64,000 bases of DNA. It comes from Geosiphon pyriformis uo1. Its lineage: Eukaryota; Fungi; Glomeromycota. The stretch is taken from contig JAAOMT010000436.1 in the NCBI GenBank assembly GCA_016748015.1, positions 238,703-302,702 on the forward strand, read 5' to 3'. A model generated the notes under the pieces. It did not search any database. It was not told where the DNA came from and saw only the letters and a list, made by a program, of their open reading frames with translations. Within the stretch, counting starts at the first letter, position 1. Every line of letters starts with the position of its first letter. Below are positions 1-64,000 of this stretch, piece by piece. The position numbers and the translations under genes were made by a program.

Positions 1-1114
1 AGCCGATATTTCCTTCATAACGACCTATCTGGATTTGAAGCCTGGATCTATAGTTTTGGAATCGGGTATGCCATTAGGGGAATACATCAAAAAATGACAA
101 GGCTGCTTTACTATAATCCTCAAAATGAGTTTTTTTTCTATGATTGGAACCGATTAATTAGGGACGGGGAGTGGATCGATATCCCATTCGTTAGCTCGAA
201 CGGTTGCTCCTCATGGCCACATCTATACATTTGAGTATCATGAAGAAAGGACCAAGATCGCCAGGTGCTTTATTCAGTTTTCTGCTAGAGGTCACTCCAC
301 ATGTACTGATCATATCGTGTAATACTGATTGTGACCTTTCAGACAGGAATTCCATGACCATGGGTTATCTGACCTTATTACTCTAGAATGCCGGGATGTT
401 TGCAAAAATGGCTTTGGAAAAAGCGACCTTGTACACGCTGGTAAGGGGTTTTATACTAAAGGTGATATCAAAGGATTTTGAATAAGTTGGCTCATTGATG
501 AACTTTATTCTGGGCTTGGCTGCCTCTAGTTTTTCTAGATCTGCCTGCCCCCTGGGATGCTATCCCTTTCGCAAAGGAAGCATTCAAGGTAGCTACCATT
601 TTATATAGCTTATTGATCCTGCAAAGTAATAATGCTCTGAATAACATTAATAAATTTATATATATATATAGAGGAGTCGGACCGGCAAGATCTGTTGCTT
701 TAGTCCTTGTATTGAACAAGTACAACGAACATGTACGTCGTTGAATGAAAATGGATTTGTTGGTGAATAATGCATTTCTTTAACTTTTACAACCTTAGCG
801 TGCCCGTATTCATTGTATTTTCTTACCTAGAAATAAAAATGTTCGAATGTCTGGTTCGCCACCATGAAGTAAAAACAATACCAATATACACAGTTGCAGA
901 CGCCGTGGAAAGTATTAAAGCTCAGCAAGCCAAAAAACGTAAACGCAAAGGACACGACGACGAAGTAGAATCTATTTCAGAAATTAAAACCAACGTCGAA
1001 ACAAGGAAAGATCCACCTAATCTGTATGTTTCCAAGACTCCAAATGAGACTAAAGGCCATACTAGTTATATGACATTTGCTACCTTTCTTCCCGTGTTGA
1101 ATGATGAGCAGTGA
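1..1114 (+). CDS. TRM61: tRNA (adenine-58-N1)-methyltransferase catalytic subunit, multi-exon, 5' part outside window
   Basis: Spliced translation gives ADISFITTYLDLKPGSIVLESG|TGSGSISHSLARTVAPHGHIYTFEYH, VFLDLPAPW, CCFSPCIEQV and GHTSYMTFA, which are GCD14/TRM61 family motifs. Short GT-AG introns; stop at 1112-1114. Confidence 0.93.
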
Positions 1115-1283
1115 AGTAATTAAATTTCAAAATGGAAAATCCTTTTAATTTCTGTAAGTTGGTCTAGCGCCGACTTTTATAATTTTATTAAAAACTTTAA
1201 ATTTTTGAATGAAAACTTTTCCCAGGAAATTTTGTATGTCTCAGCAAATTGCAATTTGAGCACCAAAGCCTAATCGCTGGGAA

Positions 1284-3285
1284 CTAATCCTTTGAGGAGA
1301 GAGCGGTGACTCCTGGTAATTCTTTTCCTAGTTATATAAAGGAAGTTAGCACACCCATGGACAAATTCAAGTCTGGTAAATTAAGTTTACCTTCCAGTAA
1401 CTCGAGAGAGGCTCCACCACCCGTAGATACGTGTGAAACTTTATCCTCAGCACCCCACTTAGCTGCTGCTGTTGCTGTATCCCCACCACCAATAATAGTC
1501 GTCGCTCCATTTTGAGTTGCTTGAATCACTGCATCTAGGGCATATTTGGTACCCCCGGCAAATTTTTCAAACTCGAACACCCCGCTCGGACTATATAAAA
1601 TAGATTTTTTCAATGTGAATATGTAGGATACAGCAACAAATAGATATAACATATTGATTACCCACCCGTTCCACAGGATAGTCTTCGATTTTAAAATTGT
1701 TTCCTTGAAAAGTATATTTGATTTCTCACCAGAATCAAGGCCAAACCATCCATCCGGAATACCGGTTCCATCAGTGGCATAGCCCGTCTACGAGTAAAAA
1801 TTAATTAGTTTCCTGAAAATGCATTAAATTCAGAATTGATATTTTATTGCATACGTTGGCATCCTTGTCAAATTTATCTGCGGTGATATAATCAACCGGA
1901 AAAACCAATTCTACGTTCTTGCTCTTAGCCTTGTCCACCAAATGATCAACATTTTCGGCCCCGTCTTTATCAAACAAGGAATTTCCAATCTAAAATGACT
2001 TAATGAATCAATTCTATATATTTTACACTAAAATTGATGATGTCTTGACTGACCTTAACATGATGTAAAATCTGCTTGAATGTAAAAGCCATCCCTCCTG
2101 TTTGTCACAAGATTCCATATACCAAAATAGAGTCATTAATTTATACCAATGAATTCAATCATAAAAATCATTTAATGGAAACTCACCAGTGATAATCATT
2201 GAATCTACTTTGTCCAGAAGATTGTCAATCAATTGAATTTTATCAGATACCTTGGCCCTAAGAGAATATGAATTATTTGCTGATCGTTGATTTTTGAACC
2301 TATAAAACTATGCTAAACCCTACCCTCCAAGTATAGCTAAGAATGGCCTTTCAGGATTTTCCAATGCTTTGGCAAAATAATCCAATTCCTTTTTCAACAA
2401 GAAACCCGCGGCACGAATCTCAAGATTAACGCCCACCATGGAGCTATGAGCCCGATGAGCTGTCCCAAAGGCATCATTGATATAGATATCCCCTAGTTTT
2501 GAAAGTGACTCACGGAATTGTGCAACACTTTCTGGGGAAGCTTTTATCTTGATTTAGAAGAAAAGTCCTCTCAATCAAAAAGATATATGATACTTTAATT
2601 GAATTCTGGTATCTAAGGATTATATACCTTTTTCCCTTGGTCATCTTTAGTGGAACCTTCCTCCTCAATGTGAAACCGAAGATTCTCGAGTAGGATCACT
2701 TGCCCTAGAAGAATCATGGTTAGTTGAAGCGATAATAATAAATATTTTCTAAATTCTCGAATTAAATCAAATCTGACCTCCAGTTGCATTTTGAGCTGCT
2801 TTCTCAACTTCCGGCCCCACACAATCATTCAAAAACAATATATCTTTTCCGATCAATCGACCGACCTCTTCAGCTACGGGTTTAAGAGAATATTTTGGAT
2901 TCGGCTTCCCGTTTGGACGGTCAAGATGGGACATAAGGATCACAGCCTTGGCGCCTATGAACCGAATTATGATAATATTTAGATAAACCGAAAAAAATTT
3001 AAAATCATTTTCGTCCTAAAAACAATTGGCCATATACCATGTTCCAGAGCGTACTTAATAGTCGGCAGAGCAGCCACAATACGTTGATTATTTGAAATTT
3101 TCCCTTCTTGAAAGGGAACGTTGAAGTCAACGCTAAGATAAAGTGATCTTTTCACATTGATACTTGACGGGCTCGATATTATGTAATTATGAGGTATATT
3201 TTAAGCAATACCGAATAAGGACACGCTTGCCCTTTAAATCGACGTCCTGGATAGATAATTTGTTACTGAGCGAGGTTTTTGGCAT
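1284..3285 (-). CDS. PGK1: Phosphoglycerate kinase, multi-exon
   Basis: Starts [25 protein letters not shown]|VDFNVP and contains [43 protein letters not shown] and [15 protein letters not shown]; ends [13 protein letters not shown]. Confidence 0.98.
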
Positions 3286-3579
3286 GATAGTAAAGCTATT
3301 AGTTGCTGAATTTCTGAGGTGAGTTCTTTTAAGATTTACGATGATATTATACTTTTTTTTTGATTATCAATATGATTCAACGGATTTACGATCGGAAATA
3401 AAATGAGCTATCTGCACTGCCAAAAAGAAATTAGAACCAAATTTTCCGTCAAGATTGTCAAGGCGGAACATTGAACACTTGATTTATAGAATGGTCAAAA
3501 TTTTACTCAGATGATTCAGCTATTGAACATCATGGCTTCGTAATCAGTGTTATGCAAAGGGGACTCAAAGAACAACCTG

Positions 3580-3598
3580 CTGTCTCTTATACACATCT
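3580..3598 (+). other. Exact Tn5 mosaic end / Nextera adapter CTGTCTCTTATACACATCT (probable library artefact)
   Basis: 19/19 match to the synthetic Tn5 mosaic-end sequence. Confidence 0.95.
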
Positions 3599-4320
3599 AG
3601 CCGATGAAAAGATTTGGTAATCAATAAAAATATTAATCAGTTGCTTAGGTTGAAATCGTGAAAATAAATACTCCACCTTTTTCTCTTCTCACCTCCCTTC
3701 TTCCAAATGTTTTCTCGGATATAATATTTTAATATTTTATAAATTAAAAAAAAACCTTATGTTAATAGATTTTAATTCATTTTTACAGTTAAAATTTTCT
3801 AAGTAAATAAATTATTTATTTAAAATTACACTATTAAATTATTGTGTAAATAATATATTGTTTTTATTAATGATATTAAAACCATGAAGTGTGGCCTAAC
3901 CGCTATCTACAGACATAAAATGAAAATAGACGTGACCAGCCACCCGAAAAACCATATATATATTAAAAAAATCAAAATTAATTTCTTTAATTATATGTAA
4001 AATATAAATTAGATTTGCAAAAGACTATAAATATTAAATATTTTCAAGTTTAATATTTTGAAATTAATAATTATTAAAAACATAAACAATAGTTAATTAA
4101 ATATATTTGCCAATAAATCTCAACTTGAGAATTTTCAAAAAGGAATTGAAACCTTTGCCTAAGTTTTACAACTTTATCCAACATTCTAGAAACTGAGATT
4201 GTAACATATCTGATCTTTCATTTTTGAAATTGTGTTTTTACAAAGCAAGGGCCTGTTATTATTAAATTGCTAATCTCATATTTCTGCGTGATTGAACCAA
4301 AATAAGACCGTTACTCTTCT

Positions 4321-6247
4321 TCATAAACCTTCTAACAATGGATAAAAAACCGGGGTATCTAATGATCGTAATGCCTCAAAATCATTTTTCAAGATCTGAG
4401 ATTCGTTGCACGCGAGCTTCAAAACTCGGCAAATATCACGTAGCTTTTCCTTTAACGTAGTCGAAGTATCGGTTGAGATGTCTATTGAAATTAAAAATAT
4501 CAAGTACAGGAATTCATTCATTCTAAATTTGTCTGGTCATGATGGGATAAATTCAACTTACCATTGAGCTCAAGTGCCCTCACGCGACACCAAGATGTTG
4601 CCACACTTTTCAGAATCGCACCTTCATATCTTGGGATCCTATGAAATGGAAAAGTAGCAAAAGCATCTCGAAAGTAAATATTTTGATGATCAATAAAGCT
4701 TTAGTTTCAAAGCAAAAACAACCTGGGCCAACATGTCGAAATAATCTTCTGGAAAGCCGTTGCTGAAGTAATTTGTAACTCCAAGATTTCGGCATTGTTC
4801 GGAAAATCGATCGGGACCTCCAATGTGGCACATAATATTTTCGTCAATTCCTAAAAAAAAGAAAGCTGTATAAGAAGGGATCTCAACAAATGCGAGGTTA
4901 AATTTAGTGACCAACACCTGCAAATATTTGACTATCACAATCCCCAAGATATCAGTCAATATGGGTAGCTGATCCAATAATACTTTGCGTATTGAAATTT
5001 TATCGCCTGCAAAGATTAATCCTTTGATAACATGTTCATCCAAGACCTTTTCGAATCTTGTGTGGATTTCCTTATCATTGGATGGATCGACCAAAGGTAT
5101 CAATTTAATCATAGCCGAGAAACTGGTTTTTAAAAGATTAAGATGACTTTCTTCACTTCGATATGTTAAACAAGCTAGTAAGGTCTAAAAGGATGAAATT
5201 GACGAGAGAGTTGAAGCCATCGTTGATAAAAGGGCAAAAAATAGTATGAAGTTGTAGTTGGGATCAACCTGATAAAATACTTTGCCCAACCCCATTCGTT
5301 GCATCACCGTTGAATTTACTTCTTTTAAGAGATGGTCAAGTATAGATACTCCGTAAATTTTGAATTTGATATTATAATCATCAATAAGGCATAATATGGA
5401 TGGAACTACGAGGCCAATCATTGGTTCAAGTTCAGGGTTCTATAAAATCACTACTTTCTTAAGCAAAAATGAACTGATAACCAGAGACTTGAAGAAATTT
5501 TATTGATTTACCTTAGCATTCAAAATACACCATTGTAATATGCTTGCAGCCTGAAGAACTTGCAAACGCAATTCCTCCTCATTTTCAATAAAGTGAAAAA
5601 ATCGTCCTGATGAAGCCGACGGAGAAGGCGTTTGACCTTTTTTAACGCCAGTGCTCCCGAAATATCGAACAAAACAAGGCCTAACAAATCTTTCTAAAAT
5701 CTTGAGAGTGTAAATTTGCACCAGTCGTGACAGACTAGGGAATCGTTTGGGCTGAAGTAAAGTCAGAGTGTGAAGGATATCTGCAAACGAATAAGTCAAC
5801 CATCTGGTTGGATTTTATTGTTTTCGTAATTATTACACTTTTGAGAAACTATGGCGAGTCTTGACCGTTTGCAAATCGCTTTAGCTCTAAATCGAGCCGT
5901 ACGCCATCAAAGGCGATAAAAGCTCCACATGAGAAAATTAACAGTTGCAAAATTTCATCATCAAGTAATTTCTTTCTCGTCTCATTTTGAACGTGCTCTT
6001 CAACAAAATTTTTGAGGAGACTCTTCATTGAAAGAAAAGTCAATTTCGCCTCTGTTTGAAATATCTTGGCTTTTATCAAAAGATCTGGGTCTAGGGGAAA
6101 GGTTATAGATAGAGATTAGTGGATTTTAACAAAGTGGCAATAATTTCGATAGAAATTTTTACCAGTCTCGTATCCTTCGCTATAAAAATAAGTCGGTATT
6201 CGAAGAGAGTAGCAAGCAGCTTGGATTGCCTCTTCGATGTTTCCCAT
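4321..6247 (-). CDS. TTI2: TEL2-interacting protein 2 (TTT complex HEAT-repeat subunit), multi-exon
   Basis: Exons encode LVVPSILCLIDDYNIKFKIYGVSILDHLL, MQRMGLGKVFYQ|TLLACLTY and LDQLPILTDILGIVIVKYLQ, matching the Tti2 family pattern. Probable ATG at 6247 (MGNIEEAIQ). Exon boundaries are approximate. Confidence 0.75.
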
Positions 6248-6509
6248 AACAAACAGTTGCTTTGACAGCCGGAGAATAAAGTCTTTAAGACAGCTAAGCT
6301 GAAAATATTTGCCGAGTAATTGATAAATAAAAATAATAATCAATAATTAATAGTGGGTTATCAATAAAACTACTTAGTAATACATATCAGGTTCGAAATC
6401 GTGACAATACATACCTTATCTCCTTTTTTCCTATTTCACCTTTCCTTTTTCCCAAAGTAACTTCCCAAAATGCAACGATTACCACCGCGCCACCACCTCT
6501 GCTTCCAAG

Positions 6510-6909
6510 AAATTTTTCTGTCCCCGTCTCTAGCGCCAAGCAAAAAGAGCATCTCAGGTGACAAAAGTGACTCCTCCTTTCTCGATTTCCAACCTACGAA
6601 CTTTCAGCGCTGTCCATTCAGGTTTCAATTTCAAACGACAGGGACTTAAAGATTTATCTGAACGGGAAATTCGCTGGGTCAATAGTTATGGTTACCCATC
6701 GCGGCCGTCTCTGCTGCTTTGCCTTCGACCTCCTTCAATCCGTCTCCCTCCCTTCAGCAAAACTCGTGATGCTCTTCGAGCACGAACTTTCAGGATATCT
6801 TATTATCTACAAAATGCAAGGACGGCGAGTGGGTAGAGAGCGCCAGGACAAGCAAAAAGCGCAAAACGAAAACCAGGACGACAGCACGAGACGAAATTAT
6901 TATACATAA
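6510..6909 (+). pseudogene. tnpA: IS607 TnpA serine recombinase remnant
   Basis: Across frames: ..VSSAKQKEHLR*QK*LLLSRFPTYEL.., ..VHSGFNFKRQGLKDLSER.., ..VTHRGRLCCFAFDLLQ..KLVML..ELS.. These correspond to the IS607 motifs YARVSSxKQxxDLxRQ, DxGSGLNFKRxGL and VVxHRDRLCRFxFxL. Confidence 0.82.
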
Positions 6910-6989
6910 TACACAGCTACCACAAGGTACGCCAGCACATCCAGTCAGATAGGATCATTTTTATATCTTGTATCTTCACACTTCGTCAA

Positions 6990-7640
6990 TGCTTCTTAAA
7001 AAAATTTCTACAACTAGATTTTTATATAATAAAGATAAACGCGTACTACGGCCTCTCCACTTCGAAACTAAACGCAGAAACAATAAGTGGCCTTACATAT
7101 TCGAAAAACCAACGAATGGACATTTTCTTGAGTTTATGCGAAGCAAAGAAAAGTCAGTGAAAATCAAGTTGACAGCAGTCTCCTTTGACCCTGGCGTTCG
7201 TAAGCTCTGGTGACCTCGGACGAATTGTTCACCTGTGTAAAGCATATGGATGACCTATTCGAAAAATTCAAACTGGCTCTATTTCAAAGCGTAAATAACG
7301 CAGAGGCTGGTGACTCGACAAAGCCGTCCCGCACATATGACGAAGGATTATGAGTCTGCCGAGTGAAACCCACAGAAAGGCGATCGTGTTCTTCACTTGC
7401 GAGTTTGATGCAATCGTTATCTCGTCGTTTGAGATGTTAAACATGACAAATTGTAAGATGAGAAGAATTACATGAAAGACTCCGGAAAATCCTCGTCTGG
7501 GCACATTACCATTTCCGTCAAAGTTTGATCCCTAAGGCCGAGGAATTAGGAGTGCATGGTAAAATAAAAAGCTTCAGTTTACAATTGCGAATATAGATAA
7601 AAATAGCACTCGAGGGATCCTCCTCCGAGGCATTGCTTAA
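6990..7640 (+). pseudogene. tnpB: TnpB/Fanzor2-like RNA-guided nuclease remnant
   Basis: RuvC-I AVSFDPGVR (D at 7187), then GDLGRIVHLC/KHMDDL, then ETHRKAIVFFTCEFDAIVISSFEM (RuvC-II E at 7431), KILVWAHYHFRQSLIPKAEELGVH, and RuvC-III-like DKNSTRGILLR (7596-7630). The zinc finger is largely deleted. Confidence 0.85.
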
Positions 7641-8467
7641 TTGGGGCCTTGAAGGTTAGGAAATATATATTGCCATATTCATTGACGATCTCATCATCGC
7701 TGTGATGTCACGCGAGTTACAGTTATTTCTTGGCCTGAAAGTATCAATTTTCAACTTTATTTTTTTGACATTTGGAAAATTTTAGACAATTCAATAATGT
7801 GCATTTATATTATTGTTTTCATAAAAATTTAAATTTATTATAGTTTTATAAAATTAATTATTTTCAAATACAATATAATAATAATTTTAAAAATATAAGT
7901 AATTTTAAATTTTAAATTTATTAAAAACAATATTAAATGGACACAAAATTAGTTATATAATGTAAATTTTAATAACAATAACAATAAAAGATTTCCAACA
8001 AGTTTACTAATTATTAAACTTAATATATTTAAAGATGTACAAAATTTTTAGTTAACAGAAGAAAATGTTGCCCACGTATTTTAAAAATCATTGTAGTTTT
8101 GTGCTATTTACAACATTGTCTAATAATTACTGGAAAATTTTTCATTTTCGAATTTTAATTTGACTTGCAGGAAATCTGGTATTACTAAATCACAATCGTC
8201 ACTATGATCAATCGAAAACAATTCATAACCAATAATCTGGCAATTATTCTAGGATTTTTGACTACTTTATGCGTTTGGTTATCAGTGCTCAATCAAAATC
8301 TTGTTTGGACAATATGTGAGAAAATACATGATATCAATAAATAAATGCGCATATAAGTCGTCCGTGGGATATTCATAAATCCTGTACAATTAACAAAGGT
8401 TTAGTACCAGAATGATTAACTCCCAACCATTGTAAGAGAAAATGTGAAAACGCCACAAAACTTTTTA

Positions 8468-9924
8468 TCAAGTGTCCCACTCCCCTCCTGCTGTTGCTGT
8501 TGCTGTTGCTATTGCTGTTGCTGTTGTTGCTGGCGGTTCTTGTGGGACAGGAGCCCATTCTTGTAGGACAGCCTCTTTTTGCACAGGAGAAGTAGGACCA
8601 ATTGGGAGATCTTGAGGTGTTCCTTGGAAATCCTGAGAGGTAGGATGTGAAATGGGGTTTTCTTCTTTCGGATCCTACAATTTTATTTATAGAAATGATA
8701 TAAATTTAAATGAATTTTTTCCTATTAATCAAATAATCAAAAACAATCTAATATATGTATATTTACCATCACAGTAACCAAATCAGGAATAGGATTTTTA
8801 GGACCAGCTTTACCGGTTGGATCCCACTCCTATTATTTTCAATATCAAAAAAATAGGAAATTAAATTTAATCGAATCAAAGCTAATTCACGGTGAAATTT
8901 AAATACTTGCCAGCATTATTTTGACTTTGATGCCCAACACCCCTTGTCTCAACATAACATGCCTGACTGAAGTGTCTACGTAATCACGGATTGGTTGACC
9001 AGAGTGAATCATGAATCCGTCAACAAATTTCATAGATTTTGCGCGAGCCGCTCTAAGTTTTCCAGATACCACAACTTCACATCCTTTGGCCCCAGATTCC
9101 ATGATGAAACGAAGGACTCCATAGCAAGCTCTGATAAAATTGAGCAAGAATATAAAATTAAATGATGATGAGTGATAAAATGGAAATGTGTAACAATAAG
9201 GTAATATATTGAACTCCACCCACCTTCTTACTGCAAGACCAGCTAGTAACTTATAGCGAAGAGATTCGCATTGAGCGATAGCACATAAACCACGATTTTG
9301 TACTTTCTCAGCATATAATTCTACAGTGTTCTCAGGAAACTTGAATCTCTTCTGAATAAGAGCTGTAAGCTCACGAATTCGGCGTCCCCTTTCTCCAAGA
9401 ACTTCTTGAGTGTGAGTAGCCCTTATGATAAGCTCGGTACGCGCTGGAGTGACACGTACTTCAACTCCGGAGTAACCTTCCTCAGCCAGTTCGCGGGTAA
9501 AAAATTCATTAAGTTCGGCGAAAAAAACACCATCAGCAACGAACTATCAAGAATGACAAATCCCAGAGTGTACCATACCGATATTAAAAAAATATATATT
9601 AGATTAAAAGGTTTTGTTTGTCAAAAACATCCTCCCCCACATAAATGTATTGCCAATAAGAAAGTCCATTTGAAACTTAAAGTGGTTGTTTCAGGTTAAA
9701 CTTGATTTTTAGTACATTATGTTCTTCTATATGAAAACTAGAAGACATTCAAACAAGAGGTGCCAGATAAAAGGTATCATCATGTATCAACCAAACGAAG
9801 CCAAATAATCGACTTTTGGTAACAGAGAGCATGCAAAGTCTGCTTCTTTTTCTTTATATTTGCCTAAGCCAGCAAAAAATTTTAACAGCCTTACCTTTCT
9901 TTTTTTTGAGATCTGAGCTGCCAT
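8468..9924 (-). CDS. RPS3: 40S ribosomal protein S3 (uS3); exons 9924-9895, 9543-9224, 9130-8911, 8829-8767, 8674-8468 (279 aa)
   Basis: [10 protein letters not shown]|[30 protein letters not shown]...[23 protein letters not shown]...[12 protein letters not shown]|[11 protein letters not shown]. The exons sum to 840 nt in frame. Confidence 0.98.
9683..9793 (-). ncRNA. Intronic box C/D snoRNA, snR48/U60-like
   Basis: Box C ATGATGA (9783-9777), box D CTGA (9694-9691) and terminal stem TGGTTG/CAACCA. Guide TCTGGCACCTCT is complementary to the conserved LSU rRNA segment AGAGGUGCCAGA. It lies in the unusually long (351 nt) RPS3 intron 1. Confidence 0.82.
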
Positions 9925-10049
9925 TATTGAAATATATCGGAAAGGGAGGAAGAAAATTTTTTATGACTTTTAAATTGTTCAACTATGATGGCAACAATAT
10001 ATCATATGATATTATGAACTGCTGATTGGATGGCTACGTTTTTCAAATT

Positions 10050-12047
10050 TTTTGTTAAAACTATTATAATTTTTCAAGAAAACACAAACCTCGAAATATA
10101 TATATTTATTAAGAAGTAAAATACAACATAATTTTTTTTATTGCTTTAATTAAGTGTAGTTTTTTTATTGTCTACATATATAGCCTATATATATATTCAT
10201 GATAAGCAAAAACTATGGGTTAAAACCACTTTAATTAAAGCAATAAAAACAACTTAATAATTTTTATCTAAATAATGCATTTGTTAACAACTTTTTTATC
10301 TTAAACTATTTTATATAATTAAGTCTTAATGGCTTTTTTGTTTATTTTATTGGTATAATATGTTAAAAAAAACCAAGTTAGTTACAATTAATATTAATTT
10401 TTTGTTTTTGTTTTTTATAATAAAAAGCTTCAAAAAAATGTTTTTTTAACAAATTGTATAATATTTTTTAGAAAATAGTTTAATTTTAATAATTATATAT
10501 TATTATTAAAAATTTAGTTTATTTTTATAATTGCAATATATTTTTTAAATATAAATAATTGTGTAAGTAAATATTATAGATTTATTTGTAATTTTAATCT
10601 AAGTATTTACAAATAATTTCTATTTTTGCTAGTAAATAATTTTAAGTATAGTAATTTATATTTTAAAAAATTGCAATTAATTCAAAATTTAATTTAATAA
10701 GTATAATTTAATTATTATCTAATACAATATAATAATTAGGTATTTTAAATTAAATATAACTTATATGTTTTTTACATATAATTAGTTATTTGATTAATTA
10801 AGACAATATTATATAATTATAACAACCAAAATATTTTTATTGTCCAAAAATAAATAATAATAACAATACATTTTTTTATATTTAATAATGTGTTTATTAT
10901 TTTTTTTTGTTTTTTTAAAAACTAAAATAATCTATATATTTATATATATATTATAGTTAATAATTATATATAATAATATGTATTATTTAATAAAAATATT
11001 ATTATTGTTAAAAAAATTTCTAAATCTGTATTTTTTATTTGATAATAATAATATTAAAAAACAAAAAAAATATAACTTTAATTTCTATTTAGTTAAATTA
11101 ATTTTTAATATTAAATAATTTAATAAGTTAATTAGATAAAAACATACATAAAAACAGTTTTGTTTTTAAAATTAACAAAAATTAACATATTAAAGAATAT
11201 AATTAAAAATTAATTTAAACTAAAATTAATTAATATTTTTTTATTATTATTATTCAAAACAAAAGATATTTTTTTATTTATAATTATAATAAAACTAAAT
11301 ATTATGATAAATATTAATAATACACAAATAATAAAAAAGCCAAAAGAAATAAAAAAAATCAAAACTTTATTTTTTATTAAAAAAAACTGGATTTAAAACA
11401 TGAAATTATTAAAAACACCAGAAATAAGTTTTTTTTGTATTTTAAAAGAGTTATTATAAAATATAACAAATAATAAAAAGATTGTTTTATAATTGTTTTT
11501 GTTTTTTTAATTATTTAAACAATAATAAAAAAAATTTAGTTATCAATTTTTTATTAAAAATTTTTAAACTTTTAAAAAAAACCAAAATTATATTCAAATT
11601 ATTTTAAGTAAATTACTTTAATAAAACTTTAAAAAAAAAACTTTTAATTAAAAATAAAAAAATGTTTTTAAATTAATTAATTACTATTTTATTTAAAAAT
11701 AATATTTTTACAAAATATTAATAAGCAATTTTTATAATTACAAATATTTTATTAATAAAAATATTATTAATTGTTTTAAGTAATAAAAAATTTATTTTTT
11801 GTTTTAATTATAATTATAAAAATAAGAAAAACTTTTTTTTAAATTTATTTTTTATTAATATTATGCTATTAATATAATTAGTTAATATTTTTAAACTAAT
11901 TATCAATAATAATTTATTTTAATTAAATATTTTATATAAATATTTTTATAATAAATTTTTGGCTATTTTTAAATTTAAATCAGATTTTTTAATATTTAAA
12001 ATAATAATTAAAAAATATAATATTGTTTAAAAAATTTTATTATAATT
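10050..12047. other. Extremely AT-rich tract, probably hypermutated TE relic
   Basis: Almost devoid of G/C, with no ORF of 60 aa or more; marks the start of the TE block. Confidence 0.5.
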
Positions 12048-12180
12048 TTTTTTATTATTATCATTTAACAAGCGAGATCCAAACACTACCTAGAACTATA
12101 CATTAAAGAAATGATCTAAACTAGGTGTGAATCATGCACTGTCTACACGTGACCAGCTACTCGAGCCAGTCAGAACAACA

Positions 12181-15100
12181 CTACACAATTATATTAATTG
12201 AAACCGGATCACCAATACCTGAAAAAAAAGAGCAAGATTTGTGAAAGCCAAAACGGATGCCAAAAACTTCAACAACACCAAGCAGTTTAACCACACCATC
12301 CGAGAATCTCGAAGTTAAACCAGAAATTGAGACAGGAACTGAGCCATCCACCAGAATCAGGCCATTTCTTTCCATGTAAGCACAATGCTTAACATGGACC
12401 AACCAAATATCACTTCTAAAAGCAATACAAATAGAGCATACAAAATCAGCAATTTTAATGCCAGCAACTTTGGGAACATGGAAGACGGAAACAGTCTCCT
12501 GAAGCCATCCTTTGAAAACAAAACCCTTGTAAAGAGTTGAAAACACTAGGAAATCCAAGGCACAGGCCGACAGCAGCTATAAAATGCTTGAAGCAGAGAG
12601 AGAGAGAGACCAAAAAGCATCTTCCAAGAAGACATACAGGATTCCAAAACCCGACAACGAGCCGCATCATCAATAATACAAGAAAACACATGATCAAACA
12701 CCTCCACTTCACCACAATACAGACACAAAACACTAGGGTAACATTTATCATAAACGCATTTTCGAACAGCCATGGGAAGCTGACGGTGCAAGGCCTTCAT
12801 AAAGTAAGTACGAATATCAGCAATGTGCCTGCTGGTGAAACCAGTCGCCATATGCAAATCAGGGTGCCAAACTCTGAAAGAGGCAAGCCAATCGACATCC
12901 AAGCGCAAATCACCAGTTAGGAGTCCAGAACTGGAACCAACCTCCCAGCGCACCTGACAAACAGAACGAAAAACATCACAAACAAAGTGTCTAGAATTGT
13001 CTGAAACAATACCATCATCCACCAACAAAAACTGTTTAGCCACACGAGGAGGGAGAAACCAATCAGAGAGAGCTGCAGCATCAGCGATTCTATTGGCGCA
13101 ATTATTTCCCAACACACCAGAGTGGCTCTTAACTTTGTGTCAGCTAACCTTCAAATTCTTTCTGCGTATAACATTCCTAATATGCTGGCACTCAACCCAA
13201 CACTGATTATGAAAGTCAGGACACACCAAGTCAACTTCTGACTTGCAAGCATCCAAAGCTGTCTGGCTATCCAAAAACAGGCGAACAGAATAATCCACAG
13301 ATACACATTCCAGAGCCAATGCTACAGCCTGCAACTCCACCAAAGTAGATGACATCAGACCCTGAACACAGACACCCAAACCCAAGTCAATGTTCTCAAA
13401 AAAGGCAGCAGCCCCGGCCTTACAACTAGTCGTGCCCAAATTTTTTACCAATCTATCCATATATACAGACAAACTATTAATGCCAACCTGAGAAAGATGA
13501 TCACATACAGATACAAAACCATCAGAACCACAAATGTCCGCAGGGCCAACACCACTCAAGGCCAATGGAGAGGGAGGTGCACCACTAAGAAATGCAACAG
13601 AATGCCCGAACCACTCAGGAACTGGGCCACAAGGATCCAGTTTCTTCCACCACTTAAAGATGTACCAGTTAAAGATATCTTCATAACGATCCCGAAGCTG
13701 ATCCACAAAAGCAATGCCATAATGCCAAAAAGAAAGCAAGTATTTTAAAAACAGAGATTCATCCAGAACAGCAGACATAGGCACCCCATCACAAAACCGA
13801 AAAGAGCTGGTCAAGGAGCCACCTAAAGACAAATTGCATTCAAGAAGAATGCGTATCATACCCGACAAAAAATTATTAGAAATGCTAACACAGATATGAG
13901 CTGGTGAACTCAATAGATGAATGGGGTGTCAGCACAGAACTTGCAAGTCATGAGATCTGTGACTAAACAATTGACCCAGAACCCTGCAGGAGTTCGCAAA
14001 ACTAATAAGTAAAGCAATCTTGCTTTCAGACTGACATTGTAAGAAGGACTTTAGACCATAAAAAGAAGGATGATGGATCATGTCACTAGGAAAATCAAGA
14101 GGAAGACCAGATTTAAGTTTCAAACTCTTGTGAATCAGAGCATCCCACTTGTCACACACACTAATAGGGACAAAGCTGAACTGCATTCTGTAGCTGACTA
14201 TAGGTTGGAGAACTGCCAACACCAGATACAAGAACTGCTTATCTGAAACTGCTTTCTTTAAAACCAAATTACTAAAAAAACGAATGTTTGAATGCACTTT
14301 AGCCAAACTAGGCTTAGAAAGACCATCAGTTGAGAGAAAGATACCAAGATACCGATGAGATTTGCCTTTTTTGGTTACGAAAATGGGTGAACCACTAATA
14401 AAAAGAGACGGATTGCTGATCCTGGCATTAATAGAAATGGCCACAGTTTTGTTGTTATTGATTGAAATGTCATTAATTTGAAAAAATTCACTAGCAACAT
14501 TGAGAATATGTTGAGTAGCAGTCTGACTGCTGCCAACCCAAATCATGTCATCAACAAAGGCCTCAGCAGCGAAAAAAGTAGAAAACCCAGCCTGAGATTC
14601 AGCATGACCACTCCTGGAGACAAAATGGGAATTGAGTCTATATCCGCACATACTCTCCTGACACTTGACTTCACACAAAAGAGGATCGTAAAATATGTGC
14701 CAAAGAAGAGGGAAAAAAACTTCCCCTTGGTCCAACTCATCATGTACACTATAACCATCAGTTAAACTGAAGTCCGTCATAACCCGATTGGTCCGATTTC
14801 TATGAATATTGCCAAAAAAACGAATAAACTTGCCACACATTTTGATCCTGACCAAACACCTCTCGAGATGCTTCCATCCAACAGAGTCGTATGTCTTCTG
14901 CATGTCTTGCAACACCAACCAGAGCTCCCAATTTTTCTCCAAAGCATCCTCCACAACTGAACCAATAGCAAAAATAGGAGTCTGGGTAGTAGTACCCTTC
15001 AAAACTGAAAAATTATCCTCACGAAGAATATTATGAGTACTGCATGCCAATGATATCCTGTCAGAGAGAATCTTAGAGAAGATCTTATGAGCTGTCTCGA

Positions 15101-16862
15101 TCAAGACTATTGGTCAGGTATTTGTGAGAACACTTTCCCACTCGTATGGTTTAGAGATCATTGAAATCCAAGCTTCTCTCCAAAAACCAGGCACAGACTC
15201 ATGAGACAGACAAGAATTCAGAAACACCAAGAGCATATCCAGAACAGACCTATTACTATGCATCCACAACTTATTTGAAATACCTGAAAGACCAGCAGCC
15301 TTGTCAATAGGCAAATCAGAAACCACGCCAAACAATTCCAAAAACTCAATTGGCTGCATAACACCAGAAAAAGCCTCATCAAAAACGTAATCCAACGGCC
15401 GATACTAATGGTGCCACACGTCAGGGACATTGGGAACCACCCTACACTTCCTAGTCCACCCTTTCATGATATCATCCACCCTCGATCTCATAGGACCAGG
15501 TTCCAAAATCAGCTCATCATTTACAACTAAGTGGTCTAAAATGACCTTATGGAAAGGGCACTCCAAGATGCTTCGAATAGTGTGACTCTTGTTTAGTTCA
15601 AAACTTTCCATCCTCTTTTCAATTGCTGACTTGATCTGAAATTCCTCTACGCTCCTCAATTCTGCCATTTTAAGTGAGCGATAAGTTTTTCTGACCTTGA
15701 AGAGAGCTGACTGAACAGTATCAAGAGGAGAACTGGAGAGAAAAAGAGATTTGACCACAGAGGCATTATCATTGTCAAGAGAATCCCAGACATCCAACAG
15801 TAAAATGAATTCGTCACAACAAATTGACCAAAAAGCTTTAACCAGCTTTGAAATCAAAAGTTCTAACTTATGAAATTTAGATGATTTCTTAGTGAAGACA
15901 CTGTCATAGTCCTTAAACCATTTCTTCTTGAACATCTCATCAGCTAAAAAAACCATTATCTTGTGGACAACATCCCATATCGCATCCAAATCTGAAAATC
16001 ACTGGGAGACAATAAAATCATCAGAGAACATGGCAGCATTAGCTGCCGTAACACTCCTGAACTTGTCCCATTTCATGTCATTAGCATCCTTAAAATTAAA
16101 CTTCCAACGATTTCTATTCGCCTGTTTGCGAAGAGAGTTCAACTGTACATCCAGCAAACCACCCAAATTCAAAGACACAAAAACAGCCTAATGATCCATT
16201 TCAAAATATTTACCAGCATCAGAAACACCACAGTGTATAATCGCATTAACCAAATTTGAAGAAACCAAAACATAGTCAATCATTTTTCTAACACCCCTAG
16301 AGTTTGCCCAAGTAGGCATTTTAACAGCTGGGCTTCTGACCAAAGAATTAGCCAAACCCAAATCAAGGCATTTCCTAAAACTTGCACACTTACGAAAATC
16401 ATCTTCATTGAAATCGCCACCAAGAACAGTAAAAGAAGATTCATTGACAGCCTTCGCAATGAGAGAGTTGATTTCACCAGCCTAAGAAAACTGAACTGCC
16501 AAAGAGGCACCAGCATAAAGCCCCAGAATCAATACAGAAAGTTTACCCTTGAAAAGTAATTTAATGGACAGGAGCCGACCAAGCACCTCAGAAATCTTGC
16601 ACACATGATGAGCCAAAGAAACGTCCAAAACAATAGCAACACCCACATCTAAGTGACCAGAGTCCAAACCAGAAGTGAACACTCGAACACCATTGAACTT
16701 ATCTGCAATCCACGGACGAACCTTACTTCTCAATTTCATTTCAGTAATAATAAAGACCATATTGTTCATTTCCTTATGCCATCTAATAATGTCCTTCTGC
16801 TTAGCAGGATTGTTCATGCCCCTGACATTGCACATAGCAACTTTCCAGATCAAACTGCTCAT
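12181..16862 (-). pseudogene. LINE A ORF2 (APE endonuclease, RT, RNase H, C-terminal CCHC)
   Basis: Motifs CNVRGMNN, GGDFNE, IDYV, QDMQKTYDSV, QGEVFFPLLW, AFVDD, VYMD/VELQAVALAL/LDSQ/KVKSHSG and CLYCGEVEVFDHVFSC, with in-frame stops. Confidence 0.9.
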
Positions 16863-18660
16863 TAAGTAAGGGGTAGAGACACCGAATGCACACTAATACT
16901 ATCCACTTTGGCCGAAAGGCCCAAAACCGTTTCCATTAGACACTTTATGCTGTCTTCCAGCTTAGACACCAAAGACATATCAAAAGACACTGCTTCTGTG
17001 ACATTTCCACCACCAGTGGACACACCTGAACCCTCATTTATCACTACATCTGCCTTTTGATCCTGTGATGAAGGGGTCACCAATGGCTGACATCCAGGGC
17101 TAGACTGGGAAACCATTGGCCCGAATACATTCAACCTCATAGCCAGCTTACTAACTTGCTCTGCGAGGCTGGCAAGACTGTGCTCAAGAGTGGCAAACCT
17201 ATTGTCAACTTTCATCATAACCAGTAGGGACAGCTTTATCTCCGAAGAGGAGCCATTATTCACCAAAACATTCTGACTAGAGAGAGAGAGCGAAGAAGAC
17301 CCGCGAGCAACCTTTGCCCAAGAGAGACCACCAAAAGAGACCGGACGGGCAACTGGAGCCAAGCGTTTAGCATAGATGGTTGCCAGCCTGCTTTTATCTA
17401 TATCCGAGAAAACCCTACGCAGCAAATTACCAGAAAGAAATTTCTCATCAACCACACAACTCAATGATGTGTGACCCAATTTCTCACACTTGGCGCATTT
17501 AGCAGAAATGAGGCGAGACCAGTAGAGATTGGTGTTTCTAAGTACTGGCGTGGTTCCCACAGCAGCATCCAATGATTCAGCAGAGTTGAAGCAAACAACA
17601 GTGCATCTGGCCTGAGCATATGTAACAGAATGATGATCAATGACACATGTTTTCCTACCCACAGATCTAACAAAGTCCCAAATATCATGAGCATTAGTTT
17701 CTATTGGTAATGTGTAGAGCAGCACCCTATGTTGGTCCCTTGCATCCCATGTTTTCTTGTCTGAATCAGCCCTAACCACACGTATAGTATCTTTCCCAAT
17801 TAGAATAGACCACTCAACTGCGACCAAATCAGCCTGATTTGATTGCTCAAATTCCATCACCACCTTCTGCCACAGCCCAATTAATTGCATCTTGATCACC
17901 CTAATAACTCCAAACTCGAATAGTGCAGTACGCACAGTCTCAGCCAATGTCCCAATTGAAATTTCTTTAATAACCACAGCCCAATCTGACTGCCCAGAAG
18001 ATTTTTTGAGATCAGTGTTCACTAGGATCTTCACACTCGCAGTCTTATTAATAGCTTTCATTAGACTCGATTCGAAAGTGAATGTCGCTCTGATAATTTC
18101 TAAGAATTTTGAGGGGGTAGATGCCCCCCCAAAACCATTGATTCCAGAAAACAATTTCCTTACCACCACAAGCTTTTTCTGAGAAGATTTGCCAGCCACC
18201 TTATCCAAGCCAATATCCAACGCGAATGACTTCCTGACTGGAACATTGACCAAATTTTTCATAGGAGGAGGGAGCTCAAGAGGAGCATCCAAGAGAACAC
18301 TATCATTATCACTATTTTTTGAGAAATCAATCTTTCCCAATGGCTTGCCCAATGCCTTTTTGGTTTTAACTTTTGAACTTGTGGGTGTTTAATCATAATC
18401 TCCATCAGCCAGAGCACCACCTTCATTATAATCAAAGCTGGTCTCTTCCACCAGACACTCTTCTTTCATATCAACACTTTCAGACTCAGTAGTGTCCCCA
18501 GTTTCTGAACCCCATGAACAAACACCAGGAACTTCAGCAGCAACTCCTTTATTATCGACACTCTCTGCCAATGCACCTCTCTTCCTCTTTTTCTTTGATG
18601 CAACTGCCTTAAAACCACTCTCAGAACCAGAAACTTTAACAGTCTTTTTTATAACAGCAA
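16862..18660 (-). pseudogene. LINE A ORF1 (gag-like, RRM-like region, CCHC knuckle, coiled coil)
   Basis: 496-aa open segment containing CAKCEKLGHTSLSC; its stop overlaps the ORF2 ATG. Confidence 0.88.
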
Positions 18661-19469
18661 TAACAGAGCCAACAGTGGCCTCGTAATTGAAGAATGGTTT
18701 TGATTTATCGTACTGAATGGTAAAAAAAACTTCTTTTGAAAAAACTTTTAACTCTTTTTTGGGAATTTTGGACGAAAAAGAGAAAGAAGTTTTTGCAAGA
18801 ATATTATTATAATTAATTACAATAAAAAATTGGGTTTTAAAACTATATATATATTTGTAAAAATAAGTTTTTTTTTTTAATGTTAAATTAATTAAAGTAT
18901 TTAATCTGAATTTTTAAGAAATTAAAATATAATTTTACATTTATAACTGAATTTATTTAAACAGTTATAAAAAATATAACCAATTTTATTAAAAATTAAT
19001 CTTTTTAATTATAATAAATTTTACAATTTAAATTCAAAAAAAACCAACTTATATTTACATATTATATTAATAAATATTTTTAATAACAAAAAAGCAATTA
19101 ATTTTATTAAAATTTAAAATTTTTATTTTTTAAATTAACAAAAACAATTTTATTATTAAAAATCAAATTAAACTTTGATATTTATAATAGTATTAATATT
19201 TAAAGATTTTTATTAAATATAATTTTTTTGGTAAAATATTAATTTTATAATAATATTATTAAATATTTTTTTGAAGTTAACAATAATAAATAAAAATTTT
19301 AATATTAATTATCAAAAAACCAATTTATTAATTTTAAAGATTTTAAATTAAAAAAATAATTAATTTAGCATTAAAAACATTATAAAAGACAAATTTTTTT
19401 TTAAATAACAAAATAAATTTTAACATTATTTTTGATTATTAAAACTAACTAGCAACCAAAAAAAACTTT

Positions 19470-19882
19470 TTTTTTCTATAATCTAAATTTTTCAAAAAGC
19501 CAATTTTTTAAATAAAAAGTTTTTTGTATTTTGTTTTTCTTTGCTATTTTATTTTTACAATTTTTCAAAACAAACTTTTTTGTTAATATTAATAGTACTA
19601 TATTTAAAAAAAATTAGTTAAAGATGTTGTTTTAAGCTTTATAAGTAACAATCTAATACAAAAACTCAAAATGTTTATTAACAAAATTAAATACTCAAAT
19701 AATAAAACAGATTTGAAGTTTAAAATATTTTTATATAATATTAGTCAGTTTAAAAACATAGATATTATTTTTAATAATACAAAAAAAAACTTAGTTATAC
19801 ATAATATTAATTATAATATTAACAGTAAAAATAAAAAATCTTTAAACTTTTATATTAATATTTTAAAAACAAAGTGATTTAA
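19470..19882 (+). pseudogene. 5' part of an older AT-eroded LINE ORF1 (host of LINE B), continuing at 36929-37215
   Basis: Joined across the LINE B TSD. The continuation translates SIKKFFILNINFLVVKSKLTMTKVQVIRKIFSNMNGF, which aligns to LINE A ORF1 PVRKSFALDIGLDKVAGKSSQKKLVVVRKLFSGINGF. Confidence 0.55.
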
Positions 19883-22800
19883 AAAAAAATATAGCAGTTA
19901 AACTTCTTTCTTTTCTTCGTCCAAAATTTCCAAAAAAGAGTCAAAAGTTTTTTCAAAAGAAGTTTTTTACCATTCAGTATGATAAATCAAAACCATTCTT
20001 TGATTACGAGGCCACTGTTGGCTCTGTTATTGCTGTTATGAAGAAGACTAGTAAAGTTTCTGGTTCTGAGGGTGGTTTCAAGGTGGTTGTGTTGAGAAAA
20101 AAGAAGAAGGGTGGTGTATTGACAGAGAGTGTTGATAATAGAGGGGTTGCTGCTGAAGCTCCTAGTGCTCGTTCATGGAATTCTGAAACAGGTGACACTA
20201 CTAAGTCTGAGAGTATTGACATGAAAGAAGAGTGCTTGGTTGAAGAAACCAGTATTGACTATGGTAAGAGTGGTGCTTTTACAGAAGGGAATCCTAATCA
20301 AATACCAAAGGGTTTATATGTAAAGACCAAAAAGATATTAGGGAAGCCTCTGGATATGATTAATTATGAAACTGTCAATATAGACGATAACATATTAGAC
20401 AATTTCTTTCTTCTTCTGCCTCCTCTATCTGTCAAACCATCCATTCAGGTGCCTGTTCGCAAATCTTTTGCTTTAGATATTGATCTTATGGCCATTGCTG
20501 GAAAATTTTCTCAGAAAAAAGTCAATTTTGGCAGAAAAATTTTTTTAGGTGTAAATGGTTTTGGGGGGCCTCTACTCTTTCAAAATTTGGTGGAATCATC
20601 CAGGCTTCTTTCACTTTTGAAAAGGCAATAATGGCAGCTGCACAATTGGCAAATAATCATGGTGTTGTGGTAAACACTGATCTTAAGCACCCCATCAACA
20701 ATCGTACAAATCGGGCAATTGTGTTGAAAGAAATTCCTATGGGAACTTCCATTGAGGCGGTGCATGCAGCCATTTGTGAATTTGGGTTTATTAAGTCGAT
20801 CAAGATGTAGTTGGTAGATCTATGGCAAAAGGCAATCGTCGAATTGGAGGATCAAAATCAGGCTGATCTCTTGGCGGCTGAGTGGTTCATTCTTATTGGG
20901 AAAGATGCAGTGTGTGTGGCCCAGACCAATATTGACAGACAAATGTGGGATGTCAGGAATGAGTTTAAGGCTTTGCTTTATACTCTCCCCATGAGCATTA
21001 ATGCTCATGATCTTTGAAACTTTATTGGTTTAGTTGATGGGAAAACATGTGTTATCGAATGCAATTCTATCAGTTATGTCTGAGCATGCTGTGCCACTGT
21101 ATGCTTCAATTCTGAGAATAGCCTAATTCAAGCAATGGCAAACACTCCTGTTATAAAAAGTGTTGGTCTCTGATGGTCTCGTTTAACCGCTGCACTGTGT
21201 TCAATTTGCAAAAATTCTGGTCATATTTTTCTCGCTTGTCATACTGCTGGTGTGTTCTCAAGTTCTAAGAGCAAGAGAGCTTCTCTTTCAGCTCAGAATT
21301 AGTTCTGTCTGGTAAAAATATATAAGAAGAAATCTGCCCCTGTTTTTCGTTCTTTGGTATTCAGTGGAAAAACTTGGGCATCTGTGGTTGGTAAACCACT
21401 CCCAATAGTGTCTCTTGGTGATTCAGCTCAGTTTGGTTCCATATTCTATAGTAAACCTCTTCCGACTTTTGATAGTGAATTGGAAGACTGTTTGAAGAAT
21501 ATTGAAAACAGTCTCACTAGCCTTGTGGAACAAATTGGTAAGTTGGCTCAGAGGTTGGATTCACTTGGACCAGTGGTTTCTCAGCCTAGCCCTGGATGTC
21601 AGCCATGGGTGACCTTCCCATCACAGGATCATGTGAAAGATATAGTGATGAAAGAGGGTTCAAGTGGGACCACTAGTGGTAAGGCTGCTTCGAAACCTGA
21701 TTTGTCTGCCTCCCTTGGGGTGAAGAAATTGGAATCCATTCTTGCAAGACTTTTTGCTTCAGTGATGAGCCTCACAACTCATTTGGATGGTTTGAGTTTG
21801 ACTGGTGTTGCGTTTTCTTTATCCTCTTTTCAATGAGCAGTTTTGTGTGGAAAATAGCTACATGCAATATTAGAGAGATGAATAATTCTTCTAAGCAAGC
21901 TGACATTATTCATTGGCATATGAGCATAAACAATATGGTTTCAATAGTTACAGAAATGAAGTTAAAGGGTAGAGTTTGTCTGTGAATTGCTAATAAGTTT
22001 GCTGTGTTAGGGTTTTTATTTCTGGTTTGGATTTAGATTATCTTGGTTCAGGTATGGCTATCATTATGAACATTGCTCTGGCCAAGCATGTATGTAAAGT
22101 CTCCAAAGTCTCTGGTTATCTTATTTCTGTCAGATTACTTTTTAAAAATAAACTCTCAGTTTCTATCTTGAGTCTGTATGCTGATGCATCAGCTTTGGTA
22201 TGCTTCTTTCAGGCCAATGATGTGAATGCTTTAATTGCTAGAGCCATAAATGAATCCTCTTTTTTAATCTTGGAAGGTGACTTCAATGAAGATGGTTTGC
22301 ATAGAAGTGCCAGTTTTAGAAAGTGTGGAAGCTTGGGTCTGGTTAACTCACTTGTCAGTAGTCTGCTTTTAAAGATTCTAACATGGAGTAATTCCTGGGG
22401 TGTGATGAAAACTATTGATTATCTTTTTGTGTCTCCTAATTTGGTTAATGCTATTTTGAATCACAATATTCTGGATGTGGTCAATTTCTTTGATACGGAC
22501 CACCAAGCTGTTTCTGTGTTGGTTGGTTTGGGTGGTCTCTTGAACACTCATTTGTGTTTTATTTGCAAACAGGCCAATAAGGATCATTGGAAATACAATT
22601 ATAATAATACTGGTGGTGCTTTGTGGTCAAAGTTTAAGGAAGAAACAACAGCTAATGCTGTCATGTTCTTTGATGAGTTCTTGGATGCCAAAAGGCATTT
22701 AGATCTGAATGCTATGTGGGATGCTATTCATAAAACCTTGTGTTTTTCAGTGAATGTGGTTTTCAAAAAAAAATGGTTTAAGGAATATGATGGTGTTTTT

Positions 22801-25055
22801 ACCAAGATCTCGTTCAGGTTTCATAGATTGGAGCTCTTGGTGTCTAAATTGGTTAAAGCTTCCCGGTTGATCAATTGTAATGAGTTTACTTTACTACTGA
22901 ATACTTGGATTTGGCTTGACTCAGTTAATGCTTTGTTGGTGAAGTCTTTGTTTTTCTCTGATTTTTCATTGAATGATATATGGTCTGTTCTTTTCAAAAT
23001 CAAGAAATCTTATCATGCTGCTAAGTTATTAGATTTGAAATGTGCTGAGGACTCTTGCATTAAGTCTGCAATTAATAGGAGGATGGAAACCTTCAAGTTT
23101 GGCAAGGGTCACACTATCAAGAGTGTCTTGGAACATCCCTTCTGCAAAGTCATTTTGGATTATTTGGTGGTGGGTGAGGAGTTGTTCTTGGAGCCTAATC
23201 AAGTTAAAAATAAAGTGAATGAGATAATGGAGGGTTGGACACAGAAGTGAGGTGTGGTTTCTGATATGCCTGAGGATTGGTCTCATCAGTATTAGCCTCT
23301 GGAACATGTTTTTGATGGTCTTTGCTAATGTTATGGACTGTATTAATTTTGTTGAATTATTTAGTGTGGTCTCAAATCTGCCTAATAAGAAGGCTGCTGG
23401 CCTCTCAGGCATCTCCAACAAACTCTGAAAGCATTGTGACAGTTCAGTTCTCGATATGCTCTTGGTGTTCATCAACTCTTGTCTTTCTTATGAATCTGTT
23501 CCTGGTGCTTGGGTGTCGATGATTCCTAAGCCTTATGAATAGGAGGGTGTGCTCACTAACACTTGTCCTATTGCTCTGATTGAAACAGCTCGCAAAATTC
23601 TTTCTAAGATTCTTTCTGACAGGATTTCATTTGCATGCAGCAAGCATGATGTTCTTCATGGTGACAATTTTTCGGTACTAAAAGACACTACAACTCAGTC
23701 CACCATTTTCACAATTGGTTCAGTAATCGAGGATGCTATAGAGAAGAACCATGAGCTATGGCTGGTTTTGCAAAACATGCAAAAAGCTTATGATTCTGTT
23801 GGTTGGGACCATCTTAAGAATAGTCTGGTTAGGATCAAAATGTGTAGCAAGTTTATTTGGTTTTTTGGGAGTATTCATGGTGGTCGGACCAACTGGGTTA
23901 TGACCAATTTCGGGTTGACAAGTGGTTATCATGTGCATGATGATTTGGACCAAGGGGAGGTTTTTTTACCTTTCCTTTGGCAAATATTTTATGATCCTTT
24001 TTTGTGCAAAGTTAAAAGACAGGAGAGTGTGTATGAATACCAGTTGAATTCTTATTTTGTTTCTAAGACTGGTTGTATAGAATTTCAAGCTAGATTAACT
24101 TTTTTTCTTGCTACTGGCACTTTTGTGGATGATACAATTTGGATCAGTAGTAGTTAGGTGGCAACACAACACATTCTAAATGTTGCTAGCAAATTTTTCA
24201 GAATTAATAACATTTTAATTAACAATGACAAGACCATGGTTATTCCTATCAACTGCCGGGTTGTGAATCCCTCTCTTTTGATAAGTGGGTCACCTATTTC
24301 TGTAGCCATTAAGAGGGAATCTCATCAGTATTTGGATATCTTTTTGTCCACTGAGGGCTTTTCTAAATCCAGTCTGGCCAAAGCTCACTTGAACGTCAAG
24401 TTTTTTACTAATCTTGTGTTAAAAAAAGCCATTTTTAATAAGCAATTTTTATATTTGGTGTCTTTGGTTCTTCACCCTATTGTAAATTACAGAACTCAAT
24501 TCAGCTTTGTTTCTTCTAATATGTGCAACAAATGGAATACTATGATTTGTAGGGGTTTGAAATCGAAATCTGGTCTGCCTTTAGATTTTCCCAATGATGT
24601 GCTGCATCACCCCTCATTTTATGGCTTGAAAACCTTTGAGCAGATCCAGGCTGAACACAAAGTGGCATCTGTTATTTGTTTTGTGAATTTGGTTGGTATC
24701 TTGGGTCGTTTGTTTGCTCATAGATCTCATGACTTACAAGTTTTGTGTTGGCATCCAATTCACCCTTTGTGTGTCCTTGCTCATATTGGTGTTGGTGTTT
24801 GCGATAATTATTTAGCAGACTTGGTTCGTATTTTTCATGATTATAATCTTTAAAGCCAATGCTTTTCATCTTTGGAATGGAATCCCTATGGTGTCTGTTC
24901 TTGGTGAGTCTAAATTTGTCAGGTGTCTTCTGTCTTTTTGGCATTATAGTATTGTTTTTGTGGACCAGCTTCGGGACTGTAGGGGAGTGAATTTTACTTG
25001 GGCAATATTTAAATGTTGGAAGAGGTTGGATCCATATGGGCCAGTTCCTGTCTGG

Positions 25056-25670
25056 TGTTACGAGATGGTTTTCTTGTTATATTTAATTGCTGATATTCCG
25101 TTTTAATTACGATCAGTTTTTCATGAGTTCCTCAATTCTATTTGTGTGATAATATCACTGTTACACTGAAGGCTTTCTTTTTACTGTTGCGATGTAAGTT
25201 ATTCTTCGATTGTTGTGTGTGTTTATGTACTCCTTCTTAGAGGCTGAACTAAAATCTACTCACTGTCTGAGGTCTTCTCTGAGGCTATTTTTGCAATTGC
25301 CTGATGTGTTTCTCTAATCTAGAAACACAGAATGTTAATGGTCTTTAGCACTTTTCTAATTCTTACAATAAAGCTTTTATCAATTAGTAACAACGTGAAT
25401 AATCTTGATCAAGGATTATTCTTCCAAGGGATTCAGTTGATGAATGATAGTTTCATTCAATAAATAATACAAGTAAGTTTCTTAATACTTTGGGTTGTGA
25501 TAATTCAGTTTTAAATATTCTTTTTCATTTCTTTTTGATTTTAAAGGTTTCTTGGGATATTTAATTTGAAAGNNNNNNNNNNNNNNNNNNNNTTATTATT
25601 GTGCTATATTATGATTGAATAGTTTGTATTATTTTTATGATTCTTTTTGCTAAATTCTTAAACTGTAACA
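25056..25670 (-). repeat. Gypsy-1 3' LTR (contains assembly gap 25573-25592)
   Basis: TGTTAC...GTAACA ends and near-identical to 34496-35353. The 20 Ns stand in for roughly 260 bp. Confidence 0.95.
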
Positions 25671-25683
25671 TTATCCCCTCCTT

Positions 25684-26352
25684 TCAAGATTGAGCTCCGT
25701 CGAAATCGAAGTTAATTTCTTCATTAAATTTTAAGTTACTATAGTGGTTCAATACTGTGTTATTAATTTGTTGTTGTAATTCTTGAAATTGTGAGTTGGT
25801 AAGTCATCCAATACTGTTGGTTGTTATTATGTTCATGGTTGGGTCCAACAATAATTTGTGACAGTTTTTAAATGCTTTGAAAATTCTGTAAACTGTTTTT
25901 GAATGGAATGTAGTGTTGGTTTTTCCAATAAAAGGTTCTAATAGTTAGATAGTTGTTTTGTCAAACACTCTAGTTAAGTCTTTTGAGTATAATGTTTGTA
26001 TGTTCAAATGCTTTCCTAGTTGATAATAACAGTAATTAATTAGAAATTTCGTTTTCAAGTTGCTAAATATGTCTGGTGTTAATTCATTTATTTCTATTTC
26101 TTCCATTATTAATGTATTGCCCAATGCTATCTCTAATTTTTCAATAACTTTGCTAATAAATTTGTTGTTATATTTGGCAATATTATATGGTTCGAAATTA
26201 TGTTCTTTTCTTGTTTTTGGATTTTCTATTGTTTTTTTTATGTATGTTATTTTGGAGCTATTAACTGTGATTTCTAGATCGAATTTTAATTATTGTAAGT
26301 TTTCAACTAATTGTTGAGTTATATTGTTGATGTTTTCTGGAATAAGTATCAT
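25684..26352 (-). pseudogene. Gypsy-1 ORF3 (223 codons, 3 in-frame stops), unknown function
   Basis: MILIPENINNIT...NYCYYQLGKHLNIQTLY...VYRIFKAF...IG*LTNSQFQELQQQI...DFDGAQS*; homologous to 39146-39874 and 59308-59964. Confidence 0.8.
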
Positions 26353-26436
26353 TGTTTTAATTTTGACTGCTATTTTGGAATTTTTTGCATGCGTTTTTAT
26401 GGTTGTTAAATCATTTTTGCTGTGATCTAAAATTAA

Positions 26437-27816
26437 TTATTTTTTCAAATAATGTTTAATTAAAACTATTGGTTCTAAATCTTGTGGAATTTGTTCTGGT
26501 AGAATTAAAGGTAATTGTGTTCCAATTCTGAGTGTTTTTGTTGTTATTACTGGTTTACTGTAATAGAATTTTAGCCAGTTACCATGTGCTGCTTTTTTTA
26601 ATATTTTATCATCTAGTCTTAGCTTGTATGCTCTATTTCCAAGTATTTCGTGAATATAAAATGGTCTATCCCACTTGTGATCAAATTTTCCACTCCACTG
26701 TTTTTCCATTTTTGTATGATGCAACAATACTTTATCTCCAATTTTGTAGCTAATTATATTATCTGGTAACTGGTTATCATGTCTCACTTTTTGTTGTTCT
26801 TGTGATTGTTCAATATTTTGTGCTGCTTTTCTTTTTTTGTTTTCTAAAGTTCCTATTAATTCGTATGTTCTTCTAAGTAGTGTTTCTTGGAATGTTGCTT
26901 CCGTGATAGTGTCACTTGGATAAGTTGGGATAGTAAGTTCAACTGGTAATGTGGCTTTTTTTCCATAAACTAGTTCAAACAGTGTGAATTGTGTAGTATC
27001 TTGTTTTACTGTTCTATATGCTAGTAGTACTGCTGGTATGAACAAATTCCATTCTTTTTCATGTTCGTTACTAATTTTCGCCAGTGATTTGCATAATGTG
27101 CGATTAAATCTTTCAACTAATCCATTTGTTTGAGGGTGGTATGGTGATGACAGTGGTCGCTTGATTCCAAATTTTTGGCTAAGTTCTTTTAAGGTGCTGT
27201 TTATAAAGTGTGTGCCCTAATCTGATAGCAATTCTTGTGGACATCCATGTCGGCAAATTAAGTTTTCATGTACGAATTGAGCTACGGAAATAGCATTAGC
27301 TGTTTTAATAGCTCTAGCTTCTGGCCATTTGGTGAGATAGTCCATGGCTATTGCAATATAACGGTTGTTTCTTGTTGTTATTGGTAAGGGTCCAATTAAA
27401 TCAATTTCGATTCTGTCAAATGGCTGTCCAACTTTTATTGGTCTTAATAATTCCGTTGTTTTTGCTCCTCCTCTTCATTGGTATGGGTCACAATTTCTTA
27501 TGTATTGGATTATGTCTGAACTCATTTTTGGCCAATAGTAATGGCTAGTTGCACGTTGAATGGTTGCTGTTTTTCCAAAGTGGCCTGAATGAATATCTGA
27601 GTGCATGTTAAATAAGATAGTTTCTTTTTCATCCGTGGTTATAACTCTTAATAGATTATCTGGATTTTGTCGATTCCAGTAATAAAGTATGTGATTTTGG
27701 ATGAAATAGTGTTTTGTTAATTTTTGGAGCTTAATTAGCTTTTTTACTGGCATTTTTTCCTCTATTTGTAGTGTTTCCAAGTATTGGCTGAGGTTTTTGT
27801 AAAGGTGGTTGTTCAT
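26437..27816 (-). pseudogene. Gypsy-1 integrase, separate ORF starting MNNHLYKNLSQYL
   Basis: HHCC-derived zinc domain, DYLTKWPEA, YHPQTNGLVERFNRTL and a GPY/F module (WDRPFYIHE). No chromodomain is evident. Confidence 0.9.
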
Positions 27817-29678
27817 TGTTGTTGTGACAGGTGGGTTGGTGATTTTTATGTGTGTCTCATTCTTGACAAACAGTCAGCATTAGCATTTTTGGTACCTTCT
27901 TTGTATTTGATAATATAATCGTATGATGCTAACGTTTGTGACCATCTGGCGTATTTTCCTTTTAGCGCTTTCTTGTTATTTAACCAGACCAGACCTCTAT
28001 GATCTGTCGTAATCTCAAAGGGTTGGTACCATAAATATGTGTCAAAGTGAACACAACTCCAGACTACTGCTAAGCATTTAAGTTCATGTGTTGCGTAGTT
28101 TTGTTCTGCTGTACTGAGACTTCTGCTGGCATAAGTGATTACATGTTCTCTTCTATTATCATCTTTTTGTGACAGAATGGTTCCAAGTCCAGTTCCAGAG
28201 ACATCTGTGGCCAAAATGAATTTCTTGTTGAAATTCGGATAGATTATTATTGGTGATTCAATGAGCTTTTGTCTAAGGTACTCAAAAGCTTTTTGTTGTG
28301 CTTCAGTCCATTCAAACTTCACATTTTTAGATAGTAGGTAATTAAGGGGTTTGGTGATGTTTGAAAAGTTTTCTACAAAGCGGCGGTAGTAAGATGTGAG
28401 TCCTAAAAAGCTTCTAACTTCTAAAACGTTTCGAGGTACTGGAAAATTTTTCACTTTGTCTATTTTTGATGGATCTGGTTTTATTCCATCTTTTTCAACT
28501 ACGTGTTCTAAAAATGCTAGCTCATTTTTCCCAAAGAAACATTTTTCTAGATTTAGTTTAAGTCCAGCGTGTCTTAATCTCTCAAAAACTTGTTGTAAAT
28601 GTTGGAGATGATCTGTGAATTTTGCCGAGAAAACATTTGTATCATCCAAGTAGACAACAACGGATTGCCACAGGATTCCGAAGTAAATTACGTCCATTAG
28701 TCTTTGGAATGTCGCGGGAGCATTTGTTAATCCAAATGGCATTACATTGAACTCATAGTTGCCATTTTGTGTTGTGAATGCTGTTTTATGCCTGTCCTTT
28801 GGGTCCATTTCCACTTGCCAGTACCCACTAGTCAAGTCCAGTGTAGAAAACCATTTTGCTCCTCCAAAAATGTCGAAGATTTCGTCAATTAATGGTATTG
28901 GGTATGAGTCTTTGGTTGTTTTGCTGTTTAGTTTGTGATAGTTGATGCAAAATCTAATTTTTCTGTTCTTTTTCTTTACTAAAACAACTGGTGAGGACTA
29001 TGGGCTCATTGATGGTTGTATTATTCCTTTTTCCAACATGCTTTGGACTTCTTCTTTGATAGAATTATGCTCCATTGGTGGGACACAGTAAGCGCATTGT
29101 TTTTCAGGTCTGGCGTCTCCAGTGGGGATTTGGTGTTGAACCAAGTTGGTTCTTCCAAATTCACCATTTCTTGAAAATATATCAGAGTATTTTAAAATTA
29201 ATGCTTTTAATTGTCACTGTTGGTCAGGATCCATTGTTCTAATGTTTAATTTGGCCAATTCTTCTGGCATAAATTGATATAATTCTAACGGTTGTTGCCA
29301 ATCTATTGAAGTGAGTTTACAGTAGAGGGCAATTTCTGGGAAATTTAGAATTTCTTGTGGTGTTGACACGTTTTCTAGCTCCGTTCCGAGGTATCCAATG
29401 ATGGTATCTTCCAGAATGTAAACGGGTTCTTCTGTGGTGTTTGTGATAGGAATTTTTATCCATTGAGCTTTATCAGCTGGAATAAAAAGGTTAGTAAGTC
29501 TTATGAGAAACTGTTGGCAAGTTTCTGGGTAGGGCTCAAATATTAGGTTTTTTTCTTTAATTGTCCTTTTTATTCTTATTTCTGATTTTTCATATGGTAG
29601 GAGCATGATAGACCGCTCATTTTTAATTACTTCACCTTTTTCCTCTATTGTTTCAGTGAAATTCGCTTCAATTCCTTT

Positions 29679-30080
29679 TCCTGTCGATCCGAAACCAAAA
29701 GTTCCTCTCATTGTTTGTGACAATTCCTCACAATTTTCCACTGGCACAAATTTTCCAATTTTTACCAATGGTAGAAAAATTGCTTGTGCAATCTTTTCCT
29801 TAGATTCAATGATATAAGGCTTTTTTGAATTGTTCTGTAGCAAAACCATCAAATTTCCAGTGTATCCAGAGTCAATTACTCCTCCTTGAATGCTTATTCC
29901 TTTTTTCGCAAGGCTTGATTGCAACACCATTTGAACTATTATTCCTGGCGGAATTTCAACTGCTATTTTTAGGTCGATTTTGGTGATGCTCTTGGGTGGT
30001 AACATTGTGGATTGGTCTTCCAGATAATGTAGATCAAATCCGGCGTCGGTTGAATGGGCTCTTTCGGGTATTATTTCTAA
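29679..30080 (-). pseudogene. dut: dUTPase domain in Gypsy-1 between protease and RT
   Basis: All five trimeric dUTPase motifs: DAGFDL, QSSLAKKG (RSS), GVIDSGYTG, KIAQ and RGTFGFGSTG. Confidence 0.95.
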
Positions 30081-32711
30081 GTGCCCATTGTCAAAGTATC
30101 GGATGTCAGTCACCTGTTCTAGGTCAGTATAGGCTACAAATTTTTCTGACTTGGGACTGTCAGATGAGTCTTGTTGATTTATTGATTGATTTTGAGACTG
30201 CTGATTCTCAATTTCCATTTTTTTTTCTAAGTCCCTTTCGTCTTGACACTCTTCACAGCACTGATTTTGGCACAGGATGAGACAGTTTTCACAGAGATAA
30301 GTGTTGATTTGGGTGAGGTATTGTTCTTGCTCTTGTCGAGTGGGGCATAGTTGTTGGTAGTAGTCCTGGAATTCGTCCACTGGGTCGAACATGTTGTAGC
30401 TGGCAACTTCATCGGCTACTTCAGCTGACTCTTTCCAACGTCGTATTTCTTCAGTGGTTCCTCCTTTTACTTTGGCTTGTGTGGTGTTGTACAACTCGTC
30501 CTCATCGTGTGGGTAGTGCTGTAGTCTTTTTAACGCTGCTTCAAATGGCGTTCCTCCTTTTATCCAGTCACAGATGAGGATCGTGTATTGGCAAGTTGCG
30601 TCACATGTTCCTCCTCTGCCTGGTAAGTTGTTCTAGTCACACCCTCTTGGTAATGGTTTTCCACAAGCGAGACACGGTTCCTCATCTCATTTTCCATGTC
30701 TTTCTGAGTAACTGTATTTTTCTTTGTTACAATGGTTACAATAGTAGTGGGTGGGGTTTCTTGGGTCTTCGTCTGGTGCGCTGCACGCAGTCATAGACGA
30801 GAGTTTCTTCTTGCAAACCAAGCATTCTAGCTTTGGTCTGCGTCGCTGGTGGTTTCTTTGTGAACTTACCTGGTTCCATTCGGATCTTTCTTCACTGGTC
30901 CATGTTGGTACGGCTGGTAGTCCTGTTCTTTGGTCATCAGCCCAAGAGAGCTGATAGGTTTCGATGGCTGGTAGTGCTGGATTTTCCTCAAATTCAAAGG
31001 TAAGTCTTTGGTTGGCACTGGGTTTTTGGAAGTGGCCACAGGTGGCTGGAATTTTGGCCTGGTGGCCATTATAATTGATCAGAAGCTCTTGGGTGGTCCA
31101 GTCTAGGGTGGCATTGGCTTTTGTTAGCCAGTCATTCCCTACTAACGCTTGATATTGTGTAGCATCCATTACTAATATTTTTATAGGTATTATTATGCCG
31201 TTAATTTCGAAAGGGAATGAGTTGATTTCGCCATAAGGCAGCTTTGTACTTCTATCGGCTGTTATAATTTGGGACATCACGACACGATCAACTTTGAAAC
31301 CCAGTTGGTTTACTAGTTGAAGCGTTACGATGCTTCCAGCGGATCCGCTGTTTAAGATAAGTTTGATTGGGATATTGTTTACAGTGGCTTCCATATACAT
31401 AGCAGTGATTGGGCGTTTTTTGTCCAATGCTACTCCACTAAACATAGCCTCGTTTTCCTCTAATTCAAAAGGAAAAATAGCTGCGAGACTGCTATCTTCG
31501 GTGGCAACTGCTGGTGGTATTGTCTGGCTCAATTTGAAAAAATTCTTGGTTCTGTTTATGTTTCTACTGTCATTGTTTCCGATGATCAGATTTTCTGGTA
31601 TATTAAGATAAGTTTGTTGATAATTTTGGTAGTTTGGATTGGTTTGCTGATTGGTTCTGGCGCAGTTTGGATTCCTCTGGACCAACACATTCTGGTTCCA
31701 CATGGGCTGATTTTGGGCCTTGGGACGCCAATTTGGGTTGGCTATCATGGACTGTTGCTGGTAAGCTCCTTGATTTTGATACGTGGTGGGATATTGGTGT
31801 GGTATTGGCGTGTACTGGTTTCTGGGCATTTGGAGTGGTGCATAGTAATTATTTTCACATGCTTCCTGTATCATTCGCGTTCAATATTGACTAATCAAAT
31901 GTCCTACGCATTTGCAAAAATAGCAGGTGCGCGTTTCTGTTCTGAATTCCTGGCGTGACGAGTGATTATTTTGACTGTCACTGACTTCCTGGCTGCGTCT
32001 TTGGGGTGGTTGGTATGTATTTTTTTTTGGATCCGGGATGAGGTAACTTTCTATTTTCTTAGAGAGTTCCTCCTCTAATCAGGTTACTCTTTTCTCTAAT
32101 GTTTCTGTTTTATTTTCCTCCATTACTATGTTAACTATTTGACTATGATTAGCTTCTTTCTCAGCCGATTCAAGGGCTCTGGCGAGCATAACAGCTTCTG
32201 GTAAGGAATTAGGGTGGGCAGGGCATACTCTTCTTAAAATGCTGCTTTTTAATCCTCTAATAAACTGATTTAAAACCTGAGGATTAGTGTAGTATCTTTG
32301 TTCAATTGCTTCAATCTGATGGCGAATTTGATTGAATCGAGCAAGATATTGGGTGACAGTTTCACCAGTATTTTGCTTGATAGTATTGAATTTGTTCTGT
32401 AGTTGGATTACGGCATTTGGGTTGCTAAAATACTCCAGGAGTGCATTTTTAAATTCGGCAAAGCTCGTGGGTTTTGTTTCTAGGCTTTGATACCACGAGT
32501 TGGCTGTGCCTTTCAGGAAGAAAGGTAATGTTTGAATTGCTCTTTGGTCATTCCAGTTATTTGCCTGGATGGCTTTTTGTGTTTCTCTGAGCTATGTGTG
32601 CATGTCCGTTTCTTCTTCCTCTCCTGAGAAATCTGTTAGTCTTGTAATGTATGGTGTGGTTATTTCGTTGCCGTTTTCTGCTAGTGGGTTTATTGGTCTA
32701 AGAGGAGGTGG

Positions 32712-33579
32712 TGTTATGATTTAAAAATTTAGCAAAAAGAATCATAAAAATAATACAAACTATTCAATCATAATATAACACAGTAATAATCTTAGAAAGG
32801 TAATGATTAACATAGTAGCAAACACCATTTCGCAATAGTGGCAAGCACCAGTTCACAATAGCAGCCAACACCAACTGGTGATAGCAGCAAACACCAGGTT
32901 GAAATATCAAAAAAAAAGTATTTTCTTGTAGAACTACAAACATGTATATATACAGTAGTTTTAATATTGGGAAATAAAAAAATCAAGTAATAAAAATCAT
33001 AACTTATCAAGCAACAGATCCAATTTTATCTAATAAACTCCACTTTAAATCATACTTTCAAATTAAATATCCCAAGAAACCTTTAAAAATCAAAAAGAAA
33101 TGAAAAAGAATATTTAAAACAGAACTATCACAACCCAAAGTATTAAGAAACTTACTTGTATTATTTATTGAATGAAACTATCATTCATCAACTGAATCCC
33201 TTGGAAGAATAATTCTTGATCAAAATTATTCACGTTGTTACTAATTGATAAAAGCTTTATTGTGAGAATTAGAAAAGTGCTAAAGACCATTAACATTCTG
33301 TGTTTCTAGATTAGAGAAATACATCAGGCAATTGCAAGGATAGCCTCAGAGAAGACCCCAGACAGTGGGTAGATTTCAGTTCAGCCTCTGAGAAGGAGTA
33401 CATAAACACACACAACAATTAAGAATTAAAGAATAACTTACATCACAACAGTAAAAAGAAAGCCTTCAGTGTAACAGTGACATTATCACACAAATAGAAT
33501 TGAGGAACTCACAAAAGACTGATTGCAATTAAAGTGGGATATCAGCAATTAAATATAACAAGAAAACCATCCCGTAACA
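32712..33579 (+). repeat. Solo LTR of the Gypsy-1 family inserted in opposite orientation within gag
   Basis: Reverse complement of the Gypsy-1 LTR, TG..CA ends, TSD GTGG (32708-32711 / 33580-33583). Confidence 0.93.
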
Positions 33580-34495
33580 GTGGGATGATATTTTTTTGAG
33601 TGTTCCTAAAGGTGGCTTCCCTTATATCCAGTTCTTTCTCTTGATTATGAGTTTCTTGGTTTCTGGACTGGCTGCTTGTTCCAGTGACTGGTCTTGTGAT
33701 TGTTTCTTTGCTGGTCTCTTTTTCGGATTCTGATTCAGACTCCTCTTCATGGTTTTCAAACCCGTTCTAAATTTTGGCTGAAAAAGAGGGTTTTGGAATA
33801 GTGATGAATATCCTCCTGTAATTGGTATGTTTCTCCAGTTACATTGTTTAATTTTATCTGTATAACTAGGAGTTCTTGGTGTTTGTGGAGTTGATGTTGA
33901 TAATGATGCAGCTCCTAATGGAATTTGTATCTTATTTTCTGGTGAAAAATAGTATGATTTATCTTCTGGTGAATAAATACGTTGTTTCTTTATTGATTAA
34001 ATGACAGTTTTCTTTGGCGTTTGAGCTGGTGTTCCTAGTTTTTGCTGGTTACTTTCCTGATTAGTTTCTAAATTTTCTTTGGTTTTGTTGGTGCGTTCTC
34101 TAGTGTTTCCTGTGGATATTGGAAAATTTTCATTGGCGTATTGCTCAATTTCTTGATGGATTTTGACAATAGTTGCGGCTATTACTGCTACTTCTTTTGT
34201 AGTGTATTGTAATAATTCTCTATACAATCTAAGTTTTGTGTCGTGTGGCTCTTCTTCTTTTCCTATATGATAATTTATTCTGGCATTGATATAATAAGTG
34301 AGGGCAGATTCTGCTGGACAACACCCTTCTGGTAATCCAAGATCACTTTGATTTTGTGTGTAAATAGCATGGCAGAATTCAAGAACAGTAAGATTAGAGG
34401 TTTTTGTTGCCACTTTTGTCTTTTTCTTTTTAGCAATGAATTATTGCTAATTATTATTTCCTTTTTGATTTTCTTTTCTCGTAGGGTTTACCAAA

Positions 34496-35353
34496 TATTA
34501 CAGGATAATTTTCTTGTTATATTTAATTGCTGATATCCCATTTTAATTGCAATCAGTTTTTCGTGAGTTCTTCAATTCTATTTGTGTGATAATGTCACTG
34601 TTACACTGAAGGCTTTCTTTTTACTGTTGCGATGTAAGTTATTCTTCGATTGTTGTGTGTGTTTATGTACTCCTTCTTAGAGGCTGAACTAAAATCTACT
34701 CACTGTCTGAGGTCTTCTCTGAGGCTATCTTTGCAATTGCCTGATGTGTTTCTCTAATCTAGAAACACAGAATGTTAATGGTCTTTAGCACTTTTCTAAT
34801 TCTTACAATAAAGCTTTTATCAATTAGTAACAATGTGAATAATCTTGATCAAGGATTATTCTTCCAAGGGATTCAGTTGATGAATGATAGTTTCATTCAA
34901 TAAATAATACAAGTAAGTTTCTTAATACTTTGGGTTGTGATAATTTAGTTTTAAATATTCTTTTTCATTTCTTTTTGATTTAAAGGTTTCTTGGGATATT
35001 TAATTTGAAAGTATGATTTAAAGTAAAGTTTGTTGGATAAAATTGGATCTATTGCTTGATAAGTTATGATTTTTATTACTTGATTGATTATTTCCCAATA
35101 TTAAAACTACTGTATATATATATGTTTGTAGTTCTACAAGAAAATACTTTCTTTTTGATATTTCAACCTGGTGTTTGCTGCTATCACCAGTTGGTGTTGG
35201 CTGCTATTGTGAACTGGTGCTTGCCACTATAGTGAGATGGTGTTTGCTACTATGTTAATCATTACCTTTCTAAGATTATTACTGTGCTATATTATAATTG
35301 AATAGTTTGTATTATTTTTATGATTCTTTTTGCTAAATTCTTAAACCGTAACA
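34496..35353 (-). repeat. Gypsy-1 5' LTR (858 bp)
   Basis: Direct repeat of 25056-25670 with an adjacent PBS at about 34478-34493. Confidence 0.95.
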
Positions 35354-38300
35354 CTGGTTTGATCTTTCAGTTGCTTTTATTAATATGATGGCTCCCGTCT
35401 CTGTTACATTTTCTTCTGTTGGTGGAGTTGTCCCTCAAAATATTCTGGATTCGATTGAATTTGATTTGACTTGTGGTTGTCTGCTTGATGTTAGTTCTGA
35501 TAGTATTTCAGTATTTACTGATGATTCCTTGGCTGGTTTGAGTACTGTTAGCATGCAGGCTGGTGCAGCCGTTTTCTTTGATGGTGTTGATTTGGGTTTG
35601 GATGTTGTAGTTTCTGGTTTGGTGTCTTCTACTATGGTGGAATTGCAGGCTATTGCTTTGGCTCTTGAGTGTGTTCCTCTTTCCAGTTCTATTTATTTGT
35701 TCTCTAACAGTCAGGCAGCTTTGGATGCATGCAGATCTGAGCTGAGTCTAGTGGTTCTGGACTTTCAAAATCAATGCTGATTGAAATGCCATCATATTTC
35801 TAACTTGATTTGTAATAAGAATTTGGATGTCTCTTGGTTTAAAGTCAAAGGACATTTTGGTGTTGTGGATAATAAGTGGGCAGATGCTCTTGCTGTGGCT
35901 GCTTCAACGTCCGACCTTTTTTTTTCTTCATGTTTGACTGAGTCCTATATTTTGGTGGATGGTATAGCCGTTTCTGGAAATTCTAGATATTTTGTTTGTG
36001 ATATTTTCCATTGTGTGCATCATACTAAATGGGAGATTGGCTCTGGTTCTAAAATCTTGGTCTCCAGTTTGCATAAAAACATAGACTGGTGTAGGTCATC
36101 ATTCATGTGGCATCCTGATAAGCACATGGCCACTGATTTCACTGGTAAACGTTCTGCTGGTGCATGTACTTACTTTATGAAAGCTTTACATTATCAGCTG
36201 CCTATGGCTGTTCATAAATGCCTTTATAGTAGGTCTTATCCCAGCATTTTGTGCCTGTTTTGTGGTGGAGTCAAATTTTCTGATCATATTTTCTCATGTG
36301 GCTTTGATACTGCTATTCACGCCCAGCTGTTGGACACATACGCAGCTATCTGGGGAGCCCTCCCTGGTTTATCTCAGTCATTGTCCCGGCTTATACAACT
36401 TATGCTCTCTTGTGCCTCTGATGCCTTAGTGTGTTCGGCGTTTTGTAAGGGTTTTATGTTCAAACTTTTGTTTTCAGGAAGTGGTTTCAGTTTTTGAAAA
36501 CTCCAAAATTGCTTGTTGTAAGATGGTGGAATTTGTAAGAAATTTCTGTCTTGCTTTTAGAGACGAGGTGTGGTTGGTTTGTGTGAGTCACTGCACTTTG
36601 ATGGAGAAGTGTGGCCTGATTCCTGGTAATGGTTTGATTCCTAATCTGGTGCATGGCCTTCCTTTGGTTTTTTCTGCTGGGGTGATAAAACTGTTGGGTA
36701 TTGTGGAGGCTTTTGGCATTTACTTTGGCTTTCGCACATTCTGTTTATTTTTTTCAGGCATTGGGGATTCTGTATTAGTTGTTATAAATGTTTAGTGTTG
36801 TTCTGATTGGCCTGAGTGGCTGGTCATGTGTAAAAAATGCATGATTCACACCTAGTTTAGATCTCTTATGATGTATTGTTTTAGGTAGTGTTTGGACTTC
36901 ACTCATTAAACAAATAAAAATAAAATAAAAAGTGATTTAATTTTAAGAAAATAACAGTTTTTTTTTGGCTTATATAATTTTTATTATAATAATATGTTTT
37001 TTTCTTTCTTTTAAACATTTTTTGAAAAAAAGATAAATTAATTCTAAAATTGTTAATACTTAAATAGTAATTTCTATTAAAAAATTCTTTATTTTAAATA
37101 TTAATTTTTTAGTAGTTAAAAGTAAATTAACAATGACCAAAGTACAAGTTATCAGAAAAATTTTCTCAAATATGAATGGTTTTAAAAAGTCATTATTTTC
37201 TTAAAATTTAAAGAAATTATCTAATTTATATATTTAAAAAAATTCCAAAACAAGTAGTTTAATTGATTAGTAAGAATAAAATTATAATAAATAATATTAT
37301 AAAATAATTTTTTTTGTATATTAAATATTAATATTTTGTTTTAATTACAATCAATTTTTTATGAATTCCTTGATTTTATTTGTGTAATAATATTAATATT
37401 ATACTAAAAACTATTTTTTTAATATTGTAATATAAGTTATTTCTTAATTTTTAATTGTCATATATATTTATATATATTTTTCTAAAAACTGAATTAAAAT
37501 TTACTTATTGTTTTGGAATTTTTTTTGAAGCTATCTTTGTAATTAACTAATGTGTTTTTTTAATTTAAAAATATAAAATGTTAATATTCATTAATATATT
37601 TTTTTAATTTTTATAATAAAGCTTCTATTTTTTTTTTAACGTTTTACAAGTGAGATCTAAACACTACCTAATACAATACATCATACAAATAATCTAAACT
37701 AGGTGTCAATTATGTTTTTTCTATATGTGATCAGTCACTTAAGCTAATCAGAACAACACTAAGCACCTATATATACTAAAATTGAGTTTTCAATATCCGA
37801 AAAAAATAAACAAGATCTACACAAACTAAAACCAATACCAAGCACTTTAACAATGCCAAGTAATTTAACTATATTAGTAAAAAACATTGAAGACAATCCA
37901 AAAACCAAAACTAATATTGAATCATTATATGGTATTAACTCATTTTTTTCTATAAAGACATGATGTTTAACTTGAACTAATCAAACCTTATTTCTAAAAA
38001 CAAGACAGAAGTTTTGCACAAAATCTACAATTTTTTGATATGCGACTACAAAACTCTTAAAGACAGAAACAGTCTTCTAAAACCAATTACTAAGGACAAA
38101 ACTCTTATAAAAAGCTGTATATACTACAGCATCTAAAGCATAGGATTTCATCAACTAAAACACACATAAAAAAGAATAAAAATAATCAGAAAGCACTCTC
38201 TAAGTATTTGCATATATGTTGTTACTGGAGGTTTTTGGTCTCTTTTCTGTAATGTTGTTGATACTTATTTGCTGTGAATTCACGTTTTCAGGAAGTAGTT

Positions 38301-39145
38301 GAACCTCCAATAACTGAATTTATCTTCAAATTATCTTCTATAATTTGAACTTGCTGGGCTTATGAGTGGAATGGCCAATTCTATGCCAGTTGCTTTATGT
38401 AGTTACATTGTAGTAAACGTCAACTCTTTCCCAGGAATTGCTTGTCTGGAAGCTCACTAAAAATGTGTAGTTACTTTGCTGTGAAAGTCAACTCTTCTAC
38501 AGGAATCTTGTCTGTAGGCTACCCTAATGATTGTAATAAGAAAAGAAACAAAAAATAAAAGAAGTGTAAAAGAAATAAGATTTTATCAAGAGAAATGTTT
38601 TCTATCCAGACCTGGAGTCACTAACAGTTTACTGAAATTGGTAGCTAATCAATTTCGAAATGTTAGTTGGTTTTTGGGGATTTTTCAAGAACAATAATTA
38701 AAAAATTTGGTTTTTCAAATTATTTGGTATTTATTTCTTTTTGTGTGTATAGAAATGGTTCTAAGTGATAAATCTAAAGTAAGATACATTTTCTCGAAGA
38801 GAAAAGCTCTTCTTTTATACAACTTGTTATAACACTATTCTATGAACTTGAACTTTGCTATTTTCTACAATTTTGCTGAACTAAAGATACATTTCGGCGA
38901 ACTATTAGATATTTTGGTGAATTATTAATTATTTCGGCAAATTTCTACAAATTTTGGCAAACTTCTGAATATTACATAGTTTGGGGTATTGCATGATTGA
39001 TCATCGCAATTAGGTTACATTTGTGTTGTGTACAATTTGGGTTATTAATTAAATGATAATTTCAAACATTTTTGCTAATGTAATAAGTGATTATTTGATG
39101 ATAATATATGTTAATTAATGATAGGAATTATAAGATAATTTCATG

Positions 39146-39874
39146 CTAAATAATATCTCTAATTTCATCTGGTAACATAACCTCCTTCTTAAGACTGAGC
39201 TTTGTCAAAGTCCAAGTACTGTCTGTTATTTCCAAATAATAATCCAAAATTATTGAAGAAATTTGGTCTGAAAATTGTTGAAATTTTAGTTCTGTGAGCT
39301 TTTCAATATATTGAATCTTCAAAGGTTGAAAAATTGAGTTTTGCAGTACGTTTTTACAGGTGTGGAATAGGTCATAAAGTCTAAGAGCAGCTCTAAGCCT
39401 GTAGCGACTGTTTGTTGATCCAGCTGTTGTCTTGAATTTGTTGTGGAGTTGTTTCTGAATAGCTTCTTTTGTGAGGTTTGCTGTTGTAAGTTCTAGTTTC
39501 CATTCGTAGAGTGTTTTTTCAATGTGAAAATATCTATAGATTGGAGAATATTCAGTGTTTTCCTCATTAAGACACAGTTGAAGTTTTTGTTGAATTGTAG
39601 TATTTGGTGAAATACTAATCAGAGTGAGCATTAGGTTTTCTCTTAAAGCAAGCTTTAAAAGTTCTGGCAGGTAAATTCCAGTATAACTTCTTGTGTTCTT
39701 TTTATATGGGTGATATTTTTGTGAATTTGGGGCTAAATTTGTAACTACTTCTGTTTGAGTATAATTTATGTGGTTTCCAGTAACAGTAATAGATAATTTA
39801 GGTATTGTTTTTAAAGCTAACATTAGTTTTTGGAATAATTGTTGAATGTTTTGAGGAATAGTTATTATACGCAA
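39146..39874 (-). CDS. Gypsy-2 ORF3 (242 aa open), unknown function, env position
   Basis: Uninterrupted ORF between integrase and PPT, homologous to Gypsy-1 ORF3 (IxIPxNI, LxITV, YFHIEKTL, RLYDLF, IEKLTELKFQ). The start ATG has probably mutated to ATA. Confidence 0.8.
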   Translation of the reverse strand: MRIITIPQNIQQLFQKLMLALKTIPKLSITVTGNHINYTQTEVVTNLAPNSQKYHPYKKNTRSYTGIYLPELLKLALRENLMLTLISISPNTTIQQKLQLCLNEENTEYSPIYRYFHIEKTLYEWKLELTTANLTKEAIQKQLHNKFKTTAGSTNSRYRLRAALRLYDLFHTCKNVLQNSIFQPLKIQYIEKLTELKFQQFSDQISSIILDYYLEITDSTWTLTKLSLKKEVMLPDEIRDII

Positions 39875-39984
39875 TTGAAAAAAAAAATAAAAAATTATTT
39901 TTGGTGTATGGGTTTTTATGTTATTTTTGTTTTGTTTTTGTGAGATTGTTTCTAAATTATAAGAGAATAACTAGTAAAATTAAA

Positions 39985-41370
39985 TTAAGTGTTCAGTTCA
40001 GAAGGTTGTTCAATGACAATTATTGGTTCTAAGTTTCAGGGAATATCTTCGGGACTGACCAAAGGGGAATGTGTACCAATTTGTGGAATTAATGGTTCAG
40101 AATTGTTTCTAAAATGATAGTGTTTCAAATGATCTCCATGTGCAATTTTTGCTAGGATTTTGTCATCAAGTCTTAGCTTGTATGATCCGTTGTCTAGGAC
40201 TTCATGGATAAAGAATGGTCCATCCTATTTATTTTCAAATTTTCCACTCCATTGTTTTTCAGCTTTAGTTCTGTGTAAGAGAACTTTGTTTCCAATTTTA
40301 AATTCATTGGTGACTGAAGGTAATTTGTCATCATGCCATTTTTTTTGTTGAGCTTGGAAGTGTTCAATATGGGTGGCTGCTATTCGTCGTTTTCCTTTCA
40401 ATGTGCTAAGCAGAGTATAGGCTCTTCACTAAAGCATTTCTTGGAAATTGTTTTCATCAATCAGTTGTGCTGGGTATGTTTCCACTGTGAAACTAATTGG
40501 TAATGTTGTCATCCTTCCATAAGTTAAATCAAATGGTGTGTGTTTTGTGATATCTTGTTTTAATGTCCTATATGCTAGTAACACTGATGGAATAAAGAGA
40601 TCCTATTCTTGCTCAAAATCGGTTAAGACTTTGGCTAATGACTCACACAATGTTCTGTTAAAATGTTCTACAAGTCCATTTGTTTGTGGATAGTAGGGTG
40701 AAAACAGAGGTCTTTTGATATTGAATTGTTCATAAATTTCTTGTATTAGGTTGTTCACAAAGTGTGTTTCCTGATCAGATAAAAGTTCAATTGGACATCC
40801 GTGTCTACAAATGATGTCTTCATAGATGAAATTTGCTACTGATTTCACATCTGCTCATTGAATGGCTCTGGCTTCAGGCCATTTAGTAAGATAGTCTATA
40901 GCTACTACAATATAATGGTTTTCTTAAGTGGTAATAGATAGTGGTCTGACTAAATCGATACCAACTCTGTCAAAAGGCTGTCCAACTTTGATTGGATTTA
41001 AAGATTCTGTAGGGCGAGTTTCTCCTCTTCTTTGACAACTATCACAAGATTCAACATATTCGTGAATGTCTTTTCTCATTCGAGGCCAAAAGTAGTATTC
41101 TGGTGTTCTTTGGGTGGTGCTATCTTTTCCGAAGTGTGCTGATGAAGGATCTGAGTGCATGTTGTATAAAATGGTCTCTTTTTCCGGTTCTTGTATTAAT
41201 CTGAGTGGTTTGGTTGGGTTTTTGAAATTTCGATGATAGATAATGTTGTTGTGTAGAAAATATTGTTTGGCTTGTTGTTGTAACCAATGTTTTTTGTCTG
41301 GGGACCAATCTGTTGGGATTGTTAATGTCTCCAAATATTGTTTGAGATTGTTGTAGTTTTCGGGGTTTAT
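39985..41370 (-). pseudogene. Gypsy-2 integrase, separate ORF (ATG>ATA, (M)NPENYNNLKQYL)
   Basis: MH..AHFG..CDSCQRRG, DYLTKWPEA, QTNGLVEHFNRTL and GPFFIHEV motifs. Confidence 0.88.
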
Positions 41371-41420
41371 TGTTTGTTGTTTTGATGCTGTTAATTCAAA
41401 TGGGTGTTGATTTTTGTTTT

Positions 41421-44400
41421 TTAATCTTGCCTCATTCTTGAGAGACAATTAATGTTGGTGTGGAGTTTTCCTGGTTTGTGGTGTATGATGTATTGGTAAT
41501 TAGCTAAAAATCCTGTCCATCAGGTTTGTTTTGTGTTCAGCTGGGTGTTTTTGTTTTGAAGCCATTTAAGTTCAATATTATCAGTGATAATATCAAATTT
41601 TTTGGGTCTGAGGTAAAGGTTGAAGTGATGTAGGATCCAGATTACTGCTGCGGTTTCTAATTCTGTTACAGGGTAGTTCTTTTTGGCTGGCTTTAATGTT
41701 CTACTTGTATAAGCAATTACTCGCTCATTTCCATTGTCATCTAACTGTGATAGGATGGCACCAAAAGCAGTATAAGAAGCGTCAGTTGCTAACCGGAATT
41801 GGTTGCTAAAGTCTGAGTAGGCAAGAATTGGAGCTGTTGTGAGTTTTTTCTTAAGTATCTCGAAGGCATTTTGGTGTTCTTTTGTCTATTTGTATTTGAC
41901 ATTTTTAGTAGTGAGCTGGTTGAGAGGTTTTGCAATTTCTGAGAATTCTTTGATGAATTTTCAGTAATAGGATGTTAATCCAATAAATCTTCTTAATTCT
42001 GTGGTATTTTGTGGAGTCTTGAAGTTTTTGACAGTACTGATTTTTTTGGGGTCTGGTTTAATTCCATCTTTGCTAACAATGTGACCAAGAAAAGCTAAAC
42101 TTGTTTTTCTGAAGTAGCATTTTTCAATGTTTAGTTTCAATCCTGCTTTCCGTAATCGTTGAAAAACTTCTCGTAGGTGAATTAAATGTAGCTCGAAAGA
42201 TGGTAAATAAACATTAGTGTTATCAAGATAAACTACTACTGATTTCCAAAGGAGGCCTTTGTAAACAACATCCATGAGTCTTTGGAATGTTGCTGGTGCA
42301 TTGCATAATCCGAAAGGCATTACATTGAACTCGTAATTTCTTCCTTGAGTGGTGAATGCTGTTTTGGGGTGGTCTTTGGGATCCATAGCAACTTGTCAGT
42401 ATCCACTCTCTAAATCTAATATTGAAAAGTATTTGGACTTTCCAAGGACATCCAACATGTCATCAATTCGGAAAAGAGGGTAGACATCCCCAATAGTGAC
42501 ACTGTTGAGTTGTCGGTAATCAACACAAAATCGTATCTTTCCATTTTTCTTTTTAACTAGGACCACAGATGAGACCCATGGGCTTATTGATGGTTGAATA
42601 AGCCCATTGTTAAGCATCCGTTGTACTTCTTCTTGGATAAATTGGTGACTTTCTGGGGCGACTTGGTAGGCTTGTTGTCGCCTTAGTTTGGCATCTCCTG
42701 TATAGATTTGGTGTTGAACCAAATCAGTTCTTCCTAAGTCATTGTTGTTTTTGGTGAAGATGTCAGCAAATTCTGCAATTAGCTCTTTGAGCTGGGTCTG
42801 TTGTTGTGGTTCAAGTTGTCCCATGTTGATTCGAGATAGTTTTTTCATGACAATATGGTAGTTTTCAGAGCTAGGATTTGGGTTGATTTTTGGTAGTGAA
42901 TGTTCAATAATTTCAGGAAAATCAGGAACTGTTTGGGGTAATTCTTGTTAAAATATATTACTGTGAATAACTCCAATTTCTAAATTATTTAATAAAATTA
43001 TGGAGTAATTATTGGGGTTGTAAAAAGTAACTCGGACTTTCTTTGTTCCTTCTGGAATATAAATGTTTGGGATCGAAATATTATGTTCCAAGCAGACTTG
43101 TTCATTGGACTCAAAAATTTGTTGTGTGGTTGTTGGCTTTGTACAAGTGTAGATTTCCGGATGTTCTCCAAAGGGTAAGATGGTAATCGGTTGTGGAAGT
43201 CTGAGAATCTGGTGGGATTTGTTCTGTGTATTAAGAGCTATATTAACTGGAACTGTGAATCATCCAGTTGAACCAAAACCTTGAGTTCCTCTATCACTTT
43301 TTCCTAATTGTTTTCTTTGATTGACTAGTTGCAAACCCGAAATGTTAATTAAGGGTAGGTAAATAGCTTGGGCAATTTTTTCAGCATGTTTGATCTTAAA
43401 TGGTTTGTCAGTTTCATTTTGAAACATTACTGTTATGTTTCCAGTATATCCAGCATCAATTATTCCTCCTCTGACATTGATTCTTTTGCTTGCCAGAGAG
43501 GACCAGGAGGCAATTTGAACCATTGCTCCTGGTGGGATTTCGAGTGCAATTTTGAGGTTGATTTTTGTGAGAGATTTGGGTTTGAAAACAAGAGTATTCT
43601 TGCCTGGATATCTTAGGTCATATCCAGCATCAATTTCGTGTGCTTTTTCAGGTTTTATTCCTTGTCTGTTGTTGTTAAGGTATTTAAGTTGTAAGGCAGG
43701 CTGATTTTCAATAAGGTAGATGGGTGTTGTTTTAATTTCTTCCATTTCTTCAGGTTCTCCAAATTCAATTTTATTCTTATCATTTTCGCTGGGTAAAGAG
43801 ATACTAAGAGCATAGCATTCAGGACACCATTGTTCATCGCAAGGGATAATGCATTCTTCATATAGCCTAATGTTCATTTGCTCTAATCATTGAATTTAAG
43901 CTTCTTGGGTCGGGTAGGTGTGACTTGCAATTTGGTAGTAGACTTCTACTTTATCTTCGTAATCGAATCCAGCCAATTCCATAGTGTATTCAATATATTC
44001 TGCTTCCTTCATTTAACAAACATCTTCTTGGGTAGCTCCATTAATTAATGCCATTGCTAAGTCGAAAATCATCTCAGCATCATGAGAGTAGTGATAAAGT
44101 TTGTTGAGAGCACTGTTGTATGCTGCATTAAAGGGTGTTCCTCTTTTTACTTTTTCTGAAATTGATAAAGCATATTGGCAGGTCTGATTGCAGATGCCTC
44201 TTCTCATTGCTACATCAATCCAATTGCATTCTTCCAGTAGCATATCTCCACAAGTCAAACAAGAGGTGTTGTCCCATTTTTTACTTCTTTTTATTAGATG
44301 GCCCCATCGCTCTCTGTGACAAGTCTTGCAGTAATAACAAGTATGATTCTCATATTCTTCTTCAGGTGAAATGCAGACTCTCATTGACGATAGTTTCTTG

Positions 44401-47045
44401 TGGCAGTTCTTACATTTAAGGGGAATATAGGGGCGTTGTTTTCTTGGTTCAGGTTTTGAGTAAGGTATATTCCATTCAGAGGTTTCAAGTTTAGTGTGTG
44501 GGATAAAATGTTCTTGTTCTGTTTCATCAGCCCAGTTGGACATTGATCCAAGAGCCATGAATATTTCGATTATTGGTTTTTCTTCTTCTGGTTCAAATTC
44601 AAAAGCTGGGGCTTTTTCAGAGCATTTGTTGAATGTACCACAAATGGCAGGTATCCAGGCGTGTTGTCCTTGGTAGGAGATTGTTAACTCTTGTGTTTCC
44701 CAATTCAGATTAGCATTGGCTTTTTGAAGCCAATCATTTCCGACAAGAGCTTGGTACTGGGGTGCGTCCATTATAAGAACTTTAACTGGAATGGTGATTC
44801 CATCAAGAGTGAATGGAAAATTGTCAATTTTTCCTACTGGGGTCTTTTTTATGCCATCGGCAGTGACAATTACTGTTTGAGCTGGTTGGTCGACATTTTT
44901 TTTCAACTGTTGTATTAACTGGTAGGTAATAATGCTTCCGGCGAATTCACTGTCTAGGATTAAGCAAATTGGCTTTCCTTTTACTTCAGCTTCTGTGTAC
45001 ATTGCAGTGATGGCTTTTTGTTCATTAGCTGCTGCATTGCTAAGCAAGAATGGTGATTCATTTGCTTCAAATTCAAAAGGAAAAATATCAGAAAGATTGG
45101 CGTTTTCAGCAATTCGGGCTGGTGGAATAGTGGTGTGGTTATAAGAAGAGTTTCGTTGTTGTTGTGCTACAGCTCTACCTTCCGAGAGTGCAGTATGGTG
45201 AAAATCCTGTTCTTCTGGCATTGTTAAATAATTGGGTTGAGTGTGGTAATAATTGGGTCTTGGTTGAGTGGTATTTCGGGGAACCAATTGGTTGTTCGAA
45301 CTGATTCTACTGTTGTTTACTTGGTATCGGTTTTGTGGTGTAAATTGATTTTGTGTAATCAGTCTTTGAGCAGGTACTTAATAAAGTTGTGTGGGTGGTT
45401 GTTGGTATTGCTGTTGGATTGATTGTGGAGTGGGCTAATAATAGTTATTTTGGTATTGGGGTCTTGGTGAATAGTAAGCTGGTGGTGATGGTTGATAATA
45501 AGATTGCTGTGGTGGAGAATAATGTTGATTACCCCTATTTTGTTGGTCTCGTTGCAGCTTTCTGCAATCTCTTTTTCAGTGGCCAGAGATTCCACAGTAA
45601 TAACAATTCTGGGGCTGGTTATTGGAAAGTGGTGCAAAGTTATTTTGATTTCGTCTTTGGGGTGGTTAATATCTTTGGGGTTGTTGTTGTTGTTGATTGG
45701 TAAAATAATTTTTGACCTTCTTTGTAAGTTGGTCAATTTTTTCCTCAGCTGCTGAGCTGGTTTCTCCAATTGCCAAATTTACAAGTTTTGTACAATTGGC
45801 TTCTTCCATGGCCATTTCGTATCTTTTTACATGCTGTATGACAGAGTTTAAATCTTCTGGCGTGTGTGAGTGAACCTTTTTAATTAGTTTATCTTTTAGA
45901 CCAGCAATAAATTGATCCAAGATTTGAGCATTGAAATAATAATCGTTTGTCTCGAGTTGGTGAATCCGTTTGAGAAGTTTGTTGAATTTCCCAATATAAG
46001 TCATAACGGATTCGGAGAGTTCTTGTTTGATATTTCAAAAACAATTGCGAAGAGTGATGGAGGTATTATTGTTGGTGAACTGTTCAAGAAAGGCTGCTTT
46101 AAAAGCATTCCAATCATTGAATGAGGCGGCAAGGTTTTCAAACCATTCTCCTGCTGTTCCTTTAAGAAAGTAGGGAATTGTTCTTAACATTCTGGTAGTG
46201 TTCCATCCATTTGCATCTTCAGTTTTAGTAACTTGGTTGAGCCATTCTTGGGAACTGGTCTCAATATCTTCTCCATTGAATTCAGAGATTTTTGTGATGT
46301 ATGTTGTCATTTCATTTTCTTCATTTTTACTGTCTATTGGTTCTTCTTTGGTTATTTCAGAGTTGTTTTCTTTATTTGCTGCTGTCTCAGAGTGTTCACT
46401 TTGATTTTCAGCTAGAAAATCAAGGAGATTGGAACTAGTTTGAAGAGGTTCTTGTTGTCTAATGGGACTTCTGAGTGATGTAAAATCTTCTGGTCTTGCA
46501 AATCAATTCAAGAGTGAATTAGGTGTTTGTGCTTGTGCAAGTGAAGCTGGAAAATGTGTAATAGTAAGTGGAAGTTTTGAGCTGGTTCCTTGTTCAGGTG
46601 TTTGTAGATGTTTGAATGATATTTTAGGAGTATTGGGTGTTGTGTGAACAGGTTGGTTATCTTTTTGTCTTTTGTTGCTACTGGTTTCAGGTTCAGATTC
46701 GAGTTCAAAGGCAAATTGTGCATTTGCAGGATATTTTTCTTCACAGAATTGAATGATATTATAATCGAGTTCCTCAAAATAAGTAGCGCAAGCTTCAGCA
46801 CTAATGTTTTCTGATTCAGTGTTGGAATAGTGTAGTATGTTCTCAAGAAAATCTCTTTTAACTGTTGTAATGTTATAGTTCTCAAAGAGGTAGTCATTGA
46901 TTCGATTTTCGATGTATTGAAAAAGTGTTTTCTTGAAAGCTATGATTCTGTCGCGTATTTCAAATCATTGTTTGCAGTGTGTGTAAATCGATTGATAGTA
47001 CTCTAAGGTTGTGATGTCTGAGGCGGTCGCCACTTTGAATTTGTT
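41421..47045 (-). pseudogene. Gypsy-2 gag-PR-Cys-rich-dUTPase-RT-RNaseH polyprotein
   Basis: Capsid, LILDSEFAGS protease, dUTPase at about 43261-43660 (DAGYDL, SSLASK, IIDAGYTG, KIAQ, RGTQGFGSTG), RT and RNase H ending CLSRMRQD*. Confidence 0.92.
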
Positions 47046-50000
47046 GCTGTGTTATTTTTGTGGGAGAGCACCAAATGTTACTGGAGGTTTTTGGTCTTTT
47101 TTCTGTAATGTTCTTAATACTTATTTGCTGTGAATTCACATTTTTAGGAAGTAGTTGAACCTCCAATAACTGAATTTATCTTCAAATTATCTCCTATAAT
47201 TTGAACTTACTGGACTTATGAGTGGAATGGCCCGTACCAGTTGCTTTATGTAGTTATGTTGTAGTAAACGTCAACTCTTTCCTAAGAATTGCTCATCTGA
47301 AAGCTCACTAAAAATGTGTAGTTACTTTGCTGTAAAAGTCAACTCTTCTACAGGAATCTTGTCTGTAGGCTACCCTAATGATTGTAATAAAAAAAGAAAC
47401 GAAAAATAAAAGAAGTATAAAAGAAATAGGATTTTATCAAGGGAAATGTTTTCTATCCAGGCCTGGAGTCACTAACAGTTTACTGAAATTGGTAGCTAAT
47501 CAATTTCGAAATGTTAGTTGGTTTTTGGGGATTTTCCAAGGGCAATAATTAAAAAATTTGGTTTTTCAAATTATTTGGTATTTATTTCTTTTTGTGTGTG
47601 TAGAAATGGTTCTAAGTGATAAATCTAAAGTAAGATACATTTCCTCAAAGAGAGAAGCTTTTCTTTTATACAACTTGTTATAACACTATTCTATGAACTT
47701 GAACTTTGCTATTTTCTACAATTTTGCTGAACTAAAGATACATTTCGGCGAACTATTAGATATTTCAGTGAACTATCAATTATTTTGGCAAATTTCTACA
47801 AATTTCAGTGAACTTCTGAATGTTACATAGTTTGGGGTATTGCATGATTGATCATCGCAATTAGGTTACATTTGTGTTGTATACAATTTGGGTTATTAAT
47901 TAAATGATAATTTCGGACATTTTTGCTAATATAATAAGTGATCATTTGACGATAATATATGCTAATTAATGATAGGAATTATAAAATAATTTCATGCTAA
48001 ATAATATCTCTAATTTTGTCTGGTAACAATGTCTAACAATTAATGCTAAACAAAATTATTGGCCATATAAGAAAAAACATAATCTGAAATCTCAATACCA
48101 CCACAATACAAACATAACACACTAGGATAATGCTTATTATATAAGTATTTTTAAACAGCAATAGGCAGTTAATAGTACAAAGCTTTTATAAAGTATATAT
48201 AAGTATTAGCAGTATATTTACTAGTAAAACCAGTAGCCATATGCAAATCAGAATGCCACACTATAAATAAACCAAGCCAGTTGACATCTAAAAACAAACT
48301 ACTAATTAGAACTTTAAAACCAGAACCAACTTTCCAATGTGTACAATAAATAAACCAAAATATCTTATAAATAAAATATCTAAAGTTATCAGAAACAATA
48401 TTACTCTCAGCCATAATATAATAGTCTTTCAATTAAAGAGGAAGGTACCAAAAAGAAAAAAAAGCAGTGTCAGTAAATGCATCAATACATTTGTTACTTA
48501 AGACACCTGAATGATTCTTCACTTTGTACCAGCTAACATTTAACTTCTTTTCATAAATAACATTTACAATGTGCCAATGTTTAATCCAACACCAATTCTA
48601 AAATTTGAACACTCCAAATCCAACTCTGATTTGCATATATCTAAAGCAGCCTGATTGTCTGTAAAAAGGCAAACCAAATTAAGAAAGAAGACACACTTAA
48701 AAGCCAATGCAATAATCTACAATTCTGCCAAAGTAGAAGACATCAAACTAAACATTCTGACACCCAAACCCAAGTTTATGTCCTTAAAAAAACCATTACA
48801 CTAGTCTTTATGTTAACCTTCTCCAAGTTTTTCAAAGATCCATCTGTGTAGACTAAAAGACTATTAGCATCAACACCCAATAAGCAGTCACAAGCTATTT
48901 CAAATTTACAAGACTCAAAAATATTCAAAAAATCAATAGCATTTAGAAAAAGAGGGCATGTAGAAGAGAAATTCACACTATTAAAAAAGTTAACAGAAAG
49001 CTCAAACTATTTAGGAACAGGGCCATATGAGTCCAATCTCTTTCAATACTTGAAGATTTTCCAATTGAAATAGCACTATTTTTATTGTAAAGCTGGTTTA
49101 TAAAAGCAATATTATACTATTGAAAAAAAGAAAAAAACTTAAAAAATTTAGACTTGCCAAGAACAATTAACATGGAGATTCCACCATAATAACAAAAAAA
49201 ATTGTTTATAAGGTTACTTAAAGACAAATTACACTCAAAAAAAATTTGAATCATAGCTGTTAAAAAATTATTAGAAACACTGACCTTAATACAAACTGGA
49301 AAAACCAAAAGATAAAACAGATACCAAGACAGAACTTGCAAATCATGAGACTTGTATAAGAATAAATGACTTAAAATTTCAACAGAGTTTACAAAACATA
49401 CAACAAAAGCCACTTTGCTTTCAGCCTGAATTTGCTCAAAAGTCTTCAAACCATACAATAAAGAATGGTAGAATGCATTATTAGAAAAATCAAGAGACAG
49501 ACTGAACTTCAATTTTAAGCTTTTGCAAATTAAAGCATCCTATTTATTACATACACCAATAGGAACAAAGCTAAATTGCATTTTGTAGCTAACAATAAGC
49601 TGGAAAACTGCTAACACCAAATACAAAAACTGCTTATTAGAAATGGTCTTTCTTAAAAAAGATTGGCAAAAAACCAGATATCCAAATGTGTTTTAGCCAA
49701 GTTGTGTTTTAACAAACTCTCAATAGATAAAAAAATACCTAAATAGCAATAGAAATAAGTGAATTGCTGATTAATAAAAAAGAGCATTCAACTCTGTAAT
49801 TGATTGGAATGACCACTATTTTGTCATTATTAATAGAAATGTTATTGATCTAAAAAAAATTACTAGCAATATTGAGAATGTATTGGGTAGTAGTTTGGCT
49901 GTTACCAATCTAGATTATATTATTGGCAAAAGCACCAGCAGCAAGAAAAAATATTAGTCTGACTTGAGATTTTGAATGACCAATCTTGGCAATAAAATAA

Positions 50001-53000
50001 AAGTTTAACTTATACTCATATACACTTTCCTGTCTTTTGATCTCACACAAAAGAAGATCATAAAATATGCATCAAAGAAGGAGTAAAACCACCTTTTCTT
50101 AATCCAAACTATCATGCATTCAGTATTTACTCATCAATTCAAAGTCAGTTATAACTCTGTTGACACAATCATTGTAAATACTGCCAAAAAATTTAATAAA
50201 TTTGCCACACATCTTAATTCTAACCAGGCTTTTTTTAAAATATTCTTACCCAACTAAATCATAAGCCTTCTATATGTTTTGCAAAACTAGCCAGAATTTG
50301 CAGTTTTTCTCTAAAACATTCTTAATTACCAAATCAATAACAAAAATAGGAGATTGAATCATTGTATTTTTTAAAACTGAAAATTTGTTTTCACAAAAAA
50401 CATCAAAAGTGCTATATGTTAAAGATATTCTGTCAGAGAAGATTTTGAAAAGTAGTTTATAAGCAGTTTCAATCAAATTGATAGGTCAAATGTTTGTAAG
50501 TATGTTTTTCTACTTATATGGTTTGGAAATCATTGAGACCCAAGTTTTCTTTCAAACATTGGGCACTGATTTACAAAACAAACAAAAATTCAAAAGCACC
50601 AAAAGCATATTCAAAATCAAATTGTTACAATGTTTTCAAAGTTCATTCAAATACTAGAAAGACCAAATAGCTTTGTTATTAGACAGATTAGAAACTACAC
50701 TGAGCAATTCATTAAAACTAATTAGACATATTACACTAGAGAAAGCATCATCAAAAATGTATTCCAATAGTTAATACTAATAAGGCCAATTACTAAAGAT
50801 ATCTGTAACCACTTTATATTTTCTAATTCAGCCCTCCATAATCTTATCAACTTTGGTTTTGACCAGATCAGATTCCAGAATCAGTTTATCATCAACAATC
50901 AGATGGTTTAGTACCACTTTGTAAAAGAGATGCTTCAATACACTTCTGATAGTATGACTTTTGTTCACTTTAAAATCTTCCATTTTTTTATTAATTGCTG
51001 ACCTGATCTGAGATTTTTTAGTACACTCCAATTCCAACATCTTAGAAAATTGATAAAACTTTCTAGTTTTGGCCAAAACTGACTTAATAGCATCAAAATA
51101 AAACTCCAAAAAAAAAAAATTTCACCACAAAAGCATTAATAACATCAAGACCATTCTACATATTCAGTAATAACACAAACTTATCATAAGAAGCCAGACA
51201 AAAGGCTTTAACCATCTTAAACACCAAAAGTTCTAGCTTGTAAAATCTGGAAGATTCTTTAGTGAAGACATCATTATAGTCTTTAAACCATTTTTTCTTA
51301 AAAATATTATTAGCTAACAGACACAATGTCTTGTGAATAATATTCTATATTGCATCCAATCTGAAAATCTTTTAAACACAATAAACTTATTAAAAAACAT
51401 AGCAGCATTTGCCACTGTGGCTTCCTTAAACTTGGCTCATTTGATATTATTAACACTTTTAAAATTGAATTTTCAATGATCTTTATTTGTCTGTTTGCAA
51501 AAAGAATTCAATTTTACATTTAACAATTCACTCAAATTCACCAATACAAAAACTGTCTGATAATTAGTATTAAAGTGTTTACCAACATCTAAAACATCAC
51601 AACCTATCACTGCATTAATCAGATTTAAGAAAACAAACATGTAATCAATTGTTCTTTTAACACCTCTTGAATTCTTTCATGTAGGACTTTTTATAACCAA
51701 ACTTTTTGACAAAGAATTGACCAACCCCAAATCAAGACACTTCTTGAAATTAGTACACCTTTATAAGCTGTTCTTATTAAAATTTTTACTCAAGATAACA
51801 AAAGAAGATTTATTTACAGTTTTCACAATCAAAAAGTTGATCTTACCAGCTTGAAACAAATACACAGCCAGAGCAGCATCAGCATACAGTCTCAAAATTG
51901 AAACAGATAACTTATTTTTGAAAAACAGCTTAATAGACAAAAGCCTATTAGCAACCTCTAAAATTTTGTATACATGTTTTGCCAAACCAATGTTTATTAT
52001 AATTGCAACTTCAGAGCCCAGATAATCAAACTCCAAACCAGAAGTAAACACTCAAACACCATCAAACTTATCCATAATTCACAAACAAATCTTATTCCTC
52101 AATTTTGTTTCAATAATAAAAGAGACTAAATTGTTCATTTTTTTATGTCAATGAACAATATTTGCTTGCTTGGCAAGATTGTTTATACTCTTAATATTGT
52201 ACATAGCTATTTTCTAAATTAGATTAGTCATTGTTAAGAAAAGATGTTTGAATCTAATTCAAAGTTTTCCACTTTAGCCATCAAAATCCATAATTGTGTT
52301 TGACAAATTGTTCAAAGTTTCTTCTATTTTTGAAACAACTAAAAGATCAAAACTGTTACTTCCACAATAGTCTCAACACTAATAATCACATCTAAACTCT
52401 TATTTATTACTATATTTACCTCTTGATTTTGTAATGAAAGAATTATTAATAGCTGACATCCAAGACTAGACTGAGAAACCATTGGCCTGAATGAGTCCAA
52501 TTTTTTAGCCAGCTTGACCACTTGCTCTACAAAGCTATTAAAATTGTGCTGTTACTTATAGAATATAGAAATCATAATAGTATATATATTAGCCAATCAG
52601 AAGTAGATATAGTAAAATATGAAATTTCAGAATTCTTTTTAGAGGAATTACAGGATTCCAAGAATTACAGAATTCTCATATGAGGAATCACAGGATTCCA
52701 GAATTCCAGGATTTCTCTTAAGGAATTATAGGATTTTAGAAATTTTAGAATTCCTGATAGGAAGAATTAAAGAATTGAGAAATCTCAAATATGTATATAT
52801 AGCAGTAGTATTAAAAGTAAAAAAAACAGATTTCTTAGTTTGCACTTCCCTTTTTATCTATTTTCTAATTGCTTCAAGAATAGTTTATATCTGCTAAAGT
52901 AAAATCATTAAAGTATCAATAAAAATACTTATCTATATTCAATTCATGCTGTTATTATTTGATTAAGAAATATTTATTAAACTCTAACTATTAATACTTT

Positions 53001-54390
53001 ATGTTGATAGCTGTTGATACTTAATTACACTAAAACAATAGCTTTTAATCATGACTATTAACAGAATACTAACTTAATTGTTTTGGCTTAATTTTTTTAT
53101 TTTTTTTATTTTTTTTTGTTTGTTTCTTGTTGTTTACTAATTGATTAAAAATCAATATGCAGAATTATTAACATCAAAAGAATTGGTAAAAGATCTGTAA
53201 AACAAAAATAAAACACTTATAGAATTGAGAATAGCTTACCAGAAGGATTACTGGCCACTGTTACAGGTGATTATTTGGAGTCTTAAATTAAATAACAAAC
53301 TCATAATTTGGTGCTCAATTTATATAATGTTGCTGGTAATATCTGAAGGTGTTATTTGTCTGAAGGTTTTGGTTAAGTCTTTTGTATAATGGACAAAAAT
53401 TCCAATATGGTTTTCTTTTAATGGAGTTTTAAGTATCAACCCATGGGTTAAAGTAATTGTTGTTTATTGCTTCTCAAAATTACAATTCTGTTAATTCTTA
53501 TCTCAGTGTGATGGCCAGCAATTTTCTGGTAAACTATTCTCAAATCTGAGTATCTACTTTTATTTCTGGGTCTTTTACTAGTGCTATATCCTGACATTAA
53601 TAACTCAGTGCTTAATTCTTTTAATCAATTTAGTGAACAACAAAAGAAAATAAAAGAAAATAAAGAAAATAAAAGAAAATAAAGAAATAAAGAAAATAAA
53701 ATAAGAAATAGTGTCCTGTCAATAGCTGTAATCAAGAGCTATTGTGTCAGCAGGTTAAGTAATAGATAATAACATGAATTTAAGAATAATAGATAATTTT
53801 ATTAATATGGGAGTGATTTTATTTCAAGTTATAGTATTCTATCTTTTGAAGAAAGGGTATTTAATAATTATGACTTACAAGTCTAATTGACTCTGAGAGT
53901 CTTATTGACTCTCAGTCTTCTTAACTTTGAGCCTAATTGACTAATTTTCTAGCTTTTAATATTACTGCTATATATACATAAATTTATGTTCTACAAGATT
54001 GCTCACATTTCCAAGCAATATGCTATGATTTTTTGAGCAATGTGTTCACATGCTAACTACTACTCCCTTATTGGTCTATTATTTTCTATATCAGTTTTTC
54101 TTTATAAGTAATATTATCTCCTCCTTTTAATATTGAGCTTCATCGAAATCTTTTAAATCTCTCTTTTGTATTAATGTTGTTGCTGTAATTTCTATTGCTA
54201 TTTGTAAATCTAATTTTATACGTGACTAGGGTTTTTAACTATAGTGGTCTGTTCAAAATATCCATATTCAAATTTTGCATCTGTATTATGTGTATGTTCA
54301 GACATAATGCCTTCATTATTATCACTGAATTTAGTTAATTCTTGCTTTATTGTAAGATCTAAAAGCATGATATATTATTTGGTATTTAAG

Positions 54391-54586
54391 GTGGAGTTTG
54401 AATTGTTGTTGGTGGAGTTTAAATTATTGCTGTTATTAGTGGAATTTAAATCATTGTTGTCATTAGCAGAGGTTGAATCATTGTTGTCATTAGTGAAGTT
54501 TGAATTATTGTTGTCATCAGTGGAGTTTGAATTATTGCTGTCATTAGTGAAGTTTGAATTGTTGTTGTTATCAGTGGAGTTTGAAT
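54391..54586. repeat. 27-bp tandem repeat, about 7 copies (encodes NSTNDNNNS-like units on - strand)
   Basis: Unit GTGGAGTTTGAATTATTGCTGTCATTA. Confidence 0.85.
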
Positions 54587-54859
54587 CAGAATTTAGTTCC
54601 GATTTCGATTCCCATTTGTTTTCATTGATTGGCTTTTCTTCAAATATATGACACATGGGAGTGGATTGTAACTACATCCTAATATTCTGACTTAGGGCTG
54701 TCAGGTGAGTTTTGCTGATTTATTGGTACTGTGAGAATTAGGTTTTATTGGGCTATCAGAGGTAAGTTTCCTTGTATGATAACAGAGTTTGGAATTTATC
54801 AGACTTTGAATGTTTGTGTTTTTGAATAATTCCCAGAGTTTGAATTGCTAGAAGTTTAA

Positions 54860-55410
54860 CAAGTTTTATCAATGATAAGTTTTTTTGTGTGATAGTGAAG
54901 TTGAAATTATTGGGTTTCAAATGTTCAGAGTTTTAACAATCAGATCTTGAATAATCAGAGTTTTAATTTAATGAGTTTTTAACAAATTTATCAAAGGTAA
55001 GTTTCAAATGTTCAGAGTTTTAATAATTAGGTTTTGAATAAACAGAGTTTTAATTTAACAAGTTTTAACAAATTTATTAACAGTATGTTTCGAATGTTTG
55101 GGGTTTTAATGATTGGGTCTAGAATAATTGAAGTTTTAATTTAACAAGTTTTTAATGAATTTATCAATGATAAGTTTCGAATGTTTGGAGTTTTAATGAT
55201 CAGATTTTTGAATAATCAGAGTTTTAATTTAACAAGTTTTTAATGAGTTTATTAATGGTAATTTTTGATTGTTCAGAGTTTTAATGATTGGGTTTTAAAT
55301 AATCAGAGTTTTAATTTAATGAGTTTATCAAAGATAAGTTTTAAATGTTTGGGGTTTTAATGATTGGGTTTTGAATAATCAGAGTTTAAATTTAACAATT
55401 TTTTATTAAA
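54860..55410. repeat. ~87-bp tandem repeat, about 6 copies
   Basis: ATAATCAGAGTTTTAATTTAA-like anchor at 54951, 55038, 55124, 55212, 55299 and 55375. Confidence 0.85.
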
Positions 55411-58400
55411 GGTAATGGTAAAATAAGAATTTTGTAAATCCTAAATGATTTTTCCTTGTTTTCTCTTGGTCTGCCACTTTCCTGCATGGTTGTTGTTGAT
55501 ACTGATTCTCTGTTGGATTATACCTCACAGGAAGCACTAAATGTTATAAGTGATTATTTGGGGTCTCAAATCAAATAACAAACTTGTAACTTGGTGTTTA
55601 ATTAATATAATATTGTTGGTAATATCTGAAGGTGTTGTTTGTCTGAAGGTTTTAGTTGAGTTCTTTGTATAATAAACAGAAATTCTAATGTGGTTTTCTT
55701 TTAATGGAGTTTCAACCCACAGGTTAAAGTAGTTGTTGTCTGTCACTTCCCAGAATTGTAATTCCATTAATTCTTTTCTTGATGTGATAGCCGGCAATCT
55801 CCTGGTAAGCTATCTTTAAATCTGAGTGTTTACTCTTATTTCTGGGTCTTTTACCAGTACTATATCCTGATGTTAGTAACTCAGCACTTAATCCTTTTAA
55901 TCAATTTAGTGAACAACAAAAGAAAAGAAAATAAAAGAAAGAAAATAAAAGAAAAGAAAAAAAGAAAAAAAAGAAAATAAGAAATAATGTCTTGTTAATA
56001 GCCATAATCAAGAGCTATTGTGCCAACAGATTAAGTAATAGATAATAGTATGGATTTAAGGATAATAGATAATTTTATTAATATAAAAGTGATTTTATTT
56101 CAAGTTATAGTATTCTATTTTTTGAAGGAAGAGTATTTAATAATTATAACTTACAAGTCTAATTGACTCTGAGAGTCCTACTAACTCTTAGTCTTCTTAA
56201 CTTTAAGTTTAATTAACTGATTTTTTAACTTCTAATACTACTGCTATATATACATAAATTTATGTTCTACAAAATTACTTATATTTCTGAGCAATGTATT
56301 ATAATTTTTTGAGCAATATTCATATTGCTGAGCAATGTGCTCTAATTTTCTAATATTACTTCATATTGTTAAGCAATGTGCTGTAATTTCTGATATTGCT
56401 TTACATTTTTGAGCAATGTGCTCACGTGCTAACTACTACTCTCTTATTGGTCTACTATTTTTTATATCTGTTTTTTTTTATGAGTAATATCACTATGCTA
56501 AGAAAAAAAATTAACAGAATTATGATTCTGGAAGACTATTGAAACAATCATTGAATTTTTGTTCATTATACAAAGAACTCAACCAAAACCTTCAGATCAC
56601 TACAACTTTCAGATATTACCATCATAATCAGCTATTAAGCATTAAGTTATAGGTTTGTTATTTGTTTTGAGACCCTAAATAATCACTTGTAACATTTGAT
56701 GCTCTCTGTAAGATATAATCTTACAAAAAATCAGCACCAATACACAATTAGTTAAAAGTGGCAGAATTAGAAATAATAGGGACAAACCATTTAGGATTTG
56801 CCAAATCCTTATTTTAACACTATAGCCAAAACTTGAAATTAAACAACAACTATTATCCAGCAGAATCAGTCTTTAACTTTTATGTTAATAAAAGAATCAA
56901 AAATTTTCTAGGAGAACCAGTTAACATCAAAGCAGCAAGAAAAAATTTCTACACAGAATTAATTCAACATATTAACTTATCACAAAATCACAGTTTTGTA
57001 CCAATTATCTATAAGATCAATTAAGAAATTAAGAGGTACACTCAATGACAATTTCCCATTACCTATATAAATAAAGACAAAGGAAAACTACAAATATCAG
57101 CAATAATACTCAAAGAAATACAACCATTCACTTAAAAAAAAACCAAAGTTGAGTTACTAATCAATCTATTATACTACTATACATCTGGAAGTGCCATCAA
57201 TATCAAATGTAAAATCATCATTAGTTTAACTTCCATTCCAAAATAAACAAAAGAAAACAGAGTTATTGAGAACTTATGATGATTACTTTGAAAGATTCAA
57301 ATCATGATCATCAATATTATCAAGATTTTGATTACTATTACCTCAACCAAATTTCAAAACCATAAGTTCTTGAAAAGTAATGGAATCAGAAGAAGAGAAA
57401 AATGATTATCAGGAATTTAATTATCAAAACCCAATTGTAAAAAATCCAAAAATTGAAACTCCGAATATTCAAACTCAGTAAAATCAGAATAATTCCAAAC
57501 CCAATACTATTAATTAATACTTATCTCTAGTAATTGTAATTAATCAACCACTAATTAAACTGATAGCTGAACCACTATAATAGCCAATACAACCTCAATA
57601 ACCACTATAATAATAACAACCACTACAATTACAACAATAGCCACACCAATCTATAATTACTCCAATGGCATATGCACCTATTGCTAAGCTTGAGAAGTTT
57701 ACTGGTGAAGAAGATGATGCTCAAGCCTGGTTAAATGATATTATCAAAGTCATTACAGCCAATAATTGGGATGATGCCAGAGTTTTTTAAGTAATTCTTT
57801 ATTTCTTACAAGATATCACTGACTTATGATATTAAAGTCTTGCTCAGAAACCTTAAATGTTCAATGAATTCAAAATTATTTCTTTGAGATATTTTAGCAA
57901 TAATAATAGTATCAATTGCTTAACAACTGCCTTTATCATATTAAACAAAGAAAAACAGAAGCAGTTACCACTTACTTAAAATGCTTTTATTGTAATCTAT
58001 GCCAAATTCAAGCTATTGATGCTGACTATTTTACTCCACCACAAATTTTGAATCAATTCATCAGAGGCCTGTGCAGCAGCATCCTCCAATGAATACATCT
58101 ATTGTATTTGACAGACCTTCAAGCCACAGTCACCCACACTAAAGATTTTAAAGCAGCTGAACTCAAAGCTAATCATGCTCAAGCTGTTAATCTAGTAATG
58201 AATAGATTATTTAACTTGGACTCTAAATTAAAACAATTCAGTAATTTTATCAACCAGAAAATCAAAAAATACTTAGTTAACAATTAGGCAATTTATTAAT
58301 CTTTACAAAGATGCTATAATTAAGAAAACACAAATCACTTCCAAAATCAATCACATCTATTATTATTAACAAAAGACATGTGCTTACCACTACTATGATA

Positions 58401-58429
58401 AACAGAGACACTTAAAAATAGATTGCTAA

Positions 58430-61400
58430 TATTACAGGTGTTTATTTGGAATCTCAAATCAAATAACAAATTTATAACTTGGTGCTAATAGCTAATATGA
58501 TTAGTATTATCTGAAAGTTTTAGTGATCTGAAGGTTTTGTGGTTAAGTTTTTTGTATAATAGACAGAAATTCAGTTGTGATTTTGTTGTAGCTTTCCAGA
58601 ATTGCAATTCCGTCCAATTTTTTTCTCAGCTTAATGGCCAGTTTTATTCTAACAGTTGTGCTCTTCTGATAAGCTATCCATTAATATATATATAATGTTA
58701 CCCTTATTTTTGGGTCTTTTACCAGACTATCTGTGACATTAATAACTTAGTATTTAATTCTTAATCAGTTAGTCAACAACAAAATAATAAAAAAAAAAAG
58801 AAAAATACAATAGAAAATAAAGAAATAAGCCAAGGCAATAAATATTAGTATTCCATCAATAGCCATAATCAAGAGCTATTGTTTTAGTATGATCAAATAT
58901 GGGTTACTATCAACATGAAATGTTGATAGTAAAGAGTGAATTGAGATAGCAAATAGTTATTTATTGATATTTATAACTTGGAAGATTGCTTAGATGAAAT
59001 TTAAACTAAGAGGTCTGTTTTTTCTACTTTTAGCACTACTACTATATATACATAATTAAGATTCCTTAATTCCTCAATTTTTTACACCAGAAATTCTAGA
59101 ATTCCTGCAATTCTGCAATTTCTTTAAGAAGAATCCCAGAATTCTGGAATCCTGTGATTTCTTATATGAGAATTCTAAAATTTCTGGAATCCTGCAATTC
59201 TTTTAAGAAGAATTCTGGAATTCTACATTTACTACATCTACTTCTGATTGGCTAATTTATATACTAATATACTTTTTATATTCTATGAATAACATTATTT
59301 CTTCTTTTTAATATTGAACTTTGTTGAAATCTTTTAATTCTAACTCTCCATTTTTGAGCATTTCTTGAACTTTTTTTTTGAAAATTACTTGTGTTATCTT
59401 GTTCTGTAATTCTTTAATTGAGCATTGGTTATTTTTCTCATTTGGTTAATGGCAATAGTATCTATTGTTAGATTGAGTAAAATTTCTGGTCAGTCTTGAA
59501 ATTCAACTTGTAATTAATAAATGGCTTATATTTATGTAGTTAGATTGTTCTTTTCCACAAATTGTTTAAGTTGTTGTAATATTTCTGGATCGAATAATCA
59601 TTTTGTTTTATCCATATATAAGTTCTGAATATTTAAGTATTGTCCCAAGTGGAAATAACAAAAGTTCTTTGGAAGTTCTTATATCCACTACTTCCAAGTT
59701 TTTTTGGTCAATTTTTAATATGGAGTGACTCTTGTTGGCTCTTCTATTGTCAATTTTATTTTTAAGATTATTTTGTTGATAATATTCTCTGGTTTCTGTA
59801 CTTTGTATGAGGTTATCTTTCTGGTATCTTTGTATCAAATGGTTTGTTGGTTGATAATAATTTCTATATTTTGTTGTTGAATCAGTTAGAAGAGTTATTG
59901 TGCTAGCAAATAAATATCATCAGTAATTTTCATTTTTTCTGATATCTTCTGTTATGTCTATCACGTTTTTATATATTTTTTTGGTCAATTAATTTGATGT
60001 GTTTATGTCGATAATGATGATTGGTTCTAGATCTCATGGAATTTTATCTGGTCAGACTAGTATTTATTGTATTCTCAATTGTAGAATATTATTGGTAGAT
60101 AATAATACTATATGGTAATATGGTTTTAGTCAATTATTATGTGCTGCTTTGATTAAAATTTTGTTGTCCCATCTTAATTTATAAGCTCCATTTTCTAGAA
60201 TTTTTTCAATGTGAAATGGTTTATTCTATTTGGGATCAAATTTTCTATTCCATTGTTTTTCCACTTTGGTATAATGTAAAAGTACTTTGTTTTCAATCTT
60301 AAATTCAACTGGTTTATTTGGTAATTGGTTATCATGTCTATTTTTTTGTTTTTTTGTGACTTCTGGATTTTATCAGCTGCTCTTTGCTGTTTGTTTTCTA
60401 GTGTTTCTATTAGGTTATATGTTCTTTTCAACAATGTTTCTTGAAAATTTTCTTCTGTTATTGGTTTTGTTGGATATGTTTTGACTTCTATTTTAACTGG
60501 TACTGTTGCTGTTTTACCATATACTAATTCAAATAATGTTGTTTGTATAGTGTCTTGCTTCATTGTCCAATAAGCAAATAATACTAATGGTATAAATAAA
60601 TCTTATTTATTCTGGTTTTTTTGGCTGATCTTGGCTATTGTTTTATATAGTATTCTGTTAAACTTTTCAATTAACTCATTTGTTTATAAATGATATGATA
60701 ATGATAATGGTCTTTTTATCCCAAATCTTTGACTTAATTCTACCAATGTTCTATTCACAAAGTGAATTTCTTGATCTGATAATAATTTTTTTAAACATCT
60801 GTGTTAACAGATCAAATCTTGATAAACAAATTCAGCAACAGATTCTGCATTTGCTCTTTGAATGGCTTTTGCTTCTAACCACTTAGTAAAATAGTCTATG
60901 ACTATTGCAATATAGCTGTTTTCTTTGCTGGTTATTGTTAATAATTCAACTAAGTTAATTCCAATGTAATCAAATAGTTATCCCACTTTGATTGATTTTA
61001 ATGGCTCATTGGGTTTTGTTCCTCTTCTTTTCTGACAAGCATCACAATTTTGAACATATTAGATGATATTTGAATACATAGATGGCCAATAATATTTTTT
61101 TCTGGTTTTTCTATGGTTGCTTCTTTATAGAAATGTCCTGCTGTCGAATTTAAGAACATATTGAATAGTATTGTTTCTTTTTCTGGCTCCATAATTACTT
61201 TGGTTGGTTGATTTGGATCTCTTCTATTCTTCTAGTAAAGTATATTTTGATGAGTGATAAAATATTTTGATTGTTGTTTTATGTTGTTTTGTTCTTTTTA
61301 AGATAATTTTTTCTTGAACTGTTGGGTATTTATATAATACTGAAATTGTTAATATTTTTGTGTGTTCATTTTTTGTTATATTTTTGTGTTGCAAAGTTCA

Positions 61401-61970
61401 AATTTTGTTATAATTTGGGTTAAAATGTTTAGATTTGTTTTATTCATAACAATTTATTGGCATTTATATTCTTTTTTCTCTTTTTATAGTGTACTGTAAA
61501 AGTGTATAATAATAGTGCTATTTTTCATCTTGCATGTTAATTGTCTTCAAATTCTTGTTTTTGGATTAAAGTCAATCTTTTGTGATCAGTATGCACTTCA
61601 AATTTCTGGCTTAAGTATTTTTTTCATTTCATAACTGTCCAATAAATTGCTAAGTGTTCTAATGCCAGTATTTTATAATTTTTTTCAGCTGGTATTAAGT
61701 TTTGGCTGACATATGCTATTGAATATTCTTTTCCATCTGGTTTTTTTTGTGATAGTATTGCTCTCAATGCTTTGATTTGATGCATCAATAGTAATGATAA
61801 ATAATTTGCTATGATCTGAATAGATTAGTACTGGAGTCTGAATAAGCTTTTTTCTTAATGTGTTAAAAGCTTTTTGTTGTATTTTAGTTCATTCATATTT
61901 AATATTTTTGGTTTGTAGATAATACAATGATTGAGCCAGTTTGAAAAAGTTTTTGATAAAATGATAATAG
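58430..61970 (-). mobile_element. Element E: 3' part of a degraded Gypsy (3' LTR 58430-59294, ORF3 ~59308-59964, integrase 59989-61369, RNase H/RT end), interrupted by F
   Basis: LTR related to D, PPT at 59295-59310, and integrase and RNase H motifs with many stops. Confidence 0.85.
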
Positions 61971-64000
61971 TGTTACGGTTGAAACCCATAGTTTTTATTA
62001 GTTATCACATGTATTAGCCACTGATGTTATATAATTAGCCACCCTATTTTTAGATAGTAATCATTGACCTGATCAATGACCTGATTGTTGACCTAATCAT
62101 TAATCTGATCATTGACCTGATCATTGATCTGGTTGTTGACCACTTTAGATAGCTATATAAGCGATGATTCCCTTAGCTGTAAAAAAACATGATCAAAGTA
62201 ATGAAATAAACAATATCAATTACTTCCTCTTATAATCGCTTATTCCCCTTTCTTTACCTTCAAATATCTACTTGTTGGTATTTATCTTTTCCCCTTCTTG
62301 ATTTGTATTTGTTAGAATTAGCCTAAAAAGCAATTGGCTTGTTCTTGTAATTCATTAAATAAAGAAATAATTAAAAAGTACAACAATACCTGTTATTGAT
62401 TCTAAGAATCACTGAGTTAAGACATAGAATAATAGCAGTGGTGTTATCTTGTTGACAATCACGGACTATTCCTCTACCTTCAGATTTAAGAAAAGATTAG
62501 CGACTGTGATTTTTATGAGACTGATCATGCATATTGAATTCCTACTTATTCAATTCGCTCCCTTATTGTAATTCCCTCTTTGTTTATTTCCATCACCATA
62601 CAATACTGTTCTTCCTTGCTATCCATTAGCTTGTTACTCCAACCCATAAAATAAAAGTGGTGCTTTCTGTGAGATTGTCAAAATTCACTTATTCCCTCAT
62701 TGTATGGGTAATTACTCATATCTGCCACAGCAATCAAAAGAACACTTTATAACACACAACAGAAATGATCTAAATTTCATTGAACTTAATCCTCTGCCCT
62801 CCTGCTTGATCTGTTTCCCCCTTGAAGAACAATCCAGTAGACAATTCCAAGACTTTTGGAACTGGTTTCTGAACGAGCATTCAGCTGAAACCTACACAGC
62901 TTATACGACCTATTACTTTGACCAAGCTTATTTTGAAAATGACTTTGAAGAAAGAAACAACAGTATCAATCAACTCTTATATTCTGCAACTTTTGAACAA
63001 CAGCCTCCTGATTTCGAATATCTGAATCATCAAATCCATATTTGGATTGCTGCCCATCAAGCAACTGAAACTCTTTTTGAAATAGAAAAAGAAAGTTACC
63101 AAACTGCTCCTGTTTTTAATCTTTTATCAAGTGAATTAGACTCGTCTACACAAACAGTTACTCCTGAACCAATGGCTAATAACCCCATGCAAGCAAACAT
63201 TCTGGCTGCCCTCCAAGGTATACAAACTGCTCTAGGAAGAAGAAACAATACACCACTACCACTATTTAGAGGTGATGCCCAAGATCCAATTGAATAGTTG
63301 GATGATTTTGAGAGAGCTGCCACAGCCAACCAGTATGATGAAAAATACAAGTTCCAAATCATTGGTGGCTACCTCCAAGGCTCTCTTGCTACCTGGTTTT
63401 CACAAGAAACAGATGCCAATACTCAACACAGAATAATCAGATTGACACCAATCAATGCTAAAGAAAAAAATACCTCTTTCACTACCTGATTTGAGGCCAA
63501 GTTCAGAACCCCAATATTAATATCCAAATGGTGCATGGAATTGGAAAAAAGAACCCAAGGCTCTGGAGAAGTAGTGACTGAATATGCCAAGGCTATTAGA
63601 AAGCTAATCAAACATGTAGACTCTGAGAGAAATTAGACAGAAGAGCAGAAAATTCACTCTTTCACAAAAGAATTGAAAACTGATCTATCATATGCTCTTT
63701 GGCTCCTTCTGGCCCTGAAAGATAATTCCACCATAGATATGGCCATTGAATTAGCACAAAAAATTGAAGATAACCAAAGGATGCACTTGGAATTCACACT
63801 ACCAGTTTTTGCTCCTGCTCCTGTTATGACTCCTGCCCCTCAAATGGCTGCTACTTCTTTTGCCACTCACACTCAAAATCCAAATGAACAGTTAATAAAC
63901 AGATTCACAGCAAATCTTGCCCGGTTATTAGAACCCTTAGCCCAAGCAGTCAGAGAAAATCAACAACCCCAAAGACCCAGATTTGAACCACACTTTAATC
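61971..64000 (+). mobile_element. Element F: 5' LTR (61971-~62651), PBS and gag of another LTR retrotransposon, running off the window
   Basis: TGTTACGGTTG start, TATA box at about 62154, PBS TGGTGCTTTCTGTGAG (62658-62673), gag PLFRGDAQDPIE*LDDFERAATANQY. Confidence 0.88.
62060..62143 (+). repeat. 12-bp tandem repeat (ATCATTGACCTG, about 7 copies) in U3 of element F, just upstream of the TATA box
   Basis: Directly visible tandem array. Confidence 0.85.

Follow-up and report, generated by a model that had tools for sequence, protein, structure and literature searches.

A detached integrase gene in a lineage of Ty3/Gypsy-type LTR retrotransposons

When integrase is made within Pol, its entry into the particle and its amount are set by that position. 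As far as the available portions of the literature extend, integrase is part of Pol in the LTR elements described. The window considered here (the whole 64-kb stretch of DNA that was analysed) contains two LTR elements, G1 and G2, and a remnant, E, in which the Pol frame stops after RNase H and integrase begins again as an open reading frame (ORF) of its own. This raises the question of whether the split is a product of decay or a trait of a lineage, and of how such an integrase would be made. The sequence-only reading had described a first frame from gag to RNase H followed by separate integrase and ORF3 frames, complete in G1 and G2 and represented in E by the RNase H, integrase and ORF3 part; the frames and junctions were mapped and confirmed this layout.

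Element G1, which is of Ty3/Gypsy type, extends from LTR to LTR over positions 25056-35353 on the minus strand, as do all features given here unless noted. Its 3' LTR (25056-25670, with an N gap at 25573-25592) and 5' LTR (34496-35353) have a common target site duplication (TSD), CTGG, and show 15 differences in 516 columns, all of which are transitions; a PBS-like TGG motif (34478-34495) follows the 5' LTR, and a polypurine tract (25671-25686) overlaps the end of ORF3. The main part of ORF1 (27846-32707) is a single frame with seven internal stops, all in Pol, and encodes, in this order, capsid, a zinc knuckle, protease, a Cys-rich block (about 30210-30839), dUTPase (about 29690-30080), reverse transcriptase (RT) and RNase H, with gag to RNase H spanning 32699 to 27846. 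The ORF1 layout read earlier stands for this main part. The start of the frame is broken by an inverted solo LTR belonging to the G1 family (32712-33579, plus strand; TSD GTGG), which is absent in other copies, and by a copy-level frameshift near 33760 within an N-terminal extension (33584-34425) weakly similar to that of G2. At the RNase H/integrase junction (27814-27848), the Pol stop TAA (27846-27848) is followed by a 29-nt spacer without ATG and then by the integrase ATG (27814-27816), which opens a frame of 459 codons (26437-27816) with two internal stops. Behind it lies ORF3 (25684-26352; about 220 codons, three internal stops), a member of an all-helical family. G1 was apparently inserted into a non-LTR element, both halves of which match another copy within the window. 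No tRNA genes were found in the 64-kb window, and its uS3 gene matches eukaryotic uS3.

The same plan is found in G2 (38220-48028; LTRs at 38220-39177 and 47076-48028, TSD ATGT). Its ORF1 (about 47054-41421) runs from gag to RNase H in one frame up to the Pol stop at 41421-41423, the start codon of its integrase (41370-39985) reads ATA, and its ORF3 (39865-39146) has no internal stop. Element E (59294-61900, with its LTR from 59294) retains the RNase H-integrase-ORF3 portion, with a stop at about 61444-61446, one codon past the RNase H match, an integrase ATG at 61369 in a frameshifted copy, and an ORF3 ATG at 59933 preceded by a TATA at -42. In both G1 and G2 the Pol stop lies four codons past RNase H, and the integrase start (ATG in G1 and E) is found downstream of the Pol stop in another frame, at a distance of 29, 50 and 74 nt in G1, G2 and E, respectively. 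The Cys-rich blocks of G1 and G2 are 37% identical. Homology of ORF3 between G1 and G2 and between G1 and E was indicated by alignment scores that none of 500 shuffles reached; the direct comparison of G2 with E gave a score reached by 62 of 500 shuffles, which is not significant. As had been claimed, the LTR of G1 is distinct from those of the other two (blastn gave no match of the G1 5' LTR to the G2 LTR or to the E LTR region), the TSDs of G1 and G2 are 4 bp long, and chromodomains were absent, with no chromo match in the integrases of G1 and of two metagenome loci, L006 and L018. The LTR ends are of the TG..CA type, except that the G1 5' LTR finishes in TA. Direct LTRs, PBS-like motif, polypurine tract, short TSD and the order protease-RT-RNase H-integrase with Gypsy-type gag, RT, RNase H and integrase are all Ty3/Gypsy features; integrase is not within the pol polyprotein, and the element was therefore filed as a Ty3/Gypsy-type variant rather than a canonical member. 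With 17 internal stops in ORF1 and seven in integrase of G2, frameshifts in the integrase of E, and the stops of G1, all three are dead copies.

Mutational decay or assembly might have produced both the split and ORF3; the stop-rich state of all three copies and LTR differences that are almost all transitions would speak for such an artefact. Relatives outside the window argue against this. A search with the RT-RNase H of G1 for longer proteins listed 120 matches, among which many of the closest, 52-58% identical, stop a few residues past RNase H or have a tail without integrase. The intact ones have open gag-pol frames of 1500-1800 residues that end at or after RNase H, with integrase absent. 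Since proteins without a tail could be cut by contig ends, the DNA of loci was examined. An integrase alignment found 80 metagenome loci, 34 of which have RNase H upstream (the other 46, with no RNase H in reach, were not counted); among these 34, which include the near-duplicates L016/L017 and L011/L052, 23 were split and 11 fused, and the fused loci had lower scores (262-377 bits versus 345-693). The junction was also constant in 1307 contig pieces of the same family covering region 27200-27900, in which the Pol stop and integrase ATG showed no indel and no variant of 20% or more, although these pieces come from one sample, possibly the source of the window, and hence give no independent support; one internal stop of the G1 integrase varies among them. 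Finally, codon positions 1, 2 and 3 of ORF3 are 44, 56 and 34% identical in eight intact loci, a pattern expected under selection on the ORF3 protein. Because intact relatives carry the same split, decay is ruled out as its source and an artefact is extremely improbable; the layout is almost certainly a trait of the lineage. Whether the three-ORF layout is fixed across copies and related genomes had been named as a check; the trait that they share is the detached integrase, and only some members of the lineage carry dUTPase, the Cys-rich block or ORF3.

To place the split elements, an RT-RNase H tree of 132 rows was built, from which nine proteins and two loci with incomplete matches were left out. 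A branch of 70 rows (SH-aLRT 95) united 35 proteins ending no more than 25 residues past RNase H, 22 tailed proteins that lack integrase, all 11 split elements and 2 fused rows; of the remaining 62 rows, 51 carry integrase within one protein, 10 are tailed and 1 is short. The neighbours of this branch are fused-Pol elements. In a second tree of 63 rows with bootstraps, the 33 ingroup rows, which had been chosen from the first tree, formed one side of a branch (83/99, not starred), and the long-branched L055, one of the two fused rows, fell outside it. The rows of both trees are database hits without named reference clades. Judged from these trees, the split elements form one RT-RNase H branch. 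The other fused row, the Rhizophagus clarus protein P0100, is annotated as fused; the end of its RNase H and the start of its integrase are missing, and we read the fusion as a gene-model join across a skipped junction. Only 4 of the 120 integrase matches listed carried an organism name, all of them Rhizophagus irregularis, and one locus, L089, sits in the assembly of Ca. Glomeribacter gigasporarum, which we take to be an endosymbiont of a Glomeromycotina fungus. On the basis of the R. irregularis integrases, P0100 and the assembly containing L089, Glomeromycotina fungi are likely the hosts of the lineage. In viral contigs, a single-protein search found nothing and a search with the alignment found five distant loci. 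Of all sequences compared, G1 and G2 alone have the full Cys-rich block; its Atlas scores of 0.76-0.77 to zinc-finger-like clusters serve as a lead only.

The integrase itself has H2C2 and rve domains and a weak SH3-type C-terminal match, and those of G1, L006 and L018 finish shortly past the SH3-type part, which is not the chromovirus arrangement. Its relatives have 381-453 residues in a search limited to 252-804 residues, in which fused forms could not appear. Of 121 integrases, 120 begin with Met, and in 72 this Met lies 75-79 residues ahead of the zinc-binding His motif. An A occupies position -3 of the integrase ATG in 28 of 38 loci (local A frequency 0.40, P=2e-5). Across 25 junctions (the 23 split loci, G1 and E), phases 0, 1 and 2 occur 8, 6 and 11 times, all three stop codons are used, and gaps range from -8 to 827 nt, with 21 of them at most 163 nt. 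Four junctions overlap (for example, TAATG in L020 and ATGA in L027 and L063), 17 have spacers of 24-163 nt, and four have spacers of 365-827 nt. The 17 short spacers contain 5 ATGs where 12.1 are expected (P=0.02), and the four long ones contain 45 where 40 are expected; among the latter, the spacer of L016 probably represents a broken Pol tail and that of L044 contains other ORFs, so that L008 and L033 remain. A TATA promoter before integrase was considered and rejected, since TATAWA occurs in 4 of 38 loci versus 4.2 after shuffling. The one shared upstream signal seen is a 48-nt stem-loop just 5' of the integrase ATG, which was found in 14 loci among 84 sources searched (11 of the 14 being training sequences) and also in L088, with new paired changes. 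Eight of its 12 pairs change on both sides and 94.7% of cells pair, which none of 500 shuffles reached, the structure having been derived from the same sequences as those used for this covariation count. Among the 84 sources the stem-loop is absent from the window and from most split loci. Rfam gave no match in 14 loci at E values up to 1, and a single pattern match in apparent phage coding DNA among the viral contigs was taken as chance.

These junctions suggest that integrase may be made by termination-reinitiation from the genomic RNA, a reading to which we assign a probability of about one half and in which every expression step is inferred. The Pol frame would terminate after RNase H, and some ribosomes would restart on the same RNA at the integrase AUG, either directly at a stop/start overlap or after a short scan across an ATG-poor spacer. 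Such restarting would yield less integrase than Gag from a single-frame gag-pol, and the free integrase would have to be delivered to the particle or cDNA other than as part of Gag-Pol. This reading is favoured by the overlaps, the short ATG-poor spacers and the lack of any splice-acceptor position common to the 25 junctions, and it has precedents in fungal viruses and in the non-LTR elements SART1 and LINE-1 (PMC5972666). On the other hand, simple re-initiation does not explain the four long ATG-rich spacers, and the stem-loop between stop and AUG in one subclade fits internal initiation equally well. Coupling usually acts within about 14-29 nt, or 63 nt for LINE-1, according to the available part of one paper (PMC5972666), and many gaps in the present lineage exceed these distances.

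Long ATG-rich spacers and the strong Kozak context of the integrase ATG would be accounted for if integrase were a separate gene translated from a spliced subgenomic RNA, with a donor near the 5' LTR and an acceptor before the ATG, in the manner of env and other ORF3 messages. Foamy viruses have a separate spliced pol mRNA. Moreover, in what is available of PMC5408684, spliced messages are the typical source of ORF3 products in LTR elements. Splicing leaves the stop/start overlaps and the missing common acceptor unexplained, however, and 7 of the 25 junctions lack a YAG at 80 nt or less from the ATG (the YAG-empty junctions are those of G1, E, L006, L011, L030, L045, L052 and L064, with L052 resembling L011), so we regard it as possible but considerably less probable than restarting. 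Somewhat less probable still is internal ribosome entry or a TATA-less internal promoter, with the covarying stem-loop as its signal in one subclade; the position of this structure directly before the ATG would suit such a role, but its limited distribution, the derivation of its structure from the very sequences counted, the lack of another shared upstream signal and the lack of a TATA excess all count against it. A fused Pol-integrase produced by programmed frameshifting or stop readthrough might be suspected from G1, G2 and E, which have one common phase, and from the integrase frame of G1 and G2, which continues backwards without a stop over the RNase H end. The use of all three phases and stop codons across junctions, an in-frame stop 2-9 codons ahead of the integrase ATG in many loci, a Met at a fixed position and the conserved strong Kozak context of the ATG argue against such fusion, which we consider quite improbable.

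With regard to ORF3, downstream ORFs of the intact loci align with one another, and a profile built from these loci without any window sequence found the ORF3 of G1 (E=2e-7) and G2 (E=4e-5); profiles missed that of E, for which homology was recognised by pairwise alignment with G1 and L007. The family comprises 489 clusters (50% identity); its members are about 145-230 residues long, and Arg, Tyr and Gly residues are conserved. As to purifying selection on ORF3, the lack of which would have counted against the earlier reading, the codon-position pattern is consistent with it. ORF3 turned up in 15 of the 27 non-fused loci that extend 400 nt or more downstream and in none of 12 fused ones, most of the positives having been used to build the profile. 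Its predicted model is all-helical (pLDDT 97). No Pfam family was matched beyond three single weak matches; against PDB sequences, the first profile found none and the second only a repeat-like weak match; Foldseek gave none at E=0.001, the best VIA match had a Z of 4.4, and the Atlas gave no usable match. It should be noted that ORF3 is thus without a match above noise, which does not establish a new fold. No membrane segment was detected, a hydrophobic 19-mer above 1.8 occurring in 1 of 134 sequences, so that an env identity was rejected for this all-helical, soluble protein, which lacks the errantivirus feature, and the earlier label "retrovirus-like" was overstated. ORF3 might instead act inside the cell as an accessory protein, binding nucleic acid or another protein. 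TATAWA occurs at -35 to -56 of ORF3 in 9 of 15 cases versus 1.4 expected (0 of 2000 shuffles), and in E as well; in L087 it lies about 120-145 nt upstream, and within 130 nt of ORF3 it is missing in G1 and G2. Six of the nine matches overlap integrase codons or the integrase stop, and the motif is present in 10 of 202 windows of integrase coding DNA taken as controls. On balance, it is slightly more probable than not that ORF3 is made from a short mRNA whose TATA promoter lies in the terminal part of the integrase gene.

The lineage had been proposed as undescribed, with dUTPase and a third ORF among its unusual features. No description of a separate integrase gene in an LTR element was found in full-text searches of the literature, a scope outside which lie Repbase, GyDB, AM-fungal TE libraries, supplements and subscription journals, and none appears in the available portions of PMC2864245, 10.1101/2021.03.30.436303, PMC9040795, PMC13524379, PMC10508981, PMC5911963, PMC11952901, PMC11075540, PMC7947760, PMC6431247, PMC5751038, PMC5972666, PMC3248453 and PMC5408684. 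In contrast, fungal and rotifer Ty3/Gypsy elements with a dUTPase between protease and RT have been published before (PMC2864245, PMC5408684, as far as available), and so have non-env ORF3s (PMC5408684, same extent), to be set against the view that third ORFs are mainly env. What may be new is the detached integrase gene in a Ty3/Gypsy-type element. A lineage without the Pol link must set integrase level and delivery in another way, which makes the need for a polyprotein directly testable, and integrase is likely produced and packaged by a route not described for Ty3/Gypsy-type elements. The lineage also supplies an uncharacterised protein family, ORF3, and a candidate regulatory RNA. In mycorrhizal fungal genomes, where LTR elements can cover up to 41% of the DNA (PMC11952901, in the part available), annotation may take elements of the present kind for broken copies, for genes with introns spliced out or for integrase transposons that stand alone. 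More speculatively, and with clear doubt on our part, they may represent an undescribed, old, widespread fungal LTR clade with a polycistronic pol, in which integrase is translated separately and controlled at the RNA level by stop-restart signals, joined in one subclade by a new structured RNA element. A clade-specific, new-fold ORF3 made from its own promoter would then bring the free integrase to the particle or cDNA.

Comparison with known systems is based on the accessible sections of the papers cited. Like canonical fungal Ty3/Gypsy elements (PMC3248453), the lineage has TG..CA-type LTR ends, a PBS-like motif, a polypurine tract, a 4-bp TSD, the order gag-protease-RT-RNase H-integrase and an H2C2-rve integrase; it differs in lacking a chromodomain and in giving integrase, which is usually the last pol domain, an ATG of its own behind a Pol that ends after RNase H. 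The dUTPase between protease and RT is shared with PosPlaTy3 of Postia and elements of Phanerochaete and Tuber (PMC2864245) and with Juno, Vesta and TelKA of bdelloids (PMC5408684). The latter also resemble it in a GPY/F motif without chromodomain and in non-env ORF3s, but their pol, from protease to integrase, is described as one gene, and their ORF3s are env-like, GDSL or DEDDy, whereas the present ORF3 matches no Pfam family or solved fold (PMC5408684). A third ORF after pol is likewise found in errantiviruses (PMC13524379) and lokiretroviruses (PMC7947760), where, unlike here, it encodes a membrane fusion protein, and pol of both, as of Odin elements (PMC9040795), includes integrase; the idea of a separate integrase in Loki and Odin elements was not borne out by what these papers describe (PMC7947760, PMC9040795). 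Victoriviruses, hypoviruses, SART1 and LINE-1 (PMC5972666) show similar AUGA or UAAUG overlaps or short spacers and RNA structure near the junction, although several spacers of the present lineage are longer, and these systems couple capsid with polymerase or ORF1 with ORF2, none being an LTR integrase. Finally, Ginger DNA transposons (PMC5751038) likewise have a stand-alone Gypsy-like rve integrase gene, but they are integrase-only and have no RT, whereas the present integrase lies directly behind RT-RNase H inside LTRs; some stand-alone rve genes counted as Ginger could belong to the present lineage.

Among relatives of the window's Ty3/Gypsy-type elements, one subclade (15 loci) carries a covarying stem-loop of 48 nt directly 5' of its integrase ATG, and a purine-rich bulge of 12 nt was conserved within it. 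Its position upstream of the integrase ATG is illustrated by the DNA loci L016 (1125-1172), L012 (581-629), L018 (290-337) and L088 (157-204), which make up the set together with 11 further loci. No match to the stem-loop was obtained in Rfam (14 loci compared, E up to 1), and it was missing from the 64-kb window.

In one subclade (loci L017, L021 and L033 and database proteins P0045, P0056 and P0057), Pol ran 150-590 residues beyond RNase H before its stop, followed by a separate integrase; the four tails compared had no match in Pfam. At the other end of ORF1, intact relatives carried a His..Cys-x2-Cys motif before the capsid domain (L006:3226, L014:4112, L017:6804, L018:2501 and L087:3499), possibly an N-terminal zinc module. 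One database protein, P0284, contained the integrase core and ORF3 within a single chain; this is a genuine fusion protein or else the product of two genes joined in annotation.

We also compared G1 with contigs of two runs, X1 and X2, from one sample, possibly the source of the window. Contigs of both runs skipped 1778 nt at window 25713-27492, which takes away most of the G1 integrase and ORF3; this form is probably a deletion-derived, non-autonomous subfamily. A 2908-nt contig (X2 record 9) was antisense to G1 over window 30400-33950 with several GT..AG-like skips, and may represent a spliced antisense form, the type of run X2 being a guess.

Elsewhere in the window lay a fragment of the G1 LTR (37309-37628, 71% alike) and, in inverted orientation, a copy of the LTR start of the remnant element E (52550-52841, 82% alike). 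Other features included an open frame matching ribosomal protein uS3 (8899-9543, minus strand), a very AT-rich stretch of 11% GC (10001-12000) and, at 54356-54588 and 54860-55402, two degenerate tandem arrays whose periods are 27 nt and about 87 nt. Finally, three related LINE-like (non-LTR) elements, in which RT, endonuclease and RNase H were matched, were located at 12046-18913, 19867-25056 plus 35354-36929, and 48065-52550, and the second, in two parts, seems to have been the insertion target of G1.

Follow-up and report, generated by a model that had tools for sequence, protein, structure and literature searches.

Integrase encoded apart from Pol in a lineage of Ty3/gypsy retrotransposons represented in Geosiphon pyriformis

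The window analyzed here, that is, the whole stretch of DNA under study, comprises 64,000 nt of Geosiphon pyriformis uo1 (assembly GCA_016748015.1, contig JAAOMT010000436.1, positions 238,703-302,702). A ribosomal protein S3 gene with introns lies near 8.5-9.9 kb, and three retroelements, B, D, and E, were analyzed (Table 1). Element B, on the minus strand, is an LTR retrotransposon of the Ty3/gypsy type. Pfam ordered its domains as protease, dUTPase, reverse transcriptase (RT), RNase H, integrase zinc domain, and integrase core; the integrase itself consists of a zinc-binding domain, a DDE core, and an SH3-like C-terminus. Named in-clade homologs of the element proteins come from Rhizophagus and Cetraspora, which, with the S3 gene, points to a probable fungal host of the Glomeromycota.

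Table 1. Positions of retroelement features in the window
Feature	Position	Strand	Remarks
Element B, 5' LTR	34496..35353	-	97% identity to 3' LTR over 515 bp
Element B, flanks			4-bp target-site duplication CCAG
Solo LTR of B's own family, inside B gag	32712..33579	+	opposite orientation; own 4-bp duplication
B Gag-protease-dUTPase-RT-RNase H, single frame	27846..32708	-	Pfam and translation; 7 internal decay stops
B Pol stop, TAA	27846..27848	-	four codons past the RNase H LSR motif
B spacer, 29 nt	27817..27845	-	A/C-rich; no AUG, no AG
B stand-alone integrase ORF	26437..27816	-	own ATG, A at -3; 2 internal decay stops
B ORF3, about 222 codons	25684..26352	-	decayed; homologous to ORF3 of related elements
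B polypurine tract	25671..25683	-	
B 3' LTR	25056..25670	-	includes 20-N scaffold gap 25573-25592
Element D, whole	38220-48028	-	plan as in B
D 5' LTR	47076..48028	-	94% identity to 3' LTR; 4-bp duplication ACAT
D Pol stop, TAA	41421..41423	-	
D spacer, 50 nt	41371..41420	-	AUG-free
D integrase ORF	39985..41370	-	start codon is ATA; 7 internal stops, decayed
D ORF3	39146..39889	-	start approximate
D 3' LTR	38220..39177	-	
E junction	61367..61431	-	heavily decayed element; TAA 61431-61429, 59-nt spacer, ATG 61369

The elements share with Ty3/gypsy retrotransposons the direct LTRs with TG...CA ends, the polypurine tract, the target-site duplication, and a putative primer-binding site, the last called from its position and TGG start. 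Pfam, alignment, and RT trees further gave the order Gag-PR-RT-RH-IN, Ty3-type RT and RNase H, and an HHCC/DDE integrase. Descent from Ty3/gypsy (Metaviridae) is beyond doubt, and the detached integrase is a variant trait. In contrast to Ty3/gypsy elements at large, integrase lies outside Pol rather than forming its C-terminal part, a stop intervening in 3/3 window elements, and integrase is followed by a conserved third ORF (ORF3) without a Pfam or fold match. The clean target duplications that flank B, D, and the solo LTR fit insertion by an integrase of this family that was functional.

At the RNase H-integrase junction, Pol ends with CLSR-MRHT in B, CLSR-MRQD in D, and KLL*-IKQI in E. The coordinates, stops, spacers, and starts given for these junctions in a preliminary description all hold. 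The spacers are A/C-rich and 2 mod 3 in length in B, D, and E, but this does not extend beyond the window, as the 24-nt spacer of locus L001 is 0 mod 3. The integrase frame, said to stay open back across the Pol stop save for one probable CAA>TAA change in E, does so in B and D, reaching 25 nt into RNase H coding, whereas in E it is closed 6 nt before the ATG. Over 90 nt upstream of the Pol stop, B and D contain no in-frame X XXY YYZ heptamer; decayed E has one, an A-run 46 nt upstream. The B junction region is predicted to be unstructured (MFE -1.0), and the folded junction segments of the window reached no more than weak z-scores.

The frame change at the junction was then compared with the rest of each element. 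In B, one frame runs over 1,621 Gag-Pol codons, with 7 internal stops, and one over 460 integrase codons, with 2, without any frameshift; in D, one frame runs over 1,860 Gag-Pol codons with 16 internal stops, and the integrase frame has 7. From the examined Gag-Pol stretch to the integrase end, the junction is the sole frame change in both elements, indicating that it does not stem from general indel decay. B and D show 59% identity in both integrase and RT and, on these values, are different families. The preliminary description had argued from a stop placed identically in three elements; the position was confirmed, but the shared stop is old and was inherited once rather than arising in three independent events. 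Contigs from run X1, possibly the window's own source, placed 1,377 pieces on the junction region. Of 48 variant rows for contigs of the window's own family, the 40 listed include none that alters the stop or the ATG, and indels are likewise absent from them.

Next, the junction was followed in metagenome loci, taken as the best 80 of 572 and picked on integrase similarity alone. In 54 of the 80, both the RNase H end and integrase are present. The stop is present in every one of the 54, and the aligned integrase start reads ATG in 52; these 52 represent 46 distinct sequences at 90% identity and are related by descent, and the counts are not independent. Pol and integrase frames are intact as far as the contig reaches in 40 of the 52, including the near-complete elements L008, L019, and L050. 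The nearest outside relative of B and D in a quick-search tree is L001, whose 24-nt spacer is in-frame.

At the protein level, a weaker test than DNA, many intact Pol proteins of 700-1,630 aa end 1-12 residues past LSR. The 120 top-ranking long RT-RNase H homologs were also surveyed; 9 were dropped for short alignment, and the 111 that could be classed comprise 41 integrase-fused proteins, 37 ending no more than 35 residues past RNase H, 32 with a longer tail without an integrase match, and one with integrase first. In the FastTree phylogeny, the window element falls in an 89-row group (support 85), in which the lone fused row is a gene model without the LSR motif. The 120 best near-length integrase homologs, a search that could not reveal fused forms, measure 381-453 aa, and 104 of them have Met in one alignment column by manual count. 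A viral-contig scan yielded distant integrases only (24 loci, 21-35% identity over longer matches), which were left out of the analysis.

A search for longer integrase-bearing proteins did find single-ORF fused relatives, P0243, P0248, and P0250. All three lie inside a 31-row RT clade (SH-aLRT 99) that also holds split elements; 12 long-branch, redundant, or gene-model rows were left out of this tree. RT, RNase H, and integrase domains occur within one protein in P0248, whereas in P0243 and P0250 LSR is followed by about 10 residues and then by an N-terminal helix as in the free integrases. The split stop and the new AUG stand where the fused forms have a short linker. The NCBI gene models P0100, P0242, and P0244 were rejected as fused forms; the LSR motif is absent from them, and, judged on the protein only, they are likely intron-bridged predictions. 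A further gene model, P0246, carries both LSR and a long linker.

These fused relatives, together with the fact that all three window copies are dead, are what could be said for the stop being decay and the active copies being fused. Against this stand the 40 of 52 junction loci intact in Pol and integrase, the many intact Pol proteins that end just past LSR, and the clean 4-bp target duplications at B, D, and the solo LTR, and we regard decay as scarcely credible. The preliminary description had argued that random decay would not place the stop identically three times, and its rejection of decay is supported; the opposing case named there, youngest copies with both domains fused in one frame, was not seen, as 0/54 junction loci are fused. 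Judged by these sequences, the RNase H-integrase split is confirmed as a real, selected, lineage-wide feature.

A programmed -1 frameshift or stop read-through would join integrase to Pol. In favor of such recoding are the 25 nt over which the integrase frame of B and D overlaps RNase H coding, the 2 mod 3 length of all three window spacers, and the existence of fused relatives. Across the 52 loci, however, spacer lengths range from -20 to +943 nt and the three frames are used 22, 20, and 10 times; the -1 frame seen in the window is thus incidental. A closed integrase frame, at the Pol stop or past it, is seen in 38/52 loci and in 28/40 intact ones. Since all frames are used and the integrase frame is mostly closed, frameshifting, which the preliminary description had kept in a non-canonical form, is excluded as the lineage's mechanism. 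Moreover, L001, the nearest relative, uses a different frame, B and D contain no in-frame slippery site, and a conserved -1 overlap with a slippery heptamer was not found. A fusion product would also not need an invariant Met in strong context. In one sublineage, TGA-CTA stands invariant and in-frame between protease and RT (7/7 loci inspected), a context known as a read-through signal; there, apparent recoding keeps its signal, whereas the RNase H-integrase junction has none of this kind. We consider recoding at the junction extremely improbable, and fusion and decay, even taken jointly, highly improbable.

The start of integrase was therefore examined in all 80 loci. ATG stands at the aligned start in 72; of the others, 4 are cut by the contig end and 4 have no ATG. 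Its context is strong, with a purine at -3 in 64/72 and G at +4 in 61/72, against 0.56 and 0.27, respectively, across the 6,395 remaining ATGs of these loci. All 72 loci have D, E, or N as residue 2, and proteins beginning Met-Asp, Met-Glu, or Met-Asn are substrates of NatB acetylation. As the integrase frame is closed in most loci and the AUG is conserved, integrase almost certainly has its own start, separate from Pol. This supports the earlier proposal that integrase is made apart from Pol.

As to how ribosomes would reach this start, the preliminary description had offered reinitiation, splicing, or frameshifting, among which reinitiation appears to fit best. We consider termination-reinitiation on the full-length RNA the most likely route to integrase, with about an even chance of being correct. 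Ribosomes would translate Gag-Pol from the full-length genomic RNA and terminate at the Pol stop; post-termination 40S subunits would remain bound to the RNA and restart directly where an AUG overlaps the stop, or else scan for 25-100 nt until they meet the integrase AUG. Integrase output would then be a fraction of Gag-Pol, while the single Gag-Pol frame would give Gag and RT at 1:1, and integrase would reach the particle or the cDNA through binding to RNA or to Gag/Pol and not through fusion.

The arrangement of stops and starts is in line with reinitiation. The integrase AUG lies between -20 and +100 nt from the stop in 40/52 loci. Start and stop overlap or are at most 2 nt apart in 12/52, as TAATG in L032 and L041 and as ATGA in L049, and for 9 of these 12, no AUG lies closer to the stop than that of integrase; another AUG is nearer in L010, L012, and L059. 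Where Pol has gained a tail of 236-315 residues (L008, L031, L043, L050, L067, L069, and L077), the spacer still measures 62-93 nt. The window spacers are AUG-free and predicted to be unstructured. In 29 spacers of 10-150 nt, ATG occurs 3 times against a shuffle mean of 20.3 (minimum 9, 300 shuffles); GTA, however, is equally depleted (2 against 15.0), indicating that the depletion is not AUG-specific. Also against reinitiation, spacers exceed 100 nt in 12/52 loci, and most of these contain AUGs; at least two are decayed Pol tails. AUG proximity to the stop could also simply reflect genome compaction, and different sublineages may use different routes.

Reinitiation after long ORFs is described, in the portions of the sources available to us, for the fungal viruses CHV1 and HvV190S and the non-LTR elements SART1 and LINE-1, the last with a 63-nt spacer, and for no LTR retrotransposon; for TURBS-type reinitiation, the gap between stop and start must be at most about 20-30 nt (PMC10275272, PMC5972666 for the examples; PMC10275272 for the gap). 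Here, the gap exceeds 30 nt in 38/52 loci and in D and E, and is about 30 nt or less in B (29 nt) and 14/52 loci. The TURBS motif is UGGGA upstream of the stop. The corresponding calicivirus motif TGGGA was found in just 2/52 loci and in 0/3 window elements. SART1, LINE-1, CHV1, HvV190S, and caliciviruses have in common with the present elements an ORF after a long ORF, with UAAUG or AUGA overlaps in some relatives, and the LINE-1 spacer lengths are similar to those seen here. Unlike in TURBS systems, the motif is essentially absent, most spacers are longer than 30 nt, and reinitiation is putative here.

The main rival to reinitiation is a shorter capped mRNA, carrying integrase (and ORF3), that would arise from an internal promoter near the RNase H end. 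The strong context of the AUG is of the scanning type, and AUG-free leaders of 150-185 nt occur in one sublineage. The stretch without AUG often extends 60-100 nt upstream into the coding part of RNase H (median 102 nt; background 31), which also fits a capped subgenomic RNA. In 13/13 loci of the sublineage with 150-185-nt leaders, one clade whose loci are not independent, the Asn codon before the stop avoids making an AUG. Long AUG-containing spacers are present in L016, L020, L028, L040, L042, L048, and L055, and a TATA-like word was noted, by eye only, about 40 nt before the AUG in several of the L016-L055 sublineage. On the other hand, AUGs lie 7-48 nt upstream of the integrase AUG in the overlap-type loci, and such short AUG-free leaders leave little room for a capped subgenomic leader; in L010 and L012, an AUG in good context precedes the integrase AUG by 7 nt. 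The integrase AUG also follows the stop even when Pol gains a long tail. On balance, an internal promoter is unlikely, if a serious contender.

Splicing would also place the integrase AUG first, on a spliced subgenomic mRNA like those of foamy virus Pol or retroviral env. There is a precedent in foamy Pol, whose mRNA is spliced and whose packaging is separate from that of Gag, as far as the available part of the source goes (PMC3705302), and a loose branch-plus-YAG pattern is slightly over expectation (25 against 18.4 of 54 loci). However, YAG in the AUG-free leader occurs as often as expected (46 against 45.9), CTRAY plus YAG scarcely more often (10 against 8.5; both over 54 loci), and YAG is absent from that leader in 8/54 loci. 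The B and E spacers contain no AG at all, and the donor word GTAAG is avoided on the sense strand (99 against 285 on the other). A donor and an acceptor around the stop, as in Ogre, were not found: most short spacers have no GT, and acceptors are not enriched. Among the joints listed for contigs of runs X2 and X3 (at least 15 of 21), none had intron ends on the sense strand; with thin cover and the junction not covered unspliced, this is not evidence against splicing. The acceptor test thus lends splicing no support, and we judge it very unlikely.

A stem-bulge-stem of about 40 nt was found just before the integrase AUG, ending from a few to about 30 nt upstream of it, in 27/80 loci, mostly of the long-tail sublineage. 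In a 22-sequence alignment, 9/13 pairs changed on both sides, counts that are inflated by kinship of the sequences; 0/500 shuffles reached the score, and shuffles and slid controls alike fell far below it. Rfam gave no match (6 loci scanned, 4 with the motif). Such an element might recruit ribosomes internally in an IRES-like manner, or gate initiation, in which case upstream translation would not be needed. Yet the motif is missing from the window and from most short-tail loci, where a scan with its RNA model returned nothing in the window at an E of 1 or below, and about 40 nt is small for an entry site and could equally be a protein-binding or packaging site. Since the window elements do not have it, the motif cannot be the general mechanism, and we see very little chance that internal entry is the route.

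ORF3 follows integrase in B, D, and many loci and measures 130-230 codons; within 400 nt of integrase, it was not found in 13/29 testable loci. The ORF3 of B matched that of L001 with a phmmer E of 3e-12 in a 20-sequence set, and in an all-against-all comparison of 20 sequences the copies formed one connected homologous family, L013 excepted. The core family matched no Pfam family at the cut-off, gave weak matches only to PDB sequences (best E 0.011), and remained below the recognition threshold in the ESM Atlas. Its structure was modeled as all-helical with confidence (pLDDT 94), and Foldseek returned no match at E up to 0.001 in the PDB or viral libraries. The elements are therefore tricistronic in layout, as read from their ORFs, and the route that serves integrase may also serve ORF3. 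A role of ORF3 as a transactivator is speculation. In a more elaborate scheme, which we consider improbable, a tricistronic Gag-Pol/IN/ORF3 RNA would be translated by TURBS-independent reinitiation past 1,300-1,800 codons and up to 100 nt; ORF3, with its novel fold, would act as a transactivator or packaging adaptor, and the stem-bulge-stem would be an operator bound by integrase or the Pol tail that limits synthesis and carries integrase into the particle in cis.

The textbook design of LTR retrotransposons and orthoretroviruses ties the dosage and packaging of integrase to its fusion with Pol (and Gag). Known multi-ORF groups are split at Gag or Gag-PR and not between RNase H and integrase in the sections of the sources available (PMC6317226, PMC5911963, PMC2582038). 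The plant elements Ogre and Bianca likewise have a polyprotein divided into ORFs by a non-coding spacer (PMC6317226). They are split before RT, and in Ogre the spacer is an intron whose splicing restores the polyprotein. Here, by contrast, the split isolates integrase with its own conserved AUG, and an acceptor signal was not found. Foamy virus resembles the present elements in that, in the part of the source seen, an enzyme is made apart from Gag and needs its own particle route (PMC3705302), but there the whole of Pol comes from a spliced mRNA, whereas here integrase alone is detached. Uptake of free integrase may be RNA-bridged or Gag-bound. Cauliflower mosaic virus, whose polycistronic translation is activated by TAV, is likewise reverse-transcribing with several ORFs on one RNA, as the excerpt of the source has it (PMC10275272). 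In the searches made, ORF3 resembled no Pfam family and no PDB or viral fold. Caulimoviruses are not known to have an integrase.

No description of a detached Ty3/gypsy integrase was found in the open-access literature, a scope outside which Repbase-type entries, most subscription journals, and supplements fall. The portions available of PMC5006619, PMC4427930, PMC13524379, PMC3248453, PMC11943222, PMC11952901, and bioRxiv 2021.03.30.436303 do not mention one. A large lineage with intact members and free-standing integrase shows that the Pol fusion is dispensable. Two questions arise: by what means eukaryotic ribosomes get to an ORF located past a very long one, and how the free integrase finds its cDNA. 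The series of junctions, with overlap, short spacer, structured spacer, or fusion, forms a natural allelic series for reinitiation. Gene callers either place apparent introns across the junction or record the integrases as host genes unrelated to the element; split elements are therefore likely to be mis-annotated or scored as dead in mycorrhizal genomes.

Immediately 5′ of the integrase AUG, a covarying stem-bulge-stem RNA motif was detected at one metagenome locus with a related element (L031) and at 26 further loci, chiefly in the sublineage that has extended Pol at its C-terminus by a long tail containing Cys/His. An Rfam search of six loci, four of them with the motif, gave no match for this motif, which is unannotated. 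Downstream of integrase, a third ORF was conserved, whose product was confidently modeled as an all-helical structure; family and fold searches with this product returned no match. At the loci given in the table, spacers of 74-98 nt between Pol and integrase shared short GAC/GAT-containing words repeated at similar spacing, as judged by eye, and these are possibly protein-binding sites. Furthermore, a small basic ORF of ~60 codons was conserved in the spacers of L016, L042, and L055, and in the latter two it shared 28 nt with the integrase start.

Contigs of X2, a sequencing run not recorded as RNA, showed joins over GT..AG gaps on the plus strand, opposite to the coding strand of the decayed Ty3/gypsy elements B and D. 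One of these joins spans the RNase H-integrase junction. The joins likely represent antisense transcripts of the element family that are multiply spliced.

In one sublineage, all seven loci inspected have an in-frame TGA, with CTA as the next codon, in the interval that separates protease from RT, a sequence context that likely indicates stop read-through at an unusual position. B and D place a dUTPase domain in this interval, and each has a Cys-rich insert ahead of that domain, whereas in the homologous database proteins P0066 and P0115 the dUTPase is located after RNase H.

The window also holds several copies of an RT-encoding element, likely of the non-LTR type, one of which appears to have been the insertion target of B. 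The ribosomal protein S3 gene contains introns and encodes a low-complexity C-terminal extension, and a tandem array with a period of ~87 nt sits within a larger duplicated segment.

Positions of features in the window and at the metagenome loci (L)
Feature	Position	Strand
Stem-bulge-stem motif	L031:4464-4500	
Third ORF	window 25684-26352, ~39146-39889; L075:5146-5589 among others	- (window)
GAC/GAT-word spacers	60 nt preceding integrase ATG: L002, L004-L007, L009, L011, L013-L015, L018, L023, L030	
GT..AG gaps (X2 contigs)	window 27831-27987, ~28021-28175, several within 30.6-35.1 kb	+
In-frame TGA-CTA	L010:5039-5044; also L012, L016, L017, L028, L055, L059	
dUTPase (B; D)	window ~29700-30070; ~43260-43650	-
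RT-encoding element	window 12046-17187, 21502-25056 with 35354-36930, 48065-52550	
Ribosomal protein S3 gene	window ~8470-9920	-
Tandem array	window 54860-55402

Follow-up and report, generated by a model that had tools for sequence, protein, structure and literature searches.

What is the third open reading frame that lies between pol and the 3' LTR in a group of retrotransposons of Geosiphon pyriformis, and what does it do for the elements that carry it? We approached this question through one 64,000-nucleotide stretch of the genome (the window), in which the frame, here called ORF3, occurs in Gypsy-2 and in two related elements, Gypsy-1 (25056-35354) and E (3' part, from 58428). Gypsy-2 is a full-length but dead Ty3/Gypsy element on the minus strand, with LTRs bounded by TG..CA, a target duplication, a PBS-like sequence, a polypurine tract (PPT), and gag followed by protease, RT, RNase H and integrase. 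The main features are as follows.

38220-39177, minus strand: 3' LTR of Gypsy-2, 93.9% identical to the 5' LTR, with a 4-bp target duplication, ATGT
39146-39865, minus strand: ORF3 of Gypsy-2, 239 codons uninterrupted by a stop, with ATA in place of a start codon and the last 10 codons in the LTR
39181-39190, minus strand: PPT of Gypsy-2, within ORF3, assigned from sequence
39866-39985, minus strand: A/T-rich spacer of Gypsy-2, 120 nt, 18% G+C, from the pol stop to ORF3
39986-46964, minus strand: gag-pol of Gypsy-2, interrupted by stop codons and encoding Gag, protease, dUTPase, RT and integrase
47060-47073, minus strand: PBS-like sequence of Gypsy-2 (TGG...), 2 nt past the 5' LTR, assigned from sequence
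47076-48025, minus strand: 5' LTR of Gypsy-2
25056-25670, minus strand: 3' LTR of Gypsy-1, containing a 20-N gap
25684-26352, minus strand: ORF3 of Gypsy-1, stops at codons 21, 136 and 183, ending at the PPT
34498-35354, minus strand: 5' LTR of Gypsy-1, in which a 23-bp unit is repeated in tandem at 35192-35253
58428-59294, minus strand: 3' LTR of E, in which a 40-bp unit is repeated in tandem at 59098-59224
59308-59933, minus strand: ORF3 of E, decayed, with many stops and one frame change near the end

Several observations concern the surroundings of these features. A dUTPase sits between protease and RT in Gypsy-1 (29217-30632) as well as in Gypsy-2 (43263-43886), an arrangement that one report calls rare in retrotransposons, with basidiomycetes and bdelloids as the cases given (PMC5408684). 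The integrase of Gypsy-2 ends about 35 residues past its SH3-like part, and no chromodomain was seen in it. The gap in the Gypsy-1 3' LTR (25573-25592) lies in the assembly, and that LTR is about 240 nt shorter than its 5' counterpart; an inverted solo LTR of the same family, 94% identical to the Gypsy-1 5' LTR, sits inside the element at 32711-33579. A non-autonomous element, G (53259-56317), has LTRs akin to those of E and an interior of 27-bp and 87-bp tandem repeats, and retains a PBS-like site, a PPT and the motif that precedes it. Primer-binding sequences differ between Gypsy-2 (47060-47073), Gypsy-1 (about 34480-34495) and G (about 55520-55539). Three related, decayed LINE-like elements, 66-68% identical and with RT and weak endonuclease matches, occupy 12046-18900, 19900-25056 and 48065-52550, and a ribosomal protein S3-type frame (KH_2 and Ribosomal_S3_C) lies at 8902-9543, in the sole part of the window without CpG loss.

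Gypsy-1, Gypsy-2, E and a metagenomic contig, L001, all carry ORF3 as a separate open reading frame at a conserved position, after pol and before the 3' LTR, which is the slot that the envelope gene takes in retroviruses; a stop codon and a spacer of 84-316 nt part it from pol in all three elements measured. The preliminary description of this locus had placed homologous frames between integrase and PPT in the three window elements, and we find them there. It had also called the Gypsy-2 frame open, which is right as to internal stops but not as to the start codon, since ATA stands where the relatives begin and the first in-frame ATG is codon 15. The stop-free frame runs from 39970 to 39146 on the minus strand, the portion homologous to relatives being 39865 to 39146; this portion is 90% identical to G. 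pyriformis proteins, and the N-terminus MTIPQNIQ occurs in 33 of 121 related proteins. The decayed copy in E is still recognizable (E=2e-14 to a relative, 1e-44 with an ORF3 profile). Likeness between the Gypsy-2 and Gypsy-1 copies is at the protein level and frame-specific: the two ORF frames score 144, against at most 56 for the 35 other frame pairs and at most 64 for 200 shuffles, and blastn found no shared stretch above 26 nt. The earlier statement that the copies are divergent as DNA yet alignable as protein is thus borne out. The motifs said to be shared are looser than claimed: MIxIPxNI is exact in Gypsy-1 only, [C/R]Y[YF]xLGxxL is present in Gypsy-1 and E but not in the window copy of Gypsy-2, and YRI/RLY..F is missing from the decayed E copy.

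A protein search returned 182 relatives; among the 120 listed, 119 are hypothetical proteins of G. pyriformis, and the remaining one is encoded by the window itself. When 1.84 billion representatives were searched with a profile, 68 matched at E<=0.001, and the 31 whose source was looked up comprise 28 from G. pyriformis and three metagenome proteins; a further search added five more metagenome proteins. Altogether ORF3, a protein of about 230 aa, falls into nine lineages that are mostly 14-45% identical; ten representatives show 14-44% between lineages, with subfamilies A and B as the exception at 66%. The contig L001 carries RT-RNase H-integrase, a 316-nt spacer, an intact 230-aa ORF3, a PPT and an LTR, and the ORF3 layout therefore exists outside the Geosiphon genome. 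The integrase of L001 has one stop (L001:1564-1566) while its ORF3 is intact. The most divergent group (P0185 and P0194-P0197) may have a context outside LTR elements. Viral contigs yielded neither a relative nor a junction pattern. Many G. pyriformis gene models (P0018, P0032, P0052, P0136, P0170, P0175 and P0186 among them) join pieces of ORF3 to Gag, integrase or other transposon sequence; these probably reflect false splicing and are not evidence of real fusions.

The substitution pattern points to purifying selection, as the preliminary description had proposed along with a dN/dS check. Against a divergent copy (run X2), positions 39221-39418 show 21 synonymous and 15 replacement differences where 10.5 synonymous are expected from the transition/transversion mix, giving a dN/dS of about 0.30 (p=2.6e-4), a value well below 1 that is uncorrected for multiple hits and CpG context and stands without a pol control. 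These 36 listed differences, among 52 in total on that contig, fall 11/4/21 by codon position (p=0.002). In a second comparison (run X1, 40 of 41 rows), variants shared among copies are 13 synonymous to 12 replacement (dN/dS about 0.43, p=0.03, uncorrected) and the private changes of the window copy are 7 to 8 (about 0.61, p=0.24), with no difference between the two classes (Fisher p=1.0). Between subfamilies A (48 copies) and B (31), which are 64% identical among these near-full proteins, the 43 fixed differences are more conservative than the 168 singletons (p=0.013); this set comprises 79 of 129 proteins, of 200-245 aa, with 8 chimeric or self entries removed by name.

Regarding inheritance, L001 and P0162 fall with subfamilies A and B in a tree of ORF3 (33 of 35 rows; support 1.0), and the E, F and C lineages group with Gypsy-1 (support 0.999). 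The integrase quartet (Gypsy-1,E)(Gypsy-2,L001), with bootstrap 100 and 20 against 7 and 5 informative sites of 386, shows the split seen in the ORF3 tree. In this small test of four elements, the sequences favour inheritance of ORF3 with pol over repeated capture. In the same comparison the integrases are 50-61% identical, compared with about 21-37% for the ORF3s.

One part of the reading frame has to be set apart from the protein. The preliminary description treated DFDxAQ[SY] with its stop, abutting the PPT, as a conserved protein ending, which the comparison does not support: identical bases recur in two reading frames and also in an element where they code for nothing. The motif occurs in the window at these two places.

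39189-39212, minus strand: conserved DNA motif just upstream of the PPT (reading DFDxAQS and a stop elsewhere), in another frame in Gypsy-2
54127-54150, minus strand: PPT-adjacent DNA motif in the non-autonomous element G, which has no ORF3 match

We regard this tail as a DNA motif because 15 identical bases, GGAGCTCAATCTTGA, are common to Gypsy-1 and L001 and read in different frames; they are the best DNA match between the two genes. The out-of-frame ending noted earlier for Gypsy-2 is indeed in another frame, but this is not damage, since a whole clade reads on. One clade of ORF3 stops just before the PPT with D[FL]xGAQ[YFS] as its ending, whereas the other reads through the PPT into the LTR as ELSLEEEIMLP, which is how the gene regularly ends in subfamilies A and B and in the metagenomic P0162 and P0163. 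The claim that G keeps the ending was correct for the tail only, and the ORF3 profile found nothing further in G. No hairpin beyond shuffles was detected at the motif in any of five elements (z 0.85 to -0.57), and no description of a pre-PPT motif was found by title or abstract start in the open-licence literature. The motif may be a cis signal for plus-strand priming or RNA handling next to the PPT; what looked like a peptide motif there turns out to be a DNA signal.

The protein itself appears soluble and mainly helical, in keeping with the earlier picture of a non-env accessory ORF; hydropathy and the structural model both point this way. The top 19-residue Kyte-Doolittle mean is 1.5 and none of 79 near-full copies exceeds 1.6, so that, on hydropathy, the claim of no transmembrane segment or signal peptide stands. 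ORF3 has one or two cysteines, an amphipathic N-terminus and a mildly basic pI of 7.1-9.3. A model of P0163 from a 29-row alignment (pLDDT 79, pTM 0.65) consists of a helix at 7-20, a hairpin at 24-38, a disordered basic linker at 41-51 and a helical bundle (54-219) with helices at 54-66, 82-95, 100-119, 126-141 and 146-160, two short helices, and a helix at 185-219. Across the lineages, conservation is seen in a Y-x-[YH]-[YF]-x-[IL]-G helix and in a K-T-N turn, after which comes a helix carrying R/K at 149, 151 and 155 and F160. A basic residue is in the majority in 5-8 of nine lineages at P0163 positions 49, 52, 62, 131, 143, 149, 151, 155 and 182, and N145 is kept in eight of nine; no invariant acidic catalytic set or serine residues were found across lineages. 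A homodimer prediction, run without an alignment, scored 0.01 and speaks neither for nor against a dimer.

The low-confidence linker (pLDDT <50) contains [RKH]x(2-5)PY in six of nine lineages, where 0.02-0.05 per protein is expected by chance; the motif search was post hoc, E and P0195 lack it, and F could not be scored. Within the subfamilies, only 27 of the 48 copies of A and 10 of the 31 of B still have it, and the PY copies share one ancestor. PY nuclear signals end in this consensus and their basic class is read by yeast Kap104 (PMC2408616). The linker fits the basic PY-NLS consensus within a disordered, basic stretch of the model, and nuclear import is predicted on this sequence and structural basis.

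Searches for a known identity were largely negative. Pfam gave no family at cut-off in scans of 8 and 29 proteins, including no env family, and PHROGs gave none (best E 0.0012, to a family of unknown function, in one of seven proteins). A PDB sequence search found no match below E=1, and Foldseek found none at E<=0.001 against the PDB, with either the first model (pLDDT 48) or the second, or against viral structures. VIA-align over 48,161 chains reached a best Z of 5.4, with none at 8 or above, and a second look reached 5.6. The fold searches barely covered the N-terminal module, and neither a new fold nor distinctness from any family follows from them. Residues 95-159 of the P0163 model superpose on a SigmaF fragment over its full 57 residues (Z 4.4, rmsd 2.5), a fragment that we take to be a three-helix HTH-type region; the match is within helical-bundle noise. 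A helical domain common in Glomeromycota gene models may have a similar spacing of aromatic and basic residues. The top language-model match of P0163 is a 98-member, all-eukaryote cluster, mostly from Mucoromycota and 190 aa long (0.94, 176 shared features), which was not returned for P0003; the cluster may represent a further lineage of ORF3 or a broader family that exists beyond these elements.

Some candidate identities were rejected. A Pol C-terminal domain (Chromo or SH3_Tf2-1) does not fit the stop and spacer between pol and ORF3 in the three elements, and the SH3 match sits in pol itself. The N-terminal domain of DUF1016 (PF17761) shares with ORF3 a short YxxIG helix and a later R..Y helix, and appeared at Pfam E 0.04-0.12 in two of 29 members and at 0.85 in Atlas; its score is 12.9 bits against a cut-off of 32.8, and hhalign gives a probability of 0.85% over 16 columns where 40 shuffles reach up to 3.7% (77 YhcG-like proteins). 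Neither a DEDDy exonuclease nor a GDSL esterase family was seen in Pfam, and their catalytic residues are not kept across lineages. A dN/dS near 1, a Pol C-terminal domain and an env match had been named beforehand as counting against an accessory gene, and none of the three was found.

Candidate targets for a DNA-binding protein are present in the LTRs, as listed here for Gypsy-2.

38892-38961, no strand assigned: four copies of the 10-bp near-palindrome TTTYRGYRAA, spaced exactly 20 bp apart within the 3' LTR, as possible binding sites
47743-47812, no strand assigned: the matching four-copy TTTYRGYRAA array in the 5' LTR

Lineage-specific short repeats occur in all four LTRs examined, those of Gypsy-2, Gypsy-1 (23-bp unit), E (40-bp unit) and L001, in a search that was post hoc. 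The L001 LTR contains TTTGCCCT five times, a count reached by 0 of 30 shuffles, and one exact TGCCCTWR copy also lies in the L001 spacer before ORF3 and one in pol. An unbiased 8-mer test was clear in one of the four LTRs (L001), the observed counts being reached by 2 of 30 shuffles for Gypsy-2, 2 of 30 for E and 9 of 30 for Gypsy-1; on the L001 spacer 28 of 30 shuffles reach the observed count. Across the window the Gypsy-2 near-palindrome occurs 16 times against 8.75 expected (3 of 100 shuffles). The ratio of observed to expected CpG is 0.11-0.54 in the elements and 0.90 in the gene-bearing part of the window. This depletion is in line with the TE methylation documented in Rhizophagus (10.1101/2021.03.30.436303).

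Taken as the best explanation, tentatively and somewhat short of an even chance, the ORF3 product may be a DNA-binding protein of the nucleus that activates its own LTR or keeps it from being silenced, in the manner of VANC or Tas. A nuclear, nucleic-acid-related role of some kind is likely, and the nuclear, nucleic-acid-binding branch of the earlier suggestions receives indirect support. ORF3 would then be an accessory gene passed on together with pol within one group of Ty3/Gypsy retrotransposons, those that bear a dUTPase, and possibly expressed from its own promoter in the A/T-rich spacer because it is separated from pol by 84-316 nt. The protein would be imported by Kap104/transportin through the basic PY-type signal in the linker and would contact DNA through the (G)KTN turn and two helices, 126-141 and 146-160, the latter with conserved basic residues. 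The LTR repeats would be its targets, binding would switch on transcription or hold off host silencing, and CpG methylation would be the pressure that ORF3 answers. Protein and target repeats may drift together, which would explain an ORF3 divergence about twice that of integrase. Against this reading, short repeats are widespread in U3 and could serve factors of the host; the proteins are no more than mildly basic; and every copy in the window is CpG-decayed, so that any protection was not lasting. A bolder version seems rather unlikely as a whole: a sequence-specific regulator of unnamed fold, matched family by family to its own LTR repeats, whose co-evolving private on-switches beat CpG silencing and propelled the spread of LTRs through about 41% of the Geosiphon genome, for which the LTR share is given as 41.2% (PMC11952901).

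We consider two alternatives, each of them unlikely in our estimate. The protein could help integration by binding integrase or the cDNA complex, carrying it into the nucleus or tethering it to a chromatin mark in place of the missing chromodomain. The integrases of Gypsy-1, Gypsy-2 and L001 do end shortly past the SH3-like part with no chromodomain match, and ORF3 is co-inherited with integrase and has a nuclear-import-like motif; however, an ORF3 identity of mostly 14-45%, compared with 50-61% for integrase, is fast divergence for a fixed partner, the lineage-specific LTR repeats are left unexplained, and many Ty3/Gypsy elements lack both a chromodomain and an ORF3. Alternatively, ORF3 might coat or escort element RNA during export, packaging, shielding from small RNAs or transport in coenocytic hyphae, possibly at the pre-PPT motif, which is conserved beside the PPT and also kept in the non-autonomous G. 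PY signals are described as typical of RNA-binding cargo (PMC9860449), AM fungi are reported to produce TE-derived small RNAs (10.1101/2021.03.30.436303), and the second language-model match is a closterovirus coat-protein cluster (Atlas 0.93, 156 of 256 features). Yet the recognition score, 2186, is below the 2300 mark, the coat cluster was not returned for P0003, no coat family appears at E<=1 among the 25 Pfam families listed for 29 members, and the PPT motif forms no hairpin beyond shuffles in any of the five elements. The movement factor suggested earlier gains no more than this weak likeness to closterovirus coat proteins (PF01785).

Quite unlikely, in our view, is a protein-level antagonist or copy-number brake that binds some host protein involved in restriction or silencing, or holds down the element encoding it, with no contact to nucleic acid. 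Its mildly basic charge and its fast divergence with a retained fold, typical of accessory TE proteins, would suit this role, and for such proteins dN/dS is reported to be higher, and predicted host contacts more numerous, than for core enzymes (PMC13547354). On the other hand, the conserved basic positions cluster on two helices and the linker, and no host partner is indicated. That ORF3 is a neutral passenger or remnant with no present function is very improbable and largely refuted already: all three window copies are damaged and G has lost the frame, but dN/dS is about 0.3, the ORF3 tree is congruent with integrase, and full-length frames persist in lineages 20-37% identical, including those of other organisms' elements. 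An envelope or fusogen-like protein acting at membranes is scarcely credible. Position between pol and the 3' LTR is its sole support, set against the hydropathy of the 79 copies (no 19-mer above 1.6), the one or two cysteines, the amphipathic N-terminus and Pfam scans of 8 and 29 proteins with no fusion glycoprotein or env family.

The reading of ORF3 as a regulator of its own LTR draws on two known systems, to which we liken it by analogy without filing it as a member of either. In foamy viruses the 3' accessory region overlaps U3. Their Tas/Bel1 protein, encoded by an accessory gene near the 3' end, is a nuclear DNA binder that acts on the LTR and an internal promoter, the likeness proposed for ORF3 (PMC4929722, PMC8670036, PMC13220597). 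Unlike ORF3, Tas belongs to env-bearing vertebrate retroviruses; no sequence likeness was found to ORF3, for which an internal promoter is only inferred. VANC, from the Mutator-like VANDAL DNA transposons, resembles ORF3 as an element-encoded, fast-evolving accessory protein in a CpG-methylating host (PMC5735166, PMC13547354), and VANDAL families have short repeats of their own in non-coding DNA, the VANC targets often being tandem repeats that vary between related elements (PMC5735166); the LTR repeats described above would be the candidate counterpart. In contrast, VANC resides in eudicot DNA transposons and has a reported MAIN-like origin, and its binding and demethylation have been shown, whereas those of ORF3 would follow by analogy (PMC5735166, PMC13547354). 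Compared with a VANC/MAIN-type domain, ORF3 gave no sequence match, no Pfam family at cut-off and no clear fold match.

Non-env third genes of LTR retrotransposons are already known in plants and rotifers, mostly without function (PMC5408684, PMC11728184). The bdelloid elements Juno, Vesta and TelKA resemble those described here in an ORF3 slot after pol, a dUTPase between protease and RT and no chromodomain, and bdelloid ORF3s of 210-230 aa occur; these are DEDDy exonucleases, GDSL esterases or transmembrane proteins gained independently (PMC5408684). The Geosiphon ORF3, in contrast, appears soluble, matches neither enzyme family and seems inherited with integrase. The aORFs of plant Athila, Tat and Tekay elements are likewise conserved orphans of unknown function, some with predicted nuclear signals; they differ from ORF3 in their hosts and have no sequence match to it, and several are antisense, 5' of gag or largely disordered (PMC11728184). 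In the open-licence literature on LTR-element ORF3s and on Geosiphon or Glomeromycota elements, we found no description of this fungal ORF3 family.

In summary, well over a hundred 'hypothetical' gene models of G. pyriformis are copies of a transposon ORF3. The protein is compact and its structure well modelled, nature supplies nine variants of it, and candidate target repeats are at hand; the question of how fungal retrotransposons evade methylation therefore becomes testable by swaps of protein and LTR.
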